From contig CAWFQK010000004.1 in assembly GCA_963817955.1 (NCBI GenBank), forward strand, positions 1,472,001 through 1,536,000: a stretch of 64,000 nucleotides of DNA, in the 5' to 3' direction. Within the stretch, counting starts at the first letter, position 1, and each line of letters starts with the position of its first letter. The notes under the pieces were generated by a model, which worked only from the letters and a program-made list of their open reading frames with translations, did no database searches and was not told where the DNA came from. A program made the position numbers and the translations under genes. Below, piece after piece: positions 1-64,000 of this stretch. Source of the stretch: an uncultured Gemmatimonadaceae bacterium. GTDB taxonomy: Bacteria > Gemmatimonadota > Gemmatimonadetes > Gemmatimonadales > Gemmatimonadaceae.

Positions 1-218
1 TCAGAGTGCACGCCGACGTCGGCGGCCTCCCGTTGGGCCGCGTGACAGACCAGGCAATTATTGCCCGCGTTCGCCTCGGGCGTCTGCCAAACCGTAGTCG
101 GTGCCGGGACCGCCGCCGCTGTGTGCATGGCCTGAGGCGCGGCTTGTGCCGGCACGAGGCTCGCGGCAAGCACGAGAGCGGTAGCGCCAAGGAGGCGAGT
201 GATCGTGGCGCGCATCAT
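1..218 (-). CDS. Periplasmic c-type cytochrome, N-terminal part only (runs off window start)
   Basis: Manual minus-strand translation: MMRATITRLLGATALVLAASLVPAQAAPQA...NNCLVCHAAQREAADVGVHS. Signal peptide, CxxCH, ATGA overlap with the cytochrome b stop. Not in the ORF track because it is truncated. Confidence 0.8.
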   Translation of the reverse strand, partial: MMRATITRLLGATALVLAASLVPAQAAPQAMHTAAAVPAPTTVWQTPEANAGNNCLVCHAAQREAADVGVHS

Positions 219-1450
219 CGTGACGTTGGAGCGGCAACGACCGTGTCGACGGGCGCCGCCGGCGTATATACCGGAGTGAGCTCGCTGGCAGTGGAGACGG
301 AGCGCAGATGCCACCCCGCGGCCCACGCCAACGCGAAGCCGAAGAAGAACGCGAAACCAAAACCCGCAACGAGCGGATGGCGTCGCAGTTGCCGGTCAGG
401 AGCACGATCGAACACGGGAAGAACCACGAGCGCGACACCCAGCAGTACGAACACGCCGAAGCCCCATGCGCCGAGATAATGAAGCAGCGCGCGTGAGACG
501 TCGGCAACGAACCACGTGGCATGCAACGCCGTGGGCGGATGGGCCGGGTCGGCCGGAGGAGCGATTTCGCGCGGCCACAGCACGGCAGCCGTGACTACGA
601 CGGCGACGACGAGCACGCCCACGCTCATGGAGCGCAAGAGGTGGTGCGGGAAGAATGGCACGCCCTCGCGATCACGATCTGCCGCTGGTGTCACGCCATC
701 GCGCACCACAGGCGCGAGGCCGTGCTTGCGCAGCAGCGTGAAGTGCAGCATCAGGAGCCCGAGCGCGGCCCACGGCAGCAGAATCACGTGGATCGCGAAG
801 AACCGGCTCAGCGTAGCGCCCGAAACCAGCGGATCGCCGCGAAGCAGTTCGGCCAGCCAGCCACCAATGAGCGGCACGCGACTGATGACATCCACACCCT
901 GCGTGGTGGTCCAGTACGCCCACTGGTCCCACGGCAGCAGATAACCGGTGGCGCCAAATCCCAATATGACGAGTAGCAGCAGCAGTCCGACGAGCCAGTT
1001 CGTCTCGCGCGGTGGCTTGTACGCGCGGCCGAAGAACACGCGCGCCATGTGCGCCAGCACGGCCACGACGATCAGGTTCGCACTCCACCGATGCAGATCG
1101 CGCATCAGCCATCCGAACGAAATGCCGGAGACGATGTGCTGAATGCTCTGGTACGCCTCTTCGGCCGATGGCCGGTAGTAGAACGAGAGGAGCACCCCCG
1201 TGGCGACGAGAATGATGAACAGCAGGTACGTGACTCCGCCGAACGCCTGGCGCCAGCCGACGTGGCGCGGAACCCGGTTGGCCAAGGCTTTACGAAATGC
1301 CTCGCCAATTGGTAGTTGGGTGTCGATGGGGCCATAGAGCAGGCCCACGAAGCGCAGCAGCCCGAGCAGGCTTGCATCGGTGCTCGCCTTGATGTCGGGC
1401 CAAAGACGCTGAGTCCAAATCCGAGCGATGCCGCTTTCGGAGTCTGCCAT
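215..1450 (-). CDS. Cytochrome b of Rieske/cytochrome b (bc/b6f-type) family, unsplit, with degenerate Qo motif
   Basis: Heme-ligand His pairs RDLHRWSANLIVVAVLAHMARV and FFAIHVILLPWAALGLLMLH; GYLLPWDQWAYW motif; PEWY position reads ATWF. Confidence 0.93.
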   Translation of the reverse strand: MADSESGIARIWTQRLWPDIKASTDASLLGLLRFVGLLYGPIDTQLPIGEAFRKALANRVPRHVGWRQAFGGVTYLLFIILVATGVLLSFYYRPSAEEAYQSIQHIVSGISFGWLMRDLHRWSANLIVVAVLAHMARVFFGRAYKPPRETNWLVGLLLLLVILGFGATGYLLPWDQWAYWTTTQGVDVISRVPLIGGWLAELLRGDPLVSGATLSRFFAIHVILLPWAALGLLMLHFTLLRKHGLAPVVRDGVTPAADRDREGVPFFPHHLLRSMSVGVLVVAVVVTAAVLWPREIAPPADPAHPPTALHATWFVADVSRALLHYLGAWGFGVFVLLGVALVVLPVFDRAPDRQLRRHPLVAGFGFAFFFGFALAWAAGWHLRSVSTASELTPVYTPAAPVDTVVAAPTSR

Positions 1451-1451
1451 G

Positions 1452-1922
1452 TCAGGGCCTCCCTACGTAGACGGCGCCATCGCGCACGAACGTGGAGTAA
1501 CGCTTCAGCGGCACCGTCGTGAGCCCGCGTACCACGTTGCCGTGCAGATCGTAGACGAGGTAGCCGCAGGCGGAGGCTACGCGCATCGACGTGGCATCCC
1601 AGTGCAAGATGCAGCCGTCGTTCGGCGCCGTGCCCTGGAGCGCCGTGTAGGTGGTCGAGTCCGCGCGAACCACAAGAATCACCTGGTCCCCCCAGCGAAC
1701 AATGCGGCTGCTTCCTACGGGCAGGCTCGTCTCAGGTGCCACGCGGAACGCGGGCTGGAGTTCGGGGAGCTGGAGCTGTTCGGGCGGCAGCAGGTAGACG
1801 AAGACGGCGAGGAGCGCGCCCATCAACATGAGTGAGAGAACTCCGCCGAGCAGGTATTCACCAAAGCCCGGCGTCCATGTCCGGGACGCAGGGATCGGCT
1901 CGGTTGTGTCAGGCATCACCAC
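1452..1922 (-). CDS. Membrane-anchored Rieske-fold protein lacking [2Fe-2S] ligands
   Basis: N-terminal TM helix; ALQGTAPNDGCILHW and ASACGYLVYDLHGNVVRG..PLKRY align to Rieske boxes I and II; GGAGG RBS; directly upstream of cytochrome b. Confidence 0.85.
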   Translation of the reverse strand: MVMPDTTEPIPASRTWTPGFGEYLLGGVLSLMLMGALLAVFVYLLPPEQLQLPELQPAFRVAPETSLPVGSSRIVRWGDQVILVVRADSTTYTALQGTAPNDGCILHWDATSMRVASACGYLVYDLHGNVVRGLTTVPLKRYSTFVRDGAVYVGRP

Positions 1923-2167
1923 TGGTCAGCCTCCGTTCTCGCTGATGTGCAACTGCGCTGCTTCCGCATAGCCAATCGTGCGATCGCTGGTGGTAGGTCG
2001 CTTGCGCGACGACATGACCAACCCGGCGACTGCTGTAACTCAGCGGTTTCCGGCCGCGTAGTCTGTCAGCGAAAACCAGAATCGCTGTCGGGAGTTAGCG
2101 TGCGGGTGGGAAGGCATGCTCCTACGTCATGCGCGAGAGCACATCCAACGGAAGATCATCGTGAGCG

Positions 2168-3751
2168 TTACTTCGAGAGCGGATCGGTGATGTGGCAGGT
2201 CAGGCACATGATCTTGTTACGGGCTGACATCCGACTCGCGTCGAAATTCTGTCCGTGCGGGTTCACCTTCAACCCGGTGCTTGCATGACAGCGCAGGCAA
2301 TCACGCTGCTGGTGACAGGTGGTGCAGCCGGTCATTCCTTGCCGCGCTGCTTGACCATGCTGTAGGAGCCAGAGCGGCTGCCCGGTGTGCACGGCACCTG
2401 TACGTGCTCCGCTCACGGTAATATTCGTCTTTTCATGGCACGAACGACAGAACGTCTCGGTGCGATGACAGGACGTACAGTTCTGGTCTTGCCCATACGC
2501 CACCGCCGCGTGCCGAGCAACGAAGTCGAGCGCATGATAGCGCTTGGAACCAGACCCCTCGTGACAGGTGGTACATTGGCGCTGCTCGTGACATCCCAGA
2601 CAGTCTAGCCGGCCGCTCGCTGCCGTCGACTTGTGCTGCGTCGCGAATCCCGCGGGATGCACTTTCGAGCCGGACCCCTCGTGACACGTCGCACATTGGC
2701 GCTGCTCGTGACATCCCAGGCAATCGACACGACCGCTCGCTGCCACCGACTTGTGCTGCATCGCGAATCCCAGAGGATGCGCCTTCACCAAAATCGTATC
2801 CCCGTGCGTCGCGCCGCGCGCGGGTAACCGAGCAAACGTCAGTCCGGTGTCAACACGCGCGACTCGCAACACGACACCCGGCGCCACTCCCGGCGCCGGC
2901 ATCGGAAGCCGTGCGATGACTGCGGCCGCGTTTGACCCTCTGTGACAGGACTGACAGCTCGGCTGCGTGTGGCAGTTGGCACAGCCCTCCGCTTGCTTTG
3001 ACGCAATGGTTCCGTGGTCGGCAGACCATGTCTCGCTCCGATGATTCACCGGGGTTGAATACGAGGCAGCTTTCCCCTTCATCAACTGAGCCACCCGCGA
3101 GTCGCTTCCCAACGCGCCGATCGCGGGAACGCGCGCCGCGTTCGGATGGCAGCGCGCGCAGCTCTCGCGAGCATGACACGTGGCGCAGCGCTCGACATCC
3201 GCGCTGGTTCGCGGCGCGTGCGCTGAGGCAAAATCCGCGCGTCCGTGCGATGTGGGTTTCGGGAAGGTCGCGATCGCGCTCGCGGGCAATGCGCGCGCCT
3301 CTGTTAGCGGGACATGGCACGTCTTGCATATCGCACTCTCTGCAAGATGTTCCGGTGCCTCATGGCAAGAGAGGCATACAGTGGGCGCTGCGCGCCGCAC
3401 CTGCATCCAACCCGCCTGCTTGTTTTCGGCATGACAACTCTGACACACTGCCGACGTTCCCTTCGCCTGGGGGTCCCGCGGATGCTCAACGTGTGCAAAC
3501 CGCAGGTTCGTCGGCTGCGGGGTGGCGCCCGACCATGTCGTGACCGCCACATCCCGGCCGTTATGGCACTGGGCGCACGTACTAGGCGCGGGCATCGCCG
3601 TGGTCGCGTCACCCGAGAGAATGCCCGCGTGGCACCCCGCGCAGTCCGGAAAGAGCTTCGCATGTTGCGCGTGCGGAAATCCCGATGACCGCTGCGCGTG
3701 CAAGGCCCCTGTCGACAGAAGCGCGATACCCAGCCAAGCGCCGATTCTCAT
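2168..3751 (-). CDS. Periplasmic multiheme cytochrome c (18 CxxCH motifs)
   Basis: Signal peptide; 18 CxxCH counted, many as closely spaced pairs preceded by His-containing linkers. Confidence 0.95.
   Translation of the reverse strand: MRIGAWLGIALLSTGALHAQRSSGFPHAQHAKLFPDCAGCHAGILSGDATTAMPAPSTCAQCHNGRDVAVTTWSGATPQPTNLRFAHVEHPRDPQAKGTSAVCQSCHAENKQAGWMQVRRAAPTVCLSCHEAPEHLAESAICKTCHVPLTEARALPASAIATFPKPTSHGRADFASAHAPRTSADVERCATCHARESCARCHPNAARVPAIGALGSDSRVAQLMKGKAASYSTPVNHRSETWSADHGTIASKQAEGCANCHTQPSCQSCHRGSNAAAVIARLPMPAPGVAPGVVLRVARVDTGLTFARLPARGATHGDTILVKAHPLGFAMQHKSVAASGRVDCLGCHEQRQCATCHEGSGSKVHPAGFATQHKSTAASGRLDCLGCHEQRQCTTCHEGSGSKRYHALDFVARHAAVAYGQDQNCTSCHRTETFCRSCHEKTNITVSGARTGAVHTGQPLWLLQHGQAARQGMTGCTTCHQQRDCLRCHASTGLKVNPHGQNFDASRMSARNKIMCLTCHITDPLSK
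2543..2780. repeat. 120-bp intragenic tandem duplication (40-aa diheme module x2)
   Basis: HPLGFAMQHKSVAASGRVDCLGCHEQRQCATCHEGSGSK vs HPAGFATQHKSTAASGRLDCLGCHEQRQCTTCHEGSGSK; DNA period exactly 120. Confidence 0.95.
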
Positions 3752-5214
3752 TGGATCCTCAATGCGCCGGGGCTACCAAGCGTCCACTCGAGCCGCACCG
3801 TGCCGCGCCGTTGATTCCAATTCACTAACTGTGGCGCGTCGCTGCCTGTGTGATGATACAGCAGCATATCGGCTACGAGGCGCAAATCGGGGAACAGGCG
3901 CACCGCAGCCTCTCCGCCTCCACCGACCACCCGGCCCGAACCGATCTGGAATTCATAGATGTTCTGAAAGGCCAATCCGTGGAGTGCGAGCGACAGGCCA
4001 TCGCTTGGCGCCCAACGCAGCGCAACGTCTTCATCGCTGGTCGACGCGCCGAAATCGATATCGGCGTTGTAGCTCCCCTGGACCGACCATGCGTTGGACG
4101 CCCGGAAGGAGCCGGTTGCGCCAACGCGCCAGCCGCTCGCGCGGAGCGGCAGGAACGCGACGCCACTCTGCGTGTCATCGTACGACCGTCGCCCGCCCGA
4201 TGCACCCAGGCTCACGCGAGCATCGCTGCTCGCCCAATCCAGGTTGCCGGAGACTTCTTTGTAGCCCACGGGAGCAAATGCGCCCCAGATCGTCCAGAGA
4301 TCGAAGTAGGGCGCGTAATGGCGTGCCTCGATCCGCGCCGTCGCCGATCGCGGCAGCACGAAGCGGAGCGCCAGAGAGAGATCGTTGAAGGTGCCGGTCG
4401 CCAGGTCGCGCGTGAGCTCGCCCGACAACGTGCTCTTCCCGGCATGCAGTTCGCCATCGGCGGCGACCCGCTCGGAATAGAGTCCGGCGCGATCTCGACG
4501 GATCTCGCGTTGGTACTGCACGCGGAACGCGCCGAGTGCATTGGGACGAAGCTGCGCCGTTGCCCCGATCACGTACGCACCATCGGTCGGCGGAAGATCT
4601 TCGACTGGCGCGAGCACACTAGCGTCGAGCGGTCGATTGAGCCCAGACACGAGGGTGCCACCACCATACACTTCGGCAGATACGCTACTCATCGGCCGCA
4701 GGAGCACCGATCCACCATCGAAGTTGAAGACGCCGAGCGACGAGGTGATCCACTGGCGGCCAAGCCTCGCACGCGCTCGGGAGCGGTCCATCTCGATGTA
4801 GGCATCGAGCGCATCGAACGTCTGCGTCGCTTGTGGCCACAGGTCGCGCGCATCGCCCGCTGCTCCGCGCGCCCGCAGTTGCGCGTGCACGCTGATTCCC
4901 TCACCGAAGCCCCAGCCCGTGACGTCAAGATCCTGGGTCATGGCGACGAGGGCGTTCCTGGACGCTGACCGAAGGAACGTGCAGTACTGGTTCAGCGCAT
5001 CGCATCGCGCGAGTATGCCGGACGTCGTGCGGCGATATACGCCGTACGCCGAATCCGTCGATGCATAGGCAATGCTATCGAGCACGAGCGGCTGCAGCTC
5101 GATGTATTGAGCCGAGCTGGCCCCCCTGATGACGACGCCCTGCGCCGCCGCCCTGCTCGCCGTCACGGCAACGAGGGCGGCCGTGAGGGCGATTCCTGCA
5201 ATATGGCGCCTCAT
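3748..5214 (-). CDS. Putative outer-membrane beta-barrel (porin partner of the multiheme cytochrome)
   Basis: Signal peptide; alternating amphipathic strands (RARLGRQW, FRVQYQREI, GTVRLEWTLG near C-terminus); ATGA overlap with the cytochrome gene. Confidence 0.75.
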   Translation of the reverse strand: MRRHIAGIALTAALVAVTASRAAAQGVVIRGASSAQYIELQPLVLDSIAYASTDSAYGVYRRTTSGILARCDALNQYCTFLRSASRNALVAMTQDLDVTGWGFGEGISVHAQLRARGAAGDARDLWPQATQTFDALDAYIEMDRSRARARLGRQWITSSLGVFNFDGGSVLLRPMSSVSAEVYGGGTLVSGLNRPLDASVLAPVEDLPPTDGAYVIGATAQLRPNALGAFRVQYQREIRRDRAGLYSERVAADGELHAGKSTLSGELTRDLATGTFNDLSLALRFVLPRSATARIEARHYAPYFDLWTIWGAFAPVGYKEVSGNLDWASSDARVSLGASGGRRSYDDTQSGVAFLPLRASGWRVGATGSFRASNAWSVQGSYNADIDFGASTSDEDVALRWAPSDGLSLALHGLAFQNIYEFQIGSGRVVGGGGEAAVRLFPDLRLVADMLLYHHTGSDAPQLVNWNQRRGTVRLEWTLGSPGALRIQ

Positions 5215-5475
5215 CGTACAGCTCAGTTCATGAGAAAACAGGTCGCGCAGTCGCTTACGGTGTCATAATCGCCAACCGGGGGTCGCCGCTCAGTCGGTAA
5301 GCACCCGCGCCCGTGTCGGGGCGATTGCGACAGCACGCCGCCCCCTTTCCCCCTTTCCACAGCGGCGCGTACGAAGTGTCGGGCAATGTCCGCATGCTGT
5401 CAGGACGGCCGGACGTCGGCGTAGGCGAATCGCGAAGGGGAGTGACGTCGGCGGCAGTTACGAGGCTGGGAGATG

Positions 5476-5511
5476 CGCAATGGGGCTGCGGATTTCCGCA
5501 GCCCCATTGCG
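5476..5511. terminator. Perfect stem-loop downstream of the Spy-like gene
   Basis: CGCAATGGGGCTGCGGA-tt-TCCGCAGCCCCATTGCG; no clear U-tract. Confidence 0.55.
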
Positions 5512-5537
5512 TGGTCGGTCGCAAACGCCGCCGGGTC

Positions 5538-6002
5538 TCACCCAGGCTGGCCGGCGCGCCGCCGGAGCAGGCGACGAACCGCCACCACATTCTTGTCGAA
5601 CGTCGTCTGCTGCTCTGGCGTCAGCACGCTGCGCAGGTCGGTCAACGCCAGGCGGACATTCTTCACGCCCTCGCGCCGAACCGCAACCAACTCACGGCGC
5701 GCGGCGTGTGCAGCCGCTGTGTCTTTTGCCTGACGCGCCGCACGAAGCTTGGCAGCGATCGGCTTCGCCGATTCTGCGAGCTCCTTGAATTTCGGTGAGT
5801 ACTTGGCCGACACGAGGCCAAGGTCTGCTCGTTCGGTGTCAGTCAACACGATGCCACGCAGCGAGACACGGACGACGCGCGCTACGAATGGACGCTGCGC
5901 GGCCTGCTGGGATGTGGTGGTCTGGGCACCGCCCTGTGCGGCAGCGATGCTCACGGTGGTTAGCGTGAGCGCGGCGGCGAGGAGGAGAGGCGTACGGCGC
6001 AT
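5538..6002 (-). CDS. Spy/CpxP-like (LTXXQ) periplasmic helical protein
   Basis: Signal peptide; VLTDTE and VLTPEQQ motifs flanking a helical region. Confidence 0.65.
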   Translation of the reverse strand: MRRTPLLLAAALTLTTVSIAAAQGGAQTTTSQQAAQRPFVARVVRVSLRGIVLTDTERADLGLVSAKYSPKFKELAESAKPIAAKLRAARQAKDTAAAHAARRELVAVRREGVKNVRLALTDLRSVLTPEQQTTFDKNVVAVRRLLRRRAGQPG

Positions 6003-6147
6003 GTGGAATCCCAATTGTCTGGTATGTGAGCGCGTGTCGCACGCACTCCACACACCAGACGTTGGGTAGTGGGCTGGCGTTAAGGCTGCTGTAGAAGCTT
6101 CAAGGGAATTCCGATCCGCGCATCAGACCAATCGGAACCGATATCAG

Positions 6148-6600
6148 CTACTTGGTGCCCACGGCACTCTTGGGCTTTGGCGTCTGCGTTGGTGCGTCAG
6201 GATTGTGCAGCGCACGCATGGCGCTGTCCGACAGCATCGGCGTCACACCGTTGCGACCGGCGATCTCTTTGGACGCGCTGTCAGCCAGCGCCTTATTATG
6301 AAGCTTCTGGGCGACCATGTAGATGCCGAAGTACGGTGCAGCGTCACTCGGCGCCGCCGCTGCGGCCGTGCGGTACTCCTTGAGCGCAGACTCGAACGCG
6401 CCCGTGCGGAACTCCGCGTTGCCCTTGTCCAGCGCATTGCGCGCGGCTTCCGGCAATGCATCACGCACAGCAGACCTGCCGGTGGACGCCGACGTCGCGA
6501 CCAGCGGTTGCTTGGGCGGGTTCTGTGAACGCGAACAGGCGAGCAGGCCGGCGACCGCAGCCAGCACGACGGGAAACAAGCGCGGCGAAGAGACAAGCAT
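6148..6600 (-). CDS. Lipoprotein with TPR-like helices
   Basis: Lipobox LLAC; ALDKGNAEFRTGAFESALKEYRTA...APYFG resembles a TPR. Confidence 0.65.
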   Translation of the reverse strand: MLVSSPRLFPVVLAAVAGLLACSRSQNPPKQPLVATSASTGRSAVRDALPEAARNALDKGNAEFRTGAFESALKEYRTAAAAAPSDAAPYFGIYMVAQKLHNKALADSASKEIAGRNGVTPMLSDSAMRALHNPDAPTQTPKPKSAVGTK

Positions 6601-6867
6601 GGCGGACCTCAGTGTCGGAAATGGAGAACCAAACGACACACCCAGTATCCCGTCTCGGAGAGTCAATCACAATCGCCGGAACGCCACGTTCCACGTCAGG
6701 CAACGCCTCACGGCAGTGTCCGAAAACATGCCTTCGCAAATCAGTCTTATGCGTCTACTGGGCGGTGCCCATCGCAACAATTGTACACGGCACGCGTGAA
6801 CGCCGTAGCCAGCCTCGCACACCCTTTAGGTGGTGCGGCAATCCACGCCCAGTCAGGAGTCCGTTCC

Positions 6868-8058
6868 GTGCTTACTCCGCATCCGGTCGCGTGGTCGGAC
6901 GACGAGTCGCTCGCAACGCACCTCGAACATCGCGGCATCACTCGACGCGATTTCCTCGAGTTCTGCGGGCAGATGGCCGCCGTCCTGGGTCTCTCGACCA
7001 TCGCTGTGCCGCGCATCGCCGAGGCGATGGAGACCCTTCGCCGTCCCAGTGTGATCTGGCTGCAGTTGCAGGAGTGTACTGGATGTGTCGAAAGCGTGCT
7101 CCGGACGTCGGATCCGACGATCGGCGATCTCGTGCTCGACGTCATCTCGCTCGACTATCAGCATACGCTCATGGCCGCTGCGGGCACGGCGGCGGAGAAA
7201 GCGCTGACCGCCGCGCGAACGGCGAACGCCGGGAAGTATCTGCTCGTCGTCACGGGCTCGGTGCCGACGAATGCCAACGGAATGTATACGATGATCGGCG
7301 GGCAGACCGCGCGCTCGATTCTCGAAGCGACGGCCAAGGACGCCGCGGCGGTGATCGCTCTCGGCGCGTGCGCACACTGGGGCAGCGTGCAAGCGTCCAA
7401 GCCGAACCCCACGGGAGCCGTCGGCGTGTCGGAGATCGTCCGCGACAAACCGGTCGTCAACATTGCCGGCTGCCCGCCGATTGCCGATGTCGTGACCGCA
7501 ACGATCGTGCACTATCTCACATTCAATCGGCTGCCGGCGCTCGACTTCGACGGGCGGCCACGGTTCGCCTATCAGAACCGCATTCACGACCAGTGCTCCA
7601 AACGGGCGCACTACGACGCGGGCCAGTTCGTGCAAGCGTTCGATGACGAGGGCGCGCGTAAGGGCTACTGCCTCTACGAAGTCGGGTGCAAAGGTCCAGC
7701 GACTTTCTCGCCCTGCCCGATCTTCATGTGGAACTCGCGCACGAGTTGGCCGATTGGGGCGGGACATCCATGCATCGGCTGTACGGAACGGAACTTCTGG
7801 GACACCATGACACCGTTCTACAACCGACTGCCGAACATTGCGGGCATCGGCGTGGAACACACGGCCGACATCGTTGGCGTTTCGCTCGCGGCCGGCGCGC
7901 TGGCGGGCGTCGCCGCGCACGCCGCGGCCACGGGCATCTACCAGATCCAGACACGCCGCAAGCAGGTCACGCACGAAATCCCGAGTGCTGCCGCGCCGAA
8001 CGGCGCGTACGTGTCGCCCGAGGAATCCAAACAGCCGGCGCACCGGGGAGAGGAATGA
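6868..8058 (+). CDS. hyaA: [NiFe]-hydrogenase small subunit (group 1, Tat-exported, C-terminal membrane anchor)
   Basis: TRRDFLEFC Tat motif; ECTGCVES, GCPP, HDQC..CLYEVGCKGP, GHPCIGC; AGGAG RBS before GTG 6868. Confidence 0.95.
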   Translation: MLTPHPVAWSDDESLATHLEHRGITRRDFLEFCGQMAAVLGLSTIAVPRIAEAMETLRRPSVIWLQLQECTGCVESVLRTSDPTIGDLVLDVISLDYQHTLMAAAGTAAEKALTAARTANAGKYLLVVTGSVPTNANGMYTMIGGQTARSILEATAKDAAAVIALGACAHWGSVQASKPNPTGAVGVSEIVRDKPVVNIAGCPPIADVVTATIVHYLTFNRLPALDFDGRPRFAYQNRIHDQCSKRAHYDAGQFVQAFDDEGARKGYCLYEVGCKGPATFSPCPIFMWNSRTSWPIGAGHPCIGCTERNFWDTMTPFYNRLPNIAGIGVEHTADIVGVSLAAGALAGVAAHAAATGIYQIQTRRKQVTHEIPSAAAPNGAYVSPEESKQPAHRGEE

Positions 8059-8060
8059 CC

Positions 8061-9773
8061 ATGGCCAAGACAAGAATTGTGGTCGATCCCATCACGCGCA
8101 TCGAAGGCCACCTGCGCATCGAAGCGCAGACCGAGGCTGGCAAGATCACCAGCGCCTGGGCATCGGCAACGCAGTTCCGCGGGATCGAGATGATTCTGCA
8201 GGGCCGCGATCCACGTGACGCTTGGGCGTTCGCGCAGCGCATTTGCGGCGTCTGCACCGTGGTCCACGCGGTCGCCTCATGTCGCGCCGTCGAGGACGCG
8301 CTGGATATTCGCATCCCGGCGAACGCCAACACGATTCGCAATCTCGTTCTCGGAATGCAGTTCGTGCAGGACCACGTCATTCACTTCTATCACCTGCACG
8401 CACTCGACTGGGTGGACGTCGTGAGCGCGCTCTCGGCCAACCCCACGAAGGCGGCACAGATTGCCGCGTCGCTATCACCCTGGCCGAACAACTCGGCTAC
8501 GCACTTCAAAGAAGTGCAGGACCGCGTAAAGAAATTCGTCGGCTCTGGTCAACTCGGCATCTTCACGAACGGCTATTGGGGCCATCCGGCGTATAAGCTC
8601 CCGCCCGAAGTCAACCTCATCGCGGTCACGCACTATCTGGAAGCACTCGACTGGCAGCGCGACATCATTCGGCTCCACGCCATCTTCGGCGGCAAGAACC
8701 CGCACCCCAATTTTCTCGTTGGCGGCATGGCCTCGGCCATCAATCTCGATGAAGACGCGACGATCAACAGCGCGCGTCTCGCAGACGTGCAGGGGATGAT
8801 CACGCGGGCGCAACGGTTCGTTGAGCAGGTGTATTGGCCGGACCTCGTCGCGATTGCGGGCTACTACAAGGACTGGGCAGCGATCGGCGGCGGCGTCGGG
8901 AATTATCTCGCCGTCGGCGAGTTCCCCGAAACCGACATTCGCGACCTCAACTCGCTGTACTTCCCGCGCGGTGTGATCATGAACAAGGATCTCACCAAGG
9001 TCCATCCGTACGATCACACTGGCGTCTCCGAGTTCATCCACAGCTCGTGGTACGACTATGGGAAGGGCGACGTGGGCCTGCACCCGTACGAGGGCGAGAC
9101 GAACCCGAAGTACACCGGGCCCGACGCGCCCTGGACGTATCTGCAGGATTCCACGAAGTACTCGTGGATGAAGGCCCCGCGCTACAACGGCCACCCGATG
9201 GAAGTCGGACCACTGGCCCGTGTGCTGGTCGCCTACGCCTCGGGACACAAGGAAGTCCAAGCGATGGCGAATGACACGTTGAAAGCGCTCAATGCGCCCC
9301 CGACTGCGCTCTTCTCCACGCTCGGCCGCACGGCCGCACGCGGTATTGAGACGGTGCTCATCGCGCGCCGGCTCAGCACCTGGTACGATACGCTCGTCAA
9401 CCGCATCAAGGCCGGCGACGTGGCGACGTTCGCGCCGGCGAAGTTCGATCCTTCGACCTGGCCGGCCAAGTCGCGCGGCTACGGCGCACTCGACGCGCCC
9501 CGTGGGGCCCTCGGCCACTGGGTCGAGATCGAAAATCACAAGATCACACGGTACCAGTGCGTGGTGCCGACGACGTGGAACGCCTCGCCCCGCGACGCGC
9601 AGGGGCAGGTTGGACCGTACGAAGCGGCGCTCACGGACAACCACCCGCTGGCAATCCCCGATCAGCCGATCGAGATTCTGCGCACGATTCACTCGTTCGA
9701 TCCCTGCATCGCCTGCGGCGTGCACGTGCTCGACGCCACGGGCAAGGAGATCGGGGAGGTCACGGTGCAATGA
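8061..9773 (+). CDS. hyaB: [NiFe]-hydrogenase large subunit (group 1)
   Basis: DPITRIEGH; L1 QRICGVCTVVH; L2 SFDPCIACGVH plus cleavable C-terminal tail. Alternative start at 8055. Confidence 0.97.
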   Translation: MAKTRIVVDPITRIEGHLRIEAQTEAGKITSAWASATQFRGIEMILQGRDPRDAWAFAQRICGVCTVVHAVASCRAVEDALDIRIPANANTIRNLVLGMQFVQDHVIHFYHLHALDWVDVVSALSANPTKAAQIAASLSPWPNNSATHFKEVQDRVKKFVGSGQLGIFTNGYWGHPAYKLPPEVNLIAVTHYLEALDWQRDIIRLHAIFGGKNPHPNFLVGGMASAINLDEDATINSARLADVQGMITRAQRFVEQVYWPDLVAIAGYYKDWAAIGGGVGNYLAVGEFPETDIRDLNSLYFPRGVIMNKDLTKVHPYDHTGVSEFIHSSWYDYGKGDVGLHPYEGETNPKYTGPDAPWTYLQDSTKYSWMKAPRYNGHPMEVGPLARVLVAYASGHKEVQAMANDTLKALNAPPTALFSTLGRTAARGIETVLIARRLSTWYDTLVNRIKAGDVATFAPAKFDPSTWPAKSRGYGALDAPRGALGHWVEIENHKITRYQCVVPTTWNASPRDAQGQVGPYEAALTDNHPLAIPDQPIEILRTIHSFDPCIACGVHVLDATGKEIGEVTVQ

Positions 9774-10549
9774 GCACCCTCACTCCGCAGGATCTCGATC
9801 GCGAGCCACATTGGAAATCGCCTGATGACCGGCGGATGTCCACGACGTTCGAGGAGGCCATTCCCCAGGGCCTGTCCGAACACCGCTGGGTCTACCTGTG
9901 GCACTGGCCGCTTCGCGCCATGCACTGGATTGCCGCTGCCTCGATCGTTGTCCTCATCCTGACCGGCTTCTACATCGGCCGGCCGTACTTCATGTCCACC
10001 ACCGCCCAGTCGTCATTCACACTGCAGTGGGTACGCCTGGTGCACTTCATCGCTGCCGGTGTGTTGATTGCCACCGCGATCGTACGCACGTATTGGTTGT
10101 TTGCCGGCAACCGGTTCGAGCGGCTGCCGGCGCTCTTTCCGGTGCGGCCGCGCGACTGGCGCAATCTCGTACGGATGGTGCAGTACTACCTGCTCATCCA
10201 TCCAAAGCGCGCGCCGCGCTACCTCGGACACAACCCGCTGCAGCAGACGTTCTACACCTTCACGTACTTTGTGGCGGCACTGATGGTCCTGACCGGATTC
10301 ATTCTCATTGGACAGGCGAATCCCGGCGGCGTACTGATGCATACGTTTGGTCGCCTCGCTCCGGTGCTCGGCGGCATGCAGATGGTCCGCGTCATCCATC
10401 ATGTGGCCACGTGGTACTTCCCGATTTTCATCATCTTCCATGTCTATCTGGCCATTCGTGCAGACCTGCTGGAGCGCAGCGGAACGATGTCGTCTATGGT
10501 GAGCGGCGGGCGCTTCGTGCCCGTCGAGGAGCAGTATGCAGATGGTTGA
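9770..10549 (+). CDS. hyaC: Ni/Fe-hydrogenase b-type cytochrome subunit
   Basis: RAMHW, RLVHF, LGHNPLQ, IHH...FHVY; ATGA overlap with the large subunit. Confidence 0.93.
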   Translation: MSTLTPQDLDREPHWKSPDDRRMSTTFEEAIPQGLSEHRWVYLWHWPLRAMHWIAAASIVVLILTGFYIGRPYFMSTTAQSSFTLQWVRLVHFIAAGVLIATAIVRTYWLFAGNRFERLPALFPVRPRDWRNLVRMVQYYLLIHPKRAPRYLGHNPLQQTFYTFTYFVAALMVLTGFILIGQANPGGVLMHTFGRLAPVLGGMQMVRVIHHVATWYFPIFIIFHVYLAIRADLLERSGTMSSMVSGGRFVPVEEQYADG

Positions 10550-11054
10550 AGAACTGGTATCGGGCCTCGACGTCGTCATGGGCGTCGGGAACCCGCTCAT
10601 GGGCGACGACGGGCTCGGGATTGCCGCCGTCGCCGCGTTGCGTACGCGGTGGATGGATTCGACAAAGTTGGTCATCGTGGATGGCGGTACGTGGGGAATG
10701 AATCTGCTCCCCCTCATCGAGGGGGCGCGCCGGCTCATGATCATCGACGCGATCGATCGCGGCCTCCCGCCCGGCGCGCGGATCGAGCTCGAACGTGAGG
10801 AGATCCCGCGGTATCTCGGTCTCAAGCTGTCACCGCATCAGCTCGACCTGCGCGAAGTTCTGGCGCTCGCCGAGTTGCGCGGCACGCTGCCTGAGGAGAC
10901 GATCGCCATCGGCGTGCAGCCGGATCGCGTGGAATTGTCGCTCGAGCTCTCGCCCGTCGTTGCGGCGAAACTGCCCGGGCTCCTGAGCGACATCGAGGAG
11001 CAGCTCGTACGCTGGGGACACCGGCCTGTGGACACGCGCGTGATTCATGCATGA
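10542..11054 (+). CDS. hyaD: Hydrogenase maturation endopeptidase
   Basis: GVGNPLMGDDGLG, DGGT, IIDAI, SPHQ motifs. Confidence 0.92.
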   Translation: MVEELVSGLDVVMGVGNPLMGDDGLGIAAVAALRTRWMDSTKLVIVDGGTWGMNLLPLIEGARRLMIIDAIDRGLPPGARIELEREEIPRYLGLKLSPHQLDLREVLALAELRGTLPEETIAIGVQPDRVELSLELSPVVAAKLPGLLSDIEEQLVRWGHRPVDTRVIHA

Positions 11055-11307
11055 GATGGGTGTCGCGATGGAGATCTGCCGCATTGCCGAAGCACGCGTC
11101 GGCACCGAATCCGCGGCGTTCGTCACGCGGTTGGCGGTAACGATAGGCGACGAGGCGGGCGTCGAGCCGTCAAGCCTCGAGTTCTGTCTCGACGCGCTTC
11201 TGGCACAGCCGCCGTTCGGCGGCGCCACGGCGCAGATCATCTCAACGACGGGTGACACTCTTCGTTTGGACTACTTGGAGATCGACGATGACCGTGAGAG
11301 TGATTGA
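11047..11307 (+). CDS. hypA: HypA/HybF nickel metallochaperone, lacking the Zn-finger insert
   Basis: N-terminal MHE; IGDEAGVEPSSLEFC; C-terminal GDTLRLDYLEID; no CxxC motifs; 86 aa. Confidence 0.85.
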   Translation: MHEMGVAMEICRIAEARVGTESAAFVTRLAVTIGDEAGVEPSSLEFCLDALLAQPPFGGATAQIISTTGDTLRLDYLEIDDDRESD

Positions 11308-11977
11308 CATTCGCGAGCGCGTCATGGAGCAGAACGACCGGATCGCCGCGCTCGTCCGGCAACGTCTCGACGATTCGGGCGTTCCGGCGCTCAACCTCAT
11401 GTCGTCACCCGGTGCCGGCAAGACGTCGTTGCTCGAACGCACGCTCGCCGATCAGGGATCGCTGCTTCGCATCGCGACCGTCGTGGGAGACGTGCAGACT
11501 CAGAATGACGCCGACCGTCTCGCACGGCACACCGATCGCCTGGTGCAAGCTGTGGTCACGGGCGGGGCCTGCCATCTCGACGCGCGTCAGGTGATGGCGG
11601 CGCTCGATGCCATCGACCTGTACGACGTCGACCTGCTGTTCATCGAGAACGTCGGCAATCTCGTCTGCCCGGCGAGCTGGCAGCTGGGCGAAAGCGCGAA
11701 CGTCGTACTCTTTGCCGTCACCGAGGGCGAAGACAAGCCGCTCAAGTATCCGAAGATGTTTCAGAAGTCGCACTACGCGCTCATCACAAAGACCGACTTG
11801 CTGCCGTACCTCGACTTCGACGTCGATCGTGCGATCGGGTACCTACGTGACGTCAACCCAAATATCGATGTCATCCTGACCTCATCGCGCACAGGCGAGG
11901 GGCTCCACGATTGGTACACGCTGCTCCACCGGCATGTTCACGGCGCACGCCATGTGGAACCCGAAGTAGTCGCGTGA
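11288..11977 (+). CDS. hypB: Hydrogenase nickel incorporation GTPase HypB
   Basis: SSPGAGKT, GACHLDA, ENVGNLVCPA, EGEDKPLKYP, TKTD. Confidence 0.96.
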   Translation: MTVRVIDIRERVMEQNDRIAALVRQRLDDSGVPALNLMSSPGAGKTSLLERTLADQGSLLRIATVVGDVQTQNDADRLARHTDRLVQAVVTGGACHLDARQVMAALDAIDLYDVDLLFIENVGNLVCPASWQLGESANVVLFAVTEGEDKPLKYPKMFQKSHYALITKTDLLPYLDFDVDRAIGYLRDVNPNIDVILTSSRTGEGLHDWYTLLHRHVHGARHVEPEVVA

Positions 11978-14322
11978 TCGCATCTGCGAACCATTCTCGC
12001 TATCGCGTGCATGTCACGGGCGTCGTGCAGGGTGTCGGCTTCAGGCCCTTCGTCCACCGTCTGGCGAATCGGCACGGGTTGGCGGGATGGGTCCGTAACG
12101 AATCAGGCAACGTTGAGATCGTCGTCGCTGGTGCGCCGACCGATGTAAGTGCCTTTCTGGCCGACTTGGCCGGGGAAGCGCCGCCGCTTGCCCGAATCGA
12201 TCGTATCGACACGGAACCGGCTCCGTCGGCCACTGGGCCCGTCACCGGAGACGGTGAAGCCGACGACGTTGCGTTCAGAATTCTGGCAAGCGTATCGGTT
12301 GAAGGACGACGGCAGCCCGTGCCCGCCGATGTTGCTCTCTGTGCGGCGTGCGAGCGCGAACTCTTCGACCCCAGGGACCGCCGCGTCCGGTATCCGTTCA
12401 TCACCTGCACCGATTGTGGCCCGCGCTTCACGCTCATCGAGGCGTTGCCTTACGACCGCGAGCGCACCGCGATGCGCCGCTTCACACAGTGCCCCGCGTG
12501 CCAGGCCGAGTATCTCGCGCCGCACGACCGCCGGTATCACAGCGAAACGAACAGCTGTCCCGTCTGTGGTCCGCTGCTCTGGGCGCGTCTTCCCGGCGCG
12601 CCGACCACGCGACCGGCGGCGGATGACCCATGTATCCGCTCGTCGCTCAGCCTCGCTGCCGCGACGCTGCGCGGCGGCGGCATTGTCGCCATTCGCGGTG
12701 TCGGCGGTTTTCATCTCGCGGTGGACGCCACGAACGACGGCGCCGTACGACGCTTGCGCGAGCGCAAACATCGGGAAGCGAAACCGCTCGCCGTCATGGT
12801 TCGCACCATCGAGGAGGCCGCTGCGATCGCTCGGATCGGTGCAGGCGAGGCCGACCTCCTGACGAGCCCGGAACGTCCGGTGGTGCTCCTGCCGTGCCGC
12901 CGTGATGCGATGATCGCCCCCTCGGTTGCGCCCGGACTCGCGACGATCGGCGTCATGCTCGCCTATACCCCGCTGCACCATCTACTGATTGCCGGCATAG
13001 AGCGGCCGCTGGTGATGACGAGCGGTAATCGCAGCGAAGAACCAATTGCCGCGTCGATCACCGACGCGGCAGCTCGACTCGACGATATTGCCGACCTGTT
13101 TCTGCTGCACGATCGCGAGATCGAATCGCCGATGGACGACAGTGTCGTACGCGTGCAGGGCGACCGCACGATGATGATCCGCCGCGCCCGCGGTTATGCG
13201 CCGCTTCCAATCAAGTTGCCAGCCTCGACACCGCTGCCCATCCTCGCCGTTGGCGGCCATCTCAAGAACACATTCACGCTGGCGGTTGGCGACGAAGCAT
13301 TCGTCAGCCCGCATCTTGGCGATCTCGACGGGCTCGAGACGCTCGATCATTTTCGGACCACACTCGATCGGTACTCCCGCCTCTTTCGCGTCATTCCGAA
13401 AGTGGTCGTGCGCGATCTTCATTCCGGATACTTGAGCTCCCGGATTGCCGATGACTTGGACGCCGAGCATCGTATCCTGGTGCAGCATCATCATGCGCAC
13501 ATCGCAGCCGTCCTCGGCGAACACAAACACGACGGCCGGGTCATTGGCGTGGCATTCGATGGCACGGGCGCCGGGGACGATGGTACAGTGTGGGGCGCCG
13601 AGTTCTTGTCGGCGACGCAAGCACACTTCTCGCGCGTCGCGCACCTGCGATGTGCGCCGCTTCCCGGCGGCGACCTCGCGGTTCGTTCACCCTGGCGATC
13701 GGCACTTGGCTACCTCTCCCTTGAACCGAGCCTGGCAGCGTCATTCGCCTGCGCCTTCCATGGAGTCGACGAACGTGAACGTCGGGCAGCCGAGCACCAA
13801 CTCCGTCGACATCTCAATTGTCCGCTGGCGTCGTCCATGGGACGGTTGTTCGACGCGGCTGCGGCTATTCTCGGAGTATGCAGGTACGCGCGTTTCGAGG
13901 GTGACGCCGCCATGCAACTCGAAGCGCTCGCCGGATCATCGAATGAACGTCTACTGCCCTTCCCCATCACCCGGGATGCCGCTGGGGACTTGCAGCTCGA
14001 TCCCTTGCCCTTGCTCGACGCGCTCGCCTGCGGGCTTCGCCGCGGAGTCTCCCTGGCGTCGCTCGCCGCTGCATTTCACGAATCGGTGGCCGCCGCCACG
14101 GCAGCCCTCACCGCGGACCTTTGCGACCTGACCGGCGTCGCCGTCGTTGCTCTTGGTGGCGGCGTGTTCCAGAACGCGCGGCTGGGTGCGTCGCTACGCT
14201 CCCGCCTCGCAGACAAGGGCCTCACGGTCCTGATGCCCACGTTGCTGCCCGCCAACGATGGCGGGCTCAGTTACGGACAAGCAGTCACCGCGACGGCAAT
14301 CCTCCGCGAACGCGGCGAGTAG
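11974..14322 (+). CDS. hypF: Carbamoyltransferase HypF
   Basis: GVVQGVGFRPF acylphosphatase domain, two Zn fingers, QHHHAH, PANDGGLSYGQ. Confidence 0.96.
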   Translation: MIASANHSRYRVHVTGVVQGVGFRPFVHRLANRHGLAGWVRNESGNVEIVVAGAPTDVSAFLADLAGEAPPLARIDRIDTEPAPSATGPVTGDGEADDVAFRILASVSVEGRRQPVPADVALCAACERELFDPRDRRVRYPFITCTDCGPRFTLIEALPYDRERTAMRRFTQCPACQAEYLAPHDRRYHSETNSCPVCGPLLWARLPGAPTTRPAADDPCIRSSLSLAAATLRGGGIVAIRGVGGFHLAVDATNDGAVRRLRERKHREAKPLAVMVRTIEEAAAIARIGAGEADLLTSPERPVVLLPCRRDAMIAPSVAPGLATIGVMLAYTPLHHLLIAGIERPLVMTSGNRSEEPIAASITDAAARLDDIADLFLLHDREIESPMDDSVVRVQGDRTMMIRRARGYAPLPIKLPASTPLPILAVGGHLKNTFTLAVGDEAFVSPHLGDLDGLETLDHFRTTLDRYSRLFRVIPKVVVRDLHSGYLSSRIADDLDAEHRILVQHHHAHIAAVLGEHKHDGRVIGVAFDGTGAGDDGTVWGAEFLSATQAHFSRVAHLRCAPLPGGDLAVRSPWRSALGYLSLEPSLAASFACAFHGVDERERRAAEHQLRRHLNCPLASSMGRLFDAAAAILGVCRYARFEGDAAMQLEALAGSSNERLLPFPITRDAAGDLQLDPLPLLDALACGLRRGVSLASLAAAFHESVAAATAALTADLCDLTGVAVVALGGGVFQNARLGASLRSRLADKGLTVLMPTLLPANDGGLSYGQAVTATAILRERGE

Positions 14323-14349
14323 TCGCATCTACCGACCAGGAGGCGTCAC

Positions 14350-14643
14350 ATGTGTTTGGGCATTCCGGGTAGAATCGTCGAGATCCGGACGGATCGGGAC
14401 CTCCTCATGGGTACAGTCGATTTTGGCGGTGTCCGACGCGATGCGTGCCTTGCGTATGTCGCGGACGACATCCACGTCGGCGACTACGCCATCGTCCACG
14501 TGGGTTTCGCGATCGCGAAAGTCGACGAAGCCGAAGCGCAGCGCACCTTCGCCGTGCTGCGCGAGATGAGCCAGCTCGACGAGATGGAATGGGTGACCGA
14601 GGCAATCCCCGCCGACGCGCCCACGTCGGGGCCACCTTCATGA
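14350..14643 (+). CDS. hypC: Hydrogenase assembly chaperone HypC
   Basis: MCLGIPG...[13 protein letters not shown]. Confidence 0.96.
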
Positions 14644-15770
14644 AATACCTCACTGAGTATCGCGACGGAACCATCGGTCGCGCCATCGCGGAGCGCATTC
14701 GGCAAACGGCAACGCGGCGGTGGACCTTGATGGAGCTATGCGGGGGACAGACGCACACGATCGTGCGCCAGGGCATCGATGAGCTGCTCGACGGCGTCGT
14801 CGAAATGATTCATGGTCCGGGGTGTCCAGTGTGCGTGACGCCGCTGGAACAGATCGATCGGGCCGTCCACCTTGCGGCACAATCGGGCGTGATCTTCACG
14901 TCGTTCGGCGACATGCTGCGCGTGCCCGGAAGCGACCGCGACCTGCTCCAGGTGCGCGCCCGCGGCGGAACCGTGCGCATCGTGTACTCGCCGCTCGACG
15001 CCGTGACGCTGGCAATCAAGAACCCGGACAAGCAGGTGGTGTTCTTCGCCGTCGGGTTCGAGACGACGGCTCCCGCGAACGCCATGGCCGTCTGGCGCGC
15101 CGCGCAGCTTGGCGTGCGCAACTTTAGCATGCTCGTATCGCACGTCACGGTACCGCCGGCGATGTTGGCGATTATCGACGCCCCCGACAATCGCGTGCAG
15201 GGATTCCTTGCGGCGGGGCACGTGTGCACGGTCATGGGATGGGAAGAGTACGAGCCGATCGCGGCCAAGTACCACGTCCCGATCGTCGTCACGGGGTTCG
15301 AACCGATCGACTTGCTCGAGGGAATTTGGCTCGCGGTACGGCAGCTCGAAGGGAACCAGGCGTTCGTCGAGAATCAATACGTGCGCTCGGTGAAGCGTGA
15401 GGGCAACGCGGCAGCTCGCGATCTCGTGTCTACGGTCTTTCGGCTCGCCGACCGGAAGTGGCGCGGCATTGGAGAAATACCCGCAAGTGGACTGGCACTG
15501 CGCGACGAATACGCCGATTTCGACGCCGAGCGTCGCTTCGCACTTGATGACATCGTGACGAATGAACCGATGGAGTGCCGCGCCGGCGACGTGCTCCGCG
15601 GTCGAATCAAACCCTACGAATGTTCGATGTTCGGCACGGCGTGCACGCCCGAGCGCCCGATGGGCGCGCCGATGGTGTCGACCGAAGGCGCATGCGCGGC
15701 ATACTTCAACTACGGGCGCAGTCGCCCAGTCACGGCTGCGGGCGCGACGGCAGCAAAGGAGGGAGCATGA
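14640..15770 (+). CDS. hypD: Hydrogenase formation protein HypD
   Basis: [37 protein letters not shown]. Confidence 0.96.
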
Positions 15771-16828
15771 GCACCGCGACAACGTCGAACGGATTCACCT
15801 GTCCCGTGGGCGCGACGGCGCACGACTGTGTCGTACTCGGCCACGGGTCGGGGGGCAAGTTGAGTGCGGCCCTGCTCCAACACTACTTCCTTCCGCACTT
15901 CAAGAGTCCCGTGCTACGGCGCTTGGGCGATGGCGCTGTGGTGAACGCGGGGTCGGTCAATGTCGTGCTCTCCACTGACACGTTCGTCGTGAGTCCGCTC
16001 GAGTTTCCGGGAGGCAATATCGGATCGCTCGCAGTGAACGGCACCGTGAACGACCTGGCCATGATGGGTGCGCGACCGTACTACCTCACGGCTGGTTTCA
16101 TCATTGAGGAAGGATTGCCGCTCGAACAACTCGATCGCATCGTCCGGTCCATGGCGGACGCGGCGCGTATCGCGGGCGTCCAGATCGTGGCCGGCGATAC
16201 GAAAGTCGTGGAACGCGGCAAAGGCGATGGCTTGTTCATCAACACCACCGGTCTCGGCATGGCCGATTCGGAGTTTGCTCCGTCACCTGACGCAGTGAAG
16301 GCAGGCGACGTCGTACTCGTCTCCGGTCCAATCGGCGTGCACGGCATGACGATCCTGTCGACGCGTGAGGGACTGGAGTTCGAGGCCGATCTCGCGAGCG
16401 ACACGGTCTGCCTCTATCCGCTTGTGCAAGCGCTCAGCCGGGCGACCGGCGGCGCGGTGTCGGCTATGCGCGATCCAACCCGCGGGGGCGTGGCGAGCGC
16501 CATCAACGAGATCGCAGCCACCTCGCGCATTGGCGTGCTGCTCGACGAAGCGTCCATGCCCATTCCACCGGCCGTCGCCGGCGCCTGCGAAATGCTCGGC
16601 TTGGATCCTCTGTATGTGGCCAATGAGGGCAATTTCGTAGCGTTCGTGCCGCCGCAGCACGCCGATGCCGCACTCACCGCGTTGCGGAATCATCCCCTTG
16701 GGCGCCACGCGGCGCGGATCGGCACCGCGGTGAATGAGCACCCGGGTATCGTCGCCATGCGCACTGGGCTCGGAGGCACACGCATCGTCGATCTGCTGCC
16801 TGGAGACCAGCTTCCGCGAATCTGCTGA
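15767..16828 (+). CDS. hypE: Hydrogenase maturation protein HypE
   Basis: GHGSGG, RDPTRGG, C-terminal LPRIC. Confidence 0.96.
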
Positions 16829-16962
16829 ACCCGCGATCTCATTCGGCAAGGGTTTGCCGCACACTACGCGCCTTGCGGCCTGACTGTCGTCGATCTCCCG
16901 GACGGTAACTTGGGATTCCGGACCGGTAATGATCGGTCCGGTGGTTCTGACCGGAGTGTGTG

Positions 16963-17874
16963 ATGTTCACGAACTTTCTCGTCCCGCTCGACGGATCACC
17001 GCTCGCCGAGCAGGCGTTGCCGACGGCGGTATCGTTGGTGAAACAACGCCATGGCCGCCTCGAGTTGGCAGTCGTACACGAACCGGTTCCGTTCGATGGG
17101 CTGGAGGACGCGCCGTGGAACTCCATGAGCGAGTCCATGCAGGACCGCTATGTCACGGACCGTGCGGAGCAGCTTCGGACCGCATGTGAGGGCGTGGTGG
17201 GCTGCGCGCTCCTGCACGGCAACGCCGCTGATGAGATCTGCCGGCGAGCGTGCGATGTCGGCGCGGACATGATCGTCATGAGTTCCCATGCCCGCACTGG
17301 CTTGACACGCGCGCTCGCCGGCAGCGTCGCCGATGCAGTGATCCGTCAGGCGGGTCTCCCCGTCCTCCTGCTCCGCCAGCCTCAGGACGATCGCCCGGCA
17401 CACGCACCGCCGCTGGAATTCAAGAAGATTCTCGTGCCGGTGGACGATTCCGCGGAGTCCCGCGGCATCTTCGAAGCGGCCGCCGCCGTCGCCCGCCCGG
17501 GTATGACTGAACTCGTGATCCTGCGCGTCGTGCCGCCGGTGCACATCATGATGGACGCCACGTTCCCGTATGGGTACGTGTCCGGTCCGCCGGACGAAGA
17601 TGCGACGACACAACGCGTCGCCGACGCGGACCAGGAGATCGCCGGCGCCGCGATGGATCTCACGCAGCGGTCCGCATGCGCCGTGGATCGTCACGTCGTG
17701 GTGGCGGAACGCGCCGGCGCCGCCATTCTCGATTTCGCGCGGAAACATGACGTCGATCTGATCGCCATGACCACGCATGGCCGCGGCGCGTCGCGCATGT
17801 TCATCGGTAGCGTGGCCGACGCAGTGCTTCGCGGCGGTGACGTGCCAATGTTGCTGCTCAGACCGAAGGGCTAA
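16963..17874 (+). CDS. Tandem universal stress protein
   Basis: LVPLDGS...IVMSSHAR..GSVADAV; second domain ILVPVDDS...MTTHGRG..GSVADAV. Confidence 0.92.
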   Translation: MFTNFLVPLDGSPLAEQALPTAVSLVKQRHGRLELAVVHEPVPFDGLEDAPWNSMSESMQDRYVTDRAEQLRTACEGVVGCALLHGNAADEICRRACDVGADMIVMSSHARTGLTRALAGSVADAVIRQAGLPVLLLRQPQDDRPAHAPPLEFKKILVPVDDSAESRGIFEAAAAVARPGMTELVILRVVPPVHIMMDATFPYGYVSGPPDEDATTQRVADADQEIAGAAMDLTQRSACAVDRHVVVAERAGAAILDFARKHDVDLIAMTTHGRGASRMFIGSVADAVLRGGDVPMLLLRPKG

Positions 17875-17876
17875 GC

Positions 17877-17950
17877 GGGACACGGGTGGAACTCGAAACT
17901 CGTCGACCGGTGGGCCGACTGCTACGGAGCAGCCAGCGACATCCAGCCAG
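17877..17950 (+). repeat. Intergenic repeat family A, copy 1
   Basis: GAACTCGAAACTCGTCGACCGGTGGGCCGACTGCTACGGAGCAGCCAGCGACATCCAGCC, near-identical to 46606-46666 (reverse) and 60126-60186. Confidence 0.85.
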
Positions 17951-18035
17951 AATAGAGCCCGGAGCCCAATCCCCGCCTCACGATCGGTACGAGAAAGCAT
18001 GCATGCTCGACAACGCGAAGCCGTGTCCCTTATCC

Positions 18036-18692
18036 CTACGCGATCACGGCGAGGTCGTCCTCGACCATACTCACGCCAGGCGCGCCCCACGCAGCGGCTT
18101 CGGCATCCTTCCGCTCGGTGAACGAGTGCACCGTGCCGCGAAGTGTGACCTTTCCTTCATGCGTTTCGACTCTGATGTTCTTGGCGTCGAGCTCTGCATG
18201 ACGCTTGAGTGCGGTCTCGACACGCGCCTTGATGTCCGACGTCGTAACACGCGGTGTCAGCTTGACGACGTTTGTCACGCCCTTGACGCCGGTCAAGTAC
18301 CGGACGGCGCGCTCGGCGGCAATGCGCTGGTACTGCCACTCGACCTCGCCCTCGAGCCAGATCCATCCGCCCTGGACGCGAGCCTTCACCGCGGGCACCG
18401 GCACTTCCACGTCCCAATCGAGCGCGTTGGCCGCCGCGTGAGCGATCTCGGTATCCGTCCTCGTGGTCGATGACGGAATTTTCACATGGATATCCTCGGC
18501 GATGGCGCGAATGCCGGCGACACGTTCAGTCGCCTTCAAGGCGGCGAATCGCTTGGCGAAGCTCTCGACCTCGCCAGACAATGTGACCACCGCGTCATTG
18601 ACCGCCACACCAATCTCGGCCTGGCCAACAGCAGGATCCCACTTCAGCTCATCCATGATGTCGCGCTGGAGCATGGAGTCGGTCTTGAACAT
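18036..18692 (-). CDS. BON-domain (OsmY-like, 3x BON) protein
   Basis: Three repeats of the type VTLSGEV / IWLEGEV / VTLRGTV ... GV..V.N/D.L. Confidence 0.9.
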   Translation of the reverse strand: MFKTDSMLQRDIMDELKWDPAVGQAEIGVAVNDAVVTLSGEVESFAKRFAALKATERVAGIRAIAEDIHVKIPSSTTRTDTEIAHAAANALDWDVEVPVPAVKARVQGGWIWLEGEVEWQYQRIAAERAVRYLTGVKGVTNVVKLTPRVTTSDIKARVETALKRHAELDAKNIRVETHEGKVTLRGTVHSFTERKDAEAAAWGAPGVSMVEDDLAVIA

Positions 18693-18897
18693 ACGTCCCC
18701 CTGATGCAGTATGGGTCGATCATCCCCGAGCATTACCAATGTCGATGCGCCCCTCGCACCTGGTCATCAGGCAAGCCTTGGCGGACGGTAGGATTCTCTC
18801 CGGCGTGATTCACCCCACTCGCCGACAGACGCGTTCCACACGGGTTCTAGCTTGAGAACGAACGGCGCATGACGCGCCGCAACCCGGGAGTAGCGCC

Positions 18898-19341
18898 ATG
18901 CTCATCAAGGACATCATGACCCTCAGCCCAGTCGCGACGGTACTCGACGACTCGGTGATGCAGGCGGCGGAGATGATGCACGATTGGGATGTCGGTCTGT
19001 TGCCGGTCGTCGAGAGCCAGATCCACAAACGCTTGCTCGGTGTGATCTCCGACCGCGACATCGTCGTACGCTGCATCGCCGCTGGACAGTCAGCCTTCTG
19101 CCGGGTCGCTGATCACATGACGAAAGCGCCCATCGCGACGGTGTACGCGGAGGCCAGTGTCGACCAGGCCATCGACACGATGAAACGCAGGAAGGTTCGC
19201 CGCCTGCCGGTGGTCGACGAGAACGAAGTCGTCGTCGGGATGATCACGCAAGCAGACATCGCGCGCCACGTCGCTCCGCAGACCGTGGGCGAACTTCTGC
19301 AGACGATCTCCGAGCCGGTGGAGACGGAAGCGCGGGTTTGA
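18898..19341 (+). CDS. CBS-domain pair protein
   Basis: IKDIMT...VGLLPVV..GVISDRDI; VRRLPVVD..VGMITQADI. Confidence 0.92.
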   Translation: MLIKDIMTLSPVATVLDDSVMQAAEMMHDWDVGLLPVVESQIHKRLLGVISDRDIVVRCIAAGQSAFCRVADHMTKAPIATVYAEASVDQAIDTMKRRKVRRLPVVDENEVVVGMITQADIARHVAPQTVGELLQTISEPVETEARV

Positions 19342-19359
19342 GGGTTTCTCGCCCTTCCC

Positions 19360-20601
19360 TCAGTACGGCACGTCCACCCCCGAGACCACGCGCCACGTAT
19401 CCCGCGCGATGAGTAGTTCCTCATCAGTTGGAATGACCCAGAGTTCCGTGCGGGAACCCTCCCGGTCGATCCGCGCTTCTGTCCCGCACGTTGCGGCGTT
19501 CTTCTCCGGGTCGAGCTGAATCCCCAGCCACTCGAGGCCGCCGAGGATTCTCGCCCGCACATCCGGTGAGTTCTCGCCGATCCCGCCGGCGAGAACGATG
19601 GCATCCGCTCCATTCATTGCCGCGAGATACGCGCCGATGTACTTCTTCACGCGATAGGCAAAGACGTTGATCGCCAGACGCGCGCGACGATCGGCGTGCT
19701 CCGACTCCTCGGCGAGCAGCTCACGCATGTCCGCCGTGAGGCCAGAAATGCCGAGCAGGCCGGATTGCTTGTTCAGCATGGCGTCGATGTCGCGGAGCGT
19801 CATCCCCTCCTTGATCGAGACAAAATCCAGGATCGCCGGATCGAGGTCGCCGGATCGTGTGCCCATCACGAGTCCTTCCAGCGGCGTGAACCCCATCGAC
19901 GTGTCGATCGAATCGCCTCCGACGATGGCGCATGCCGACGCCCCGTTGCCGAGGTGCAGCGTGATGATCTTCGTCTCCTCGCGCGACCGTTTCGTCAGCT
20001 GCCGGTACCGGTACGCGATGTACCGGTGTGATGTGCCGTGAAAGCCGTACCGGCGCACTCCGTACCGGCGATAGAACTGATACGGAACCGCGTACACGTA
20101 CGCGGTATCAGGCAGGCTGTGGTGAAACGCTGTGTCGAACACGGCGACTTGCGGCACGCCAGCGCCGAGCACGGCGCGCGCGGCCGCGATGCCACGGAGA
20201 TTGTGCGGGTTGTGCAGCGGCGCGAGATCGATGAGGTCCTCGACCCCGCGCCACACCTCGTCGTCCACCCGCATCGAATGCGTGAAGCGCTCACCGCCAT
20301 GCACCACGCGATGCCCCACTGCCTCGATCTCGCCGGCGCGTGTGATCGGCACGCCAGACTCGGCGCTCGTCAGCCACTCGATGACGTACTCGACGGCATG
20401 CGCGTGGTCGCGAAGCTGCACGCTCGTCTTGATTGGTCTCCGACCTTCCGCCGAGAGCGCGACGATGGCCTCGCCGCCGATGCGCTCCACCTGACCGCGC
20501 GCCAGCCGCCGGTCGCGGGCTTGGGCGATCGACGCCTCGTCGGTGTCAATGAGCTGGAACTTGAGTGTGGACGAGCCGACGTTGAGAACGAGAATGTGCA
20601 C
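19360..20601 (-). CDS. ackA: Acetate kinase
   Basis: [64 protein letters not shown]. Confidence 0.96.
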
Positions 20602-20659
20602 GGGCGATGGACGATGGGGGACGAACAGCGAACAATGACCAACGAGCAACGAGTCTCCA

Positions 20660-20833
20660 TCAATATGTCATCCCACGGCAACCTGTGCCCCATCGACTGA
20701 ATGCCGCAGGCCCGATGCGGCGCACCCGGCCCGCGAGCGGGCGCGTTCCGCCCCATTCGGCGATGTCCACCGTATCGCCCATTGCGATCCGCACCGCATC
20801 CGTCGTCAGGACGTCGGCGATGACCTCGATCAT
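20660..20833 (-). pseudogene. Remnant of a HlyD-family efflux periplasmic adaptor
   Basis: IEVIADVLTTDAVRIAMGDTVDIAEWGGTRPLAGRVRRIGPAAFS resembles an internal segment of HlyD/MFP adaptors; no N- or C-terminus. Confidence 0.6.
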
Positions 20834-21735
20834 GTTGTGATGACAGGTGGCGGAACAACCAGCACGGGACATGGCCCCTCGTGCAAGACGCCAGTCAGGG
20901 TGCTGCCGAGCAACGCGGCGGCCAGCGCGCTGCTGCCGCGACGCCCGAGAACGATCATGTCCGCATCGATTGCCTTTGCCGTCTCCGCGATGACCTCGGC
21001 CGGCTTGCCATACGAGACTGCTGCCGCGACGTTCGCGCCCACCATACCGGCTGCCACGAGCTCGTTGAGCCACCGCACGCCATCGCGAGCCAGTTCGTCG
21101 CGAATCTCCTGCTCGGCCGCGGCATCCGTTCCCGCATGCGCGTATGACATCGAAGCGATGTGGCTATACACCGCGTTCGACAGCACATGGAGCAGCGTGA
21201 TGTCGGCGCCGAAATGCTGTGCCAGCTTCGATGCGGTGGCCAAGAGGGACGGCGTGATGCTCGCGTCTTCCACCGGGACCAGCAGCTTCCGAACGCGCCC
21301 AGGACGCGGTTTCGCCATGATCAGCACGGGCACCGCCGCATTGCGCACGAGGCGATCGGCGGTCGTGCCCAGCCAGCTGCCGCCGCCCTTTCGTTCACCA
21401 TGCTGGCCGACGACGATCACGTCGGCAGTCACATCGCGCGCCAACTCGCCGAGTACTTCGTACGGCGCGCCCACGCGTGTCTCCGTGCGGATCGGTGACG
21501 CACTGAGAAACGTCGTCACGTCGGCGAACTGGCTCGCGGCGTAGGTTTCGGCGGCGCCGATCATGTCGCTGCGCGACGGCAGCTTGGCTGCGGCGAACGT
21601 GGGCGTGTGCGGTACGTCGATCACATGCGCGAGAATCAACTCGGCATCAGGCGCGACGTACTGCGCAATCCACTTCGCCGCGTCGATTGCCGGCTCGCTG
21701 AAGTCCATTCCGATGAGCACCCGGTTCCATGTCAT
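20830..21735 (-). CDS. Tandem universal stress protein
   Basis: VLIGMDFS...IVVGQHG..LGTTADRLVR; IVLGRRG..LLGST...CPVLVVP. Confidence 0.92.
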   Translation of the reverse strand: MTWNRVLIGMDFSEPAIDAAKWIAQYVAPDAELILAHVIDVPHTPTFAAAKLPSRSDMIGAAETYAASQFADVTTFLSASPIRTETRVGAPYEVLGELARDVTADVIVVGQHGERKGGGSWLGTTADRLVRNAAVPVLIMAKPRPGRVRKLLVPVEDASITPSLLATASKLAQHFGADITLLHVLSNAVYSHIASMSYAHAGTDAAAEQEIRDELARDGVRWLNELVAAGMVGANVAAAVSYGKPAEVIAETAKAIDADMIVLGRRGSSALAAALLGSTLTGVLHEGPCPVLVVPPPVITT

Positions 21736-21868
21736 GGGCCTACCCTCGTTGATGGGTGAGGACGGCGGTGGCGGACGGGTCCATTGCCGGACGGCCCACA
21801 CGACCGCACCAGACCACGAACATGCGCGATGGCGCGCGGCGCGTCTGTCCGTGCTTCGGCGGCCTGCG

Positions 21869-21886
21869 GTCAGGGAAGCCCGGTGT
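21869..21886. promoter_or_regulatory. Candidate response-regulator operator
   Basis: GTCAGGGAAGCCCGGTGT, 15/18 identical to the site at 27016; about 135 bp upstream of the USP start. Confidence 0.4.
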
Positions 21887-21917
21887 TGTCCTACTGCCGG
21901 AGCCCAATCGCCGCGGG

Positions 21918-22373
21918 TCAGCCCCCGCTGGTCGCCATTCGGCCGGTGATCTCGTCGGCGAAGATGCGGAATACGCTTGTCCGGTGTGGCGTCGCGTCGC
22001 TGGCTGTCATGGCCTCAGCGTCGATTTCGCGCAGCAAGTCGAGCGCGCGTTCGTACGCCTCCCTATCCCTGTCTCCGCCACCTGGCTCGAGAAAATACAG
22101 CGTGCCGTGCGCCACGACGCTGCGCCAGTCGAAACGCCCCTCGATCTCGTCGACTTGGAACGCCACCCAGGGATGGTGCCGGACAGCAACGAGTTTGGTG
22201 CCTGGCGACGTGCGCCCGTAGATGCAGCCTTCGGCGAACACGTACGAGATCGGTTCCACATCCACACGGTCATGGAAGCTGAACGCCAGTCGTCCAATAT
22301 GATGTCGCTCCAGCAGCGCCACGCACTCGCCACGCGAGAGATCGCTGAACTCGGGTCGATTGGTGCGAGCCAT
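21918..22373 (-). CDS. Pyridoxamine 5'-phosphate oxidase-like flavin-binding protein
   Basis: ECVALLERHHIGRLAF...RTSPGTKL...VAFQVDE..WRSVVAHG...ITGR. Confidence 0.88.
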   Translation of the reverse strand: MARTNRPEFSDLSRGECVALLERHHIGRLAFSFHDRVDVEPISYVFAEGCIYGRTSPGTKLVAVRHHPWVAFQVDEIEGRFDWRSVVAHGTLYFLEPGGGDRDREAYERALDLLREIDAEAMTASDATPHRTSVFRIFADEITGRMATSGG

Positions 22374-22385
22374 GTTGCCTCCACG

Positions 22386-24218
22386 TCATATTGTGGACCG
22401 CGTCGCCGTCGGAATCGAAAACAAGAATGTCGCGCCCTGTCCGGGAATGCTCTCCAGCCAGATCGTGCCCCCATGCGCTTCGACCATCCCCTTGGCGATG
22501 GACAATCCAAGACCGGTACCACGGATGCGCGCCGCATCAGATGATTGCCAATATCGCTCGAACACCCGCATCTGATGTTCCGGCGCGACGCCAGGGCCAG
22601 TGTCGCGTACGCTGAACACCACCTGTCCGTCACGCGGCTCCGCGCCGATCGTGATCTGGCCGCCGCTGGGCGTGAACTTCAACGCGTTTCGCACGAGGTT
22701 CCCTAATACCTGCACGATCCGCGCGCTGTCGGCCATCACGAGCGGTAAGTTCGTCGGCAATCGCTGCGCAAGACTAACGCCGTGTTGCATCGCTTCCACT
22801 TCGAACATGTGCCACGTCTGCAGCACGAGTTGCGCCGGTTCACTCGGCCACGCTTCCACCGACAGACGCCCTTGCTCCAAGCTCGCTTCGTCGAGAAGAT
22901 CCTGAATCAAGCGGTTCGTCCACGCCGCTGACTCGCGAATCGTCGTCAACAATTCGTGGCGAGCCTGCTCGGAGGTCGGTGGGTTCTCGTCGAGTGCACG
23001 TGCGCACATGGAGATGGCAGTGATCGGATTGCGCAGGTCGTGCGACACGACACCAAGCACCTCTTCGCGTGCGCGGTTCGCGCGCTGCGCCACCGCATAG
23101 AGGCGCGCGTTCTCCAGCATCGTCGCGGCCGAGCCGGCGAACTTCTCGGCAAGGACGCGCGTTTCCGCCGACAGCGAACGCCGCGCGTTCACGGCGATCA
23201 ACGTCAACGCTCCAAGCATCTGGTCGCCGGCAACGAGCGGAACGATCAGGAGAGCGCGCGCGCCGAGCGCCGTCCACGCGGCAATCGCGCCAGCCTCTTC
23301 ATTGCCCTCGAGCCATGACGCGTCCACGGCCACGACCTGCTCGGCGCGACGGCGACGGATGACGTCAATGACGGGCGAGGGAGAATCCCACGAGAGCGGC
23401 GCAATGGCCAACTGCTGCATGGCCGCCGAGAGCGACTCACGATGCCGCCGCCCAACCATCCGTCGCAGGCCTCCGTTGCTCGTCACTACATCGACGAATG
23501 CCGCGTCGGCAAGGCGAGGCACGGCGAGATCGACCACCGCTTGCAGGGTGGCGTCGAAGTCAAGCGACTGTGCGAGGGCCGCCGATGTTTCGGCCATGAA
23601 CCGCTCGTCCTCCTCCGTGCGCTTGCGCTCCGTGACGTCACGGAGGACGACGGTGAACAGCATGCCCTGTTCGGTGACGAGTTTGGAGATCGACGCCTCG
23701 GCGGGGAACTCCGTCCCGTCGGCTCGCAAACCGAATATCTCGCGCCGTTCAGCCATGCGGCGTGCGCTCTCGGCCGCACGCGCGAAATGCTCCATGTGCA
23801 ATTCGTGCGCGGCGCGATACCGCGGCGGGAGCAGCAGCGCGAGATGGCGACCCACGACGTCCCCGGCCGCGTGGCCAAAAATCTGCTCGGCGCCATGGTT
23901 GAAGTGCACGACAGTCTGGTCGTGATCCACCGTAATGATGGCGTCGGCCGCGATGGCGAGAATGCCTGAGAACTTCGCCTCGGACGCGCGGAGCGCGCTG
24001 TCAGCACGCTCCTGTTCCGCCATCAAACGCTCGAACGAGTGCTGCCGCGCAAGCAGCAACACCAGCGTGGCCCCGACAATCAGGAGCGCGGCGAGCCGCA
24101 GCCAAGGCCGCGGGCCGCCTGACGAGAGCTCCCATAAGGTGATGCTGATCGGAACGAGTAGCGTTACGACCGAAAGCCACAGCGCGGAGCGAATTCTTTG
24201 GGAGTAGGCGACGGGCAT
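22386..24218 (-). CDS. PAS-GAF sensor histidine kinase
   Basis: Two N-terminal TM helices, PAS (DAIITVD..FNHGAEQIFG), GAF, H-box VSHDLRNP, N/G boxes. Confidence 0.92.
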   Translation of the reverse strand: MPVAYSQRIRSALWLSVVTLLVPISITLWELSSGGPRPWLRLAALLIVGATLVLLLARQHSFERLMAEQERADSALRASEAKFSGILAIAADAIITVDHDQTVVHFNHGAEQIFGHAAGDVVGRHLALLLPPRYRAAHELHMEHFARAAESARRMAERREIFGLRADGTEFPAEASISKLVTEQGMLFTVVLRDVTERKRTEEDERFMAETSAALAQSLDFDATLQAVVDLAVPRLADAAFVDVVTSNGGLRRMVGRRHRESLSAAMQQLAIAPLSWDSPSPVIDVIRRRRAEQVVAVDASWLEGNEEAGAIAAWTALGARALLIVPLVAGDQMLGALTLIAVNARRSLSAETRVLAEKFAGSAATMLENARLYAVAQRANRAREEVLGVVSHDLRNPITAISMCARALDENPPTSEQARHELLTTIRESAAWTNRLIQDLLDEASLEQGRLSVEAWPSEPAQLVLQTWHMFEVEAMQHGVSLAQRLPTNLPLVMADSARIVQVLGNLVRNALKFTPSGGQITIGAEPRDGQVVFSVRDTGPGVAPEHQMRVFERYWQSSDAARIRGTGLGLSIAKGMVEAHGGTIWLESIPGQGATFLFSIPTATRSTI

Positions 24219-24256
24219 AGGTCCGCGGTCAGGCCCGCGCCGGTCTCCCGAGTCGG

Positions 24257-24919
24257 TCAGACTTCGGCGAGGAGACCGAGCTTCAAGGCGAATTGAACAT
24301 AGTCCGAGCGGTGGGCCAATCCAAGCTTTTCCTGGATTCGCTGCTTGTAAGTATCAACCGTTTTTGGACTTATGAACAGCCGCTCGCCTATCTCCGGGGC
24401 CGAATAGCCCTGCGCCACCAAACGAAGTACGTCGCGCTCGCGCTGCGTCAGCTTATCGAAGCGCTCGCGCTCGCTCTGCGCGGGATCCTTCTTCGTGAGG
24501 TTCTTCGCGAGCACGCGCGCTGCCGCGGGACGGACGTAAACGTCGCCGTGGGCTACGGCACGCACGGCATCGACCAATTCGCGGTCTGCTGCGCTCTTCA
24601 CGAGGTAGCCGGCAGCACCGGCTTCCATCAGCGGTACCAGATAATCCTCTTCGGCATGCATCGTCAGAATGAGGACTCTGGCCGAAAGGCCTTTCTGAAC
24701 GATCTCCTTGGTCGCAGCGGTGCCGTCAACATCCGGCATCGAAAGATCCATAACAACGACATCCGGGTTGAATCGCTCCGCGAGCGCCACGGCTTCACGA
24801 CCGGTCTTCGCTTCTCCGATCACTTCAATGTCCTTCGCGACGCCAAGGACGGCTTTCAGTCCGGCGCGCACCACGGCGTGGTCATCGGCCAGCACGACTT
24901 GAATACGATCTCCTAACAT
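24257..24919 (-). CDS. NarL/LuxR-family response regulator
   Basis: LADDHAVVRAG, VVMDLSMP, LTQRERDVL..ISPKTVDTY HTH. Confidence 0.95.
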   Translation of the reverse strand: MLGDRIQVVLADDHAVVRAGLKAVLGVAKDIEVIGEAKTGREAVALAERFNPDVVVMDLSMPDVDGTAATKEIVQKGLSARVLILTMHAEEDYLVPLMEAGAAGYLVKSAADRELVDAVRAVAHGDVYVRPAAARVLAKNLTKKDPAQSERERFDKLTQRERDVLRLVAQGYSAPEIGERLFISPKTVDTYKQRIQEKLGLAHRSDYVQFALKLGLLAEV

Positions 24920-24929
24920 GACAATCCCC

Positions 24930-26009
24930 CTATCGGTTGCGGTCCGGTGCCGGCGTCAATGGAATCGAGGCGACTACCGCGGTGCCGCCGCCTTCCGCCG
25001 TTCTGACTTCCAGCCAACCGTCGATGAGCGCAACGCGCTCGCGCATCGACAGGAGCCCCATGCCATGACGATCCCGTTCGACGCTCTCAAGGTCGAACCC
25101 GCGGCCATCATCGAGCACTTCGAGCCGCGCCAAGGTGGGGTCGACGGAAACGGTGACGTGGATATGCTGTGGCGCGGCATGTCGCACGGCGTTCCGTACT
25201 GCTTCCTGCGCTACACGGTAGAGCACCGCAGCGACCGCCTGCGGGAGTTCACCCGCCGCCGCTGCAGCGTTGACGTCCACGTCGATGCCAGTACCGTGCG
25301 ATGCGTCGCGCGACAGCTTGCGCAATGCGGCCACAAGGCCGAGATCGTCGAGAACACGAGGATGCACGGTTTGCGCCAGAGTCCGTACCTCCTCGGTAAG
25401 TTCTTCCGCCGCATCCCGCGCATCGGCTAGGCGCTTGGCGAGCACCGGGTCGGTCGAGTCTCGCGCGGCAGAAGAAATCTGCAACAACAGCGCTGCCAGA
25501 CGCTGCGCTGTCGAATCGTGCAGTTCGCGCGCTAACGCAGCGCGCTCACGGTCGCCAACCTCGATCACTTCCGTAGCCAGATTCCGCATGCGCGCGCGGT
25601 CCGAGGCCAGCCCATCGAGCAGAATATTGAACATCGCGCCGATCCGCAACACTTCGCGGTCAGCCACGTTCGATTGATCGACACGAGCGCCGAAGTCGCC
25701 GTGCCACACGCGCGATGCCGCATCCTCGAGATCGCGAATGGGCCTGAGGGCCACCAGCACGAGCAAGGAATGCAGCACAACCGAGCATGCCGCAGCCACG
25801 ATGCAAATGGTGGTGGTGTGCACCGACGACACAGCAAAAGCCACGAGCGTTGCCACGACGATCAAATTCGCGCCGACGAGCTTGGCAAGCAGCGGCACGC
25901 GTAGCGCAGCGAGACGCATGGCGCGCCTGGACGCGTTGGAGCGCGTCTCTCCGCGAAGCAGCGGTACGATCTGAGGCACGATCTCTGGCTTCAGAATCAC
26001 GAACGACAT
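24930..26009 (-). CDS. HAMP-HisKA_3 sensor histidine kinase
   Basis: ERAALARELHDSTAQ, YRVAQEAVRNAVRHA, DDGRGF, GMGLLSMRER; start uncertain. Confidence 0.92.
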   Translation of the reverse strand: MSFVILKPEIVPQIVPLLRGETRSNASRRAMRLAALRVPLLAKLVGANLIVVATLVAFAVSSVHTTTICIVAAACSVVLHSLLVLVALRPIRDLEDAASRVWHGDFGARVDQSNVADREVLRIGAMFNILLDGLASDRARMRNLATEVIEVGDRERAALARELHDSTAQRLAALLLQISSAARDSTDPVLAKRLADARDAAEELTEEVRTLAQTVHPRVLDDLGLVAALRKLSRDASHGTGIDVDVNAAAAAGELPQAVAAVLYRVAQEAVRNAVRHAAPQHIHVTVSVDPTLARLEVLDDGRGFDLESVERDRHGMGLLSMRERVALIDGWLEVRTAEGGGTAVVASIPLTPAPDRNR

Positions 26010-26147
26010 GGCCCTGCCCGCGTGGAACGACGATCGACCTTGTCTCAGACCCGTGCCATCGCACGATCCGGCAAATGGCGCCGGTTTGCTAAGGGATCAT
26101 ATGATTGCACAACCCTTTGCTCTGTCGGGCGCTGGTGGAAAAGCCGA

Positions 26148-26182
26148 CGGGGAACCCCTGAGTATTTCTCAGGAATTCCCCG
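26148..26182. promoter_or_regulatory. Inverted repeat: terminator of the YceI gene and/or paired operator upstream of the two-component operon
   Basis: CGGGGAACCCCTGAG-tattt-CTCAGGAATTCCCCG; both mismatches are G-U compatible on the minus strand, followed by GGCTTTT; each arm also matches the motif at 27017. Confidence 0.55.
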
Positions 26183-26215
26183 ACAAACCTTCCCTTCCTA
26201 CTGCTTACGGCCTGC

Positions 26216-26848
26216 TTACGGCTTGACGATCGCCGTTGCAACCGACCGACCACCAATCATCAATTCGAAGTTCACCTTGACTTCGTCACCAGTCTTCAAA
26301 CGTCCGAAGATCGCCGTGGGTGGCTGGATTCCAAAGTCGGTCATCTTGACTGGAATGCTGCCAATCGCCTTCACGCTGCCATCGGGCATCCGTGTGGCGA
26401 TCACGTCCATCGTCACCTCGTTCACCTTCCCAGCAATCGCGAGCTTGCCGATCGTGTGCAGCGTGAACGCATCCTTCGATTCGCCCGGCGCTGCCTCGAA
26501 TGTACCGAGGATGTAGCTGATTTCCGGCGAGCCATCGACTTTCAGCGCCTTGTAGACGTTGCCATCCATCCCGCCGTGGTCGCACTTCAGGCTCTTCACC
26601 GGAATCTTCACTTCCACTCGCTTCAACGTCTTGGGCGCGGTCGCGCCGAACTGGGCAATGGCGGCCTTGTCAACATCGACACTGGCGTCGAGAGTCGTGG
26701 CTTTGCAGCTCCAGGAGTGAAGGTTCGATGTACCGTCGATCCAGAGCTTGCTGTCAGCGGCAACTGCAATACGGGCAATATCTTGAGCGCGTGCCGTAGT
26801 CGCGACAAGGGCGAGAAGCGCGACAGTGGCTAATTGAGTTCTGGTCAT
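26216..26848 (-). CDS. YceI-family periplasmic protein
   Basis: Signal peptide; SKLWIDGTSNLHSW, GKLAIAG, MTDFGIQPP, DEVKVNFEL. Confidence 0.88.
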   Translation of the reverse strand: MTRTQLATVALLALVATTARAQDIARIAVAADSKLWIDGTSNLHSWSCKATTLDASVDVDKAAIAQFGATAPKTLKRVEVKIPVKSLKCDHGGMDGNVYKALKVDGSPEISYILGTFEAAPGESKDAFTLHTIGKLAIAGKVNEVTMDVIATRMPDGSVKAIGSIPVKMTDFGIQPPTAIFGRLKTGDEVKVNFELMIGGRSVATAIVKP

Positions 26849-27015
26849 CCTTCCTCCGTCGAGAACGCGATGGCTGTCTGTGCCGGTCGGCACGCAGGTG
26901 GTCCATCGAACTGGAGGCAAGCTAGGTCTTGGCGAGAAGTGCTTCTGTCAGGAGGATGAATGAATGGCGGTAGGGACAATTCGGCTCCCTAGTAGCACAA
27001 TCACCGCCAATCGAA

Positions 27016-27033
27016 GTCAGGGATTCCCCGTGT
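27016..27033. promoter_or_regulatory. Candidate response-regulator operator
   Basis: GTCAGGGATTCCCCGTGT upstream of the YceI gene; similar to 21869, 26148 and 26168. Confidence 0.4.
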
Positions 27034-27071
27034 CGCGCCTCGCCTCGATCTCGACAACTATCGGCTCATGA

Positions 27072-28262
27072 TCACCGCCCCGCCGTGACCACGGCCACTC
27101 CCATCGCGATCGCGAGCATCGCCCCAACGAAGCCTGAGACGCCTAGCCAGTGCGCGCGCTCCCAGAACATCCCCCCCACTGGCCCCGCGACGCTCGCGCC
27201 GATGTAGTAGAAAAACAGGTATAACGCCGATGCCTGCGCCTTTGCCTGCTCGGCGCGGAGACCCACCCAACTGCTCGCCACTGAGTGACCGGCAAAAAAT
27301 CCAAACGTGACCACCGCGATGCCCACGACGACGAGCGGCAACGGTCGCATGAGTGTCAGGGCAATCCCGCCGAACATTAGGGCGACCATCAGCGATAACA
27401 TGCGTCCCCTTCCCGCGCGATCGGCAAGCGATCCGATCCACGCCGACGCGAAGATACCAACGAGATACACGACAAAGATCAGTCCAACCGCCGCTTGGCT
27501 GAGTGAGTACGGCGGTTCGAGGAGATGATATGTGGCGTAGTTGTATGTCGTGACAAACGCGCCCATGAGCAGAAAGCCGATCGCATAGAGGGCCACCAGA
27601 TTCGGGTGCCGGAGTTGCTCGGCGTACGTACGCGCCAATGCGCGCACGCGGAGCGGGCGCGACACGAAGTGCCGCGATGGGGGCAGCGTGCGCCAGAAAA
27701 TGGTCGCGGCGACGAGACCGAGCACACCGATCGCCGCGACGGCGACGCGCCACGAGAACAGGTCAGTCAGCAGCGCCGTCAGCAGTCGCCCGATCATGCC
27801 GCCCAAGCCGTTGCCGCCAATGGCCAAACCCATCGCCAGGCCGATGGAGCCCGGATGGACTTCCTCCGCGAGGTAGGCCATCGAGATGGCCGGCAGGCCG
27901 GCAAACGTGATTCCCGCCAGCGCGCGAATGACCAGGAAGAGGTGCCAATGCCCGACAAACGCCGACAGAACCGTCAGGACTGCCGATGCGAACAGCGACG
28001 CCACCATCATCGACTTGCGGCCGCGCACCTCGGAGATCGCTCCCGCCACGATCATCGCCGGCGCGAGCAGCCCGGTCGTCAATGACAGCGACAGGCTGCT
28101 CTGTGCGGCGTTCACGTGAAAGTCGCGCGCGAACACCGGCATGAGCGGCTGCACGCAATAGAGCAGCGAGAAGGTCGCGAAGCCGGCCGAGAAGAGCGCG
28201 AGGTTGGTGCGACGGAACTCCGGCGTTCCGTGATGGATGTAGGTGTCGTCGCGCTGGGGCAC
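27072..28262 (-). CDS. MFS transporter (YnfM-like)
   Basis: LFSAGFATFSLLYCVQPLMP, GRKS loop, MAYLAEEV, AQASALYLFFYY; start uncertain. Confidence 0.9.
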   Translation of the reverse strand: MPQRDDTYIHHGTPEFRRTNLALFSAGFATFSLLYCVQPLMPVFARDFHVNAAQSSLSLSLTTGLLAPAMIVAGAISEVRGRKSMMVASLFASAVLTVLSAFVGHWHLFLVIRALAGITFAGLPAISMAYLAEEVHPGSIGLAMGLAIGGNGLGGMIGRLLTALLTDLFSWRVAVAAIGVLGLVAATIFWRTLPPSRHFVSRPLRVRALARTYAEQLRHPNLVALYAIGFLLMGAFVTTYNYATYHLLEPPYSLSQAAVGLIFVVYLVGIFASAWIGSLADRAGRGRMLSLMVALMFGGIALTLMRPLPLVVVGIAVVTFGFFAGHSVASSWVGLRAEQAKAQASALYLFFYYIGASVAGPVGGMFWERAHWLGVSGFVGAMLAIAMGVAVVTAGR

Positions 28263-28319
28263 GCTAGGCAAAATAACGTGCACCGGAACGCGACGGACCC
28301 TTACTCCCAACCCTCCCCG

Positions 28320-30821
28320 TCAGCGTCCAATTCCAGCCCGTATGACGCCGAGTTGCTCCGGAGTGCCACTGAACAAACCCTCCGGGTATCGCGTGTACTG
28401 CAGCATCTGCGCGTAGATCCCGGCCTGGTCGTACACATTCAATCCCAGCCCGGCGAGGTATTGCAGCCGCAGATTGCGGTCGTGATTGATCTGCGCGTCC
28501 GCCAGCCATGGCCGGAGCATTGGCTCGTTGCCGGCGAACGTAGCAAAGAGCTGCGTGGCCGAGTTGAAACCAATCTCCCGCAACGACTGGGCGACGGTCG
28601 CATATTCCGGACGCGTCAGCCGTTGTTCGATATCGTCGACGTCGATCTTCATCGGGCCGAGCTGGCCGACCACCACGAGGTCGTACCCGCCACCATTGTT
28701 CGTATTGCCAAAGATGACGCCATTCGGGAACGCCTGAAAGAACGTCGCGACTTCGCTCTTCACCGCTTCCGTGTTGCTCTCGTAGAGCTGCACGAACAGC
28801 GTGACGACGCCGCCCGGGTTCAGGTGATCCTTCACGACGTCGAAGAACTCCTTGGTGTACAGGGTTGCCGCGCCCTTCACCCAGGGGTCGAGCGGATCGG
28901 AGGTCACCGCGTCGAATTTCTGTTTCGTGGTCAGAATGAAGTGGCGCGCATCGTCGATCTCCACGGTCACTTTCGGATTCGTCACGACGTTGTAGTTGTG
29001 CGCGCCAAAATATTTCGAAACAACCTTTGGAACGAGCGGCTCGATCTCGGCGATCGTCTCGTGCTCCACGGCAGGGCTGATACTCACGGCACCGGCCGTC
29101 ACGCCCGCGCCACACCCGATCACCAGCACCGACCGCGCGTGTACAGGCAAGAGCGTCGTCAGATGGCCGAGCATGCGCTGCAGCCGCATGTCTTGCGGCT
29201 CACTCGACGCTTGGACCTTGCCCGCATTGTGATAGTTGAGCACACCATTGCTGAGCTGCGAGACCGCAACCGACGAGTTCATGCCCTCGCCCACGTAAAT
29301 GAAGTCGTGTTCGTTTGTCAGCCGGCTCGCGAACCAGCGGCCGTAGCCGACGAGCAGCGGCGGAACGGGCGGCACCGACCGCATGCACAAGACAGCGACC
29401 ACGACGGCCACCACCCCATACACGGCACCTCTGAGACGCCCGCGCACGAGTACGCCCGCCGCCGGCGTGTTCGCCGCGACAATGGGGAGAAACGCGATGA
29501 TCGCGCTGATCGCAGCCGTCGCGATCAGAATGCGCTGCGCCTGTTGTGTGCCTAACCACGCAATGATCAACAGGCTGCCGCACAACGCCCCCACGATGCC
29601 GCCAATGGTGTTCGCGGCGTACACCGTCCCCACGAGCCGTCCCGGGTCCTTCTCCCCGCGACCGACCGCGGACAGGGCCAGGGGAAAGCTCGCACCCCAC
29701 AGCAGCGCCGCCGGCAGCACCACCCAGAGGCATCGCACGAGATCCATCTGAAAGGTGAAGGTCGGACTGATCGACAAACTGGGATTCACCGGCCAGTACG
29801 GGAGGAAGCGAGTCATGGAGTACGCGGCCCAAGCAATGGCGGCCGTCAACAGGAGTTGACAGATGCCGAGCGCCGTCTTGGGGTCTTTCAATGATCTCGA
29901 AAGCAGGGAACCGGCGCTGCTGCCAATGCCGAGCCCGACGAGGAACGCGGCGAGAATGAGCGAGAATGTGTACGTCGTCGCTCCGAGCAAGAGTGACAAC
30001 AGACGCGTCCACACCGCTTCGGCGGCAAGCGCCGTCGCGCCCGACAAGGCGATCGTGACGTAGACCGGCCACGTGCCGCGCGGAATCAACTGCCGCGGCT
30101 CGTCCGACCGATCGTCGTCCACCACGGTGTGCGCCGTCACACCGGCCAGCGCCAGACTCGCCAGCGCGACGGCGACGTCGATCGCCACGGCGACATACGT
30201 CGCGACCGACATGTCGTGAACGCGCAGCAGATAGAATCCGGCGAACAAGCAGCCGAACACCGCGCCGGCGATGTTGCTGCCGTAGAAGAAGCCAAGCCAG
30301 GAGACGCCCTCCTGCGTCGTCTCCACCCAGCGCGCAATGGCCGGCAGCGTGGCGCCCATCAGCAGGGTTGGCGGCAGGAGACAGAGCGCGCAGAAGAGTC
30401 CACGCACGAACAATCCACTCATGCCATGCACGGCGATCGCGAAGTACAACCCGCCCGCGTATGGCATGCCCCACAACACGAGCAGGCCAAAGGCGGCGAT
30501 CGCCGCTTCGAGCGCCGCGTAGACGCGCAGCGGATGCCGTTGGCGCGACACGTACTTGGCCAGCAATGCGCTGCCGAGACACATGCCGCCCATGAACGTC
30601 CCGAGCAGCACACCGAGCGAGATCGCCGAGGAGCCAATGATGAGACTCAACAACTGGAACCACACGATCTCGTAAATCAGCGCCGCACATCCGCTGCCGA
30701 TGAACAACAGCACGAGCGCGGGTAGATAGCGATGCGCAATGGGAGACGACACCGTTGCGACGGGCGCTCCGGACGTGGTGTACGCTTGGGTACGGCGAGG
30801 ATTCTTGGTCGTAGACGACAC
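28320..30821 (-). CDS. Fused membrane domain / spermidine synthase-like SAM-dependent protein
   Basis: SGCAALIYEIVW repeats in the TM region; VLVIGCGAGVT, EIEP, DDARHF, FDAVTSDP. Confidence 0.88.
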   Translation of the reverse strand: MSSTTKNPRRTQAYTTSGAPVATVSSPIAHRYLPALVLLFIGSGCAALIYEIVWFQLLSLIIGSSAISLGVLLGTFMGGMCLGSALLAKYVSRQRHPLRVYAALEAAIAAFGLLVLWGMPYAGGLYFAIAVHGMSGLFVRGLFCALCLLPPTLLMGATLPAIARWVETTQEGVSWLGFFYGSNIAGAVFGCLFAGFYLLRVHDMSVATYVAVAIDVAVALASLALAGVTAHTVVDDDRSDEPRQLIPRGTWPVYVTIALSGATALAAEAVWTRLLSLLLGATTYTFSLILAAFLVGLGIGSSAGSLLSRSLKDPKTALGICQLLLTAAIAWAAYSMTRFLPYWPVNPSLSISPTFTFQMDLVRCLWVVLPAALLWGASFPLALSAVGRGEKDPGRLVGTVYAANTIGGIVGALCGSLLIIAWLGTQQAQRILIATAAISAIIAFLPIVAANTPAAGVLVRGRLRGAVYGVVAVVVAVLCMRSVPPVPPLLVGYGRWFASRLTNEHDFIYVGEGMNSSVAVSQLSNGVLNYHNAGKVQASSEPQDMRLQRMLGHLTTLLPVHARSVLVIGCGAGVTAGAVSISPAVEHETIAEIEPLVPKVVSKYFGAHNYNVVTNPKVTVEIDDARHFILTTKQKFDAVTSDPLDPWVKGAATLYTKEFFDVVKDHLNPGGVVTLFVQLYESNTEAVKSEVATFFQAFPNGVIFGNTNNGGGYDLVVVGQLGPMKIDVDDIEQRLTRPEYATVAQSLREIGFNSATQLFATFAGNEPMLRPWLADAQINHDRNLRLQYLAGLGLNVYDQAGIYAQMLQYTRYPEGLFSGTPEQLGVIRAGIGR

Positions 30822-30882
30822 GGCTCGGATGGGACGAAGGAGGATGATGCCGGCTGCGGGAGGGAGGCAGACGGTATGTTAA

Positions 30883-32070
<1,188 letters not shown>

Positions 32071-32197
32071 AAGACCGGTCCACAAGAAGAAACGAAACGC
32101 ACTGGCGGTCGTAAACCCTTACGGGACTCAGCGGGTCAAATGACCGGTGCGTTCACTGTATGTCCCCCCCACCACATCCCCTACCTCGGGTCGTCAC

Positions 32198-35100
32198 GTG
32201 AGTCCACGGCGTTTGTTCGTCCTCTTCGCGACGTTCGGCTTTGTCGCGGCGAGCCTCCCGTCCGCGCTCTCCGCGCAACAATCCGACGTCATCCGGGGCC
32301 GCATCGTCGGCCCCGATAGCCTACCGGTCGAGCGGGCGACGATCACGGTCACGTCACTCGATGGCAACATCACGCGTACGGCGCGGACGGACAAAGGCGG
32401 CCGGTACACGATTGCCTTTCCCGGCGAGGAAGGCGATTACATCGTCAACATTGCGGCATTCGGCTTCGCGGCCAAGCGCTTTGAGATCAAGCGCACGGGA
32501 GATCAGGAGATTCTCGTGGCCGACGCCCGGCTCTCCCGCTCCGCCGCACAACTCGACGCGGTGAAGGTCCGCGCGTCGCGCGACAAGCCGGCGCGCGACG
32601 ACCTGCGGCCCGACATCAGCGGCAGCGAGCGCCAGGTGAATGGCAGTGGCCTTTCACCCGATCAGATGGGCGATCTCGCCGCGCTGGCCGCTTCGCTCCC
32701 CGGCGTTCAGCTCATTCCCGGCGCGGACGGCAGTCCTTCCAGCTTTTCGGTGCTGGGACTGACCGCCGACCAGAACGCGACGACCCTGAACGGGATGAAC
32801 TTCGGCGGCAGCAGCGTCCCCCGCGACGCGAACGTCTCCACCTCAGTGGTGACGACGCCCTATGACGTCTCGCGCGGCAACTTCAGCGGCGGCCTGCTCT
32901 CCATGCGCACCGGCCGGCCGTCGAACTTCATCATTCGCACGACGAGCGCCAACGTCGACGCTCCGCAGATGCAGTGGACCGATCCGGCGGCACGGTCGCT
33001 CGGGCAGCAGTACACGAACGTGTCCGTCGGCGGCCTGATCGCCGCCCCCATCCAGTCGGACAAGTCGTTCTTCAACATCGCATACCAATTCGGCCGGCGG
33101 CAGAGCGATCTTCAGAGCTTGCTGAACACCGACGCGCTGGGCTTGCAGACTGCCGGCCTGGCACCGGACTCCGTGAAGCATCTACTGTCGACCCTCGGTC
33201 GCTGGCCGGCGCTGACGTCGACCTCGGGTTTGCCGGGCGCACGCATGAACGATCAGGCGCTGGTCCTCGGCACGTTCGACTTCACACCTCCGTCGTCCAC
33301 CACCGGCCAGGCATTCAACCTGACGTACAACGCGCAGTGGAATCGCAGCACCGCCGCCACCGCATCGCCCACCGAGCTGCCTGCGCACAGCGGCGACCGC
33401 ACCACCTGGAACGCCGGTCTTCAGGGACGGCACACGAACTACTTCGGATTTGGCGTCCTGAGCGAAACATCGGTGGGTGTCAGCCAGAACCGAAACTACG
33501 GTACGCCGTATCTCGACCTGCCGAACGCCAGCGTGCGGGTGACTTCCTCATTTGCCGACGGCACATCGAGCGTGCAGAATGTGTCGTTCGGCGGCAACGC
33601 GTTCCTCAACACGAACGTCACGACGACCACCGGTCAGTTGTCCAACCAACTCTCCTGGTTCAGCGAGGACAATAAGCACCGCCTGAAGCTGACGACGGAG
33701 TTGCGACGCGATCAGTACGCGCAGGATCTCACGACGAATCGCCTGGGCACCTTCACCTACAATTCCCTGTCGGATCTCGACGCCGGAACGCCATCGGCGT
33801 TCACACGCCAACTGTCGCCGAGCAAGCGGAGCGAGAGTGAGTACATCGGCGGCCTGTCGCTCGGTGACTCGTATCGCCCCAGCAGCGACCTGCAGGTGCA
33901 GTACGGCGTGCGCGTGGACGGCAACCAGTTCAACGCGGGCCCCACGTTCAATCCCGACGTGCAGCGCGTGTTCGGGCTCGATAACGCGCGCGTGCCGAAC
34001 CGTGCGTATGTCAGCCCGCGCGTCGGCTTCTCGTGGACGTATGGCTCCGCGCCGCAGATCCCCGGGTTCGAGGGTGCCGTGCGCGGGCCGCGCGCGGTCG
34101 TGCGCGGGGGCGTCGGCGTCTTTCAGAGCACGCCGAGCGCATCGATGATCGGCAGCGCGATGGACAACACGGGGTTGGCAAGCGCCGTGCAGCAAATCGC
34201 CTGCGTCGGTGCCGGCGTGCCGACCCCCGATTGGGCGTCATACCTGGCGAACATCGGAGCAATTCCGTCCGCGTGCGCCAATGGGGCGACGGGGACGGTG
34301 TTCTCGAATAGCGCACCGAACGTGACGCTCTTCGCCAACGACTACTCGGCGCCACGTGCGCTCCGCTCCAATCTCCAGTGGAACGGACCGGTGCTCAGCA
34401 ACCGGTTCTCGGCGTCGGTCGATGCCACGTATTCGCTCAACATGAACCAGGCGAGCACGTTCGACCTGAACTTCTCGCCGGTGGAGCGGTTCTCGCTCGC
34501 GAACGAGGGCGGCCGCCCGGTGTACGCACAGCCGTCGAGCATTGTCCCGAGTACGGGTTCGATCGCGGCGGGTGAGGCGCGCATCACCCCGCTGTATTCG
34601 CATGTCAGCGAGTTGCGCTCGGACATGGAATCGGAGGCGCGCCAGCTCACCATCAGCCTTCAGCCAACCACCTTCAACACGAGCTTCACCTGGGGCTTGT
34701 CCTACGTGTACTCCAACACGCGCGAGCGCTTCCGCGGATTCACCAGCACGGCGGGCAATCCGCTCGATGTTGCGTGGGGCCGCTCGAGCTTCGACTCGCG
34801 CCATCAGGTGGTGTACCGCCTCAACTACAACGCGTTCGATTGGGTGCGTCTGGGGTGGAGCGGATCTGTGCGCTCGGGCACGCCGTACTCGCCACTCGTG
34901 GCGGGCGACATCAATGGCGACGGCTATGCGAACGACCGCGCGTTCATCTTCAACCCGGCGGTGACGAGCGATACGGCCGTGGCCAACGGGATGCGTTCGC
35001 TGTTGGCCAACGGTTCGTCGTCCGCAAAGGCGTGTCTCAATAGCCAGCTCGGACAGATCGGCGCGCGCAACAGCTGTCAAAGCCCGTGGTTCACCACGGC

Positions 35101-35944
35101 GAACCTGAGCTTTTCATTCAATCCGATCAAGGTGCGCATGCCGCAGCGCACGAGCCTGTCGTTCAATGTGTCCAACCCGATCGGCGCGGCGGACCTGGTG
35201 ATGCACGGCGAGAACAGGCTGCACGGGTGGGGACAGTCGGCGTTCCCGTCCAGCCAACTGCTGTACGTGCGTGGGTTTGACGCCTCGACAGACCAGTACA
35301 AGTACCAAGTCAATCAGCGCTTCGGCGCCACCTCCGTCTCGCAGACGATGTCGCGCACGCCGGTGACACTCACCGCCATGCTCCGCGTGGACGTCGGCCC
35401 ACCGCGAGAGCGGCAGGTGCTCACCCAGATGCTCGATCGTGGACGTACGTTGTCGGGCCAGAAGGCGCCGGAGCTGTTGCTCAAGATGTACGGCTCCATG
35501 GGCATCTCGAATCCCATGGCGGTGATCCTGACACAGGCGGATACGTTGGGACTCACGTCGCAACAGGCCGACAGCATTGCGGTGCTCAATCGCTGGTATA
35601 CGATGAAGCTGGATTCCATCTCGACCCCGCTGGCGAAATATCTGGCGGCACTGCCCGATCGCTATGACCAGGGGGAGGCCTATGGTCGCTACCGGATGGC
35701 GCGCGAGGCATCGATCGACGCGCTCGTCAAACTGGCCCCGACGATCAAGTCACTCCTCACGGCCGATCAACTCCGGAAACTGCCAACCTACGTTTCGCCA
35801 TTCCTCGACACGCGCTATCTCGCTTCCGTACGCTCCGGCACCGCCGGAACAGGTCTCGGTATGATCATGATGGGCGGCGGCGGTTCGGCGTCCATGGGCG
35901 GAATGAGCGGCGACAAAGTCACCATTCGCATCGGTTCGCCGTGA
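32198..35944 (+). CDS. Carboxypeptidase-regulatory-like domain / Oar-like TonB-dependent receptor with C-terminal helical extension
   Basis: Signal peptide; IRGRIVG..TDKGGRY; plug-like YDVSRGNFSGG; SPRVGFSW; GDINGDGYANDRAFI; about 180 aa follow the last strand. Confidence 0.8.
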   Translation: MSPRRLFVLFATFGFVAASLPSALSAQQSDVIRGRIVGPDSLPVERATITVTSLDGNITRTARTDKGGRYTIAFPGEEGDYIVNIAAFGFAAKRFEIKRTGDQEILVADARLSRSAAQLDAVKVRASRDKPARDDLRPDISGSERQVNGSGLSPDQMGDLAALAASLPGVQLIPGADGSPSSFSVLGLTADQNATTLNGMNFGGSSVPRDANVSTSVVTTPYDVSRGNFSGGLLSMRTGRPSNFIIRTTSANVDAPQMQWTDPAARSLGQQYTNVSVGGLIAAPIQSDKSFFNIAYQFGRRQSDLQSLLNTDALGLQTAGLAPDSVKHLLSTLGRWPALTSTSGLPGARMNDQALVLGTFDFTPPSSTTGQAFNLTYNAQWNRSTAATASPTELPAHSGDRTTWNAGLQGRHTNYFGFGVLSETSVGVSQNRNYGTPYLDLPNASVRVTSSFADGTSSVQNVSFGGNAFLNTNVTTTTGQLSNQLSWFSEDNKHRLKLTTELRRDQYAQDLTTNRLGTFTYNSLSDLDAGTPSAFTRQLSPSKRSESEYIGGLSLGDSYRPSSDLQVQYGVRVDGNQFNAGPTFNPDVQRVFGLDNARVPNRAYVSPRVGFSWTYGSAPQIPGFEGAVRGPRAVVRGGVGVFQSTPSASMIGSAMDNTGLASAVQQIACVGAGVPTPDWASYLANIGAIPSACANGATGTVFSNSAPNVTLFANDYSAPRALRSNLQWNGPVLSNRFSASVDATYSLNMNQASTFDLNFSPVERFSLANEGGRPVYAQPSSIVPSTGSIAAGEARITPLYSHVSELRSDMESEARQLTISLQPTTFNTSFTWGLSYVYSNTRERFRGFTSTAGNPLDVAWGRSSFDSRHQVVYRLNYNAFDWVRLGWSGSVRSGTPYSPLVAGDINGDGYANDRAFIFNPAVTSDTAVANGMRSLLANGSSSAKACLNSQLGQIGARNSCQSPWFTTANLSFSFNPIKVRMPQRTSLSFNVSNPIGAADLVMHGENRLHGWGQSAFPSSQLLYVRGFDASTDQYKYQVNQRFGATSVSQTMSRTPVTLTAMLRVDVGPPRERQVLTQMLDRGRTLSGQKAPELLLKMYGSMGISNPMAVILTQADTLGLTSQQADSIAVLNRWYTMKLDSISTPLAKYLAALPDRYDQGEAYGRYRMAREASIDALVKLAPTIKSLLTADQLRKLPTYVSPFLDTRYLASVRSGTAGTGLGMIMMGGGGSASMGGMSGDKVTIRIGSP

Positions 35945-35997
35945 GTCACACGAGCATGTGGCGACAACGAGAGTCACACGAACATTTGCCGATAACT

Positions 35998-37281
35998 ATG
36001 ATTAAACACTCATTGTTCCTGATTGCCGCCGCGTCCAGCCTCGCGGCGCAGACGCCGACCGTGCACCTCATCCGCGCGCCGGAGGCGGCGTCCAAGCAGG
36101 TGCTGACCAACGTGACGGCCGTCCGGCAACTGCCCGGCGGTCGTGTGCTGGTGAACGACATCGGCCGGCGACAGCTTCTGTCGTTCGACGCCGCACTGAC
36201 AACCGTGACCGTCGTGGCCGACTCGGCGAGCGGAGGCGCGAATGCCTACGGCCCCGGGCCCGGTGGGCTCATCGCCTATGCCGGTGACTCCTCACTCTTC
36301 GTCGACCCGCGGGACCTTTCGATGTTCGTCATCGACCCAACGGGCGCGATCGCCCGCGTGGCCGCCGTGCCGCGCTCGCAAGACGCCTCGACGATCGGCT
36401 CCAACACGTTCGGCAGTCCGGCCTTCGACCCGAAGGGACGTCTGGTCTATCGCGGCGGTATGAGCCGGATCATGCCAAAGGTGGACGCCAAGGGCAACTT
36501 CAGCATGCCCGAACTGCCCGACTCGTCGGCCATCGTGCGTGTCGATCTCGTTTCTCGCAAGCTCGATACGGCGGGGTTCATCAAGATTGCCCAAACGAAG
36601 ATGACCGTGAACCGGACCGAGCGCGGCATCTCGATGACGTCGGAGATCAACCCCATGCAGATCGTCGACGACTGGGCCGTGTTGTCCAATGGTACCATCG
36701 CCCTGATTCGCGGGCGCGATTATCACATCGATCTCATCGACGCCGACAATAAGACCACCTCGGCAGCGAAGGTTCCGTTCGACTGGGCGCGCTTGAGCGA
36801 TGAGGAGAAGGTAGCGGTCATCGATTCGGCAAAGACGGCCATGGATAGGGCGCGCACATCACCCAGCGCGAACAACGGAATGTATGTTGGAGCGGGCAGT
36901 GGCGGCGCCCAGAGGATGCAGATCATGACGATGGACGTCGGTGGCGGTGGCAGCCCCACCCAGGGCAAGGCCGATGGTGCCGCAGCCGGTCTGCCGCCAC
37001 TCGACTTCGTGAGTCCGAGCGAGCTCCCCGACTATCGCCCGGTGTTCACTGCAGGAGCAGCCAGACCTGATCTCGATGGTAATTTGTGGATCCGCACGTC
37101 AGCCACGCGTGCCGGCGTTTCCGCCGGACCGATCTACGATGTCGTCAACTCCAAGGGCGAGCTCGTGGATCGCGTGCAGGTGAGCGCCGGACGCCAGATT
37201 GTGGGATTCGGCACGGGTGGCGTGGTCTACCTTGTGGCCCGCGACGACAAGGGCGCCTGGCTCGAGAAAACCCACCGATAG
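35998..37281 (+). CDS. Secreted hypothetical protein, probable beta-propeller
   Basis: Signal peptide; beta-rich repeats (DLDGNLWIRT..IYDVVNSKGELVDRV); co-oriented with the receptor. Confidence 0.65.
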   Translation: MIKHSLFLIAAASSLAAQTPTVHLIRAPEAASKQVLTNVTAVRQLPGGRVLVNDIGRRQLLSFDAALTTVTVVADSASGGANAYGPGPGGLIAYAGDSSLFVDPRDLSMFVIDPTGAIARVAAVPRSQDASTIGSNTFGSPAFDPKGRLVYRGGMSRIMPKVDAKGNFSMPELPDSSAIVRVDLVSRKLDTAGFIKIAQTKMTVNRTERGISMTSEINPMQIVDDWAVLSNGTIALIRGRDYHIDLIDADNKTTSAAKVPFDWARLSDEEKVAVIDSAKTAMDRARTSPSANNGMYVGAGSGGAQRMQIMTMDVGGGGSPTQGKADGAAAGLPPLDFVSPSELPDYRPVFTAGAARPDLDGNLWIRTSATRAGVSAGPIYDVVNSKGELVDRVQVSAGRQIVGFGTGGVVYLVARDDKGAWLEKTHR

Positions 37282-37328
37282 CTCAACTGCCGGTTCTCCG
37301 GTGCAGCCATTGCACCTAGCGTTCAGCA

Positions 37329-38459
37329 ATGTCGAATCCGCACCGTTTAGCCGTTCTTGCGTTCGTCCTCGCCACCGCCTGTGGTGGCAACAGCAAATCC
37401 GTGCCGGCCGCGCAAACATCGCGCGCGCCGGCACGCAGTACATCGGCCACCGCTGGCCCCGTTTCGACGGCTCGCGACCTTGCCGGCGGCAAGGCTGACA
37501 TCGACAGGAAAGGCGCCAAACGCATCAGTGCCGATTCGGCGATCATGATCGGCGTCGCCACGCAGCCGAAGTCGCGAACGCAAGCGGATAGCATCTCGCT
37601 CGTCGCGTCCATTCGCGCGGGTCTGAAGAACCCCGGCTGGCCGGTACGAACACCACCACCACTGCCCGGATCGATTCTGCCGTACAAGCGGATCGTCGCA
37701 TTCTATGGCAATCCGCTGTCGAAAAAAATGGGCATCCTTGGCGAGATCCCGTACGACCAGATGCTCGCGAAGCTCGACCAGGTTGCCGCCGAATGGAAGG
37801 CGGCCGATCCAGCGACACCAGTGCAGGAAGCACTGCATCTCGTCGCGTCGGTGGCGCAAGGGCAACCCGGCAAGGACAGCATGTACCGCCAACGCTCCGA
37901 TCCGGACCTCATCGAGAAGATCTATGGGATGGCGCACGCGCGCGGCGCGATCACCATCCTGGACGTGCAGGCCGGCAAGAGCACGTTGGACCAGGAGATT
38001 CCAGTGCTGCTGCCCTTTCTACAGCGGCCGGACGTGCACCTGGGCATGGATCCCGAGTTCTACATGCACTACAACCGCGCCGGCCGCGCACCCGGATCGA
38101 AGATCGGCGCGATGGACGCGAACGACGTCAACTACGCCATCGACCAGCTCGCGCAGATCGTGACGAAGTACCATCTGCCGCCCAAGGTGCTCATCGTCCA
38201 TCGCTTCACACAGAACATGCTACAGCACGCAGACCGGATCAAACTCGATCCACGCGTGCAGGTCGTGATCAACATGGACGGCTGGGGCCAACCGTGGCTC
38301 AAGTTCGACACGTACAAGACGTGCGAGGTGGATGAGCCGGTGGAGTTCACGGGATTCAAGCTCTTCTTCCACAACGACACCCGCAAAGGCGACGCGCTGC
38401 TGTCGCCGACGGAAGTGCTCGCCCTGCGGCCGCGGCCGATCTACATCCAGTACCAATGA
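37329..38459 (+). CDS. Conserved lipoprotein of unknown function
   Basis: Lipobox LATAC; RIVAFYGNP..MGILGE, VHLGMDPEF, MDGWG, GFKLFF conserved-looking core. Confidence 0.75.
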   Translation: MSNPHRLAVLAFVLATACGGNSKSVPAAQTSRAPARSTSATAGPVSTARDLAGGKADIDRKGAKRISADSAIMIGVATQPKSRTQADSISLVASIRAGLKNPGWPVRTPPPLPGSILPYKRIVAFYGNPLSKKMGILGEIPYDQMLAKLDQVAAEWKAADPATPVQEALHLVASVAQGQPGKDSMYRQRSDPDLIEKIYGMAHARGAITILDVQAGKSTLDQEIPVLLPFLQRPDVHLGMDPEFYMHYNRAGRAPGSKIGAMDANDVNYAIDQLAQIVTKYHLPPKVLIVHRFTQNMLQHADRIKLDPRVQVVINMDGWGQPWLKFDTYKTCEVDEPVEFTGFKLFFHNDTRKGDALLSPTEVLALRPRPIYIQYQ

Positions 38460-38466
38460 CGGACGC

Positions 38467-38883
38467 CTACCCCCTACGAACCAGGTCCAACTCGCACGAC
38501 CCGCGATCGACTGACATGAACGACCCGGTAATCCGGTCGTTCGATTGCAAGGTGCCGCTGTACGGGGGTGTCCACAATGTGTCGCTAAATACCATGTGCC
38601 CGTGGAGTGCCACGCCAGATCGCGCGGCGGACAACGTGACCTGCCCTGTTCCCGTCAAGTTTTCACCACCACATCCAAGCGTATTCACTGGGCCAACGGA
38701 GTAGCCGCCGGTGCCCGTCACCGAATCGGCCGTCCAGGTGAGCTGAAGCGAGACGGAGACCCCGCCCGCCGCGCCCGACCATGTGCCAGCCAAGTTGGTG
38801 TCGGGCGGTGGCGTGCCGCCGATCGCGGAGATGCACGTCGCGAGAATAGCGGCCACCCCGAGGTTCCATACCCGCGCAGTCAT
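38467..38883 (-). CDS. Secreted hypothetical beta-rich protein
   Basis: Hydrophobic N-terminus; NLAGTWSG...; Cys pair. Confidence 0.55.
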   Translation of the reverse strand: MTARVWNLGVAAILATCISAIGGTPPPDTNLAGTWSGAAGGVSVSLQLTWTADSVTGTGGYSVGPVNTLGCGGENLTGTGQVTLSAARSGVALHGHMVFSDTLWTPPYSGTLQSNDRITGSFMSVDRGSCELDLVRRG

Positions 38884-38911
38884 GACCGCCTGAACGCCTG
38901 CTCTCGCGCAA

Positions 38912-39469
38912 TCACCGGAACTCATAGTAGAGATTGATCAACGCCCCGATCGCCAGAGACGTCGTGCCGTTCACGAGCGCGATGCGAGTGCGATCGGTGC
39001 CATGCGCTGGGCGCCACGACGCTTGAGCGAAACTGCCGGCGTAGGCGCCAACGATGCGCGGGATGGCCAGAGGGAGCGTGCCGTTGGGTAGCTGGTCAGT
39101 GAAGGCTCGGCGAATGGCCCAGGCGGTCCGGTCGCCAACACCGCGGCATACGCAACGCTTGTATCCCAAGGGGCGATTCATGGCCGCGGCCAGTCCTTCG
39201 TTGACGAGCTCCTGGATGTAGAATTCGCCGACATTCGACGCAGCGCGCTTCTCGTAGCCGACCCATCCGGTCCCCCATTCGGGTGGCTGCTTCTGCGTCT
39301 GATCGTATCCGGCGAATGCTAGTCCTTCGACCGTGCCATACACGAGGTCGCGTCCCAAGTGGACCAGACGCGTCGCCGAGTCGGAGCCTACCCGGCTCTG
39401 CGCACTTGCACTGGAAAAGCCGAACATCGCCGCAACAAGGGCAACGACAAGCATTCTGAGTCCACGCAT
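38912..39469 (-). CDS. Secreted/membrane hypothetical protein
   Basis: Signal peptide; PPEWGTGWVGYEKR, YKRCVC, C-terminal YEFR. Confidence 0.65.
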   Translation of the reverse strand: MRGLRMLVVALVAAMFGFSSASAQSRVGSDSATRLVHLGRDLVYGTVEGLAFAGYDQTQKQPPEWGTGWVGYEKRAASNVGEFYIQELVNEGLAAAMNRPLGYKRCVCRGVGDRTAWAIRRAFTDQLPNGTLPLAIPRIVGAYAGSFAQASWRPAHGTDRTRIALVNGTTSLAIGALINLYYEFR

Positions 39470-39613
39470 GTGACCGTTGGCTGAATGTCGAGCGCCATGC
39501 GGGCAAGCGGTGGGCCAGAAGCCACTTCGGTCCGACAGCAATCGCGGGTTTTTCCCTACTGACACCCGCTCCGGTTGAATGCAGCGTGGTAGCGAAGCCG
39601 ACAGGGGATTCCC

Positions 39614-40018
39614 ATGTTCCGAGGCATGATCGTAGTCAGCGCCTGTCTTGCGCTCGGCGTCGTCGCGCCGCAGCGGACTCGCGCCCAATTGCCATCCTCC
39701 GGACCGGAGGTGACGTCATCGAATCTGGCAGTTCAACTGGGCGTGAAGACGGCGCCCGATGCACCGGTCGAGGTTGATCTCGGCCGCTCGATCACCTGCA
39801 CACTCGACGATCCGGACAAGCTGGCGAAGCACGGCATCAAGGGAATGCACGAGGGTGCACGCGTAACGATTACGCGCGTTGCGCCCGATCGCATTCGTAT
39901 CGAGGCCGATGAGCTGGATCCGGCACCGTTCAGCGGCGCCGTGACGCTAAAGGTCGGCGTCGACGGCTCGTTGACCACCGCGCCGGAGCGCGCACCGGCC
40001 AAGCCACCGGGCGCGTGA
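39614..40018 (+). CDS. Secreted hypothetical protein
   Basis: Signal peptide, typical codon usage, AGGGGA RBS-like sequence. Confidence 0.6.
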   Translation: MFRGMIVVSACLALGVVAPQRTRAQLPSSGPEVTSSNLAVQLGVKTAPDAPVEVDLGRSITCTLDDPDKLAKHGIKGMHEGARVTITRVAPDRIRIEADELDPAPFSGAVTLKVGVDGSLTTAPERAPAKPPGA

Positions 40019-40035
40019 CGCGGCCAGCCGCCTGA

Positions 40036-42232
40036 TCAAAAGCGAAAACGACGGTAGACAATGGTCGCATCGCCATCCTGAACGGACACGACGTTCGGCG
40101 GACGCGGCGGAATGGACAGGCCAGGTATCGCCGGCAGTCCAGGCATTCGCGCTGCCAATGCGAGATCGAGCGCCGCGCCCGCCGGGATCGATAGCCTCAC
40201 GATGGTACCGGTATCCGGCACGGCCCAGTACTGCATGAGCCACTCGGGTGACCGGTACCGGTATCTGGTGGGATCCACCACGCGCCCGTCGATCGCCGAT
40301 GCCAGAACATGCACACGCGGAGCGTGCATGACGACTACCGTGTTGCCGCGCGGCACTGTCACACGCACTGTCACGCTCCGCACTCCGCTCACGAGGCTGT
40401 CGCCGATCATCACCGCATTCGGCCCCGGAAGCGGCACCACCGGCACCCTCCGGCCGAAAAAAGTCGCCGAGCGCTCGGTCACCTGCCTCATCCATCCGGA
40501 TGTTGGCCCGATAGGCCCAACCGCGTTGCGCATCCAGTCGCTGCGCACGCCTGACGCTGGGGCGAGCCAGGCTTCGCCGGAGTCGGCATTCTCGGCGTAG
40601 ATCAACGACGCGGGAGTTGGGTGCGCCGGACTGTCGTGCACCACGAACACGCCGATCGCGGCCAGAACGACCGCGCCCAGCGCGACCCACGGCGCGCCAA
40701 ACCAGCGCGCGTCGCCCGCGATCAACGCCATCAGGGGCGCGAGCAGCAGAACGATGAGCGACACGATCAATGCGAGCGCAATCGCGCCGGTGGCGAAGAC
40801 ACCGAGCATCACGACGCTTACGCCGTACGAAAGTCCAGCGAGGATGAGCACCGTCACCGCAGCCGCGATCCACGCCAGAATTCTGCTCGGCCTCAGTGCA
40901 GCGGCCGCGGCGAACAGCAATGGCCACACAAAGAGGTAGCTCGCTCCGGGAGCGCGCGCGCTCACGGCGAGCGCGAGCACCAACCACATCACGAGCGCCC
41001 CGGCGTGCAGGCCACGCAAATTGGACCATCGCCGGCCAATCGAAAGACCGCCCAAGGTGATCGCAATGACGAGTAGCACCAACGCCAGAGCATAGATCCC
41101 GCTCCATCGCGCCGGACCCACGGATCGCAGGGTAACGGCCGCTGCGACAGCGGTCGATATCACGACGGAGCCAACGGAGACGAGCACTCCGGTGAGCACA
41201 CCGCGCCGCACGCGGTATACGACGCCGCCCACGAGCACGAACGCGAGGAACGCGAGTGGCAGTGCGGCGCCCACCGGGTAGTAGACGAGTCCGATGACGG
41301 GAAGATCGAAGAACACGGCATCGCCAGTCACGGGCCGAGGCAGCGCGCCGTTCGCCAAGGTCGTTCGCCACGGCGAGCATCTGGAGTCCGTGGTGCTGCA
41401 CACTGCCGGGATTGAGATACGCGACCGCGTCGTTGCTGGTGTGGTAGCGCTCCACTCCACTGGCGAACGCGAAGTTGAGCGCAGGTAGCCCGAGTTGCGC
41501 GAACTCGGAGAGGTCGGTGTCGTTCGGCAGTACGCGGTAGACGGTGGTGAACACCGATCCGGCCGTGACGTCGCCCGCTGTGCGCAGTGCGCGTGCGGCG
41601 TCGAGATTACCAGGACCGGTCTCGAACATGAACGATCGGCCGCTCGTGCCCCTGGCCTCGAAGTTGAGGACGACCGCGACATCCTTCGCCCACGGATGCT
41701 CGCGCACGAATGCCGCGGCTCCGAGCAATCCCGCCTCTTCACCGTCGGTGAAGAGCGCGATTACGTTGTGCTCGAGCGGTTCCTTGCGTGCTCGGAGTGC
41801 GCGCAGCGTCTCGAGCAGCGCACCGACACCGGCGCCGTCGTCTGCCGCCGCCGGACTGGCGCCGACGCCGTCATAGTGCACCATCAGGAGCACGGCCTTG
41901 CCTGCCTCCTTTCCCGGCAGCAGCGCGACGATGTTCTGCACGCGTCCCGCCTCCGGATATCGGGTGCCGATGCCCGTCGCCACCTGCAGCTTTGGCGCGA
42001 GCCCGAGCGCCGTCAACTGGCCCATGATGTAGTCGCGCACCCGATCGTGATCGGCCATACCCATCGCATGCGGGCGTACCGCGATCTGGTCCACGTGGCG
42101 CATCGCGCGTTCGGCCGAAAAGACATTGTCCGGCGCGCTCGCGGGAACCGGGGCAGGCGGTCTGGCGACACGGAGCACCGAGAGGATGCAAAGAACGATC
42201 AGCGCGGCGGCACTGCTGAGGCGAGAGAGCAT
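40036..42232 (-). pseudogene. Membrane M28-family peptidase, frameshifted near 41360
   Basis: HYDGV..AADDGAG, DGEEAGLLGA, NFEARG, NDTD, YHT in one frame; TM region (VFFDLP...) continues in another frame. Confidence 0.85.
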
Positions 42233-42268
42233 GGGTAGCGGGACACGGGACACGGGACGACGACGCCC

Positions 42269-43627
42269 CTACTTGTGCCTGAAGTCCGCCGTCCCAATCC
42301 GCACGACCGTTCCGACCATAGACGTTGGGCGGCCGCTGGCTGCCGACATTTCCGCTGGCGCAGTCTCCGCCCAGATCCCGTACACTCGGCCGTCGTACGC
42401 GGTGAGCCAGGTGTAGTCGCCGAGGAACGCGTTGCGTCCCTCGAACGCGGCATCGTTCCATGCGTAGTTCGCAAAGCTCCGGCCGCCGTCGGTGGAGCGC
42501 GCGAGGGTGAATGACGTGAGCCGATTGTTCGGATCGTCGCGCCGGTCGTAGAACTGCACGTACACGTCGCCGTTCACCGGATCCACCGCGAGGAACTGGA
42601 AGAACTGGTCCCGTCCGCTATGCAGCGAATCGGTAGTGGCGCGAACGGGTTTCGACCAGGTACGTCCCTTGTCACGAGATGCGGCGACAAATGCGTCGAT
42701 GTCGCCGTTGCGGAAGTCCGTCCAGCTCAGGTAGACGTTGCTGCCATACACGCCAACCTGCGGGAAACCAAACACACGGCCCAGTCCCGGCACCGCGCCG
42801 GTGCCGCCGAAGTACGGCGGTCCCACCTGCTGCACCACACGCGATGGCGTGAAGCTCTTGCCACCATCGCTCGATGTCGCCATGACGATGGTGAGCCCCC
42901 AGTTCCAGATGGCGTAGATCGTCCCGTCGGCCGCGACGACGCCATGGAATCCGACGACGTCGCCGTTGTCGTCGCGCGGCATGCCCGCCTGTGTGCTGAT
43001 GCGAAGCGGCGCCGACCAACTCTTGCCGTGGTCGAGCGAGCGCGAGAAGAGCATGATCGACTTGTCGAGGTGCCACTCGATCCAGCCGACGTAGAGATTG
43101 CCGCTGTGAGCACTCTTTGAACCATTATCGGCAAAGATCCGTGGCATGTCCTCGTACTCCATGCCAGGCTCCTTGCCCGTGTACCAGGCGCGCACCGGCA
43201 CCGCGGCCGTGTCCCACGTCTTTCCGCCGTCGGGAGAGCGGCGCACGTAAATGCCGTTGCGGCCCGCGCCATGCCGCCAATACGAGTTCGTTCCCAGCCG
43301 GTCGAAGACGAGATAGGACAGATACGCCGCGCCGGCATTGTCGAACGCGACGGTCACATCGCCCGCTGAACGCCAGTCGGTGGGTGCGGTGCCGGTGGCC
43401 GTGGCAAAGGTGCGCCCCGAATCCGTCGAGAACACGGCGTGCGCCGGCCCCTGATACACGCCCACGATCTGCGCCGGGTTCCGTGGATTCACCGCGATAC
43501 CCGGCTCGTTGCCGCGCGCTTCAGGCGCCGAAACGTTGACGACGTATGCGCCGGGTGGATGCGGCAGCGATAGTTGCGCAGCCGCGGCGACCTGCGCGAA
43601 AAGGAGGATGAGCATAGGGGCGAACAT
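42269..43627 (-). CDS. BNR/Asp-box repeat (sialidase-family) protein
   Basis: Repeated SxDxGxTW/F (STDSGRTF, SPDGGKTW, SLDHGKSW, SSDGGKSF, SRDKGRTW, STDGGRSF); FLGDY. Confidence 0.88.
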   Translation of the reverse strand: MFAPMLILLFAQVAAAAQLSLPHPPGAYVVNVSAPEARGNEPGIAVNPRNPAQIVGVYQGPAHAVFSTDSGRTFATATGTAPTDWRSAGDVTVAFDNAGAAYLSYLVFDRLGTNSYWRHGAGRNGIYVRRSPDGGKTWDTAAVPVRAWYTGKEPGMEYEDMPRIFADNGSKSAHSGNLYVGWIEWHLDKSIMLFSRSLDHGKSWSAPLRISTQAGMPRDDNGDVVGFHGVVAADGTIYAIWNWGLTIVMATSSDGGKSFTPSRVVQQVGPPYFGGTGAVPGLGRVFGFPQVGVYGSNVYLSWTDFRNGDIDAFVAASRDKGRTWSKPVRATTDSLHSGRDQFFQFLAVDPVNGDVYVQFYDRRDDPNNRLTSFTLARSTDGGRSFANYAWNDAAFEGRNAFLGDYTWLTAYDGRVYGIWAETAPAEMSAASGRPTSMVGTVVRIGTADFRHK

Positions 43628-43661
43628 AACGCCCCCAGCCCGCGGCAACCAGCAATCAACA

Positions 43662-43700
43662 ATCAGAAACGGGCCGGGCTGACGAATCAGCCCGGCCCGT
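43662..43700 (-). terminator. Rho-independent terminator
   Basis: ACGGGCCGGGCTGA-TTCG-TCAGCCCGGCCCGT-TTCTGATT, just downstream of the stop at 43723. Confidence 0.8.
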
Positions 43701-43722
43701 CTCATTGCCCGTACGCGGACGC

Positions 43723-44208
43723 TTACTGCTTCACAAACGCCATCTTCATGTTCATCGATTGCCCCGCGACACTCACGTTGCGCTCGAGGCGCATCGTCTT
43801 GCCGTCCTTGTCGAGGCTCCAATGATCCACCTGCTCGAGCGCTTGACCGCCACCAAGGTCAGCCTTGGTCGTCACGACGAGCGCCGCGCCATCCCACGCG
43901 CTCGTGGACACCAGATCGAGCGATCCGTTCGGCGCCGACACGCTGCTCTTCGCTGGCGATCCGTCGAGGTTGAACGTCTGCGATACGGTCTGGTCGCCCA
44001 TGGGCGTGGCCGCCGCGGTTTCCACCTTCATGGTCTTGGCGTCTTGCGTGACGTTCATCGTCATGGATGTCGGAACCATGCCGGTGCCACCCTCGACGGT
44101 CTTGGTGTCGAGCGACCACTTACCCGAGAAATCGGGGTGCGACGCCTGCGCGGCGACAGGCGAGGCGAGGACTGCAAACGCAAAAACGGTAGATACTAAG
44201 CGGCGCAT
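43723..44208 (-). CDS. Secreted hypothetical protein (lipocalin-like beta-barrel)
   Basis: Signal peptide; PDFSGKWSLD, WDGAALVV, WSLDKDGKTM. Confidence 0.75.
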   Translation of the reverse strand: MRRLVSTVFAFAVLASPVAAQASHPDFSGKWSLDTKTVEGGTGMVPTSMTMNVTQDAKTMKVETAAATPMGDQTVSQTFNLDGSPAKSSVSAPNGSLDLVSTSAWDGAALVVTTKADLGGGQALEQVDHWSLDKDGKTMRLERNVSVAGQSMNMKMAFVKQ

Positions 44209-44256
44209 CAGCTCTCCATTCAGTGTATGTGCTCTTACTTGTCAGTGGATGTGCTC

Positions 44257-45597
44257 TTACTTGGACTTGCCTGCGGGCTTGGCCGGCTTGGCCGGCTTGG
44301 CCGGCTTGGCCGCCGCCTTCGTGGCGGGTTTGGCCGTGCCTGTCGCATCGATGAATACCTTGTTCTCGCCCTCCCACACAAACTTCACATTTGCGCTCTT
44401 CTCCACTTCGTTGATCGCCTGGCGCGAGGAGTCGAGTGATGCCTGAACCGATGCGTCACGATCGAGCAGCTTCGAATCGGGAACCTTGATGTCGAGGTTA
44501 TACCAGCGGGCGAGCTGGGCCATCACGTCCCGCAACTGCTTGTGCGAGACGGTGACGTTCCCGTCTACCCAGCCGAACCCTTCCGCCACTTGCTCGGGCG
44601 TCGGCGCCTTCATACTAGTAGGGTCCACGAGCAGCGATTGATTGGCCGGTACGACATTGGTCTGTTTTCCCGCCTTCACCGTCACCGACCCCTCGCGCAC
44701 CTGCACCATCACGCCGCTGTCGTTTGGATACGCCGAGATGTTAAAGCTGGTTCCCGTCGCAATGAAATGCATGTGCTTGGCGACGACATGGAACGGCAGT
44801 TTCTGGCCCGGTGCAACCTGGAAGCTCGCTGACCCTTCCACCCGTAGCGCGCGAATCTTTGTCGGGAACCCGTCCGCAATGGAGATCTTCGTTTCGGGCC
44901 CAATACGCATCTTCGTGCCGTCGGCGAGCGTCACGCTGCCGATCTGCCCATAGCTCGACGAAATCGGCTGAATTCCAGACGCACTCACCGCGGAGAGTAT
45001 GGCGTCGTCTTCGCCCAGCCGATCCACATACCAGACGACAGCCACCGACAACGCGATTGCCAGGACGGCCATGGTAATAGGCAGCGCCCACGACTTTTTC
45101 TTTGCGATGGACTTCATGTGCGCGGCAGCCTCATGCCGCCCGGTCGCTGCCACGGCAGCGTGCGTCTCCGATGCGGCCTTGCCGTCGTCATGAATCGCCT
45201 GCGACACCTGCGACCACGACCGGGCAGCATCCTCTCCTGTCGATGCCCCTTCGCGTCCGGCTTGACCGGTTTCCCGGCCGCCCTTCGTTCCGAAGCGCTG
45301 TGCCGCTGCGCGGCGGCTAACGGCGCGTACGGACCCACTATGGATCTGATCGGCTAGAAAGGACTTGAGTTGTTCGGGTGTGCCAATGGTCGCGCGCTGA
45401 CGCCAGGCATTGATGAACGCTGCCTCGACGACACGGGACGCATGCGAATCCGCATCGCCGAGCTGGCTTCGCGCGCTGGCAACGTAAGCGATGTACTCGG
45501 CGTCGAACACGCGCTTGAGCGCCTGTTCATCACTGAGCAGCGGGGTGAGAGGAGATCCAGCCAGGGCACCGCCGCGTGGGGGAACACTCGTCGACAT
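44257..45597 (-). CDS. FecR-domain protein with N-terminal sigma-70 region-2-like domain
   Basis: TM helix then VTLADGTKMRIGPET, VEGSASFQV, ATGTSFNI, VREGSV, LARWYNLDI; N-terminus resembles ECF sigma region 2. Confidence 0.85.
   Translation of the reverse strand: MSTSVPPRGGALAGSPLTPLLSDEQALKRVFDAEYIAYVASARSQLGDADSHASRVVEAAFINAWRQRATIGTPEQLKSFLADQIHSGSVRAVSRRAAAQRFGTKGGRETGQAGREGASTGEDAARSWSQVSQAIHDDGKAASETHAAVAATGRHEAAAHMKSIAKKKSWALPITMAVLAIALSVAVVWYVDRLGEDDAILSAVSASGIQPISSSYGQIGSVTLADGTKMRIGPETKISIADGFPTKIRALRVEGSASFQVAPGQKLPFHVVAKHMHFIATGTSFNISAYPNDSGVMVQVREGSVTVKAGKQTNVVPANQSLLVDPTSMKAPTPEQVAEGFGWVDGNVTVSHKQLRDVMAQLARWYNLDIKVPDSKLLDRDASVQASLDSSRQAINEVEKSANVKFVWEGENKVFIDATGTAKPATKAAAKPAKPAKPAKPAGKSK
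44274..44311. repeat. 9-bp coding tandem repeat (PAK repeats)
   Basis: GGCCGGCTT units encoding AKPAKPAKPAKPA at the FecR C-terminus. Confidence 0.85.
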
Positions 45598-45872
45598 GCA
45601 GCCTCCAAGGCTCTCAAATGTTGTCCTTATGATGGCACGAAACCCGACGACTGCAAGGGCGGAATTCCCGCAGGTGCGTCGGGAACAGCCGGAAACGCCG
45701 GTGAGGGCCGTCCGGGACTAGGCAGGCGAACCCCGGGACTTCGAGGAATTCTGCCGTTTTGGTGGACGGCCAATCCGCTTTCCTACGCGTGTGGCACTCT
45801 GCCACTTGCTCACCAGGACGGTGTTGCCGGTTTCCAAGACCAGATGGCCATCTTTTGCCAGATGGCCTCTTA

Positions 45873-45926
45873 TTTAACGCAGAGAACTGCAGTTCTCTTG
45901 CAGTTCTCTGCGACCTTTGCGTTAAA
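45873..45926. repeat. Palindromic REP-like element
   Basis: TTTAACGCAGAG...CTCTGCGACCTTTGCGTTAAA; 11/12 terminal inverted repeat with nested GAGAACTGCA/TGCAGTTCTC. Confidence 0.65.
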
Positions 45927-45944
45927 AGCTGTTCTATCGGCCAC

Positions 45945-45988
45945 AGAGATCCTTCGCTTCGCTCAGGATGACAGGCCTTCGCTCAGGT
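45945..45988 (+). repeat. REP-like repeat family B, copy 1 plus partial tandem
   Basis: AGAGATCCTTCGCTTCGCTCAGGATGACA identical to 60194-60222. Confidence 0.85.
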
Positions 45989-46210
45989 GATTGTCATGGA
46001 ACGCTGGGAGGAGTACGCGTGTGCCGCAGCACCGGCTACAAGACTGATGTAGACTCACGGGTTCCGCGAGCGGGTGGCTCGGGTGACGCGCCGCATGCGG
46101 GACGCGCAAGCCTCGGTCTTTCGATTGCGCACCGCCTCGCCAGATTGCAGCGAGTAGCGTGACGCAGCCCAACCTGGGCACTCTTCCGCCGGCCAACCGA
46201 GGCTCGGACC

Positions 46211-46573
46211 ATGATCTACGAACATCGCCGGCAACCACCCATTTCCCGCGCGCGGTTTCTCAGGCGTCTCCTCCGGCACGGAGGGTATGCCGGCGCACTC
46301 ATTCTGGGATCGGTCTGCATCGGCACGCTGGGATATCACGCGCTGGCGTCGCAGTCCTGGATTGACAGTTTCCTCAACGCGTGCATGCTGCTCGGGGGCA
46401 TGGGGCCGGTCGGCGACATTGCGACGAATGCGGGGAAGATCTTCGCCGCGCTGTTCGCGCTGTATTCCGGACTCGTGTTCCTGATCGCTGCCGCCGTCCT
46501 GTTCACGCCAGTGTTGCACCGGGTGCTGCACCGGTTCCATTGGGAGGCGGACCGGGAGAGCGGGGAGAAGTAA
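46211..46573 (+). CDS. Small membrane protein resembling a 2TM potassium-channel pore domain
   Basis: TM1-GTLGYH..SWIDSFLNACMLLGGMGP..TNAGKIFAALFALYSG-TM2. Confidence 0.7.
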   Translation: MIYEHRRQPPISRARFLRRLLRHGGYAGALILGSVCIGTLGYHALASQSWIDSFLNACMLLGGMGPVGDIATNAGKIFAALFALYSGLVFLIAAAVLFTPVLHRVLHRFHWEADRESGEK

Positions 46574-46605
46574 TCGTTATCTCCTTGGGTTCCGGGGTGT
46601 TGACT

Positions 46606-46693
46606 GGCTGGTTGTCGCTGGCTGCTCCGTACCGGTCGGCCCACCGGTCGGAGAGTTTCGAGTTTCCAGTTGTGCGTTGTGCGTTGTGCGTTT
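46606..46693 (-). repeat. Intergenic repeat family A, copy 2, with (CACAACG)n heptamers
   Basis: Reverse complement: ...ACAACTGGAAACTCGAAACTCTCCGACCGGTGGGCCGACCGGTACGGAGCAGCCAGCGACAACCAGCC. Confidence 0.88.
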
Positions 46694-46697
46694 TTGA

Positions 46698-47138
46698 CTA
46701 AGGCTTCTTCGGCGTCATCTTCATCTTCATCATCATTTCGTGATTGCCGCACGCGGCCATGGCGTCTTTGCCCTGGGCATTCATCTTGGCCATTTCCGCC
46801 TTGTGATCGGCGACGGATTTGTCGAACGTCGCCTGCTGTGCCGGCGTCAGCACGAGACGCATGGCCGTGAACGTCTTGTTCATCGATGCTTCCATTTCGC
46901 GCATGCGTACACTGTCCAGCGCCTTCATCTCCGCCATGTGCTCGGCGCGCAGCTTGGCGAACGCGCTGTCCTGTTTGGCCGTGAGATGCAGATTCGTGGG
47001 TTCCATGGGGCACGACATGGCCGACATTCCCTTCATGTCGTGGCTCATCATGGGCTTTGTGGACTTGCCGGGCATCTGCGCCGAGGCGCTGGCGGCGCTG
47101 CAGACGAGCAAGGCGGAAACAATTGAGAGACGTAGCAT
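46698..47138 (-). CDS. Met-rich periplasmic LTXXQ (Spy/CpxP/ZraP-like) protein
   Basis: Signal peptide; HLTAKQ and VLTPAQQ; about 22 Met in 146 aa. Confidence 0.7.
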   Translation of the reverse strand: MLRLSIVSALLVCSAASASAQMPGKSTKPMMSHDMKGMSAMSCPMEPTNLHLTAKQDSAFAKLRAEHMAEMKALDSVRMREMEASMNKTFTAMRLVLTPAQQATFDKSVADHKAEMAKMNAQGKDAMAACGNHEMMMKMKMTPKKP

Positions 47139-47170
47139 GCCTACTCCGTGTTGGACGATTTGGAAGCAGG

Positions 47171-47743
47171 CTACCTTGGGCCGCCATTCAACACAATCGG
47201 GGTTTGCACCACCTTGATCGTGAGATACCGGAGCGAATCGCCGGTCGCGATGCGGAACTGATGCGGCACTCCGGCCGGCACGACAAATAGGTCGCCGGTC
47301 GCCAAGGGCTGCGTCGCACCGCCGACGATCGTGCCTCCGCGGTGCTCTCCGCCTGGTTCGACACGGGCGCCGTCCAGGCGTCCACCCACCAGGATCGATC
47401 CTGTACCGGCTTGCACGATCGCCACGTCGATCCAGTGATCGTGCATCTCGGGTTCGCCGGTCGTGATGCGACGCACCACCGTCGGCCGAAACGTCGGATG
47501 TGCCCGCAACACGTGCGCGGAGGTGCTGCCGCGTGCGAGTGAGTCAGCGACGTGCGCGAGAAACGCCGCCGAATAGAACTCGATGCTCCCGGCGACAGGC
47601 GGATCGACGGGAGACACCTTGCTTGGCTGCGACGCCGCCGCGACACCGCCTTGCTGCGCCGGAGTCCGCTCGTCGTGTTGCGTCCTGCCGCACGCTGCCG
47701 TGGCGACCACCATCAACAGAAACGCTCTCGTGTGCACAGTCAT
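47171..47743 (-). CDS. Cupin-domain lipoprotein
   Basis: Lipobox TAAC; EPEMHDHWIDV and GDLFVVPAGVPHQF cupin motifs. Confidence 0.8.
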   Translation of the reverse strand: MTVHTRAFLLMVVATAACGRTQHDERTPAQQGGVAAASQPSKVSPVDPPVAGSIEFYSAAFLAHVADSLARGSTSAHVLRAHPTFRPTVVRRITTGEPEMHDHWIDVAIVQAGTGSILVGGRLDGARVEPGGEHRGGTIVGGATQPLATGDLFVVPAGVPHQFRIATGDSLRYLTIKVVQTPIVLNGGPR

Positions 47744-47756
47744 GAGTCTCCGCGTC

Positions 47757-48944
47757 CTACCGCATGTTCCCCGTGTGTCCGAGCGAGAATCGCCCTGGCT
47801 GCGGCCACACACAGAGGCCGTGGGGCTCGACGCCCACCTTGATGCGATCGATCAGTTGGCCGGTCTCGGTATCCAGTACATAGACCTCCTGATCGTATCG
47901 GCCCGACAGCCAGAGCTGCTTGCCGTCGGCGCTCACGTTCCCCATGTCAGGGCTGCCGCCATGCGGGATAGGCCACGTCGCAACGATACGTTGTGTGTTT
48001 GGATCGAGCACGGTAACGGACCCTGGCCCGCGTTTGCCGCCCAAGACGTTGTTCCAGCCGCGGTTGGTAATATAGATCGGCTTGCCGCTGCGTCCGGTCA
48101 CGATACCGTGGGTGCCCTTTCCAGTCTTGATGAAACCGATCTGTTTGAACGCGTACGGGTCAATGAGATGCACGCCGTCCGCTTTCATGTCGGCCACGTA
48201 GAACACGCGACCATCGGGCGAGGAGCGAACGTCCTGCGGCATCGCACGGCTTCCAATCTCCGATGCCAGGCGCAGATAGGCAACGGGCGCGCGCGATGCG
48301 AGATCGAACTTCACCACCTGGCCCGAGAACTCGCAACTCGCAATTGCGTACTTGTTGTCCGCGGTGAAGTCCAGGTGGTTGAGTCCGCCGCATTCGACGT
48401 GGACGGACTGGATGAGCTTCATCGTTTTGGGATCGCGAAAGTCGAAGCGGTCGCGCTTCTCGGCGATCACCATCGCCATGCTCCCGTCAGGCGTGAAGTA
48501 CATGTTGTACGGATCATCCACTGGCACGGGCGCGCCGAACTGTGCCGTGATCGGATCGATGGGGATGACGGTATTGCCGTCGTTGTCGAGCACCCACAGC
48601 GTGGACAGGTCGTACGATGGCACGACGTGCTGTGGCAGCTTCCCCACTGGCACGGTGCGCAGGATCTTGCGCGTCGCCTCGTCGATGATCGTGACGCTCT
48701 TCGAGCGCGAGTTGGGAACGTAGACGAGCGATCGCGCGCGCGCCGCAATTGGGGCGATGTCTCCCGCCGCGGTCGCTGCATAGATATTGGGCACTGCCGT
48801 ACCCGATGCGGAATCGAGCGCCGGCGCCCGCGAGAGATCGTACGTCGAGTTGTACGACACGGCGGTTGAATCCTTGCGACATGCGGAGACCGCCAGAGTC
48901 GCACAACCAAGCGCTACGGCCTTGAGACACGAGACACGAGACAC
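47757..48944 (-). CDS. YVTN/YncE-family beta-propeller lipoprotein
   Basis: Lipobox VSAC; VYVPNS..VTIID, VGKLPQHV, IYITN, VGVEPHGL; GTG start lies within a heptamer array. Confidence 0.85.
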   Translation of the reverse strand: MSRVSCLKAVALGCATLAVSACRKDSTAVSYNSTYDLSRAPALDSASGTAVPNIYAATAAGDIAPIAARARSLVYVPNSRSKSVTIIDEATRKILRTVPVGKLPQHVVPSYDLSTLWVLDNDGNTVIPIDPITAQFGAPVPVDDPYNMYFTPDGSMAMVIAEKRDRFDFRDPKTMKLIQSVHVECGGLNHLDFTADNKYAIASCEFSGQVVKFDLASRAPVAYLRLASEIGSRAMPQDVRSSPDGRVFYVADMKADGVHLIDPYAFKQIGFIKTGKGTHGIVTGRSGKPIYITNRGWNNVLGGKRGPGSVTVLDPNTQRIVATWPIPHGGSPDMGNVSADGKQLWLSGRYDQEVYVLDTETGQLIDRIKVGVEPHGLCVWPQPGRFSLGHTGNMR

Positions 48945-49086
48945 GGGACACGGGACTTGAGACGCGGATCAACGGACACGGGACGGTCAGGTTGTCAGCA
49001 AATGCTAAACCGGATCAGCACTGGTATCTCGTGTCTCGTGTCTCGTGTCCCGTGTCCCGTGTCCCGTGTCCCGTGTCCCGTGTCTC
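48924..49086. repeat. Two inverted heptamer arrays (GRGACAC)n / (GTGTCYC)n
   Basis: GAGACAC x3 + GGGACAC at 48924-48951; GTGTCTC/GTGTCCC about x8 at 49031-49086. Confidence 0.9.
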
Positions 49087-49117
49087 AGGTACGACTCTCG
49101 CAGTACTCATCACCCGC

Positions 49118-50422
49118 ATGCAAAACGCCGTCTTCAACATCGTTTCGTTCGAAGGTACAGATCCGTACTCACAGGCCGGCGGGCTCGGCGTTCGTGTCTC
49201 CGGGTTGGCCCGAACGCTCGCCGAGCTCCACCACGAGACGCACTTGTTCTTCATCGGCGACCCACGCCGGCCCGGGGAAGAACGCGGGATGGACGGCTAC
49301 TTGACGCTGCACCGTTGGGGCCAATGGATCAGCGCCAACTGCCCGCGCGGCGTCTACGACGGCGAAGAAGCAAAAGTGTCCGACATCACGCGATCCTTGC
49401 CGCCGTACATAATTGACCGCGTGATTCGGCCGGCGTTGGCCGCGGGACGGATTCCCGTTGTGCTGCTCGAGGAATGGCAGACGGCCGCGTGCGCGTGTGC
49501 CCTGTCCGATCTCCTGGCGGCAGAAGGAGTGCGCGACCGTGTCGTGCTCTTCTGGACGGCGAACAATTCGTACGGCTTTCATCGGATCGACTGGCCTCGT
49601 CTGGCAAGCTGCACCACCATCGCGACGATCAGCCGGTACATGCGGAGCATCATCCGCTCGAATGGCGTCGATGCACAGGTGATTCCCAACGGGATTCCAG
49701 CCGAGCTGCTGCAGCCAATGCCGCGTGGTGCGGCCGGATCGGTGCGCAGTCTGCTCGCCCAGCGGCCGCCGGTAACGTTGTTCTTCAAGATGGCGCGTTG
49801 GGAGCGCGAGAAGGGATGGTCGCAGGCACTCGGCGCGGTTGCCGCCATGCGCGATGACGGTCGGCAGCCGTTGCTCGTGGCGCGCAGCGGCGGTCCCTCC
49901 TCGGGCAGCGGGGGCATTCTCGAGGAAGCCATGGCGCGCGGTCTCCGGATCGCCGAAGTCGTGAATGAGAATGCTCTCATGGCTCAGCTCGTGGCGGCGC
50001 CGCGCGACGGCGTGGACGTCATCAACCTGCGTTTCGGCGTCAACACCCTGCTGGCGCGCCGGCTGTTTGCGGCGTCCGATGCCGTGCTCGCGAACTCGGT
50101 CTACGAACCGTTCGGACTCGTGGGCCTGGAGGCAATGGCGGCCGGCGGCGTGATCTATACCGGCGGCACGGGCGAGGATTACGCGGTCGATGGCCGGAAC
50201 GCCGTCGTCCTCGAGACGCTCGCGCCCGAGGAGATCGTGACACGATGGCAGCAGTTCGCGTCCGATCCGGCGCGCACGGCCAGAATGCGGCGCGCGGCAC
50301 GCCGCACCGCACGTGACTATAGTTGGCAGCGCATCGCCGCCGTGCTCCTGGAGCGAGTGGCGGCGCAGGCCGCGCGCCAAGGCGTGATGCGAGCACACAG
50401 GCAACGCATCGGCGTCGCCTGA
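49118..50422 (+). CDS. Glycosyltransferase family 4 protein
   Basis: SFEGTDPYSQAGGLG, VIPNGI, ARWEREKG, SVYEPFGLVGLEAMAAG. Confidence 0.9.
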   Translation: MQNAVFNIVSFEGTDPYSQAGGLGVRVSGLARTLAELHHETHLFFIGDPRRPGEERGMDGYLTLHRWGQWISANCPRGVYDGEEAKVSDITRSLPPYIIDRVIRPALAAGRIPVVLLEEWQTAACACALSDLLAAEGVRDRVVLFWTANNSYGFHRIDWPRLASCTTIATISRYMRSIIRSNGVDAQVIPNGIPAELLQPMPRGAAGSVRSLLAQRPPVTLFFKMARWEREKGWSQALGAVAAMRDDGRQPLLVARSGGPSSGSGGILEEAMARGLRIAEVVNENALMAQLVAAPRDGVDVINLRFGVNTLLARRLFAASDAVLANSVYEPFGLVGLEAMAAGGVIYTGGTGEDYAVDGRNAVVLETLAPEEIVTRWQQFASDPARTARMRRAARRTARDYSWQRIAAVLLERVAAQAARQGVMRAHRQRIGVA

Positions 50423-50497
50423 TCAGCCGACCGGATCCATCGCCCTCCCATCGGCACGCGACGTGCTGCGCTCCTCCGGACTCACACGGAGAGGCGC

Positions 50498-51547
50498 ATG
50501 GGCACATCATTCGAACGTGAAGTGGACGTATCTGTCGAGCACGGACGCGTCGATCGCGGCAGCGCATTTGCGCAGCGGCCGCCAGCAGCAACCGTAGAAC
50601 CGTATCAACGAATCGCGGATGCCGACCGCGCCACGCGCGGCGAGAATCTCGCGAGTTTCCTCGGCCTGTTCAGTCTCGGTCTCGGACTGGCCGAAGTCCT
50701 CGCGCCGAGCGGCATGACGAAGCTCATCGGCGTGACGGACGACGAGGAGACACGGCGGGCCTTGCGAGTCATGGGTCTACGCGGCATTGGATCCGGAGTC
50801 GCGATGCTCTCGCAACAGCAGCCGGACAAGGCCGCGTGGTCGCGAGTGGCCGGCGACGCGATCGATCTCGCCTTCCTCGGCAAGGCGTTGGCGAATCCGG
50901 AGAACGACCGCCGCCGTACGCTGTTCGCCACAGCCAACGTGCTCGCCGTCACGGCGCTCGACGTGATCTGCGCCAGGGCACTGTCGCAGCAGCCAGAGGC
51001 CGCGACTGACGGTGCCAGCCTGGGCCTCCTGCACACACACCGGAGCATCACCGTCAACAAGCCGGTGGAAGAGGTGTATGCGTTCTGGCATGACGTCCGG
51101 AATTTTCCGCGCTTCATGACGAACATCGACGCGGTGACAATCACCGGGGACCGTCGATCACACTGGCAAGCAACGGCGCCCACCGGCCAAACGATGGAGT
51201 GGGACGCGGAGTTGACGGACGATCGGCCCAACGAGCTCATCGCGTGGCGATCACTTGGCCACGCCGACGCCAACAATACGGGCACGGTGAGCTTCCGGCC
51301 CGCGCCTGGCAACCGCGGAACGGAAGTCCGCGTGGATATCGAGTACAAGCCGCCGTTTGGAACGATCGGGTCCAGGTTCGCCATGCTGTTCCGCAAGGAA
51401 CCCGGCCAACAGCTCGCCGACGACCTCCGCCATTTCAAGCAGATGATGGAGATTGGCGAGCTCGTCGTGTCTGACGCGGCCATGGTGCGCCATTCCCACG
51501 CGGCACGTCCGGACAACGCCGAAGTCGGCGGGAGGGCACAACCATGA
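50498..51547 (+). CDS. SRPBCC (cyclase/dehydrase-like) family protein with N-terminal membrane region
   Basis: SITVNKPVEEVYAFW..NFPRFM..RSHW..WDAELTDDRPNELIAWRS..FRPAPGNRGTEV. Confidence 0.9.
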   Translation: MGTSFEREVDVSVEHGRVDRGSAFAQRPPAATVEPYQRIADADRATRGENLASFLGLFSLGLGLAEVLAPSGMTKLIGVTDDEETRRALRVMGLRGIGSGVAMLSQQQPDKAAWSRVAGDAIDLAFLGKALANPENDRRRTLFATANVLAVTALDVICARALSQQPEAATDGASLGLLHTHRSITVNKPVEEVYAFWHDVRNFPRFMTNIDAVTITGDRRSHWQATAPTGQTMEWDAELTDDRPNELIAWRSLGHADANNTGTVSFRPAPGNRGTEVRVDIEYKPPFGTIGSRFAMLFRKEPGQQLADDLRHFKQMMEIGELVVSDAAMVRHSHAARPDNAEVGGRAQP

Positions 51548-52716
51548 AAGCCACGTGCTGGATGGGCCCGAAGAACTTGGAAGTCGTGAACGTGCCGGAT
51601 CCGAAAATCCTCAGCCAGAGCGATTGCATCGTTCGGGTCACGTCGACGGCGATCTGCGGCTCGGACCTGCATCTCTACAACGCGTTCATGCCGGGGCTCG
51701 AGCGGGGCGACATCCTCGGCCATGAGTTCATGGGCGAGGTCGTCGAGGTGGGTCGGACCGTCCGGAAACTGCATGTGGGCGACCGCGTGGTCGTGCCATT
51801 CCCGATTGCGTGCGGCCACTGCGCCGCATGCCTGGCGGGACTGACATCCATATGCGAGAATTCCAATCCGAACGCCTACATGACCGAAGAGCTGATGGGC
51901 GCGTCACCCGCCGGCATGTTCGGCTATACGCATCTGCTCGGCGGCTACGCCGGTGGCCAGGCTGAGCTCGCGCGGGTGCCCTTCGCCGACGTCGGACCCC
52001 TCAAAGTGCCGGACGGCCTCACCGACGACCAGGTGCTCTTTCTCTCGGACATCTTGCCGACGGGGTACATGGGCGCGGAGATGTGCAACATCAAGGGCGG
52101 CGACACGATCGCGGTATGGGGGTGCGGCCCCGTCGGCCTGTTCGCCATCGCCAGCGCGTATCTGCTCGGTGCCGAGCGCGTCATTGCCATCGACCGGTTC
52201 CCGTATCGATTGCAGATGGCGCGCGAGCAGCTCGGTGCCGTCACCATCAACTACGAAGAAATCGACAGCGTTCAGGACGTGCTCAAGGATCTCACCGCGG
52301 GCCGCGGACCGGACGCCTGCATCGATGCCGTCGGGATGGAGGGCCATTCGCACGGCCTGGCGTACATGCCGGACCGCGTCAAGCAGATGGTTCGCATGCA
52401 GTCCGATCGCCCGCTTGCGCTCCGCGAAGCAATTCTGTCGTGCGCGAACGGCGGGACCGTGTCGGTGATCGGCGTGTACGGCGGCGCGATCGACAAATTC
52501 CCGATGAACGCCCTGATGAACCGATCGCTCAGTATCCGCACGGGACAGTGCCACGTGCACCGGTACATGCAGCCACTCCTCGACCGAATCGAGAAGGGGG
52601 AGATCGACCCGACCTTCGTCATCACGCATCACATGAAGCTCGACGACGCGGCGCGCGGGTACGCCATTTTCAACGACAAGAAAGACAACTGCGAGAAGGT
52701 CGTCCTGCAGGCATGA
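51544..52716 (+). CDS. Zn-dependent alcohol dehydrogenase (formaldehyde dehydrogenase-like)
   Basis: ICGSDLH, GHEFMGEV, CGHCAAC..C, LSDILPTG, WGCGPVG. Confidence 0.92.
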   Translation: MKATCWMGPKNLEVVNVPDPKILSQSDCIVRVTSTAICGSDLHLYNAFMPGLERGDILGHEFMGEVVEVGRTVRKLHVGDRVVVPFPIACGHCAACLAGLTSICENSNPNAYMTEELMGASPAGMFGYTHLLGGYAGGQAELARVPFADVGPLKVPDGLTDDQVLFLSDILPTGYMGAEMCNIKGGDTIAVWGCGPVGLFAIASAYLLGAERVIAIDRFPYRLQMAREQLGAVTINYEEIDSVQDVLKDLTAGRGPDACIDAVGMEGHSHGLAYMPDRVKQMVRMQSDRPLALREAILSCANGGTVSVIGVYGGAIDKFPMNALMNRSLSIRTGQCHVHRYMQPLLDRIEKGEIDPTFVITHHMKLDDAARGYAIFNDKKDNCEKVVLQA

Positions 52717-52764
52717 ACACCGGGCGACTCGACGGCCATGTGGGGACCGCGTTAGTATCCCCAC

Positions 52765-53157
52765 ATGGCCATCCCATCCGTCGTCCGACGCCACCCGCTG
52801 GCGCTCTCGCTCTCCGCGGTGATTCTCCTCCCGATCATCGTCTTCACCCTCTGGGCGTTCGTCACCCTGCACTACACCTATTCGAGTGGCGACCGCGCCG
52901 GGTACCTGCTGAAGATCTCAAAGCGGGGATGGCTCTGCAAAACCTGGGAAGGCGAGTTGCAGACGACGGCAATCCCCGGTGCGGCGCCGGAGAAGTTCAT
53001 CTTCACCACGCGCGACGATCAGGTGGCCGCGGAGCTCAACCGATTGATCGGCCAGCAGGTGGTGCTGAACTACGCGCAGCACAAGGGCGTGCCCAGCACC
53101 TGTTTCGGCGACACAGAGTATTTCATTACTGCCGCCCGTGTAGTCCCAAGCCGGTAA
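52765..53157 (+). CDS. Conserved membrane-anchored hypothetical protein
   Basis: TM helix then YSSGDRAGYLLKISKRGWLCKTWEGEL...CFGDTEYF. Confidence 0.75.
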   Translation: MAIPSVVRRHPLALSLSAVILLPIIVFTLWAFVTLHYTYSSGDRAGYLLKISKRGWLCKTWEGELQTTAIPGAAPEKFIFTTRDDQVAAELNRLIGQQVVLNYAQHKGVPSTCFGDTEYFITAARVVPSR

Positions 53158-53164
53158 CGCGCCT

Positions 53165-54265
53165 TCAGCCGTGGTCGCCGTCGCGTAACTGCTCGAACCG
53201 CTCGTTCACGCTGGCGGGGATCGTGAGGTTGTCGGCGATGCCGGCGATCTCCTCCGCGTCGCGCCACGCCGCCTCGAGTTGCGCCAGCTCGCCCTGCATC
53301 GCGGCGCGCTCGGTCTCCTCATGAAGCGCCATTTCCAGGGCCAAGCGCTGCACCGAATTCAGCGCGAACAGGCCGGTGGTCCAGTCATGGTTCTGGAACC
53401 CGGTCCTGCGGCCGATTTGGACTCCTCCCCACCCCAGGAACCCGACCCCCGACATGCCACGTGACCGCTTTTCGCGCGGTCTGGTCGTGACCGCCGCGAC
53501 GTGCGAGAGTCGCTCGAGGTAGGCCTCCGGGCTGCCTGCTTGTTCGATCGCGCCGACCGCGCTCGCGATGTCCTGCTTCGACCCGCCAAAACGATTTGCG
53601 GCCGGTATGACGCGCGACGCGACGTACAGCGCCTGCGGTCCTTCGAACAGCGCACTGCCGTTCTTGTATCGAAGGCGAATGGCTAGCGGGGCACCGGCGG
53701 CGGATTCGATGGACGTTTCCAGGAGATGCCGGCGACGAACGGCGAGCATCTCACCATTCGGACTCTTGATTGTGGCGACCACGGATTCTGGACTGCCGCG
53801 GATGATGCTCTTGCCGGCACGCTTAATGAGCCAGGCAATGCTGCCGATTCCCACGCCCGCCGTCGCCCCGCCAATGAGCACGGCGCCGAGCGCGCCGAGG
53901 CCGGCACCGGCAATGAGTATCTGCCGCTTGCGGCGACGACCAAACTGGTCGCCGTAGCGCCATGCAGCGAATTCCGGCCGCATGGGCTCGCCAATGCGGA
54001 CGATCGTCGTTCCGTCGCGCAGCTTGGCGAGCCCGATGTTATCGGTGGCAACGCGCCGCCTGGTGTCGCGGTACAGGCGCTCCGCATGCTCAATGGCTTC
54101 CCAGCGTTCGTCGAGCGGCGAGAGGTTCCATCGCTCGCAATGCGGGCACACGACCCACAACCGGCCCTTCGCGGCATCGAACGCCAAGCGCCGTCCCACC
54201 GAAAACGTCTCGAAGGTCTCGTTCCGGCCAAGATCCTTGTTGCAGAACAGACAACGGGAATACAT
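53165..54265 (-). CDS. Hypothetical protein with N-terminal Zn-ribbon and central hydrophobic hairpin
   Basis: CLFC...CPHC; hydrophobic Gly-rich segment; C-terminal coiled coil. Confidence 0.75.
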   Translation of the reverse strand: MYSRCLFCNKDLGRNETFETFSVGRRLAFDAAKGRLWVVCPHCERWNLSPLDERWEAIEHAERLYRDTRRRVATDNIGLAKLRDGTTIVRIGEPMRPEFAAWRYGDQFGRRRKRQILIAGAGLGALGAVLIGGATAGVGIGSIAWLIKRAGKSIIRGSPESVVATIKSPNGEMLAVRRRHLLETSIESAAGAPLAIRLRYKNGSALFEGPQALYVASRVIPAANRFGGSKQDIASAVGAIEQAGSPEAYLERLSHVAAVTTRPREKRSRGMSGVGFLGWGGVQIGRRTGFQNHDWTTGLFALNSVQRLALEMALHEETERAAMQGELAQLEAAWRDAEEIAGIADNLTIPASVNERFEQLRDGDHG

Positions 54266-54336
54266 CAGCGCTCGAACGGGTCAGGGTGCGTCCATTCGAA
54301 GCTAGCGAGTGTTCATCCCGAAACACCGTAGTTGCG

Positions 54337-54372
54337 AGAAGCCGCCCCGGAGCGCAATCCGAGGCGGCTTCT
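54337..54372 (-). terminator. Stem-loop downstream of the TonB-dependent receptor
   Basis: AGAAGCCGCCCCGGA-gcgcaa-TCCGAGGCGGCTTCT; weak U-tract. Confidence 0.6.
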
Positions 54373-54462
54373 GAAAGACATTATCGGGCGCGGGCCGCCC
54401 TGTCGGCGATTGGCGAGTCTTTCCCTCGCACGATTCCTCCGGAGTCGCCCGATCGCACCAGC

Positions 54463-56817
54463 TCACATGATCGCCACCGACACGTTCGCGCTCACGTAGT
54501 ACCGCGCCTTGTACGTGCCGGGAAGAATGTATCCATCACCCGTCCCGCCATCGGGCCCTTGCGCCAGGCCTTTGTAGTTCGGCCCGACGAACAAGAAGGT
54601 GTAGTACGTCGCGTTCGTGAGATTGTCGCCGCCGGCCGCGAGATCGAGACGATAGCGGCGGTCGACGGTCGTGCGATAGCCGAGCTTCGCGCTCAACAGG
54701 CTGTAGGAGTGCATGAAGGTCGAATTGTCGAATGTCACGGGCACGCGACCGACGAACTGATACGTACTCGCGAGATACAGCCCGGCACTCGTCGACGCGT
54801 CGATGCCCGCCGCCGTTATGGTGCGCGGCACACGCGCCGCCTGGTTGCCCGAGAAGTCCACCGTCGCCGCGGTGTTGTTGTTGTCACTCTTGAACACCAC
54901 GTACTTGGCGTCGGTGTACGTGTACGACAGCCACGGTCGCACGAGCGAAATCATGCTCGTGGGGCTCGAGACCAACGCGTAACTCGCTGAAACCTCGGCG
55001 CCCTTGTTCCGCTGCTCGCCGATGTTCGTCGTCGACGTGATCGTGGCGACCGTCTGCGTCGTCAACTTGTTCTTGTTGTCGAGATCGAACAGCGCGATCT
55101 GCCCGCTCAGGCGCTGATCGAGCGCGCTGCCCTGGACGCCAGCCTCGTACTGCACCGCCCGCTCGGGCTTGAGCCCGAAGTTGATCGAGTTGTCGCTCGC
55201 GATGACGTTCGCGAGGAGGGGCGGCGTATAGCCAGTGCTCGCCGACGCGTACACCGAGCCATGCGAGCCGAACCCCTTCTCGATCTGAATGCGCGGCGCG
55301 AGCACCGTCGGAAACGTCCGCGTCTGCGTCGCGGTCGTGTCGAAGAGCTGGCCGCTCTTGAGCATGTTGTGCACCGAGAACGTGTTGCGAATGAGATCGG
55401 CGCCGGCCGTGATGGTGACGCTCGCCGGCAGCGTGACATCCCACTCGGTGAACAGGTAGCTGTTGACCGCGTAGTTCTGCGTGGCACTCGGCCGCTCCGG
55501 GAACGGCGGCGCGGGGACGATGAACACTCCGTTGCTCGTCACCTGCGAGCGCTGCGTTTGCGCGCCGAGCCGCCCGGCCACATCGAATCCGCCAAGCTGG
55601 CCCGAATAGGCGAACGAAGTGCGCGCGCCGAGGTTGAACTGCGTGGCATCGGTGAACCCGTGCGCGAACGGCTGGTTGCTGAACCGGCCACTGCCGAACA
55701 CCGACGTCTGGTTCGTGAACCGGTCGCTGATGTGATAGGTGTCGGTCACGCCCGTGAAGAAACTGGTGAGCTGGATGTGTGAGTCGTTCGCCAGATAGTT
55801 CGCGTCACTGACCGGCCGCCGCGCATAGAAGTCGACGCTGTCGATCTCACCCGCGAGTTCTTCGTACGAGCGGTTGTAGGTGAAGAACGCGCCAATCGCC
55901 TGATCAGCGCCGACCGCAAAGTCACCATTTGCGCGAACGTAGTCCTTGCGCGAGTTGCTGTGCGGGCGGAACGAATTGTCGCGCTGGTTGCCGTAGTTGA
56001 CGATGAAATTCGACGTGGCACTGGCACGCTGAACGCTCGTGTTGCTGCGGAACAGCCCGTCGCCGCCGCCGAGTACTTCCTGGCGCACGCTCGTCTGGTT
56101 CGGCGTGGGGCGGGCCAGCGTGAAGTTCACGGTGCCGCCGATGGGACTTCCGTACATGCTCGACGCGGGCCCCTTGATAATGTCGGTGGTTCCGAGGCTC
56201 GAGTAGTCGACATCATCGAGCGTAGTCACGCCGCTCGCGTCGGTGATCGGGATGTGATTGAGGAAGACGGTGTAGCCCTGGCCGTTCGAGTTCGGGCTAT
56301 TGCCGCCCGTCGTTGGGTAGTAGCCGCGGATGGTGATGTGCGCGCCGCCGAACGGCGTACGCGATTGCATGAAGACGCCTGGCACCGTGTTGATCGCACT
56401 CTGGAGGTCGAGACCGTTAAAGCGATCGAGATCCGAGCGCGTGACTTTCGCGGTCGAGGGCGCGGGCGTTTGAGCGACGACTTGCAGGCCCGGCAGCTCG
56501 ACGGTCGATGGCGTGAGCGAAATGCGAAGCGGTGCGCCACCTGGCGGCACGGCGACGCTCAGCGGCACGTACCCAACGCGGCTCACGGTGAGCGTCGTGA
56601 TCGGCCGCGCGGAAGTGAGCGAGAACGTGCCGGAATCGGACGTCGTGGCCGCAAGCGCGCCCGCGGGGACGCGCACGATCGCGCCGGCGACGGGCGTCCC
56701 GGACTGTTGATCGACGACGGTGCCGCGCACGACGACTTGCGCGTGAAGCGAGAGCGGCGCCAGGGGAAGGAGGAGGAGGAGGAGGACGAACCAACGAAGG
56801 CGTCTCAGATGGGCCAT
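54463..56817 (-). CDS. TonB-dependent receptor
   Basis: Signal peptide; carboxypeptidase-like N-domain; plug (VPGV..ITIRG..IIKGPASSMYG); LKPERAVQYEAG; GGDNLTN. Confidence 0.92.
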   Translation of the reverse strand: MAHLRRLRWFVLLLLLLPLAPLSLHAQVVVRGTVVDQQSGTPVAGAIVRVPAGALAATTSDSGTFSLTSARPITTLTVSRVGYVPLSVAVPPGGAPLRISLTPSTVELPGLQVVAQTPAPSTAKVTRSDLDRFNGLDLQSAINTVPGVFMQSRTPFGGAHITIRGYYPTTGGNSPNSNGQGYTVFLNHIPITDASGVTTLDDVDYSSLGTTDIIKGPASSMYGSPIGGTVNFTLARPTPNQTSVRQEVLGGGDGLFRSNTSVQRASATSNFIVNYGNQRDNSFRPHSNSRKDYVRANGDFAVGADQAIGAFFTYNRSYEELAGEIDSVDFYARRPVSDANYLANDSHIQLTSFFTGVTDTYHISDRFTNQTSVFGSGRFSNQPFAHGFTDATQFNLGARTSFAYSGQLGGFDVAGRLGAQTQRSQVTSNGVFIVPAPPFPERPSATQNYAVNSYLFTEWDVTLPASVTITAGADLIRNTFSVHNMLKSGQLFDTTATQTRTFPTVLAPRIQIEKGFGSHGSVYASASTGYTPPLLANVIASDNSINFGLKPERAVQYEAGVQGSALDQRLSGQIALFDLDNKNKLTTQTVATITSTTNIGEQRNKGAEVSASYALVSSPTSMISLVRPWLSYTYTDAKYVVFKSDNNNTAATVDFSGNQAARVPRTITAAGIDASTSAGLYLASTYQFVGRVPVTFDNSTFMHSYSLLSAKLGYRTTVDRRYRLDLAAGGDNLTNATYYTFLFVGPNYKGLAQGPDGGTGDGYILPGTYKARYYVSANVSVAIM

Positions 56818-56853
56818 AAGGACGGAATCCTGCGGGAAGTGGGGCGCGACCGA

Positions 56854-56872
56854 ATCATGAATTTTTCATGAA
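56854..56872. promoter_or_regulatory. Candidate OmpR-family binding site
   Basis: Minus strand TTCATGA-AAAA-TTCATGA, a direct repeat with 11-bp period about 40 bp upstream of the receptor start. Confidence 0.5.
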
Positions 56873-56952
56873 CTAGGCGAAGCTACCGGACGGTAGCGGT
56901 GGCGGCAAGGGGCGCCAATGTTCGGGGACCGTTGCCCCGGCACGACCGCCGG

Positions 56953-58401
56953 CTACGCAATCGGCAGCGTCAGCCGAAACTCGGTGTGCCCGGCTCGCGA
57001 GTTGACCACCGTGAGCGATCCGCCGTGCGCCTCGGCGATGCGACGCGCGATCGCGAGCCCCAGGCCGACGCCGGTTCCTCGGGCGTCCGTCTGCTCCGGC
57101 TGCGTCGGGGCGTCGCCGGTGAGACGCACGAAACGGTCGAAGATGCGCTCGCGCTCTTCCTCGGGAATTCCCTGCCCGTGGTCGACGATGCCGACGTCGA
57201 CGAACGCATCTCGCCGGCGCATGCCAACTTCTACGACACCACCGTCGGGCGAGTGCTTGATCGCGTTGTCGAGCAGGTTGACCAGCAGCCGGCCGAGGAG
57301 ATCGGCGTCGCCATCCACCGGCGCTTCGACTGCTTCGTACACGTCGACGCGAACGCCGCGCGCATCCGCCAGCGGGCGAACCATGCGCATCGCGTCGTCC
57401 ACCAGCTCCTCGACGTAGACGCGCTCACGCCGTGTCGCGAGGTTCTCGGCGTCCACCCGCGCAAGGGCGAACAGATCGTCGACGATGCGGGTCAGGCGGC
57501 CGGCGGCGTCGCGGATCACCGTGAGCGATGCACGGTATTCGTCCTCGGTCCGATGATGCTGCGCGAGCGTGACGTCGGCCTCGGTGCGGAGAATCGCGGT
57601 CGGCGTGCGCAGCTCGTGCGAAGCATCGGTCATGAATCGCCGCTGCTGCGCGAACGAGTCATCGAGACGCGCGAGCAACTCATTCACGACGCGCGCGAGA
57701 CCGGCCAACTCCTCATCGCCGGAGACGGGGAGCCGCTCGCGCAGATTCGTCGAGGTGATCTCCGCCGCACGCTCCGCCATCGCGGAGACAGGCGCGAGAC
57801 TTCGCGTCGCCATGAAGTATCCGCCGCCGGCGGCCCCGACGACGAGCAACGGGATGACGATCGCCAGCGTGCCGCGAATGCGTCCGAGAATGTCGTCGAT
57901 GTCGGCAACCGAGTACGCGGCGGTCACCTCGAAGGCGTCGCCGGCGAGGGTCACCCGATGCGCGAGGACGCGAAAGGAGCCGCCATGGTCGCGAACGGTG
58001 ATGGCGCTCGTCGCATCCCCGCGCCGCTCGAGCGCGCGACCGATCCACGCGTCGAAGTTGCTTTGCGGGCTGGCGCCGGCCAGATCTTCGCCGGGCGGGA
58101 GCGGCGTCATCGCGACGAGGCGATGCGCGCTATCCAGCACGGCAATATGGAGGTCACGAAAGCGCACCTCCTCGACGGTGGTCCGAATGGCGCGATCGGG
58201 GCGCAGCGTGGCACGGCGCTCGGCGGCCAGCTCGCGCGAAAACGCCGTGAGCGCCTCGTCGATGAACTGGTCCGTGCGCTGCGAGAGCGTGCGCGCGAAC
58301 AGCGCGTAAAAGCCGAATGCAAGCGCGACGAGCGGGATGGAGAGCAGCGCCGTGTACCACGACGTGAGCCGCCAGCGGAGCGTCGATGGCCAGTGAAGCA
58401 C
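56953..58401 (-). CDS. HAMP sensor histidine kinase (CusS/CzcS-like architecture)
   Basis: LRWRLT-TM, HAMP, DASHELRTP, NLLDNAIKHS, GLGLAI. Confidence 0.92.
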   Translation of the reverse strand: MLHWPSTLRWRLTSWYTALLSIPLVALAFGFYALFARTLSQRTDQFIDEALTAFSRELAAERRATLRPDRAIRTTVEEVRFRDLHIAVLDSAHRLVAMTPLPPGEDLAGASPQSNFDAWIGRALERRGDATSAITVRDHGGSFRVLAHRVTLAGDAFEVTAAYSVADIDDILGRIRGTLAIVIPLLVVGAAGGGYFMATRSLAPVSAMAERAAEITSTNLRERLPVSGDEELAGLARVVNELLARLDDSFAQQRRFMTDASHELRTPTAILRTEADVTLAQHHRTEDEYRASLTVIRDAAGRLTRIVDDLFALARVDAENLATRRERVYVEELVDDAMRMVRPLADARGVRVDVYEAVEAPVDGDADLLGRLLVNLLDNAIKHSPDGGVVEVGMRRRDAFVDVGIVDHGQGIPEEERERIFDRFVRLTGDAPTQPEQTDARGTGVGLGLAIARRIAEAHGGSLTVVNSRAGHTEFRLTLPIA

Positions 58402-58410
58402 GAGCGCGAA

Positions 58411-59136
58411 CTACCGGCGGCCGCGCGCCGCGCGTTGGCGCGATGGACGGCCCGGCATTGGGGCCGGCGCCTCGAGCATGAAGCCCATTCCCCGCACCGT
58501 CCGAAACAGCGGTGGCGTGCGGTCGTCTTCATCGATCTTGCGGCGCAGGCGGCCCGCGTACACATCAATGATATTCGAGTACGAGTTCTGGGGATCGTCC
58601 CAGACATGCTGGAGCAGCTCGGCACGGCTGACCACGCGTCCGGCGTTGCGCGCGAGATAGACGAGCAACGCGAATTCCTTGGCGGTCAGCTCGATCTCGC
58701 GGCCACTTCGATGCGCCGCGCGCCGTGCCGTGTCGATCGTGAGATCGCCGACCGTGAGCGTCTCCGGCAATCCATCCAGGCGACGCCGGCTGAGTGCGCG
58801 GAGACGCGCCAACAACTCGCCAAAATCGAACGGCTTGGTGAGGTAATCGTCGGCACCCGCGTCGAGGCCAACGATGCGTTGCTCGACGCCGTCGAGCGCG
58901 GTCAGCATGAGAATCGGCACGCGGTTGCCGGCCGCGCGCACGGCGCGGCAAACGGCCAGCCCGTCGATGTCCGGCAGGCGGAGGTCGAGAATCATCACGT
59001 CGAACGTGCTCGACTTGGCGAGCACAATCGCCTGCTCGCCGTTGGCCGCCTGCTCGACCACATGTGAGGCTTCCCGTAGCCCGCGCGTCATGGACGTGCG
59101 GAGCTGCCGGTCGTCCTCGACAATCAGAATGCGCAT
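58411..59136 (-). CDS. OmpR-family response regulator
   Basis: MRILIVEDD, ILDLRLP, GADDYLTKPF, LTAKEFALL, RTVRGMG. Confidence 0.95.
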   Translation of the reverse strand: MRILIVEDDRQLRTSMTRGLREASHVVEQAANGEQAIVLAKSSTFDVMILDLRLPDIDGLAVCRAVRAAGNRVPILMLTALDGVEQRIVGLDAGADDYLTKPFDFGELLARLRALSRRRLDGLPETLTVGDLTIDTARRAAHRSGREIELTAKEFALLVYLARNAGRVVSRAELLQHVWDDPQNSYSNIIDVYAGRLRRKIDEDDRTPPLFRTVRGMGFMLEAPAPMPGRPSRQRAARGRR

Positions 59137-59332
59137 GGCGTAAGGATGGCGGGTCGGGATCGGCAGCGCTACCAAGTCCCCGCGAACGTCTCGAAGGACT
59201 TGGTGGACCCTCGGTGGACCCTGCAACATTGTAGTCGAAGTACTGGTCCCAATCCAACTCTGCCGCGAAGAAAGGGGGTTGGGGCCTTTCCGGTGGCGCG
59301 CGGGAACGGCTGTTGCGCTTGGCATGCGCGTC

Positions 59333-60031
59333 ATGCCACCTCCGAAACGCCATCGCCCCGAGCGCACGACCCCGTCCGATTGGCTCCGGCTTGCGATTCC
59401 GTTCATCGGGATCACCGCGTTGCTGCTGCTGGCGTGGCATCTCGGCTACTTCAATCTCGAAAACCCCAACCGGTTGACGGCGGCGGCCGCCGAGGAACGC
59501 CGCACGCCCTGGATCGGGCCGATCTTCGTGGCCGTCCTCGCCGTGAGTGCCGCGCTCGCCGTGCCGATCACACCGCTCGCGTATATCGGTGGTGCGTTGT
59601 TCGGACTGGCGCGCGGCGAGCTATTCGTATGGATCGGTTGCATGCTCGGCGGGACGTCCGGATATTGGCTCGCCCGCAGCGTCTGGGCGTCGCCCGCTCG
59701 AAAGCTCCTCGCGCGGTACCAGGAGACATTCCAAGCCCTGCGCGAGGGCAAGCCGTTTCTGACGACGTTGCGCACGCAACTGACGCCGTTCATGCCCTTT
59801 GGCGCCTTCAACTACGCCGCCGCGGTCACTCGTCTGCCGTTCATCCCGTTCATCATCGGCAGCGCACTCGGCATCATCCCAAACACCACCGCCATCGTCT
59901 TCGTGGGTGATCGCATCATGGCTGGCCTTCACGGCGCCGACAAGACGCCGCTCTGGATCGGCGCCGGCGTCGCAGTTGGGTTGGTCGCGTTGACGTTCGT
60001 GCCGACGGTAATCAAGCGGTTGCGGCGGTAG
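59333..60031 (+). CDS. TVP38/TMEM64 (VTT/DedA superfamily) membrane protein
   Basis: GGALFG..GCMLGG..YWLAR; PFMPFGAFNYAAA..FIIGSALGIIP. Confidence 0.88.
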   Translation: MPPPKRHRPERTTPSDWLRLAIPFIGITALLLLAWHLGYFNLENPNRLTAAAAEERRTPWIGPIFVAVLAVSAALAVPITPLAYIGGALFGLARGELFVWIGCMLGGTSGYWLARSVWASPARKLLARYQETFQALREGKPFLTTLRTQLTPFMPFGAFNYAAAVTRLPFIPFIIGSALGIIPNTTAIVFVGDRIMAGLHGADKTPLWIGAGVAVGLVALTFVPTVIKRLRR

Positions 60032-60033
60032 GA

Positions 60034-60425
60034 GAGACACGGGACACGAGACACGGGACACGGGACACGGGGGTGGGACACGAGACACGGGACACGGGAA
60101 ACTCACAACGCACAACTCACAACTGGAAACTCGAAACTCGCCGACCGGTGGGCCGACCGGTACGGAGCAGCCAGCGACAACCAGCCGGTCGATAGAGATC
60201 CTTCGCTTCGCTCAGGATGACACGCCCTCGCTCAGGATGACAGGCATCGCAGGTGGTCAGTTGTCAGTTGTCAGTTGTCAGTTGTCAGTTGTCAGTTGTC
60301 AGTTGTCAGTGTACGGGTCATGCGCACCAGGGTGCCTGGCTCGCTGGCCACTATCGCCGGTCGGCGAGGTTCGGGTGTCCAGTTGTGAGTTGTGAGTTGT
60401 GAGTTTCTAACAACGCACAACGCGT
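60034..60425. repeat. Composite intergenic repeat: heptamer arrays, family A inverted pair, family B copies
   Basis: (GRGACAC)n 60034-60095; 51-bp inverted repeats 60098-60148 / 60357-60407 (47/51); family B 60194-60242; (GTCAGTT) about x8 at 60256-60310. Confidence 0.9.
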
Positions 60426-60480
60426 CACTCATCACACACAACCCATCACCATCCACCCTCCCCTCGCCGACGTTCACGCC

Positions 60481-61557
60481 TCACCGAATGCTCGCGCCCA
60501 GAATGATCGGCACGTAGTTCGTCCGCTCAGTCGATGTGAAGATCCGCACGTACCGGGACTCGAGGAAGAGCTCCGTCGAGCCAAAGCCGAATGACACGCC
60601 ACCGCCGGCGTTGGCGCCGAACCGCCAGAGCGATCCGTTGCTCCCGACCGAAGCAACCGGCAACCCATCTGCGTTGAGATTGGTGAAGGGATTCGTCAGA
60701 CCGAACGTCTGCGCGTAGTTGCGCAGGTAGTGCGCATCGACGCCGCCCAACACATAGATCCCTGTCGTCGCGCCGTTGGCGAAGCGGCCCGTGAAGGGCA
60801 GCCGGAGCTTCAGGTCGCCGAGCGCCGACCAGATCTGCGGGTTCTCACTCGTCAACGCCACCACGTTCCCCGTCGGCGTTCCATTTCGGAACGATGAGCG
60901 TGCACTGAAGTTGTTGTATGTCAGATCGAGTCGCAGGCCGAATATGGATGTCGGAGAATCCCAGCCGAGCGGCACGCCGATGTTGACCCCGGTGTTGTAC
61001 GCATCACGAATGGATGACGTAGGCACGGCTGCACCCGCACCGATTCCCACGTAGAAGTTGCCATAGTGCCGTATGACCATCGGCATCGGAGGCGGAGGCG
61101 TCGTCGTCGTTTCCGGCATGACCAGCGCCGTCGTGTCCGGCGCGGGCGCGACAATGGTCGTTTCCGGCCTCGTGATGATCGTGTCCACGATACCGCTCGC
61201 GGTGCCGGTCGTCACGGCCTCCTTGGTGATCGGAATACGCGTGGTGGATGTGGCGTTCAGCTGAGTCGCGTTCATGTGCTTCGTGCTCAGGCGCGTCCTA
61301 CGCGCGTGACGAACGTGATGCTTGGTGGTTCGAGCCTTCGCACAACTCGCCTTCAGTTTGGCCCTATCGCCCGCGCCCATCTTGGCCATGTCGCCCGCGC
61401 TCATCCCGCGCCGGGAGAGGCACGTGGTGTCCCTCATCTGACTCGTCTGTCGGCTAGCCATCTGGCCGCTGGTCTGCTGCGCGCGGGCCAGACTGACGGT
61501 GCAGATCAGCGCGACGACCGTCCCGCTCAGCTGTAGCCCTGTCACTCGCAAATTCAT
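60481..61557 (-). CDS. Outer-membrane beta-barrel protein with low-complexity N-terminal extension
   Basis: Signal peptide; Thr/Pro linker; FYVGIGAG, FGLRLDLTYN, FGANAGGG, LFLESRY, VPIILG strands. Confidence 0.8.
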   Translation of the reverse strand: MNLRVTGLQLSGTVVALICTVSLARAQQTSGQMASRQTSQMRDTTCLSRRGMSAGDMAKMGAGDRAKLKASCAKARTTKHHVRHARRTRLSTKHMNATQLNATSTTRIPITKEAVTTGTASGIVDTIITRPETTIVAPAPDTTALVMPETTTTPPPPMPMVIRHYGNFYVGIGAGAAVPTSSIRDAYNTGVNIGVPLGWDSPTSIFGLRLDLTYNNFSARSSFRNGTPTGNVVALTSENPQIWSALGDLKLRLPFTGRFANGATTGIYVLGGVDAHYLRNYAQTFGLTNPFTNLNADGLPVASVGSNGSLWRFGANAGGGVSFGFGSTELFLESRYVRIFTSTERTNYVPIILGASIR

Positions 61558-61728
61558 GATCTCTCCTCTCGCTGCTGTGCTCCAGAATACCGCACGACTA
61601 TCGTGCGCCACGAACACAGCGGAGGAGGCAGGTGACATGCCACACGTTGGCGCGGCGGCGCAAAGGCCGGCGCTAAGAACAATCAGAGCTTACTGATGAG
61701 CCACGCGCGTGCGACCGAGTCCAGTCCG

Positions 61729-63741
61729 CTATGTGGCGAGCGGAATCTGCACCGTGAACGTCGAGCCCTTGCCGACTTCGCTCGCCACCGTGATGTCCCC
61801 GCCCATCGCTCGCGCGAAATCGCGGCTGATCGCGAGCCCAAGGCCCGTACCAGGCTGCGTGCGCGTCAAGGCGTCGTCCACCTGCACAAAAGGCTCGAAG
61901 ATCGCCTGCAGCCGACTGCCCGGAATGCCGGTTCCAGTATCGACCACCGCAATGGCCGCGCGATCCCCATCGAGCGCTGCGCGAACCCGGATCGCGCCAT
62001 GACTCGGCGTGAACTTGATCGCGTTGCCGACCAGGTTCACGAGAATCTGCTTCAAGCGATGACGATCGGCGATCACGCGCAACGACTGCGGCGCCGGCGA
62101 AACGGACAGTTCGATGTGCTTTGCCGCGGCCTGTGGCTCGACGAACGGCGTCAACTCGGCCATCACGTCCTGCACCGCCACCACCGCCATGTCGAGCCGC
62201 GTGCGACCGGCCTCGAGCCGCGCGAAGTCGAGCACGTCGTCGATCAGTTGCGCGAGATGCGTCTGACTGCGCTCGATGCGGCCGAGCACCTCGGCCTGCT
62301 GGTCGGTGATCGGGCCGTAGATGCCCGACCGAATGAGTTGCGCGAAGCCGAGGGCCGCCTGCAACGGCGTTCGCAACTCGTGGCTCATCGACGCGAGAAA
62401 CGCCGCCTTGGCGCGATTCGCCGCTTCGGCCTCGGCGCGCGCGAGACGCTCGGCGTCAAAGAGACGCCCGCGCTCGAAGGCGTCGGCGGCGATACGCGAC
62501 AGCGCGGTGATGAACGATGCTTCCGTCGCACTCGCCGAGTGTGGATGATTCCATCGAACCACCACGGCCCCAAGCACGCGGCCGTTGCTCTCCATCGGGA
62601 TTGCGGCCACCGCTTGCACGCCTTCCGTGACGTGTATGAGCGCGAGGTCGGGAAACCTCTTGCGAATCTCCTCTGCAGTTCCCAGAATGATCGGCCGTCC
62701 GGTTCGAATCGCGACGCGCAACGGCGTTTCTTGATCCAGCGACAGCGTGGCTCCGACATGCATGGTGGGCATGCCGCGTGTCGCAAGCGTGCGGATCGTG
62801 TCTCCCGATGGCTCGACCGCGGAGAGCACGCCGGAATCCGCGTCGAGCGCCTGGATAGCCTGATCGAGGATGAGTCGCGCGGCCGCATCGAGCGACAGCG
62901 CACTACTCAAGCCTTCCGTTGCGGCCTGCAAACGTTCCGCGCGGCGTTCGGACTCCTCAGCGGTGAGCCGCGCTGCTTCGGCGTGTTCCTTCGCGCGGTG
63001 CGCTTCCGTCGCGGACTCTTGCACAGATTCCATCTGAGCTTCGAGCTCGATCGCCTGCTCCTGCAATCGCTCGTTGGCCACACTGACCTCGTCGAGCGCG
63101 GCATGGCGGTCGGCCAACGCGGCATCGAAATTCCGGTTGACGAGCAATGCCGACATTCCGGAGACCAGGGCTCCAACGACAATGATGACGAACACGGCTC
63201 CGGTGTCTCGGTCCTCGTCTTTCCGGCCGACGGCAAGACGCCGCTCGTCTTGGTCCTCAATGGCAGTCACGAGCCGCCGCACTTCCGACATCAGCTGTCT
63301 GCCCTCACCGGACGAGACCATGCTCTGCGCGGCGTCTGCACGCCCTGCGACCACGTCCGCCAGAACCCTTTCGATGGACCCCAGCCGCTCGCGCGCCACG
63401 ATGGCGAGCGTATCGACGCGCGCCGACTGCGCGGCATCGGTGTGCGTCTGTGCCTTCAGGATCGCAATCAAGCTGTCGACGCGAGCGGGCGCGCGGTAAT
63501 ACGGAAGGAGAAAAGCCGAATCCCGGGCAATGATCCACCCCCGCTCCGCGGTCTCCGCGTCGAGCAGGGCGTCCAGCACCAACGTGGACGATGCTATGAC
63601 ATCGCGGGTATTCGCCACGTTCCGGCGCGTCACCATCATTCGCTCCAGCGCGACGACCGACAGCACGCCGACGAGCAGCACGATGAGCGCTGGTCCGAAG
63701 ACCAGCGCGTGTCGTATCAGACGATGCCGGCGGTCAGGCAT
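61729..63741 (-). CDS. CHASE3-GAF sensor histidine kinase
   Basis: LLDAETAERGW..FLLPY (CHASE3), GAF, MSHELRTP, NLVGNAIKFT, GTGLGLAI. Confidence 0.92.
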   Translation of the reverse strand: MPDRRHRLIRHALVFGPALIVLLVGVLSVVALERMMVTRRNVANTRDVIASSTLVLDALLDAETAERGWIIARDSAFLLPYYRAPARVDSLIAILKAQTHTDAAQSARVDTLAIVARERLGSIERVLADVVAGRADAAQSMVSSGEGRQLMSEVRRLVTAIEDQDERRLAVGRKDEDRDTGAVFVIIVVGALVSGMSALLVNRNFDAALADRHAALDEVSVANERLQEQAIELEAQMESVQESATEAHRAKEHAEAARLTAEESERRAERLQAATEGLSSALSLDAAARLILDQAIQALDADSGVLSAVEPSGDTIRTLATRGMPTMHVGATLSLDQETPLRVAIRTGRPIILGTAEEIRKRFPDLALIHVTEGVQAVAAIPMESNGRVLGAVVVRWNHPHSASATEASFITALSRIAADAFERGRLFDAERLARAEAEAANRAKAAFLASMSHELRTPLQAALGFAQLIRSGIYGPITDQQAEVLGRIERSQTHLAQLIDDVLDFARLEAGRTRLDMAVVAVQDVMAELTPFVEPQAAAKHIELSVSPAPQSLRVIADRHRLKQILVNLVGNAIKFTPSHGAIRVRAALDGDRAAIAVVDTGTGIPGSRLQAIFEPFVQVDDALTRTQPGTGLGLAISRDFARAMGGDITVASEVGKGSTFTVQIPLAT

Positions 63742-63765
63742 GCGCGGGCGAGACGCTCGGTTCGG

Positions 63766-63954
63766 TTAGCGTGGCTTTCCGCCGATGAAACGCGAATAGA
63801 CTTCCGGGCCCATGGTCCCCCCGCCGACCACAATCACCGTACCGCGCAGCGGACCGACCGTCGGAACGGCCGATCCCTTCGTCGCGGTCTGCGCGACAAG
63901 GCTGAGTGGCAGGACGAATGTGGCGACGACGCACGCACGACGCGCGACTGACAT
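63766..63954 (-). pseudogene. Truncated secreted cyanophycinase/peptidase S51-like gene (N-terminal fragment)
   Basis: Signal peptide plus VGPLRGTVIVVGGGTMGPEVYSRFI, resembling the cyanophycinase N-terminus, then an abrupt stop; GAGGA RBS. Confidence 0.55.
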
Positions 63955-64000
63955 GGCGATTCCTCGGCTGCGGGGAGACCATTGAGAAGTTATAGGGAGG

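What the first reader, a model, noticed from the sequence alone, without database searches (positions are those of the whole stretch)
1..5214. Candidate trans-envelope electron conduit: porin + 18-heme cytochrome + cluster-less Rieske + Qo-degenerate cytochrome b + cytochrome c
Seen: five co-oriented genes encoding a beta-barrel-like protein translationally coupled to an 18-CxxCH cytochrome, then a Rieske-fold protein without Fe-S ligands, a cytochrome b with intact heme histidines but no PEWY, and a coupled c-type cytochrome. Known: porin-cytochrome pairs (MtrAB/PioAB/MtoAB type) carry electrons across the outer membrane, usually linked to quinones by CymA/NapC or ImcH/CbcL proteins, and Rieske/cyt b complexes need both the [2Fe-2S] cluster and the Qo site for the Q-cycle. 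Inference: a Rieske/cyt b scaffold has been repurposed as a non-bifurcating quinone link for extracellular electron transfer, or is the inactive half of a heterodimeric complex whose active half lies beyond the window edge. I do not know of a described system with this combination.
Basis: partly seen in the sequence, partly recalled or inferred. Interest (0 to 1): 0.88.

Follow-up and report, generated by a model that had tools for sequence, protein, structure and literature searches.

The report
Porin-cytochrome pair beside cluster-less Rieske/cytochrome b
A soil-type Gemmatimonadaceae bacterium encodes an outer-membrane barrel with an 18-heme cytochrome next to a cytochrome bc-like complex whose Rieske subunit has permanently lost its iron-sulfur cluster, which points to an unusual, still untested way of wiring the quinone pool to a heme chain.

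Summary
All five genes exist as described, on the minus strand. They are a 488-aa beta-barrel overlapping (ATGA) an 18-CxxCH cytochrome, a Rieske-fold protein lacking all four cluster ligands, a b6-type cytochrome b with four heme histidines and ATWF in place of PEWY, and a coupled c-type cytochrome cut by the window edge.

They form two separable modules, not one conserved operon. The barrel and cytochrome stay adjacent wherever the relative's DNA reaches far enough, among the 80 Gemmatimonadota loci read. The cluster-less Rieske/cytochrome b pair follows them in only 1 of 80 (L009).

The losses are ancient and fixed, not decay:
- 0 of 120 Rieske-like relatives keep the ligands.
- 0 of 120 cytochrome b relatives keep PEWY.
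- 120 of 120 keep the heme histidines.
- The Tat twin-arginine motif is also gone.

L009 shows what lies beyond the edge: a 9-heme, C-terminally anchored cytochrome and a 24-heme NapC-like cytochrome. There is no second Rieske/cytochrome b.

Other lineages put a canonical Rieske/cytochrome b or a b561-type cytochrome b, each with a related multiheme cytochrome, at the same place. That supports a quinone-linking role.

A precedent for the gene combination exists in Geobacter extHIJKLMNOPQS. The cluster-less family itself I did not find described. Verdict: partly supported; a new variant of a known kind.

The parts
3748..5214 (-). Outer-membrane beta-barrel (488 aa, signal peptide), the porin part of a porin-cytochrome pair
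   Evidence: No Pfam or NCBIfam hit. AF2 all-beta model, pLDDT 80.3. Foldseek PDB matches are large OM barrels. 275 relatives at E<=0.001, the named ones Gemmatimonadota. Predicted to bind the next gene's product.
2168..3751 (-). Periplasmic 18-heme c-type cytochrome (527 aa, signal peptide), start overlapping the barrel's stop (ATGA)
   Evidence: 18 CxxCH. Pfam Cytochrome_C7, MtrC/MtrF domain II/IV and Paired_CXXCH_1. Of 70 complete orthologues, 64 have 16 hemes and 4 have 18. Residues 382-519 contact the barrel in the complex model.
2553..2771 (-). Tandem duplication of a 120-bp (40-aa, two-heme) unit inside the cytochrome gene, which raises the heme count from 16 to 18
   Evidence: Tandem Repeats Finder: period 120, 1.8 copies, 87% matches. 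Orthologue heme counts.
1923..2167 (.). 245-bp intergenic gap between the two modules
   Evidence: No sigma-70-like promoter or terminator-like site was found in it. It aligns poorly with the 280-bp gap of L009. No Rfam match.
1452..1922 (-). Membrane-anchored Rieske-fold subunit without [2Fe-2S] ligands (156 aa)
   Evidence: Profile match to 8hn2_A at E 1.4e-11, with ligand Cys/His replaced and the disulfide Cys kept. AF2 pLDDT 90.2. Foldseek rmsd 1.2 A to 8hn2_A. 0 of 120 relatives have CxH...CxxH and 118 of 120 have exactly two Cys. Twin-arginine-like motif in 1 of 120.
215..1450 (-). Fused cytochrome b6 plus subunit IV-type cytochrome b (411 aa), heme histidines intact, PEWY replaced by ATWF, no cysteine
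   Evidence: Pfam Cytochrome_B at E 4.7e-50. Best PDB sequence matches are cytochrome b6. 120 of 120 relatives keep the four His and 0 of 120 have PEWY.
3..218 (-). N-terminal 72 residues of a c-type cytochrome, start overlapping the cytochrome b stop, cut by the window edge
   Evidence: Sequence junction and one CLVCH. 66% identical to the start of a 428-aa, 9-CxxCH, C-terminally anchored cytochrome in L009.

Best explanation
The region holds two modules that, in this lineage, probably work as one trans-envelope electron path.

Module 1 is an outer-membrane porin-cytochrome pair. A Gemmatimonadota-specific beta-barrel encloses the C-terminal part (about residues 380-520) of an 18-heme periplasmic cytochrome. 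The rest of the heme chain reaches into the periplasm.

Module 2 is an inner-membrane complex descended from Rieske/cytochrome b complexes.
- The cytochrome b keeps both b hemes.
- The Rieske-fold subunit is a cofactor-free structural piece.
- The cytochrome c1/f position is taken by a C-terminally anchored multiheme cytochrome (9 hemes in the L009 homologue).
- By inference from L009, a 24-heme NapC-like cytochrome follows it.

Without the cluster and without the PEWY glutamate the complex cannot run the bifurcating Q-cycle. I propose that it passes electrons between menaquinol/menaquinone and the c-heme chain through the b hemes or a remodelled P-side pocket. It would then behave like the diheme-b/multiheme-c quinol oxidoreductases of Geobacter (CbcL, CbcBA), not like bc1.

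Outward flow, to extracellular Fe(III), Mn(IV) or humics, is the likelier direction.

What is shown: the gene anatomy, the folds, the conservation of the losses and the neighbourhood statistics. What is inferred: the physical link between the two modules, the quinone site and the direction of flow.
For: Barrel-cytochrome pairing:
- The pair is adjacent in 79 of 80 loci. In the one exception, L016, the DNA held ends 34 bases after the barrel.
- The two genes overlap in ATGA.
- The complex prediction scored a median 0.78 against a best control of 0.00. That mark was reached by 116 of 157 solved complexes and 2 of 215 mismatched pairs. The runs agree in at least 72% of contacts and the partner's pLDDT is at least 68. 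My own alignments were used, so these counts hold only roughly.
- The contacts include the barrel's invariant loop 302-318.

The losses are fixed:
- 0 of 120 Rieske-like relatives have CxH...CxxH.
- In the search of 1.84 billion representatives, the 22 hits with E up to 1e-10 all lack the ligands. Canonical CTHxGC...CPCH proteins appear only below them.
- 0 of 120 cytochrome b relatives have PEWY. The surrounding stretch is conserved (P306 and W313 invariant; D317, V318, S319, R320 nearly so), and all four heme His are invariant.
- A [RK][RK]xF motif occurs in 1 of 120 family members, while RRx[FLIVM] occurs in 75 of 96 canonical Rieske proteins from the same search. Tat export of cofactor-loaded Rieske proteins is established knowledge, so this loss fits a cofactor-free protein.

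Functional link to the barrel-cytochrome pair:
- L009 has barrel, 16-heme cytochrome, Rieske-like, cytochrome b, 9-heme cytochrome and 24-heme NapC-like cytochrome in one direction.
- At the same position, 7 of 80 loci carry a 9-heme cytochrome plus a canonical Rieske (CTHLGC/CACH) plus a PEWY cytochrome b.
- Three of 80 (L001, L048, L067) carry an 11-heme cytochrome plus a Ni_hydr_CYTB-type cytochrome b next to the pair. A 14-heme cytochrome follows in L048 and L067, and a cytochrome cut off by the locus end follows in L001. Two more loci (L044, L045) have only a weak and distant b561 hit.
- The multiheme partners in all three designs are 28-35% identical to one another and each has a C-terminal membrane helix.
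- The window holds no NapC-like 17-heme or 8-heme cytochrome that could serve instead.
Against: - 69 of 80 loci have no Rieske/cytochrome b of any kind within about 9 kb of the barrel.
- Relatives of the cluster-less module sit on contigs of the same length as the contigs of L004, L007, L011, L034 and L077, yet outside those loci. This is an inference from equal lengths.
- In the barrel tree the window groups with L009, L010 and L012, and L010 lacks the module beside the pair, so the adjacency is labile.
- A 245-bp gap separates the modules, so they may be separate transcripts.
- No experiment bears on quinone binding, heme content, direction of flow or any contact between the modules.
- The complex model may lean on solved Mtr-type complexes and was folded without hemes.
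- The 24-heme cytochrome is inferred from one relative; the window ends before it.
Confidence: 0.5

Rival explanations
1. The two modules are unrelated neighbours. The barrel-cytochrome pair works with other inner-membrane partners, such as NapC-like multiheme cytochromes. The cluster-less Rieske/cytochrome b complex is a general Gemmatimonadota respiratory complex serving some other acceptor chain. A rearrangement brought them together in this lineage.
For: - The modules are adjacent in only 1 of 80 loci.
- The module appears to lie elsewhere on the same contig in at least five genomes, by contig-length match.
- In many loci a NapC-like 17-heme cytochrome lies directly upstream of the barrel.
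- Relative to L010 the barrel-cytochrome segment is inverted with respect to the TPR and hydrogenase genes.
- A 245-bp gap lies between the modules.
Against: - The same junction exists in L009, a different genome at about 60% barrel identity.
- Other lineages place other b-type cytochrome plus multiheme cytochrome modules at the same spot.
- The module's own cytochrome c is a 9-heme protein followed in L009 by a 24-heme one, an unusually long chain for a complex that feeds a soluble carrier.
- The window has no alternative inner-membrane multiheme cytochrome in 64 kb.
Confidence: 0.33
2. The same conduit runs inward. It takes electrons from extracellular Fe(II), Mn(II) or a reduced solid, through the heme chain and the b hemes, to reduce quinone at the cytoplasmic side. 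This would be a charge-separating step.
For: - The window lacks the 8-heme lipoprotein cytochrome (Pfam MtrC/MtrF domain) that most relatives encode upstream of the barrel.
- From my own knowledge, the Fe(II)-oxidising MtoAB and PioAB systems also lack a surface cytochrome.
- Two transmembrane b hemes without a working Qo site suit P-to-N electron transfer.
Against: - A periplasmic uptake [NiFe] hydrogenase with its own cytochrome b lies beside the pair here and in 21 of 80 loci. It supplies electrons to the quinone pool and does not consume them.
- Most relatives do have the putative surface cytochrome.
- The part of the operon left of the window is unseen.
Confidence: 0.12
3. The Rieske-like and cytochrome b genes are decaying remnants, or the inactive half of a heterodimeric complex whose active half lies left of the window.
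For: Only the missing motifs themselves.
Against: - The family is conserved at 55-84% identity for the Rieske-like protein and 59-79% for the cytochrome b among the listed relatives.
- The replacements are fixed, and the cysteines, heme histidines and flanking motifs are invariant.
- The reading frames are intact and translationally coupled.
- L009 has no second Rieske/cytochrome b downstream within about 5.5 kb.
Confidence: 0.03

Closest known systems
Geobacter sulfurreducens extHIJKLMNOPQS cluster (PMC5877670, passages read)
   Same: One cluster encodes a porin-like outer-membrane protein (ExtI), several multiheme cytochromes, a Rieske protein (ExtO), a b6-like cytochrome b (ExtP) with a subunit IV-like protein (ExtQ), and a further cytochrome c (ExtS). 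The window's cytochrome b scores 223 bits on the NCBIfam ExtP model.
   Different: - ExtO is described as a Rieske iron-sulfur protein, whereas here the ligands are gone.
- ExtP and ExtQ are split, whereas here they are fused.
- The ExtP (223.1 vs 290) and ExtQ (19.4 vs 150) cut-offs are not reached.
- The window's barrel matched no Pfam or NCBIfam model. I did not compare it directly with ExtI.
- Heme numbers and gene order differ.
Porin-cytochrome conduits MtrAB, MtoAB, PioAB and the Geobacter Pcc/Ext complexes
   Same: A large outer-membrane barrel is encoded next to, and predicted to enclose, a periplasmic multiheme cytochrome. MtrB (6r2q_B) is among the structural matches.
   Different: - There is no sequence-family membership: no Pfam or NCBIfam hit for the barrel, and the DmsE-family decaheme model scores 17.9 bits against a cut-off of 192.2.
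- The cytochrome has 16-18 hemes, not 10.
- No surface cytochrome gene lies in the window.
Geobacter inner-membrane quinol oxidoreductases CbcL and CbcBA (PMC12307469, passages read; subunit make-up recalled)
   Same: A membrane b-type cytochrome coupled to a multiheme c-type cytochrome links menaquinol to periplasmic hemes without a Rieske cluster. This is the proposed working analogy. Loci L001, L048 and L067 hold just such a b561-type module at the equivalent place.
   Different: The b subunit here belongs to the cytochrome b/b6 family (PF00033). The PF01292 match is 26.7 bits, below its 30.1 cut-off. It also keeps a Rieske-fold partner.
Canonical Rieske/cytochrome b complexes (bc1, b6f) and the multiheme-associated ones of anammox bacteria (PMC12954380, search listing and abstract start only; PDB 9rk4)
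   Same: The cytochrome b and the Rieske-fold subunit are both homologous to those of these complexes, and a membrane-anchored c-type cytochrome is the third subunit.
   Different: All four cluster ligands, the twin-arginine motif and the PEWY motif are absent throughout the family.

Membership tests
Rieske/cytochrome b complexes (bc1/b6f type) | Cytochrome b with two bis-histidine b hemes (four conserved His on helices B and D) | tested here: met
   His120/134/221/236 are present and invariant in 120 of 120 relatives. Pfam PF00033 at E 4.7e-50.
Rieske/cytochrome b complexes (bc1/b6f type) | Rieske subunit with [2Fe-2S] ligands CxH...CxxH | tested here: not met
   The ligand positions read A/S, N/T/S, S and S/T/G in the alignment to 8hn2_A. 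0 of 120 relatives have the pattern.
Rieske/cytochrome b complexes (bc1/b6f type) | PEWY (or a close variant with an acidic residue) at the Qo site | tested here: not met
   ATWF in the window. The column pattern is [S/A/T][T/S]W[I/V/L/F] apart from three relatives (SNWV twice, SFWV once), and 0 of 120 have PEWY.
Rieske/cytochrome b complexes (bc1/b6f type) | Rieske fold with a membrane anchor and the loop disulfide | tested here: met
   AF2 pLDDT 90.2 with an N-terminal helix at 18-42. Foldseek rmsd 1.2 A to 8hn2_A. The two Cys are invariant in 32 of 32. The disulfide itself is inferred.
Rieske/cytochrome b complexes (bc1/b6f type) | Bifurcating quinol oxidation (Q-cycle) | not testable with these tools
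   Needs enzymology. The sequence argues against it.
MtrAB/MtoAB/PioAB porin-cytochrome family | Sequence membership of the barrel in a curated MtrB/PioB-type model and of the cytochrome in a decaheme MtrA/DmsE-type model | tested here: not met
   The barrel has 0 Pfam and 0 NCBIfam hits at E<=0.1. The cytochrome scores 17.9 bits on TIGR03508 against a cut-off of 192.2.
Porin-cytochrome conduits in the functional sense | A large outer-membrane barrel encoded beside a periplasmic multiheme cytochrome that sits inside it | tested here: met
   Barrel model. Adjacent in 79 of 80 loci. Complex prediction 0.78 against a best control of 0.00. This is a prediction, not a measurement.
Porin-cytochrome conduits in the functional sense | Electron transfer across the outer membrane to or from an extracellular partner | not testable with these tools
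   Needs genetics and electrochemistry.
Geobacter ExtP/ExtQ (NCBIfam equivalogs) | Score at or above the curated cut-off | tested here: not met
   ExtP 223.1 bits against 290; ExtQ 19.4 against 150.

The most novel reading that the evidence does not exclude
Gemmatimonadota carry a phylum-wide, anciently fixed class of bc-type complex that has discarded the Rieske cluster, its Tat export signal and the Qo glutamate. It keeps both b hemes and has gained a long multiheme c subunit. This would be a non-bifurcating quinone:heme-wire oxidoreductase built on the complex III scaffold. In some lineages, this one included, it would serve as the inner-membrane end of an otherwise uncharacterised 16-18-heme porin-cytochrome conduit.
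Probability: 0.4. Interest if true: 0.8.

Novelty: new variant of a known kind. Interest (0 to 1): 0.62.

Why it matters
Rieske/cytochrome b complexes are defined by the Q-cycle, which needs the iron-sulfur cluster. A large, well-conserved family that keeps the scaffold but not the cluster would show what else this scaffold can do. It would give a natural test case for which parts of complex III serve structure and which serve catalysis.

It would also add a new candidate for a poorly understood step of extracellular electron transfer: how the quinone pool is connected to periplasmic heme chains. The carrier is a phylum abundant in soils whose anaerobic abilities are little known.

The barrel plus 16-heme cytochrome pair is found in 425 stretches of the species-representative genome set, and 21 of the 80 loci read have an uptake hydrogenase beside it. 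That suggests extracellular respiration, possibly fuelled by hydrogen, is widespread in Gemmatimonadota.

Tried and rejected
- Pseudogene or recent-decay reading: rejected on family-wide conservation.
- Heterodimer with an active half beyond the edge: rejected from L009.
- An alternative metal site using His107/His127 of the Rieske-like protein: rejected, because neither His is conserved.
- ExtP orthology: the score is no better than for generic cytochrome b6 (223 vs 221 bits), so only b6-type likeness is shown.
- 'PCC4' of He et al. 2017, which a 2026 paper cited as holding similar components: its inner-membrane protein is a different five-helix protein, not Rieske/cytochrome b (PMC5566968, passages read).
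- Promoter and terminator consensus scan: nothing in the 245-bp gap between the modules.
- Rfam over the whole window: no match.
- The gap aligned with the L009 gap: no convincing conservation.
- Protein Atlas for the barrel: only unnamed Gemmatimonadota clusters, with generic barrel families at 0.92.
- Literature searches for a description of cluster-less Rieske subunits or of this Gemmatimonadota system found none (papers checked by term search). These cover only the held open-access library and are not proof of absence.
- The careful tree search did not finish, so the quick IQ-TREE tree was used.
- A census of the cluster-less module's own neighbourhood could not be made.
Full report
WHAT IS THERE

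The left 5.2 kb of the window carries five genes on the minus strand. The organism is a member of Gemmatimonadaceae, since the named relatives of every protein are Gemmatimonadota.

From upstream to downstream:

1. 3748-5214, a 488-aa protein with a signal peptide and no Pfam or NCBIfam match.
2. 2168-3751, a 527-aa cytochrome with exactly 18 CxxCH motifs. Its ATG overlaps the preceding stop in ATGA.
3. A 245-bp gap.
4. 1452-1922, a 156-aa protein whose only family signal is a weak match to cytochrome b6f iron-sulfur subunit models (E about 1e-6).
5. 215-1450, a 411-aa cytochrome b (Pfam Cytochrome_B at E 4.7e-50). It starts one base after the preceding stop.
6. 3-218, the first 72 residues of a c-type cytochrome. 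Its ATG overlaps the cytochrome b stop, and the window edge cuts it.

THE BARREL AND ITS CYTOCHROME

With an alignment of 33 relatives, AlphaFold2 gives an all-beta model with mean pLDDT 80.3. Its best PDB matches are large outer-membrane barrels: the FimD and PapC ushers, TonB-dependent receptors, and MtrB of the Mtr complex at rank 15. All are at 7-12% identity. It is thus a barrel by fold but belongs to no named family. The protein Atlas also finds only unnamed Gemmatimonadota clusters.

A scan of one genome per species found 425 stretches encoding a relative, and 80 loci were kept.

- In 79 of the 80 the multiheme cytochrome follows directly. In the remaining one, L016, the held DNA ends 34 bases after the barrel.
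- Of 70 complete orthologues, 64 have 16 hemes, 4 have 18, one has 14 and one is truncated.
- The window's 18 come from a tandem duplication of a 120-bp, two-heme unit at 2553-2771.

A complex prediction used barrel residues 25-488 and cytochrome residues 20-527, both with alignments.

- It scored a median 0.78 against a best control of 0.00.
- That mark was reached by 116 of 157 solved complexes and 2 of 215 mismatched pairs.
- The runs agree in at least 72% of contacts and the partner's pLDDT is at least 68.
- My own alignments were used, so the calibration holds only roughly.
- The fold was made without hemes, and solved Mtr-type complexes may help it from memory.

In the model, cytochrome residues 382-519 lie against the barrel, including its invariant loop around LWTIWGAF. 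I read this pair as a porin-cytochrome conduit in the functional sense. It is not a member of the MtrAB family.

THE RIESKE-LIKE PROTEIN

A profile of 32 relatives matches the soluble Rieske domain of Chlorobaculum tepidum (8hn2_A) at E 1.4e-11, and cyanobacterial b6f Rieske subunits at about 1e-5. The AlphaFold2 model (pLDDT 90.2) has an N-terminal membrane helix and a beta domain. It superposes on 8hn2_A at rmsd 1.2 A over 96 columns.

In the HMMER alignment, CTHLGC corresponds to A-P-N/T-D-G-C, and CPCH corresponds to S-P/A-C-S/G. Both ligand cysteines and both ligand histidines are replaced, while the two cysteines that form the loop disulfide in canonical proteins remain.

- Among 120 relatives, 0 have a CxH...CxxH pattern and 118 have exactly two cysteines.
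- His107 and His127 of the window protein are not conserved, so an alternative metal site is unlikely.
- In a search of 1.84 billion representatives, the 22 hits with E up to 1e-10 all lack the ligands. Canonical proteins appear only below them.
- A twin-arginine-like motif is present in 1 of 120 family members. RRx[FLIVM] occurs in 75 of 96 canonical Rieske proteins from the same search.

Cofactor-loaded Rieske proteins are exported by Tat (established knowledge). The loss of the signal is therefore independent support for a protein made without a cluster.

THE CYTOCHROME B

Residues 57-246 align with cytochrome b6 of solved b6f complexes at E about 1e-54, and the rest resembles subunit IV and the C-terminal part of long cytochromes b. 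The spacing His120-His134 and His221-His236 is of the b6 type. There is no cysteine at all, so there can be no covalently bound heme ci (the role of that cysteine is recalled knowledge).

- In 120 relatives all four histidines are invariant.
- The PEWY position reads [S/A/T][T/S]W[I/V/L/F] in all but three relatives, and never PEWY.
- The neighbouring residues (P306, W313, D317, V318, S319, R320) are invariant or nearly so.

This is a remodelled site under selection, not a decayed one.

WHAT LIES BEYOND THE EDGE

L009 has Rieske-like and cytochrome b proteins 71% and 73% identical to the window's. It carries, in one direction:

- an 8-heme putative lipoprotein cytochrome;
- the barrel;
- a 16-heme cytochrome;
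- a 280-bp gap;
- the Rieske-like protein and the cytochrome b;
- a 428-aa cytochrome with 9 CxxCH and a C-terminal membrane helix;
- a 737-aa cytochrome with 24 CxxCH and a NapC/NirT-type N-terminus.

The window's truncated cytochrome c is 66% identical to the start of the 9-heme protein. No second Rieske/cytochrome b follows.

ONE UNIT OR TWO

The five-gene order is not conserved. The cluster-less module is beside the barrel-cytochrome pair in 1 of 80 loci, and 55 of the 77 loci with a cytochrome hit have at least 4 kb of sequence downstream of it.

Members of the module's family are listed on contigs of exactly the lengths of the contigs of L004, L007, L011, L034 and L077, but outside those loci. 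This is an inference from equal lengths.

In a quick maximum-likelihood tree of the barrels, the window groups with L009, L010 and L012 (SH-aLRT 91). L010 has a hydrogenase operon, not the module, after the pair. The module is thus a widespread Gemmatimonadota complex in its own right, and the adjacency is lineage-specific.

Other lineages nevertheless put other inner-membrane b-type modules at the same place.

- Seven loci have a 9-heme cytochrome, a canonical Rieske (CTHLGC...CACH; Pfam Rieske) and a PEWY cytochrome b.
- Three (L001, L048, L067) have an 11-heme cytochrome and a Ni_hydr_CYTB-type cytochrome b. A 14-heme cytochrome follows in L048 and L067, and a cytochrome cut by the locus end follows in L001.
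- Two more (L044, L045) have only weak, distant b561 hits.
- Three have a Rieske with a cytochrome b fused to a c domain within a few kb.

The multiheme partners of the first two designs and of the window's design are 28-35% identical to one another, and all have a C-terminal membrane helix.

This exchange of the b-type partner around a common anchored multiheme cytochrome is my main argument for two points. The cluster-less module can act as the quinone-side end of the conduit. In this setting the scaffold is also used as a simple diheme-b anchor, which would explain why the cluster became dispensable.

The window has no other gene with two or more CxxCH in 64 kb. The NapC-like 17-heme and the 8-heme cytochromes that most relatives have upstream of the barrel are therefore absent on the side that can be seen.

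CONTEXT

Diverging from the cluster, after a Spy/LTXXQ-like gene (5538-6053) and a TPR gene (6148-6666), lies a [NiFe] uptake hydrogenase operon. It has a small subunit, a large subunit, its own b-type cytochrome, the maturation protease and hypA, hypB, hypF and hypD, with an unscanned ORF at the hypC position. A hydrogenase large subunit lies within the locus in 21 of 80 relatives. This fits hydrogen as one electron source for outward transfer, but it is only circumstantial.

COMPARISON WITH WHAT IS KNOWN

The gene combination has a described precedent in Geobacter extHIJKLMNOPQS (PMC5877670, passages read). A 2026 metagenome paper notes in passing that some porin-cytochrome clusters include petB and petC (PMC13264449, passages read).

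Functionally the closest analogues are the Geobacter inner-membrane cytochromes CbcL and CbcBA (PMC12307469, passages read; subunit make-up recalled).

I found no description of a cluster-less Rieske subunit family, or of this Gemmatimonadota conduit, in the held library. That library omits most subscription journals.

VERDICT

The novel element is the fixed, phylum-wide cluster-less, PEWY-less bc-type complex with a multiheme c subunit. Its coupling to the porin-cytochrome pair is plausible but rests on neighbourhood patterns alone.

Noticed in passing
window 6781-15770 (+): A [NiFe] uptake hydrogenase operon: small subunit with a twin-arginine motif, large subunit, its own Ni_hydr_CYTB cytochrome b (within 9557-10549), HycI protease, HypA, HypB, HypF and HypD, with an unscanned 103-aa ORF at the hypC position. 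A hydrogenase large subunit lies within the locus in 21 of 80 relatives of the barrel.
   Followed up: partly
window 2553-2771 (-): A 120-bp tandem duplication (87% matches) inside the cytochrome gene adds two hemes. The family norm is 16 hemes (64 of 70 complete orthologues).
   Followed up: yes
L001 12034-14246; L048 10205-14615; L067 3503-7526: A split CbcL-like module beside the barrel-cytochrome pair: an 11-heme membrane-anchored cytochrome and a b561/Ni_hydr_CYTB-type cytochrome b. A 14-heme cytochrome follows in L048 and L067. In L001 the next cytochrome is cut by the locus end.
   Followed up: partly
proteins P0377, P0385, P0399, P0412: A second, separate group of about 216-aa Rieske-like proteins. 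Tyr or Phe replaces the first ligand His (CTY/CSY/CTF), and in one CPCC replaces CPCH. Close relatives (P0386, P0387) keep CTH...CPCH. This may be another case of partial cluster loss.
   Followed up: no
L009 7377-8849 and most loci upstream of the barrel: An 8-heme cytochrome with a lipoprotein-like signal (…AFAAC) and a Pfam MtrC/MtrF domain II/IV match, likely the surface-exposed partner. It is absent from the window's 64 kb.
   Followed up: partly
window 5538-6053 (-) and 6148-6666 (-): A Spy/LTXXQ-like periplasmic chaperone gene and a TPR gene lie upstream of the barrel in the same direction. In most near relatives a TPR homologue lies between the cytochrome and the hydrogenase, so the barrel-cytochrome segment is inverted here relative to L010-type loci.
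   Followed up: partly
window 16960-24218: A cluster typical of a low-oxygen or stress response: two tandem-domain universal stress proteins, BON and CBS domain proteins, acetate kinase, a pyridoxamine-oxidase-like protein and a PAS-GAF histidine kinase.
   Followed up: no
L021 6851-7474; L037 10419-11906: The cytochrome orthologue of L021 is cut to 207 aa with 6 hemes, possibly by a frameshift or assembly error. That of L037 has 14 hemes.
   Followed up: no
window 32147-35944 (+): A 1265-aa outer-membrane protein with a CarboxypepD_reg domain and a large beta-barrel domain (TonB-dependent-receptor-like). It is unrelated to the finding.
   Followed up: no

Follow-up and report, generated by a model that had tools for sequence, protein, structure and literature searches.

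A ligand-less Rieske-fold protein conserved upstream of cytochrome b in a Gemmatimonadota multihaem cytochrome operon

What can a Rieske protein contribute to a bc-type complex once the ligands of its iron-sulfur cluster are gone? The question is raised by a 64,000-nucleotide stretch of DNA from an uncultured Gemmatimonadaceae bacterium (the window), in which a reading frame next to a cytochrome b gene was described by a first-pass annotation as a Rieske-fold protein lacking its [2Fe-2S] ligands. The Q cycle bifurcates by virtue of the Rieske cluster, and the textbook mechanisms of the bc1 and b6f complexes depend on the cluster and on movement of the head domain. A cluster-free yet strongly conserved Rieske subunit, placed beside a cytochrome b that keeps both b haems, would amount to a natural knock-out, revealing the contributions of the Rieske scaffold other than electron transfer, e.g., to assembly, to covering the quinol pocket, or to the docking of c-type cytochromes. 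It would also show how a bc-type cytochrome b is re-wired to multihaem cytochromes, and it bears on the loss of Tat dependence after the loss of a cofactor.

Loss of the Cluster Ligands and of the Twin Arginines

The features of the locus are collected in Table 1. The frame is open throughout and is preceded by a well-placed Shine-Dalgarno sequence, as had been annotated. Besides the GTG at 1922, a GTG at 1919 and an ATG at 1916 are possible starts, and the database copy of the protein (P0001) begins at the latter.

Table 1. Coordinates of the features of the locus in the window.
Feature	Position	Strand	Details and basis
Multihaem cytochrome c, third gene, 5' part	1..218	-	Truncated at the window edge; signal peptide and first CxxCH (CLVCH); ATG overlaps the cytochrome b stop
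Cytochrome b, 411 aa	215..1450	-	PF00033 (4.7e-50); PDB cytochrome b6 chains (2.9e-54); starts 1 nt past the Rieske-like stop codon
Position of the Qo motif in cytochrome b, ATWF, not PEWY	509..520	-	Alignment to b6f subunit IV chains
Ligand-less Rieske-fold protein gene	1452..1922	-	ORF list; 156 aa from GTG 1922, 154 aa from ATG 1916
Box II remnant SACGYL (canonical CxCHxx)	1557..1574	-	Ligand Cys>Ser, disulfide Cys retained, ligand His>Gly
Box I remnant APNDGC (canonical CxHxGC)	1611..1628	-	Ligand Cys>Ala, ligand His>Asn, disulfide Cys retained
Linker from helix to head, residues 47-60, PPEQLQLPELQPAF	1743..1784	-	Region under the strongest constraint
N-terminal transmembrane helix (signal anchor)	1791..1865	-	Helix 18-42 of the 154-aa AF2 model, block pLDDT 97-98
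T17-P18 codons at the twin-arginine columns of canonical relatives	1869..1874	-	N-terminal alignment with canonical representatives
Shine-Dalgarno GGAGG	1930..1934	-	7 nt 5' of GTG 1922; read off the DNA

The reverse complement of positions 1611-1628 reads GCG CCG AAC GAC GGC TGC (APNDGC) and that of 1557-1574 reads TCC GCC TGC GGC TAC CTC (SACGYL). Both boxes were found in register with the cTHlGC ... CpCHg of the iron-sulfur protein (ISP) head of Chlorobaculum tepidum, 8hn2_A (alignment E-value 7.6e-12), and the DNA and the alignment agreed on the replacement of the four ligands (C>A, H>N, C>S, and H>G) and on the retention of both disulfide cysteines. The annotation had held that exactly the four ligands were exchanged; this stands for the ligand losses, but the change is not confined to them, as other box residues differ as well (T>P, L>D, P>A, and G>Y). 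The third cluster-covering loop reads G-L-T-T in the window copy vs. G-P-q-P or G-P-a-P in the aligned ISPs.

The same pattern was observed throughout the family. At E ≤ 0.001 it comprises 154 members, and the boxes were scored on the 120 listed. Both non-ligand cysteines were present in 120 of these 120 homologues, and Cys or His occurred at any of the four ligand columns in none. Since all 120 listed homologues share it, the pattern of ligand loss with cysteine retention is far beyond chance; it was also seen in all 13 of the more distant 50%-identity representatives spanning both boxes. The two former Cys-ligand columns are nearly fixed (A/S and S). The Asn and Gly at the two His positions are peculiar to the window copy, the family columns varying among T, N, S, L, and others at the first and S, T, G, A, E, and N at the second. 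An Asp and a Ser beside the two invariant cysteines are nearly invariant. In canonical bc-type Rieske proteins, the second cysteines of the two boxes pair up as a disulfide, and the conserved pair of the ligand-less protein presumably forms a disulfide tying the former cluster loops together.

Twin arginines are a requirement for exporting a pre-folded, cofactor-loaded domain. In agreement with the annotation, the N-terminus carries no RR; T-P occupies the columns of the twin arginines of canonical relatives, and the remainder of the motif, F-x-E-Y-L-L-G-G, is retained after it. The N-terminal alignment showed that the RR columns are substituted across the family with retention of the downstream F-x-[DE]-x-L-L-G-G, in which F18 (P0001 numbering) is invariant. 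A strict Tat motif was found in 0 of the 120 ligand-less homologues listed, 114 of which have no RR whatever, and RR was present within the first 45 residues in 78 of 111 canonical representatives. Because the [2Fe-2S] ligands and the twin arginines are both gone, the protein would be inserted by Sec/YidC, followed by folding and oxidation in the periplasm.

Fold, Homology, and Descent

Structure prediction of the protein with AF2 (mean pLDDT 89.1) yielded the Rieske fold that had been proposed from the sequence. A Foldseek search of the PDB returned 137 chains at E ≤ 0.001, and the matches shown were Rieske-type domains; the best was the C. tepidum ISP head 8hn2_A, with a TM-score of 0.82 (normalised to the target) and an rmsd of 1.2 Å. 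The same chain was the best match of the PDB sequence search, in which all 12 matches at E ≤ 10 were b6f/Rieske ISPs. The PetC models of NCBIfam matched well below their cut-offs (27.8 bits, 1.4e-6, against a cut-off of 154, and 27.4 bits against 250). The Pfam scan of the frame gave no match to Rieske PF00355 at E ≤ 1 and only a chance-level CNH match; hence, the evidence of homology was taken from NCBIfam, the PDB sequences, and the fold.

In the phylogenetic tree of 141 rows, the 21 ligand-less rows formed one side of a single branch with an SH-aLRT support of 99, which was 94 with the box columns removed. The tree thus places the ligand-less proteins as one clade nested within the canonical Rieske proteins. 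In all 11 members of a sister-like family (P0137 and its relatives), the four cysteines are retained and only the two histidines are replaced, one by Arg and the other by Asp. The nearest protein cluster in the atlas comprises 248 members and is commonest in Gemmatimonadota.

Selection on the Gene

Selection was evaluated from pairwise NG86 estimates of dN/dS (omega). For the ten closest pairs, omega was 0.12-0.22 for the Rieske-like gene vs. 0.065-0.17 for cytochrome b in the same pairs; the two are similar, and the gene is under purifying selection. By region, over nine taxon-disjoint pairs, omega was 0.120 in the head (range 0.07-0.18), 0.028 in the linker, 0.186 in the transmembrane helix, and 0.463 in the N-terminal tail. 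In the linker, Q54 is invariant and Q49, E52, L53, P55, and A56 are conserved to at least 90% (P0001 numbering). Omega climbed with divergence, to a median of 0.40 over the 356 pairs with dS < 1, and this rise is probably due to dS saturation in a GC3-rich genome. The highest value over 1539 pairs was 0.71.

The first-pass annotation had preferred a maintained subunit to random decay, and the orthologues bear this out. The ligand-less protein is maintained and not decaying, because the Rieske fold is kept, the selective pattern is shared by every homologue listed, dN/dS is low, and the Tat motif is lost family-wide.

Genomic Organization of the Locus

The genomic organization was compared in 63 loci, all from metagenome-assembled genomes and nearly all from Gemmatimonadota, with no cultured carrier among them. 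Cytochrome b lies directly downstream of the Rieske-like gene in 62 of the 63; the remaining locus stops about 150 bases past the match. A 9-haem cytochrome c follows cytochrome b in all 55 loci with more than 400 bases remaining beyond it, and a second multihaem cytochrome c (∼14-haem) comes next in all 54 loci with room for it. The junctions between the module genes are 1-nt gaps or overlaps. In the window, the third gene is cut by the edge, where the frame 3..326 matches the frame after cytochrome b in five of the compared loci (L001, L004, L010, L011, and L062). The full-length orthologue in L062 contains nine CxxCH motifs, a signal peptide, and a C-terminal transmembrane helix; a membrane-anchored c-type cytochrome subunit is encoded with the Rieske/cytochrome b pair.

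Other associations of the pair were considered and set aside. A role in N2O respiration, as the Rieske/cytochrome bc module belonging to a nos cluster of clade II, was rejected, with no NosZ-type domain among the 43 scanned frames of the window or in L062. A complex serving the adjacent [NiFe] hydrogenase was likewise rejected; the hydrogenase has a HyaC-like cytochrome b frame of its own at about 9.8-10.5 kb, and a hydrogenase adjoins the pair in only 2 of the 63 other loci (L016 and L043). The upstream 18-haem cytochrome and the 488-aa frame were not retained as module members, because their occurrence near the pair is limited to L049 and L051-L053, where they lie on the opposite strand. The upstream cbb3-maturation genes (FixG, P-type ATPase, and FixS) occur in only 9 of the 63 loci and were discarded as a conserved link.

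The Cytochrome b Partner

The cytochrome b is a fusion of two halves, b6-like at the N-terminus and subunit-IV-like at the C-terminus. All 59 family sequences carry the haem-ligand histidines H120, H134, H221, and H236, which are also invariant in alignment A2. The cysteine of the CxGG motif that serves haem ci/cn of b6f complexes is an alanine in the window, and its column holds Ala in 52 sequences, Ser in three, Met in two, and Leu and Val in one each (n = 59). The cd-loop motif PWDQ is retained, with WDQ in every one of the top variants listed.

The Qo motif takes the form [STAV][TSN]W[VILFA] in the family, and none of the 59 sequences has an acidic residue in it: position 1 is S in 44, T in 10, A in four, and V in one; position 2 is T in 50, S in eight, and N in one; W is present in all 59; and position 4 is V in 31, I in 22, L in four, and F and A in one each. 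It lies outside the types PEWY, PDWY, APWY, PDWF, PPWF, GPWF, and PVWY given in a published catalogue (PMC4122944). These changes fit a loss of Qo/FeS chemistry. An altered motif is no proof of a dead Qo site, because some bc complexes work with no acidic residue at Qo, e.g., those with PVWY and a compensating Glu (PMC4122944).

Binding of the Rieske-like protein to cytochrome b was evaluated by complex prediction. The ipSAE was 0.33 (median of runs with 0.31, 0.33, and 0.47), against 0.01 for the best control, and so passed a mark that 116 of the 157 solved complexes and two of the 215 mismatched pairs had cleared. These counts hold only roughly here, as own alignments were used for the Rieske-like/cytochrome b prediction. 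Passes at an ipSAE of 0.60 or below comprise only 18 of the 157 solved complexes and both of the passing mismatches. The runs shared at least 78% of their contacts with a partner pLDDT of at least 77, and the prediction gave no usable interface. The predicted complex lends weak support to binding and concerns a textbook pair; the pass may mirror likeness only, because like complexes have already been solved.

Possible Function of the Ligand-Less Protein

Taken together, the protein is best explained as having descended, with loss of the cofactor, from the Rieske iron-sulfur subunit of a complex of the b6f/bc type; it would act as a Sec-inserted structural subunit of a cytochrome b/multihaem-c complex unable to run a classical bifurcating Q cycle; we assign this reading a probability of roughly 0.6. 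The protein has kept the N-terminal membrane anchor, the highly constrained linker, and the periplasmic Rieske β-domain. It would be co-produced with the cytochrome b, the c1/f-like membrane-anchored 9-haem cytochrome c, and the larger multihaem cytochrome c with an NrfH/NapC anchor. Adjacency to cytochrome b, the constraint on the linker, and the weak complex prediction point to a structural or docking role, in which the protein would most likely be a fixed structural cap or docking piece on cytochrome b and not a mobile electron shuttle. As judged from the missing ligands, a redox-active Rieske cluster would not be available as the first acceptor of quinol oxidation, and because the cluster would be absent, the complex should be unable to bifurcate quinol oxidation classically. 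Electrons moving between the quinone pool and the periplasm would then have to go via the two b haems and/or directly to the c haems. The complex looks respiratory, with its central redox subunit now in a non-redox role.

A more specific scenario can be offered tentatively. A whole Gemmatimonadota lineage may possess a bc-type complex whose Rieske head has changed from a mobile [2Fe-2S] shuttle into a fixed metal-free cap. In one version, the first acceptor at a rebuilt Qo site is now a c haem of the 9-haem subunit; in the other, the Qo site is abolished and the two b haems connect about 23 c haems in the periplasm with Qi, as a wire across the membrane. The P0137-type proteins, which have kept the Cys ligands and lost the His ligands and whose Tat motif is eroding, would then represent an intermediate that has survived.

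The head could still be catalytic at the quinol site without carrying electrons: docked over the Qo pocket, the Asp of box I and the Tyr/Ser of box II would take over the hydrogen bonding and proton acceptance of the cluster-ligand His, the electrons going to haem bL and a nearby c haem. Within the loops that once held the cluster, that Asp is conserved in 115 of the 120 homologues listed and the Tyr in 105, beside freely varying former His columns, which is in line with such a role, as are the low omega of the head and the retained cd-loop motif of cytochrome b; a Qo motif without an acidic residue argues against an intact proton path, however, and the complex prediction gave no usable interface; we regard the idea as unlikely.

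The same Asp and Tyr, together with the two cysteines, could form some other site, and the invariance of both cysteines, the near-invariance of the Asp and Ser beside them, and the four cysteines of the P0137 family, in which only the histidines are swapped, might be read as signs of a mononuclear metal or an unusual cluster on the two Cys, Asp, and Ser/Tyr of a subunit that is still redox-active. However, only two thiols are left, and these correspond to the disulfide pair of canonical bc-type Rieske proteins; moreover, no His remains, the former His columns are free to vary, and the motif needed to export pre-loaded domains is lost family-wide, which makes this alternative quite improbable.

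A transient factor for the assembly or stability of cytochrome b or the multihaem cytochromes, as opposed to a stoichiometric subunit of the mature complex, has a parallel in PSB33/TEF5, which is described as a ligand-less Rieske-like membrane protein acting in photosystem II assembly or maintenance (PMC12164590). Against such a factor, the ISP architecture of anchor, linker, and head is retained, the gene opens the operon in 62 of 63 loci, its junctions being tightly coupled, and the extreme constraint on the linker is a better fit to a permanent interface; this role is very unlikely. That the gene is a functionless pseudogene or relic is scarcely credible: the lost ligands and Tat motif and the silent Pfam model would suit it, but the frame is intact with a ribosome-binding site, the family shares one pattern, omega is low among close pairs and in the head, the gene persists in 63 species-level genomes, and neither an omega near 1 nor scattered frameshifts were seen among the orthologues, so that the reading is already contradicted.

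Comparison With Known Systems

The closest known counterpart is PetC of the b6f and green-sulfur-bacterial bc-type complexes (8hn2). The likeness extends from the fold and sequence homology given above to the order of N-terminal transmembrane anchor, linker, and head, the position of the gene directly upstream of cytochrome b, and the disulfide Cys pair. The ligand-less protein differs from it in the absence of [2Fe-2S] ligands and twin arginines, in the altered third cluster-covering loop, and in scores far below the family cut-offs with no Pfam match. The linker, which is a flexible hinge in PetC, is the most conserved part of the ligand-less protein. PSB33/TEF5 (LIL8) of the green lineage is eukaryotic and chloroplast-located, with C-terminal transmembrane helices, a stromal orientation, and photosystem II instead of cytochrome b as its partner, whereas the present protein is bacterial, N-terminally anchored, and encoded in a cytochrome b operon.

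A bc-type cytochrome b without a Rieske cluster, partnered by a multihaem c or another FeS protein, is also found in CbcBA of Geobacter and in the actinobacterial 'PDWF-FeS' branch (Kao and Hunte). CbcBA consists of a di-haem CbcB and a multihaem CbcA. Any Rieske-derived gene is missing from these systems; in the present loci, by contrast, multihaem partners occur with such a gene before cytochrome b in 62 of 63 cases, the scaffold being retained without its cofactor. CbcBA is named among the inner-membrane cytochromes required for extracellular respiration (PMC12133095). The best NCBIfam match of the N-terminal half of the cytochrome b was ExtP of the Geobacter ext operon for selenite/tellurite reduction (3.1e-66; 223 bits vs. 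an equivalog cut-off of 290), and the C-terminal half matched ExtQ weakly (19 bits vs. a cut-off of 150); the two halves are fused in the Gemmatimonadota cytochrome b. No other ext family came near its cut-off among the proteins scanned.

Within the literature covered by the search (PMC3509893, PMC4122944, PMC5600118, PMC5317091, and PMC2700814 among the sources), a cytochrome b operon with a Rieske subunit devoid of ligands had not been described. Within the same limits, the only cytochrome b of Gemmatimonadetes found in published surveys was that of Gemmatimonas aurantiaca T-27 (GAU_0696/YP_002760208; PMC4122944 and PMC5600118). It belongs to the same phylum but to a lineage other than that of the [ST][TS]W[IV] cytochrome b: it is given the canonical Qo motif PEWY in supplementary file 2 of one survey (PMC4122944) and placed beside Planctomycetes sequences in the supplementary alignment of the other (PMC5600118).

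Members of the ligand-less family carry database names that would mislead reconstructions of the metabolism of soil Gemmatimonadota into counting complex III as functional, including 'ubiquinol-cytochrome c reductase iron-sulfur subunit' and 'nitrite reductase/ring-hydroxylating ferredoxin subunit'.

Predicted Rieske Fold and Absence of the Cluster Ligands

The first-pass annotation had described an intact ORF with a good ribosome-binding site, in which APNDGC and SACGYL replaced the two Rieske boxes; the DNA bears out both the reading frame with its Shine-Dalgarno sequence and the two motifs, and the coordinates are collected in the table.

Coordinates of the ligand-less Rieske-like gene and its neighbors in the window
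Feature	Position	Strand	Remark
Ligand-less Rieske-fold ORF	1452..1922	-	156 aa from GTG 1922
Shine-Dalgarno GGAGG	7 nt upstream of GTG 1922	-	Read from DNA
Alternative starts of the Rieske-like ORF	GTG 1919, ATG 1916	-	P0001 (database copy of the protein) begins at ATG 1916
Box I remnant APNDGC	1611-1628	-	Reverse complement of DNA
Box II remnant SACGYL	1557-1574	-	Reverse complement of DNA
Cytochrome b gene, 411 aa	215..1450	-	ATG one base past Rieske-like stop codon
Third gene, c-type cytochrome, cut by window edge	ATG overlaps cytochrome b stop	-	ORF reading
527-aa cytochrome c, 18 CxxCH	2168-3751	-	Directly upstream of Rieske-like gene, same strand
488-aa protein, signal-peptide-like start, no Pfam family	3748-5214	-	Overlaps 18-heme cytochrome gene by 4 nt
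[NiFe] hydrogenase cluster	6781-16828	+	Window ORFs
Hydrogenase small subunit, RRDFLEF Tat motif	6781-8058	+	
Hydrogenase large subunit	8103-9773	+	
HyaC-like cytochrome b reading frame	about 9.8-10.5 kb	+	Missed by GC3-based gene filter

In profile searches, two NCBIfam PetC models matched the protein weakly (1.4e-6, 27.8 bits vs a cut-off of 154), and the Pfam Rieske model gave no match to the ORF even at E ≤ 1. The 12 PDB sequence matches at E ≤ 10 were all b6f-type Rieske subunits, the best (E 7.6e-12) being 8hn2_A, which is the Rieske iron-sulfur protein (ISP) of Chlorobaculum tepidum, soluble domain. In this alignment, A, N, S, and G fall on the four cluster ligands and both other cysteines are kept, in agreement with the earlier claim that the four ligands were lost and the two disulfide-position cysteines retained. 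The AF2 model, for which the family alignment of 44 sequences was the input, had a mean pLDDT of 89.1 and showed an N-terminal helix (18-42) followed by a beta-rich head. Foldseek comparison with the PDB matched it to 137 chains at E ≤ 0.001, led by 8hn2_A (target-normalized TM 0.82, rmsd 1.2 Å, 96 columns), with small subunits of arsenite oxidase, b6f ISPs, and ferredoxins of the Rieske type coming after it. By the structural model and the PDB matches the fold is therefore that of a Rieske protein, and the defining ligands are absent from it.

The twin-arginine Tat motif was likewise absent, as had been noted. The strict [ST]RRx## motif was found in 0/120 of the listed family members, and RR ahead of the anchor was missing from 114 of these 120; among canonical representatives, 78/111 carried RR in the first 45 residues. 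The N-terminal alignment placed the canonical RRxFL[DE]xLLGG against xxxFx[DE]YLLGG in the family, only the arginines being lost from the motif (the window reads T-P) and the Phe being invariant in the family.

Family-Wide Pattern and Descent

A search of a 5.8-billion-protein set at E ≤ 0.001 found 154 proteins, 120 of which were listed. Among these listed matches, both non-ligand cysteines were present in 120/120, and Cys or His occurred at any of the four ligand columns in none. The former Cys-ligand columns were A80/S40 and S119/A1, the former His-ligand columns varied freely, and an Asp (115/120) and a Tyr (105/120) were newly conserved inside the boxes. Source names of family members include "ubiquinol-cytochrome c reductase iron-sulfur subunit," "nitrite reductase/ring-hydroxylating ferredoxin subunit," and "hypothetical protein." Two of these, the iron-sulfur and ferredoxin names, presuppose a cluster, which the family sequences are unable to bind canonically.

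Among 1.84 billion representatives searched with a profile, 583 matched at E ≤ 0.001; 149 representatives were aligned, with P0266 (1286 aa) left out. The canonical CxH...CxxH was present in 111 of the 149, and the 13 top-scoring aligned representatives covering both boxes were all ligand-less with both Cys. A quick maximum-likelihood tree (141 rows, about 150 columns) was built from 132 of the 150 aligned rows (≥90% of the head covered, <300 aa) and nine family members. All 21 ligand-less rows formed one side of a single branch (SH-aLRT 99; 94 after removal of both box regions), which implies a single change of state. Because the canonical state surrounds the ligand-less clade, the tree would most simply be read as one ancestral loss of the ligands. 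Two divergent ligand-less representatives (P0123 and P0125) carry an N-terminal CxxC...CxxC zinc-ribbon-like extension before the anchor, and in P0126, P0128, and P0132 the N-terminal tail is almost absent.

A second small Rieske-derived family comprises P0137 and P0274-P0283 (11 proteins, about 147 aa); in the quick tree, P0137 branched as the sister of the ligand-less clade (SH-aLRT 81). The boxes of this second family read C-[PQ]-R-T-G-C and C-P-C-D-[YF]-S in 11/11, so that all four cysteines remain, with Arg and Asp in place of the two His ligands. RR remained in 3/10 full-length members, the motif already eroding, and this family may be an intermediate state.

A Conserved Four-Gene Module

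A scan that took a single genome for each GTDB species yielded 63 loci. All came from MAGs, and 62 were titled Gemmatimonadota or lower ranks. The cytochrome b gene directly followed the Rieske-like gene in 62/63 loci, the remaining one (L043) stopping about 150 bases past the match. After cytochrome b, 55/55 loci with >400 bases left encode orthologues of one cytochrome of roughly 420 aa, whose L062 copy combines a signal peptide with 9 CxxCH and a TM helix at the C terminus. A larger cytochrome came next in 54/54 loci with room; it bears a TM helix at the N terminus and starts like NrfH/NapC (TIGR03153 5.8e-12, below cut-off). It is one 670-aa ORF in L004 (8996-11008) and is split in L062 (8969-11009) into overlapping ORFs of 592 (14 CxxCH) and 155 aa, probably because that MAG has a frameshift there or was wrongly assembled. 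Other neighbors vary while cytochrome b and the two cytochromes recur; four genes therefore make up the conserved unit, encoding the Rieske-like protein, cytochrome b, and two multiheme cytochromes.

Selection on the Rieske-Like Protein

Pairwise omega was obtained by the Nei-Gojobori method (NG86) from two codon alignments, one of 60 Rieske-like sequences and one of 59 cytochrome b sequences, rows with <125 or <300 aligned residues being dropped; the 56 shared sequences gave 1540 pairs. In the ten closest pairs (dS 0.16-0.48), omega was 0.12-0.22 for the Rieske-like gene vs 0.065-0.17 for cytochrome b. The medians were 0.40 and 0.32 over the 356 pairs in which both genes had dS < 1, and the maximum over 1539 finite pairs was 0.71; saturation of dS is the probable cause of the increase at larger distances. 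For the separate regions, nine taxon-disjoint close pairs gave 0.463 for the N-terminal tail, 0.186 for the TM helix, 0.028 for the linker (residues 47-60), and 0.120 (per-pair range 0.07-0.18) for the head. The constraint on the cofactor-less head equals that on cytochrome b, and the most constrained region is the linker, which acts as a flexible hinge in canonical complexes. The cytoplasmic end of the family is plastic, in agreement with the omega of 0.46 there. Such selection, together with the same box pattern in 120/120 listed homologues, upholds the earlier view of a maintained rather than a decaying protein.

Partner Cytochrome b and Proposed Function

The N-terminal half of cytochrome b matches cytochrome b6 chains (up to 2.9e-54), and the four heme-ligand His residues were present in 59/59 family sequences; the Cys binding heme ci in b6f is absent from its column (A52, S3, M2, L1, V1; n = 59). 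When the C-terminal half was aligned to subunit IV, PEWY fell on ATWF in the window, and the four positions across the 59 sequences were S44/T10/A4/V1, T50/S8/N1, W59, and V31/I22/L4/F1/A1. Kao and Hunte (PMC4122944) give six major Qo patterns (PEWY, PDWY, APWY, PDWF, and PPWF, as well as GPWF) plus PVWY, and also working complexes with a non-acidic second position and a compensating Glu elsewhere. The family motif is absent from these patterns and is therefore uncatalogued, but given such working complexes it is no proof of a dead site. The sole Gemmatimonadetes cytochrome b found in the searched parts of two published surveys (PMC4122944 and PMC5600118), Gemmatimonas aurantiaca GAU_0696 (YP_002760208), is listed with PEWY, unlike the ATWF of the window.

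One complex prediction, combining the cytochrome b and Rieske-like alignments and accompanied by three controls, gave a median ipSAE of 0.33 (runs 0.31, 0.33, and 0.47) vs 0.01 for the best control; the runs shared at least 78% of contacts, with partner pLDDT of at least 77. The ipSAE mark was reached by 116/157 solved complexes and 2/215 mismatches, counts that apply here only approximately because the prediction took alignments prepared for this analysis, and at ≤0.60 by only 18/157 solved complexes and both mismatches that passed. The pass may reflect likeness, because similar complexes are already solved, and the prediction weakly suggests that the Rieske-like protein may bind cytochrome b.

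The family thus described, a selectively maintained Rieske-fold protein without ligands or Tat motif, is always co-encoded with a two-heme cytochrome b and two membrane-anchored multiheme cytochromes. Such a protein would carry no metal and would be inserted by Sec/YidC, with its Cys pair oxidized in the periplasm. It would sit permanently on cytochrome b, its head kept in place by anchor and linker to serve as a cap or a platform for docking, and through the complex about 23 c hemes would exchange electrons with the quinone pool without FeS-based bifurcation. Quinol oxidation may take place in a rebuilt Qo pocket, where a c heme would be the acceptor, or in the NrfH-like module; the b hemes may alternatively wire the periplasmic cytochromes to the Qi site.

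Some cytochrome b complexes have no Rieske protein at all, Geobacter CbcBA being one. The name CbcBA appears in PMC12133095, and the PDWF-FeS branch, described in PMC4122944, is another such case. In the green lineage, PSB33/TEF5 contain Rieske-like domains that are ligand-less, and they act on photosystem II (PMC12164590). No account was found, in the portions of the literature searched, of a bc-type operon keeping a Rieske gene without its ligands, and within that scope the arrangement is undescribed.

Variable Neighbors of the Module

Genes for cbb3 maturation (FixG, a DsbD_2-domain protein, a P-type ATPase, and FixS) lie upstream on the same strand in 9/63 loci (L004, L008, L011, L014, L015, L017, L041, L044, and L062) and may hint at micro-oxic use in that subgroup. 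A B12-binding radical-SAM gene, present near the module in 16 loci, follows it in these nine. The one locus with a title other than Gemmatimonadota, L033 (JAUMBX010000139.1, a short contig of 7183 bases, low coverage), comes from a "Steroidobacteraceae" MAG. All four genes of the module are present there, at 53-58% identity, and mis-binning appears a likelier cause than gene transfer.

The 18-heme cytochrome or 488-aa ORF neighbors the module in the window and four loci, as a pair in L051-L053 and as the 488-aa ORF alone in L049. Atlas look-alikes of the 488-aa protein were hypothetical clusters from Gemmatimonadota only, and the nearest named clusters were outer-membrane beta-barrels (score 0.92, a lead only); the two proteins look like a porin-cytochrome pair. 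A [NiFe] hydrogenase adjoins the Rieske-like/cytochrome b pair in the window and in 2/63 other loci (L016 and L043), and in the window its HyaC-like frame is followed by HycI, HypB, HypD, and HypE.
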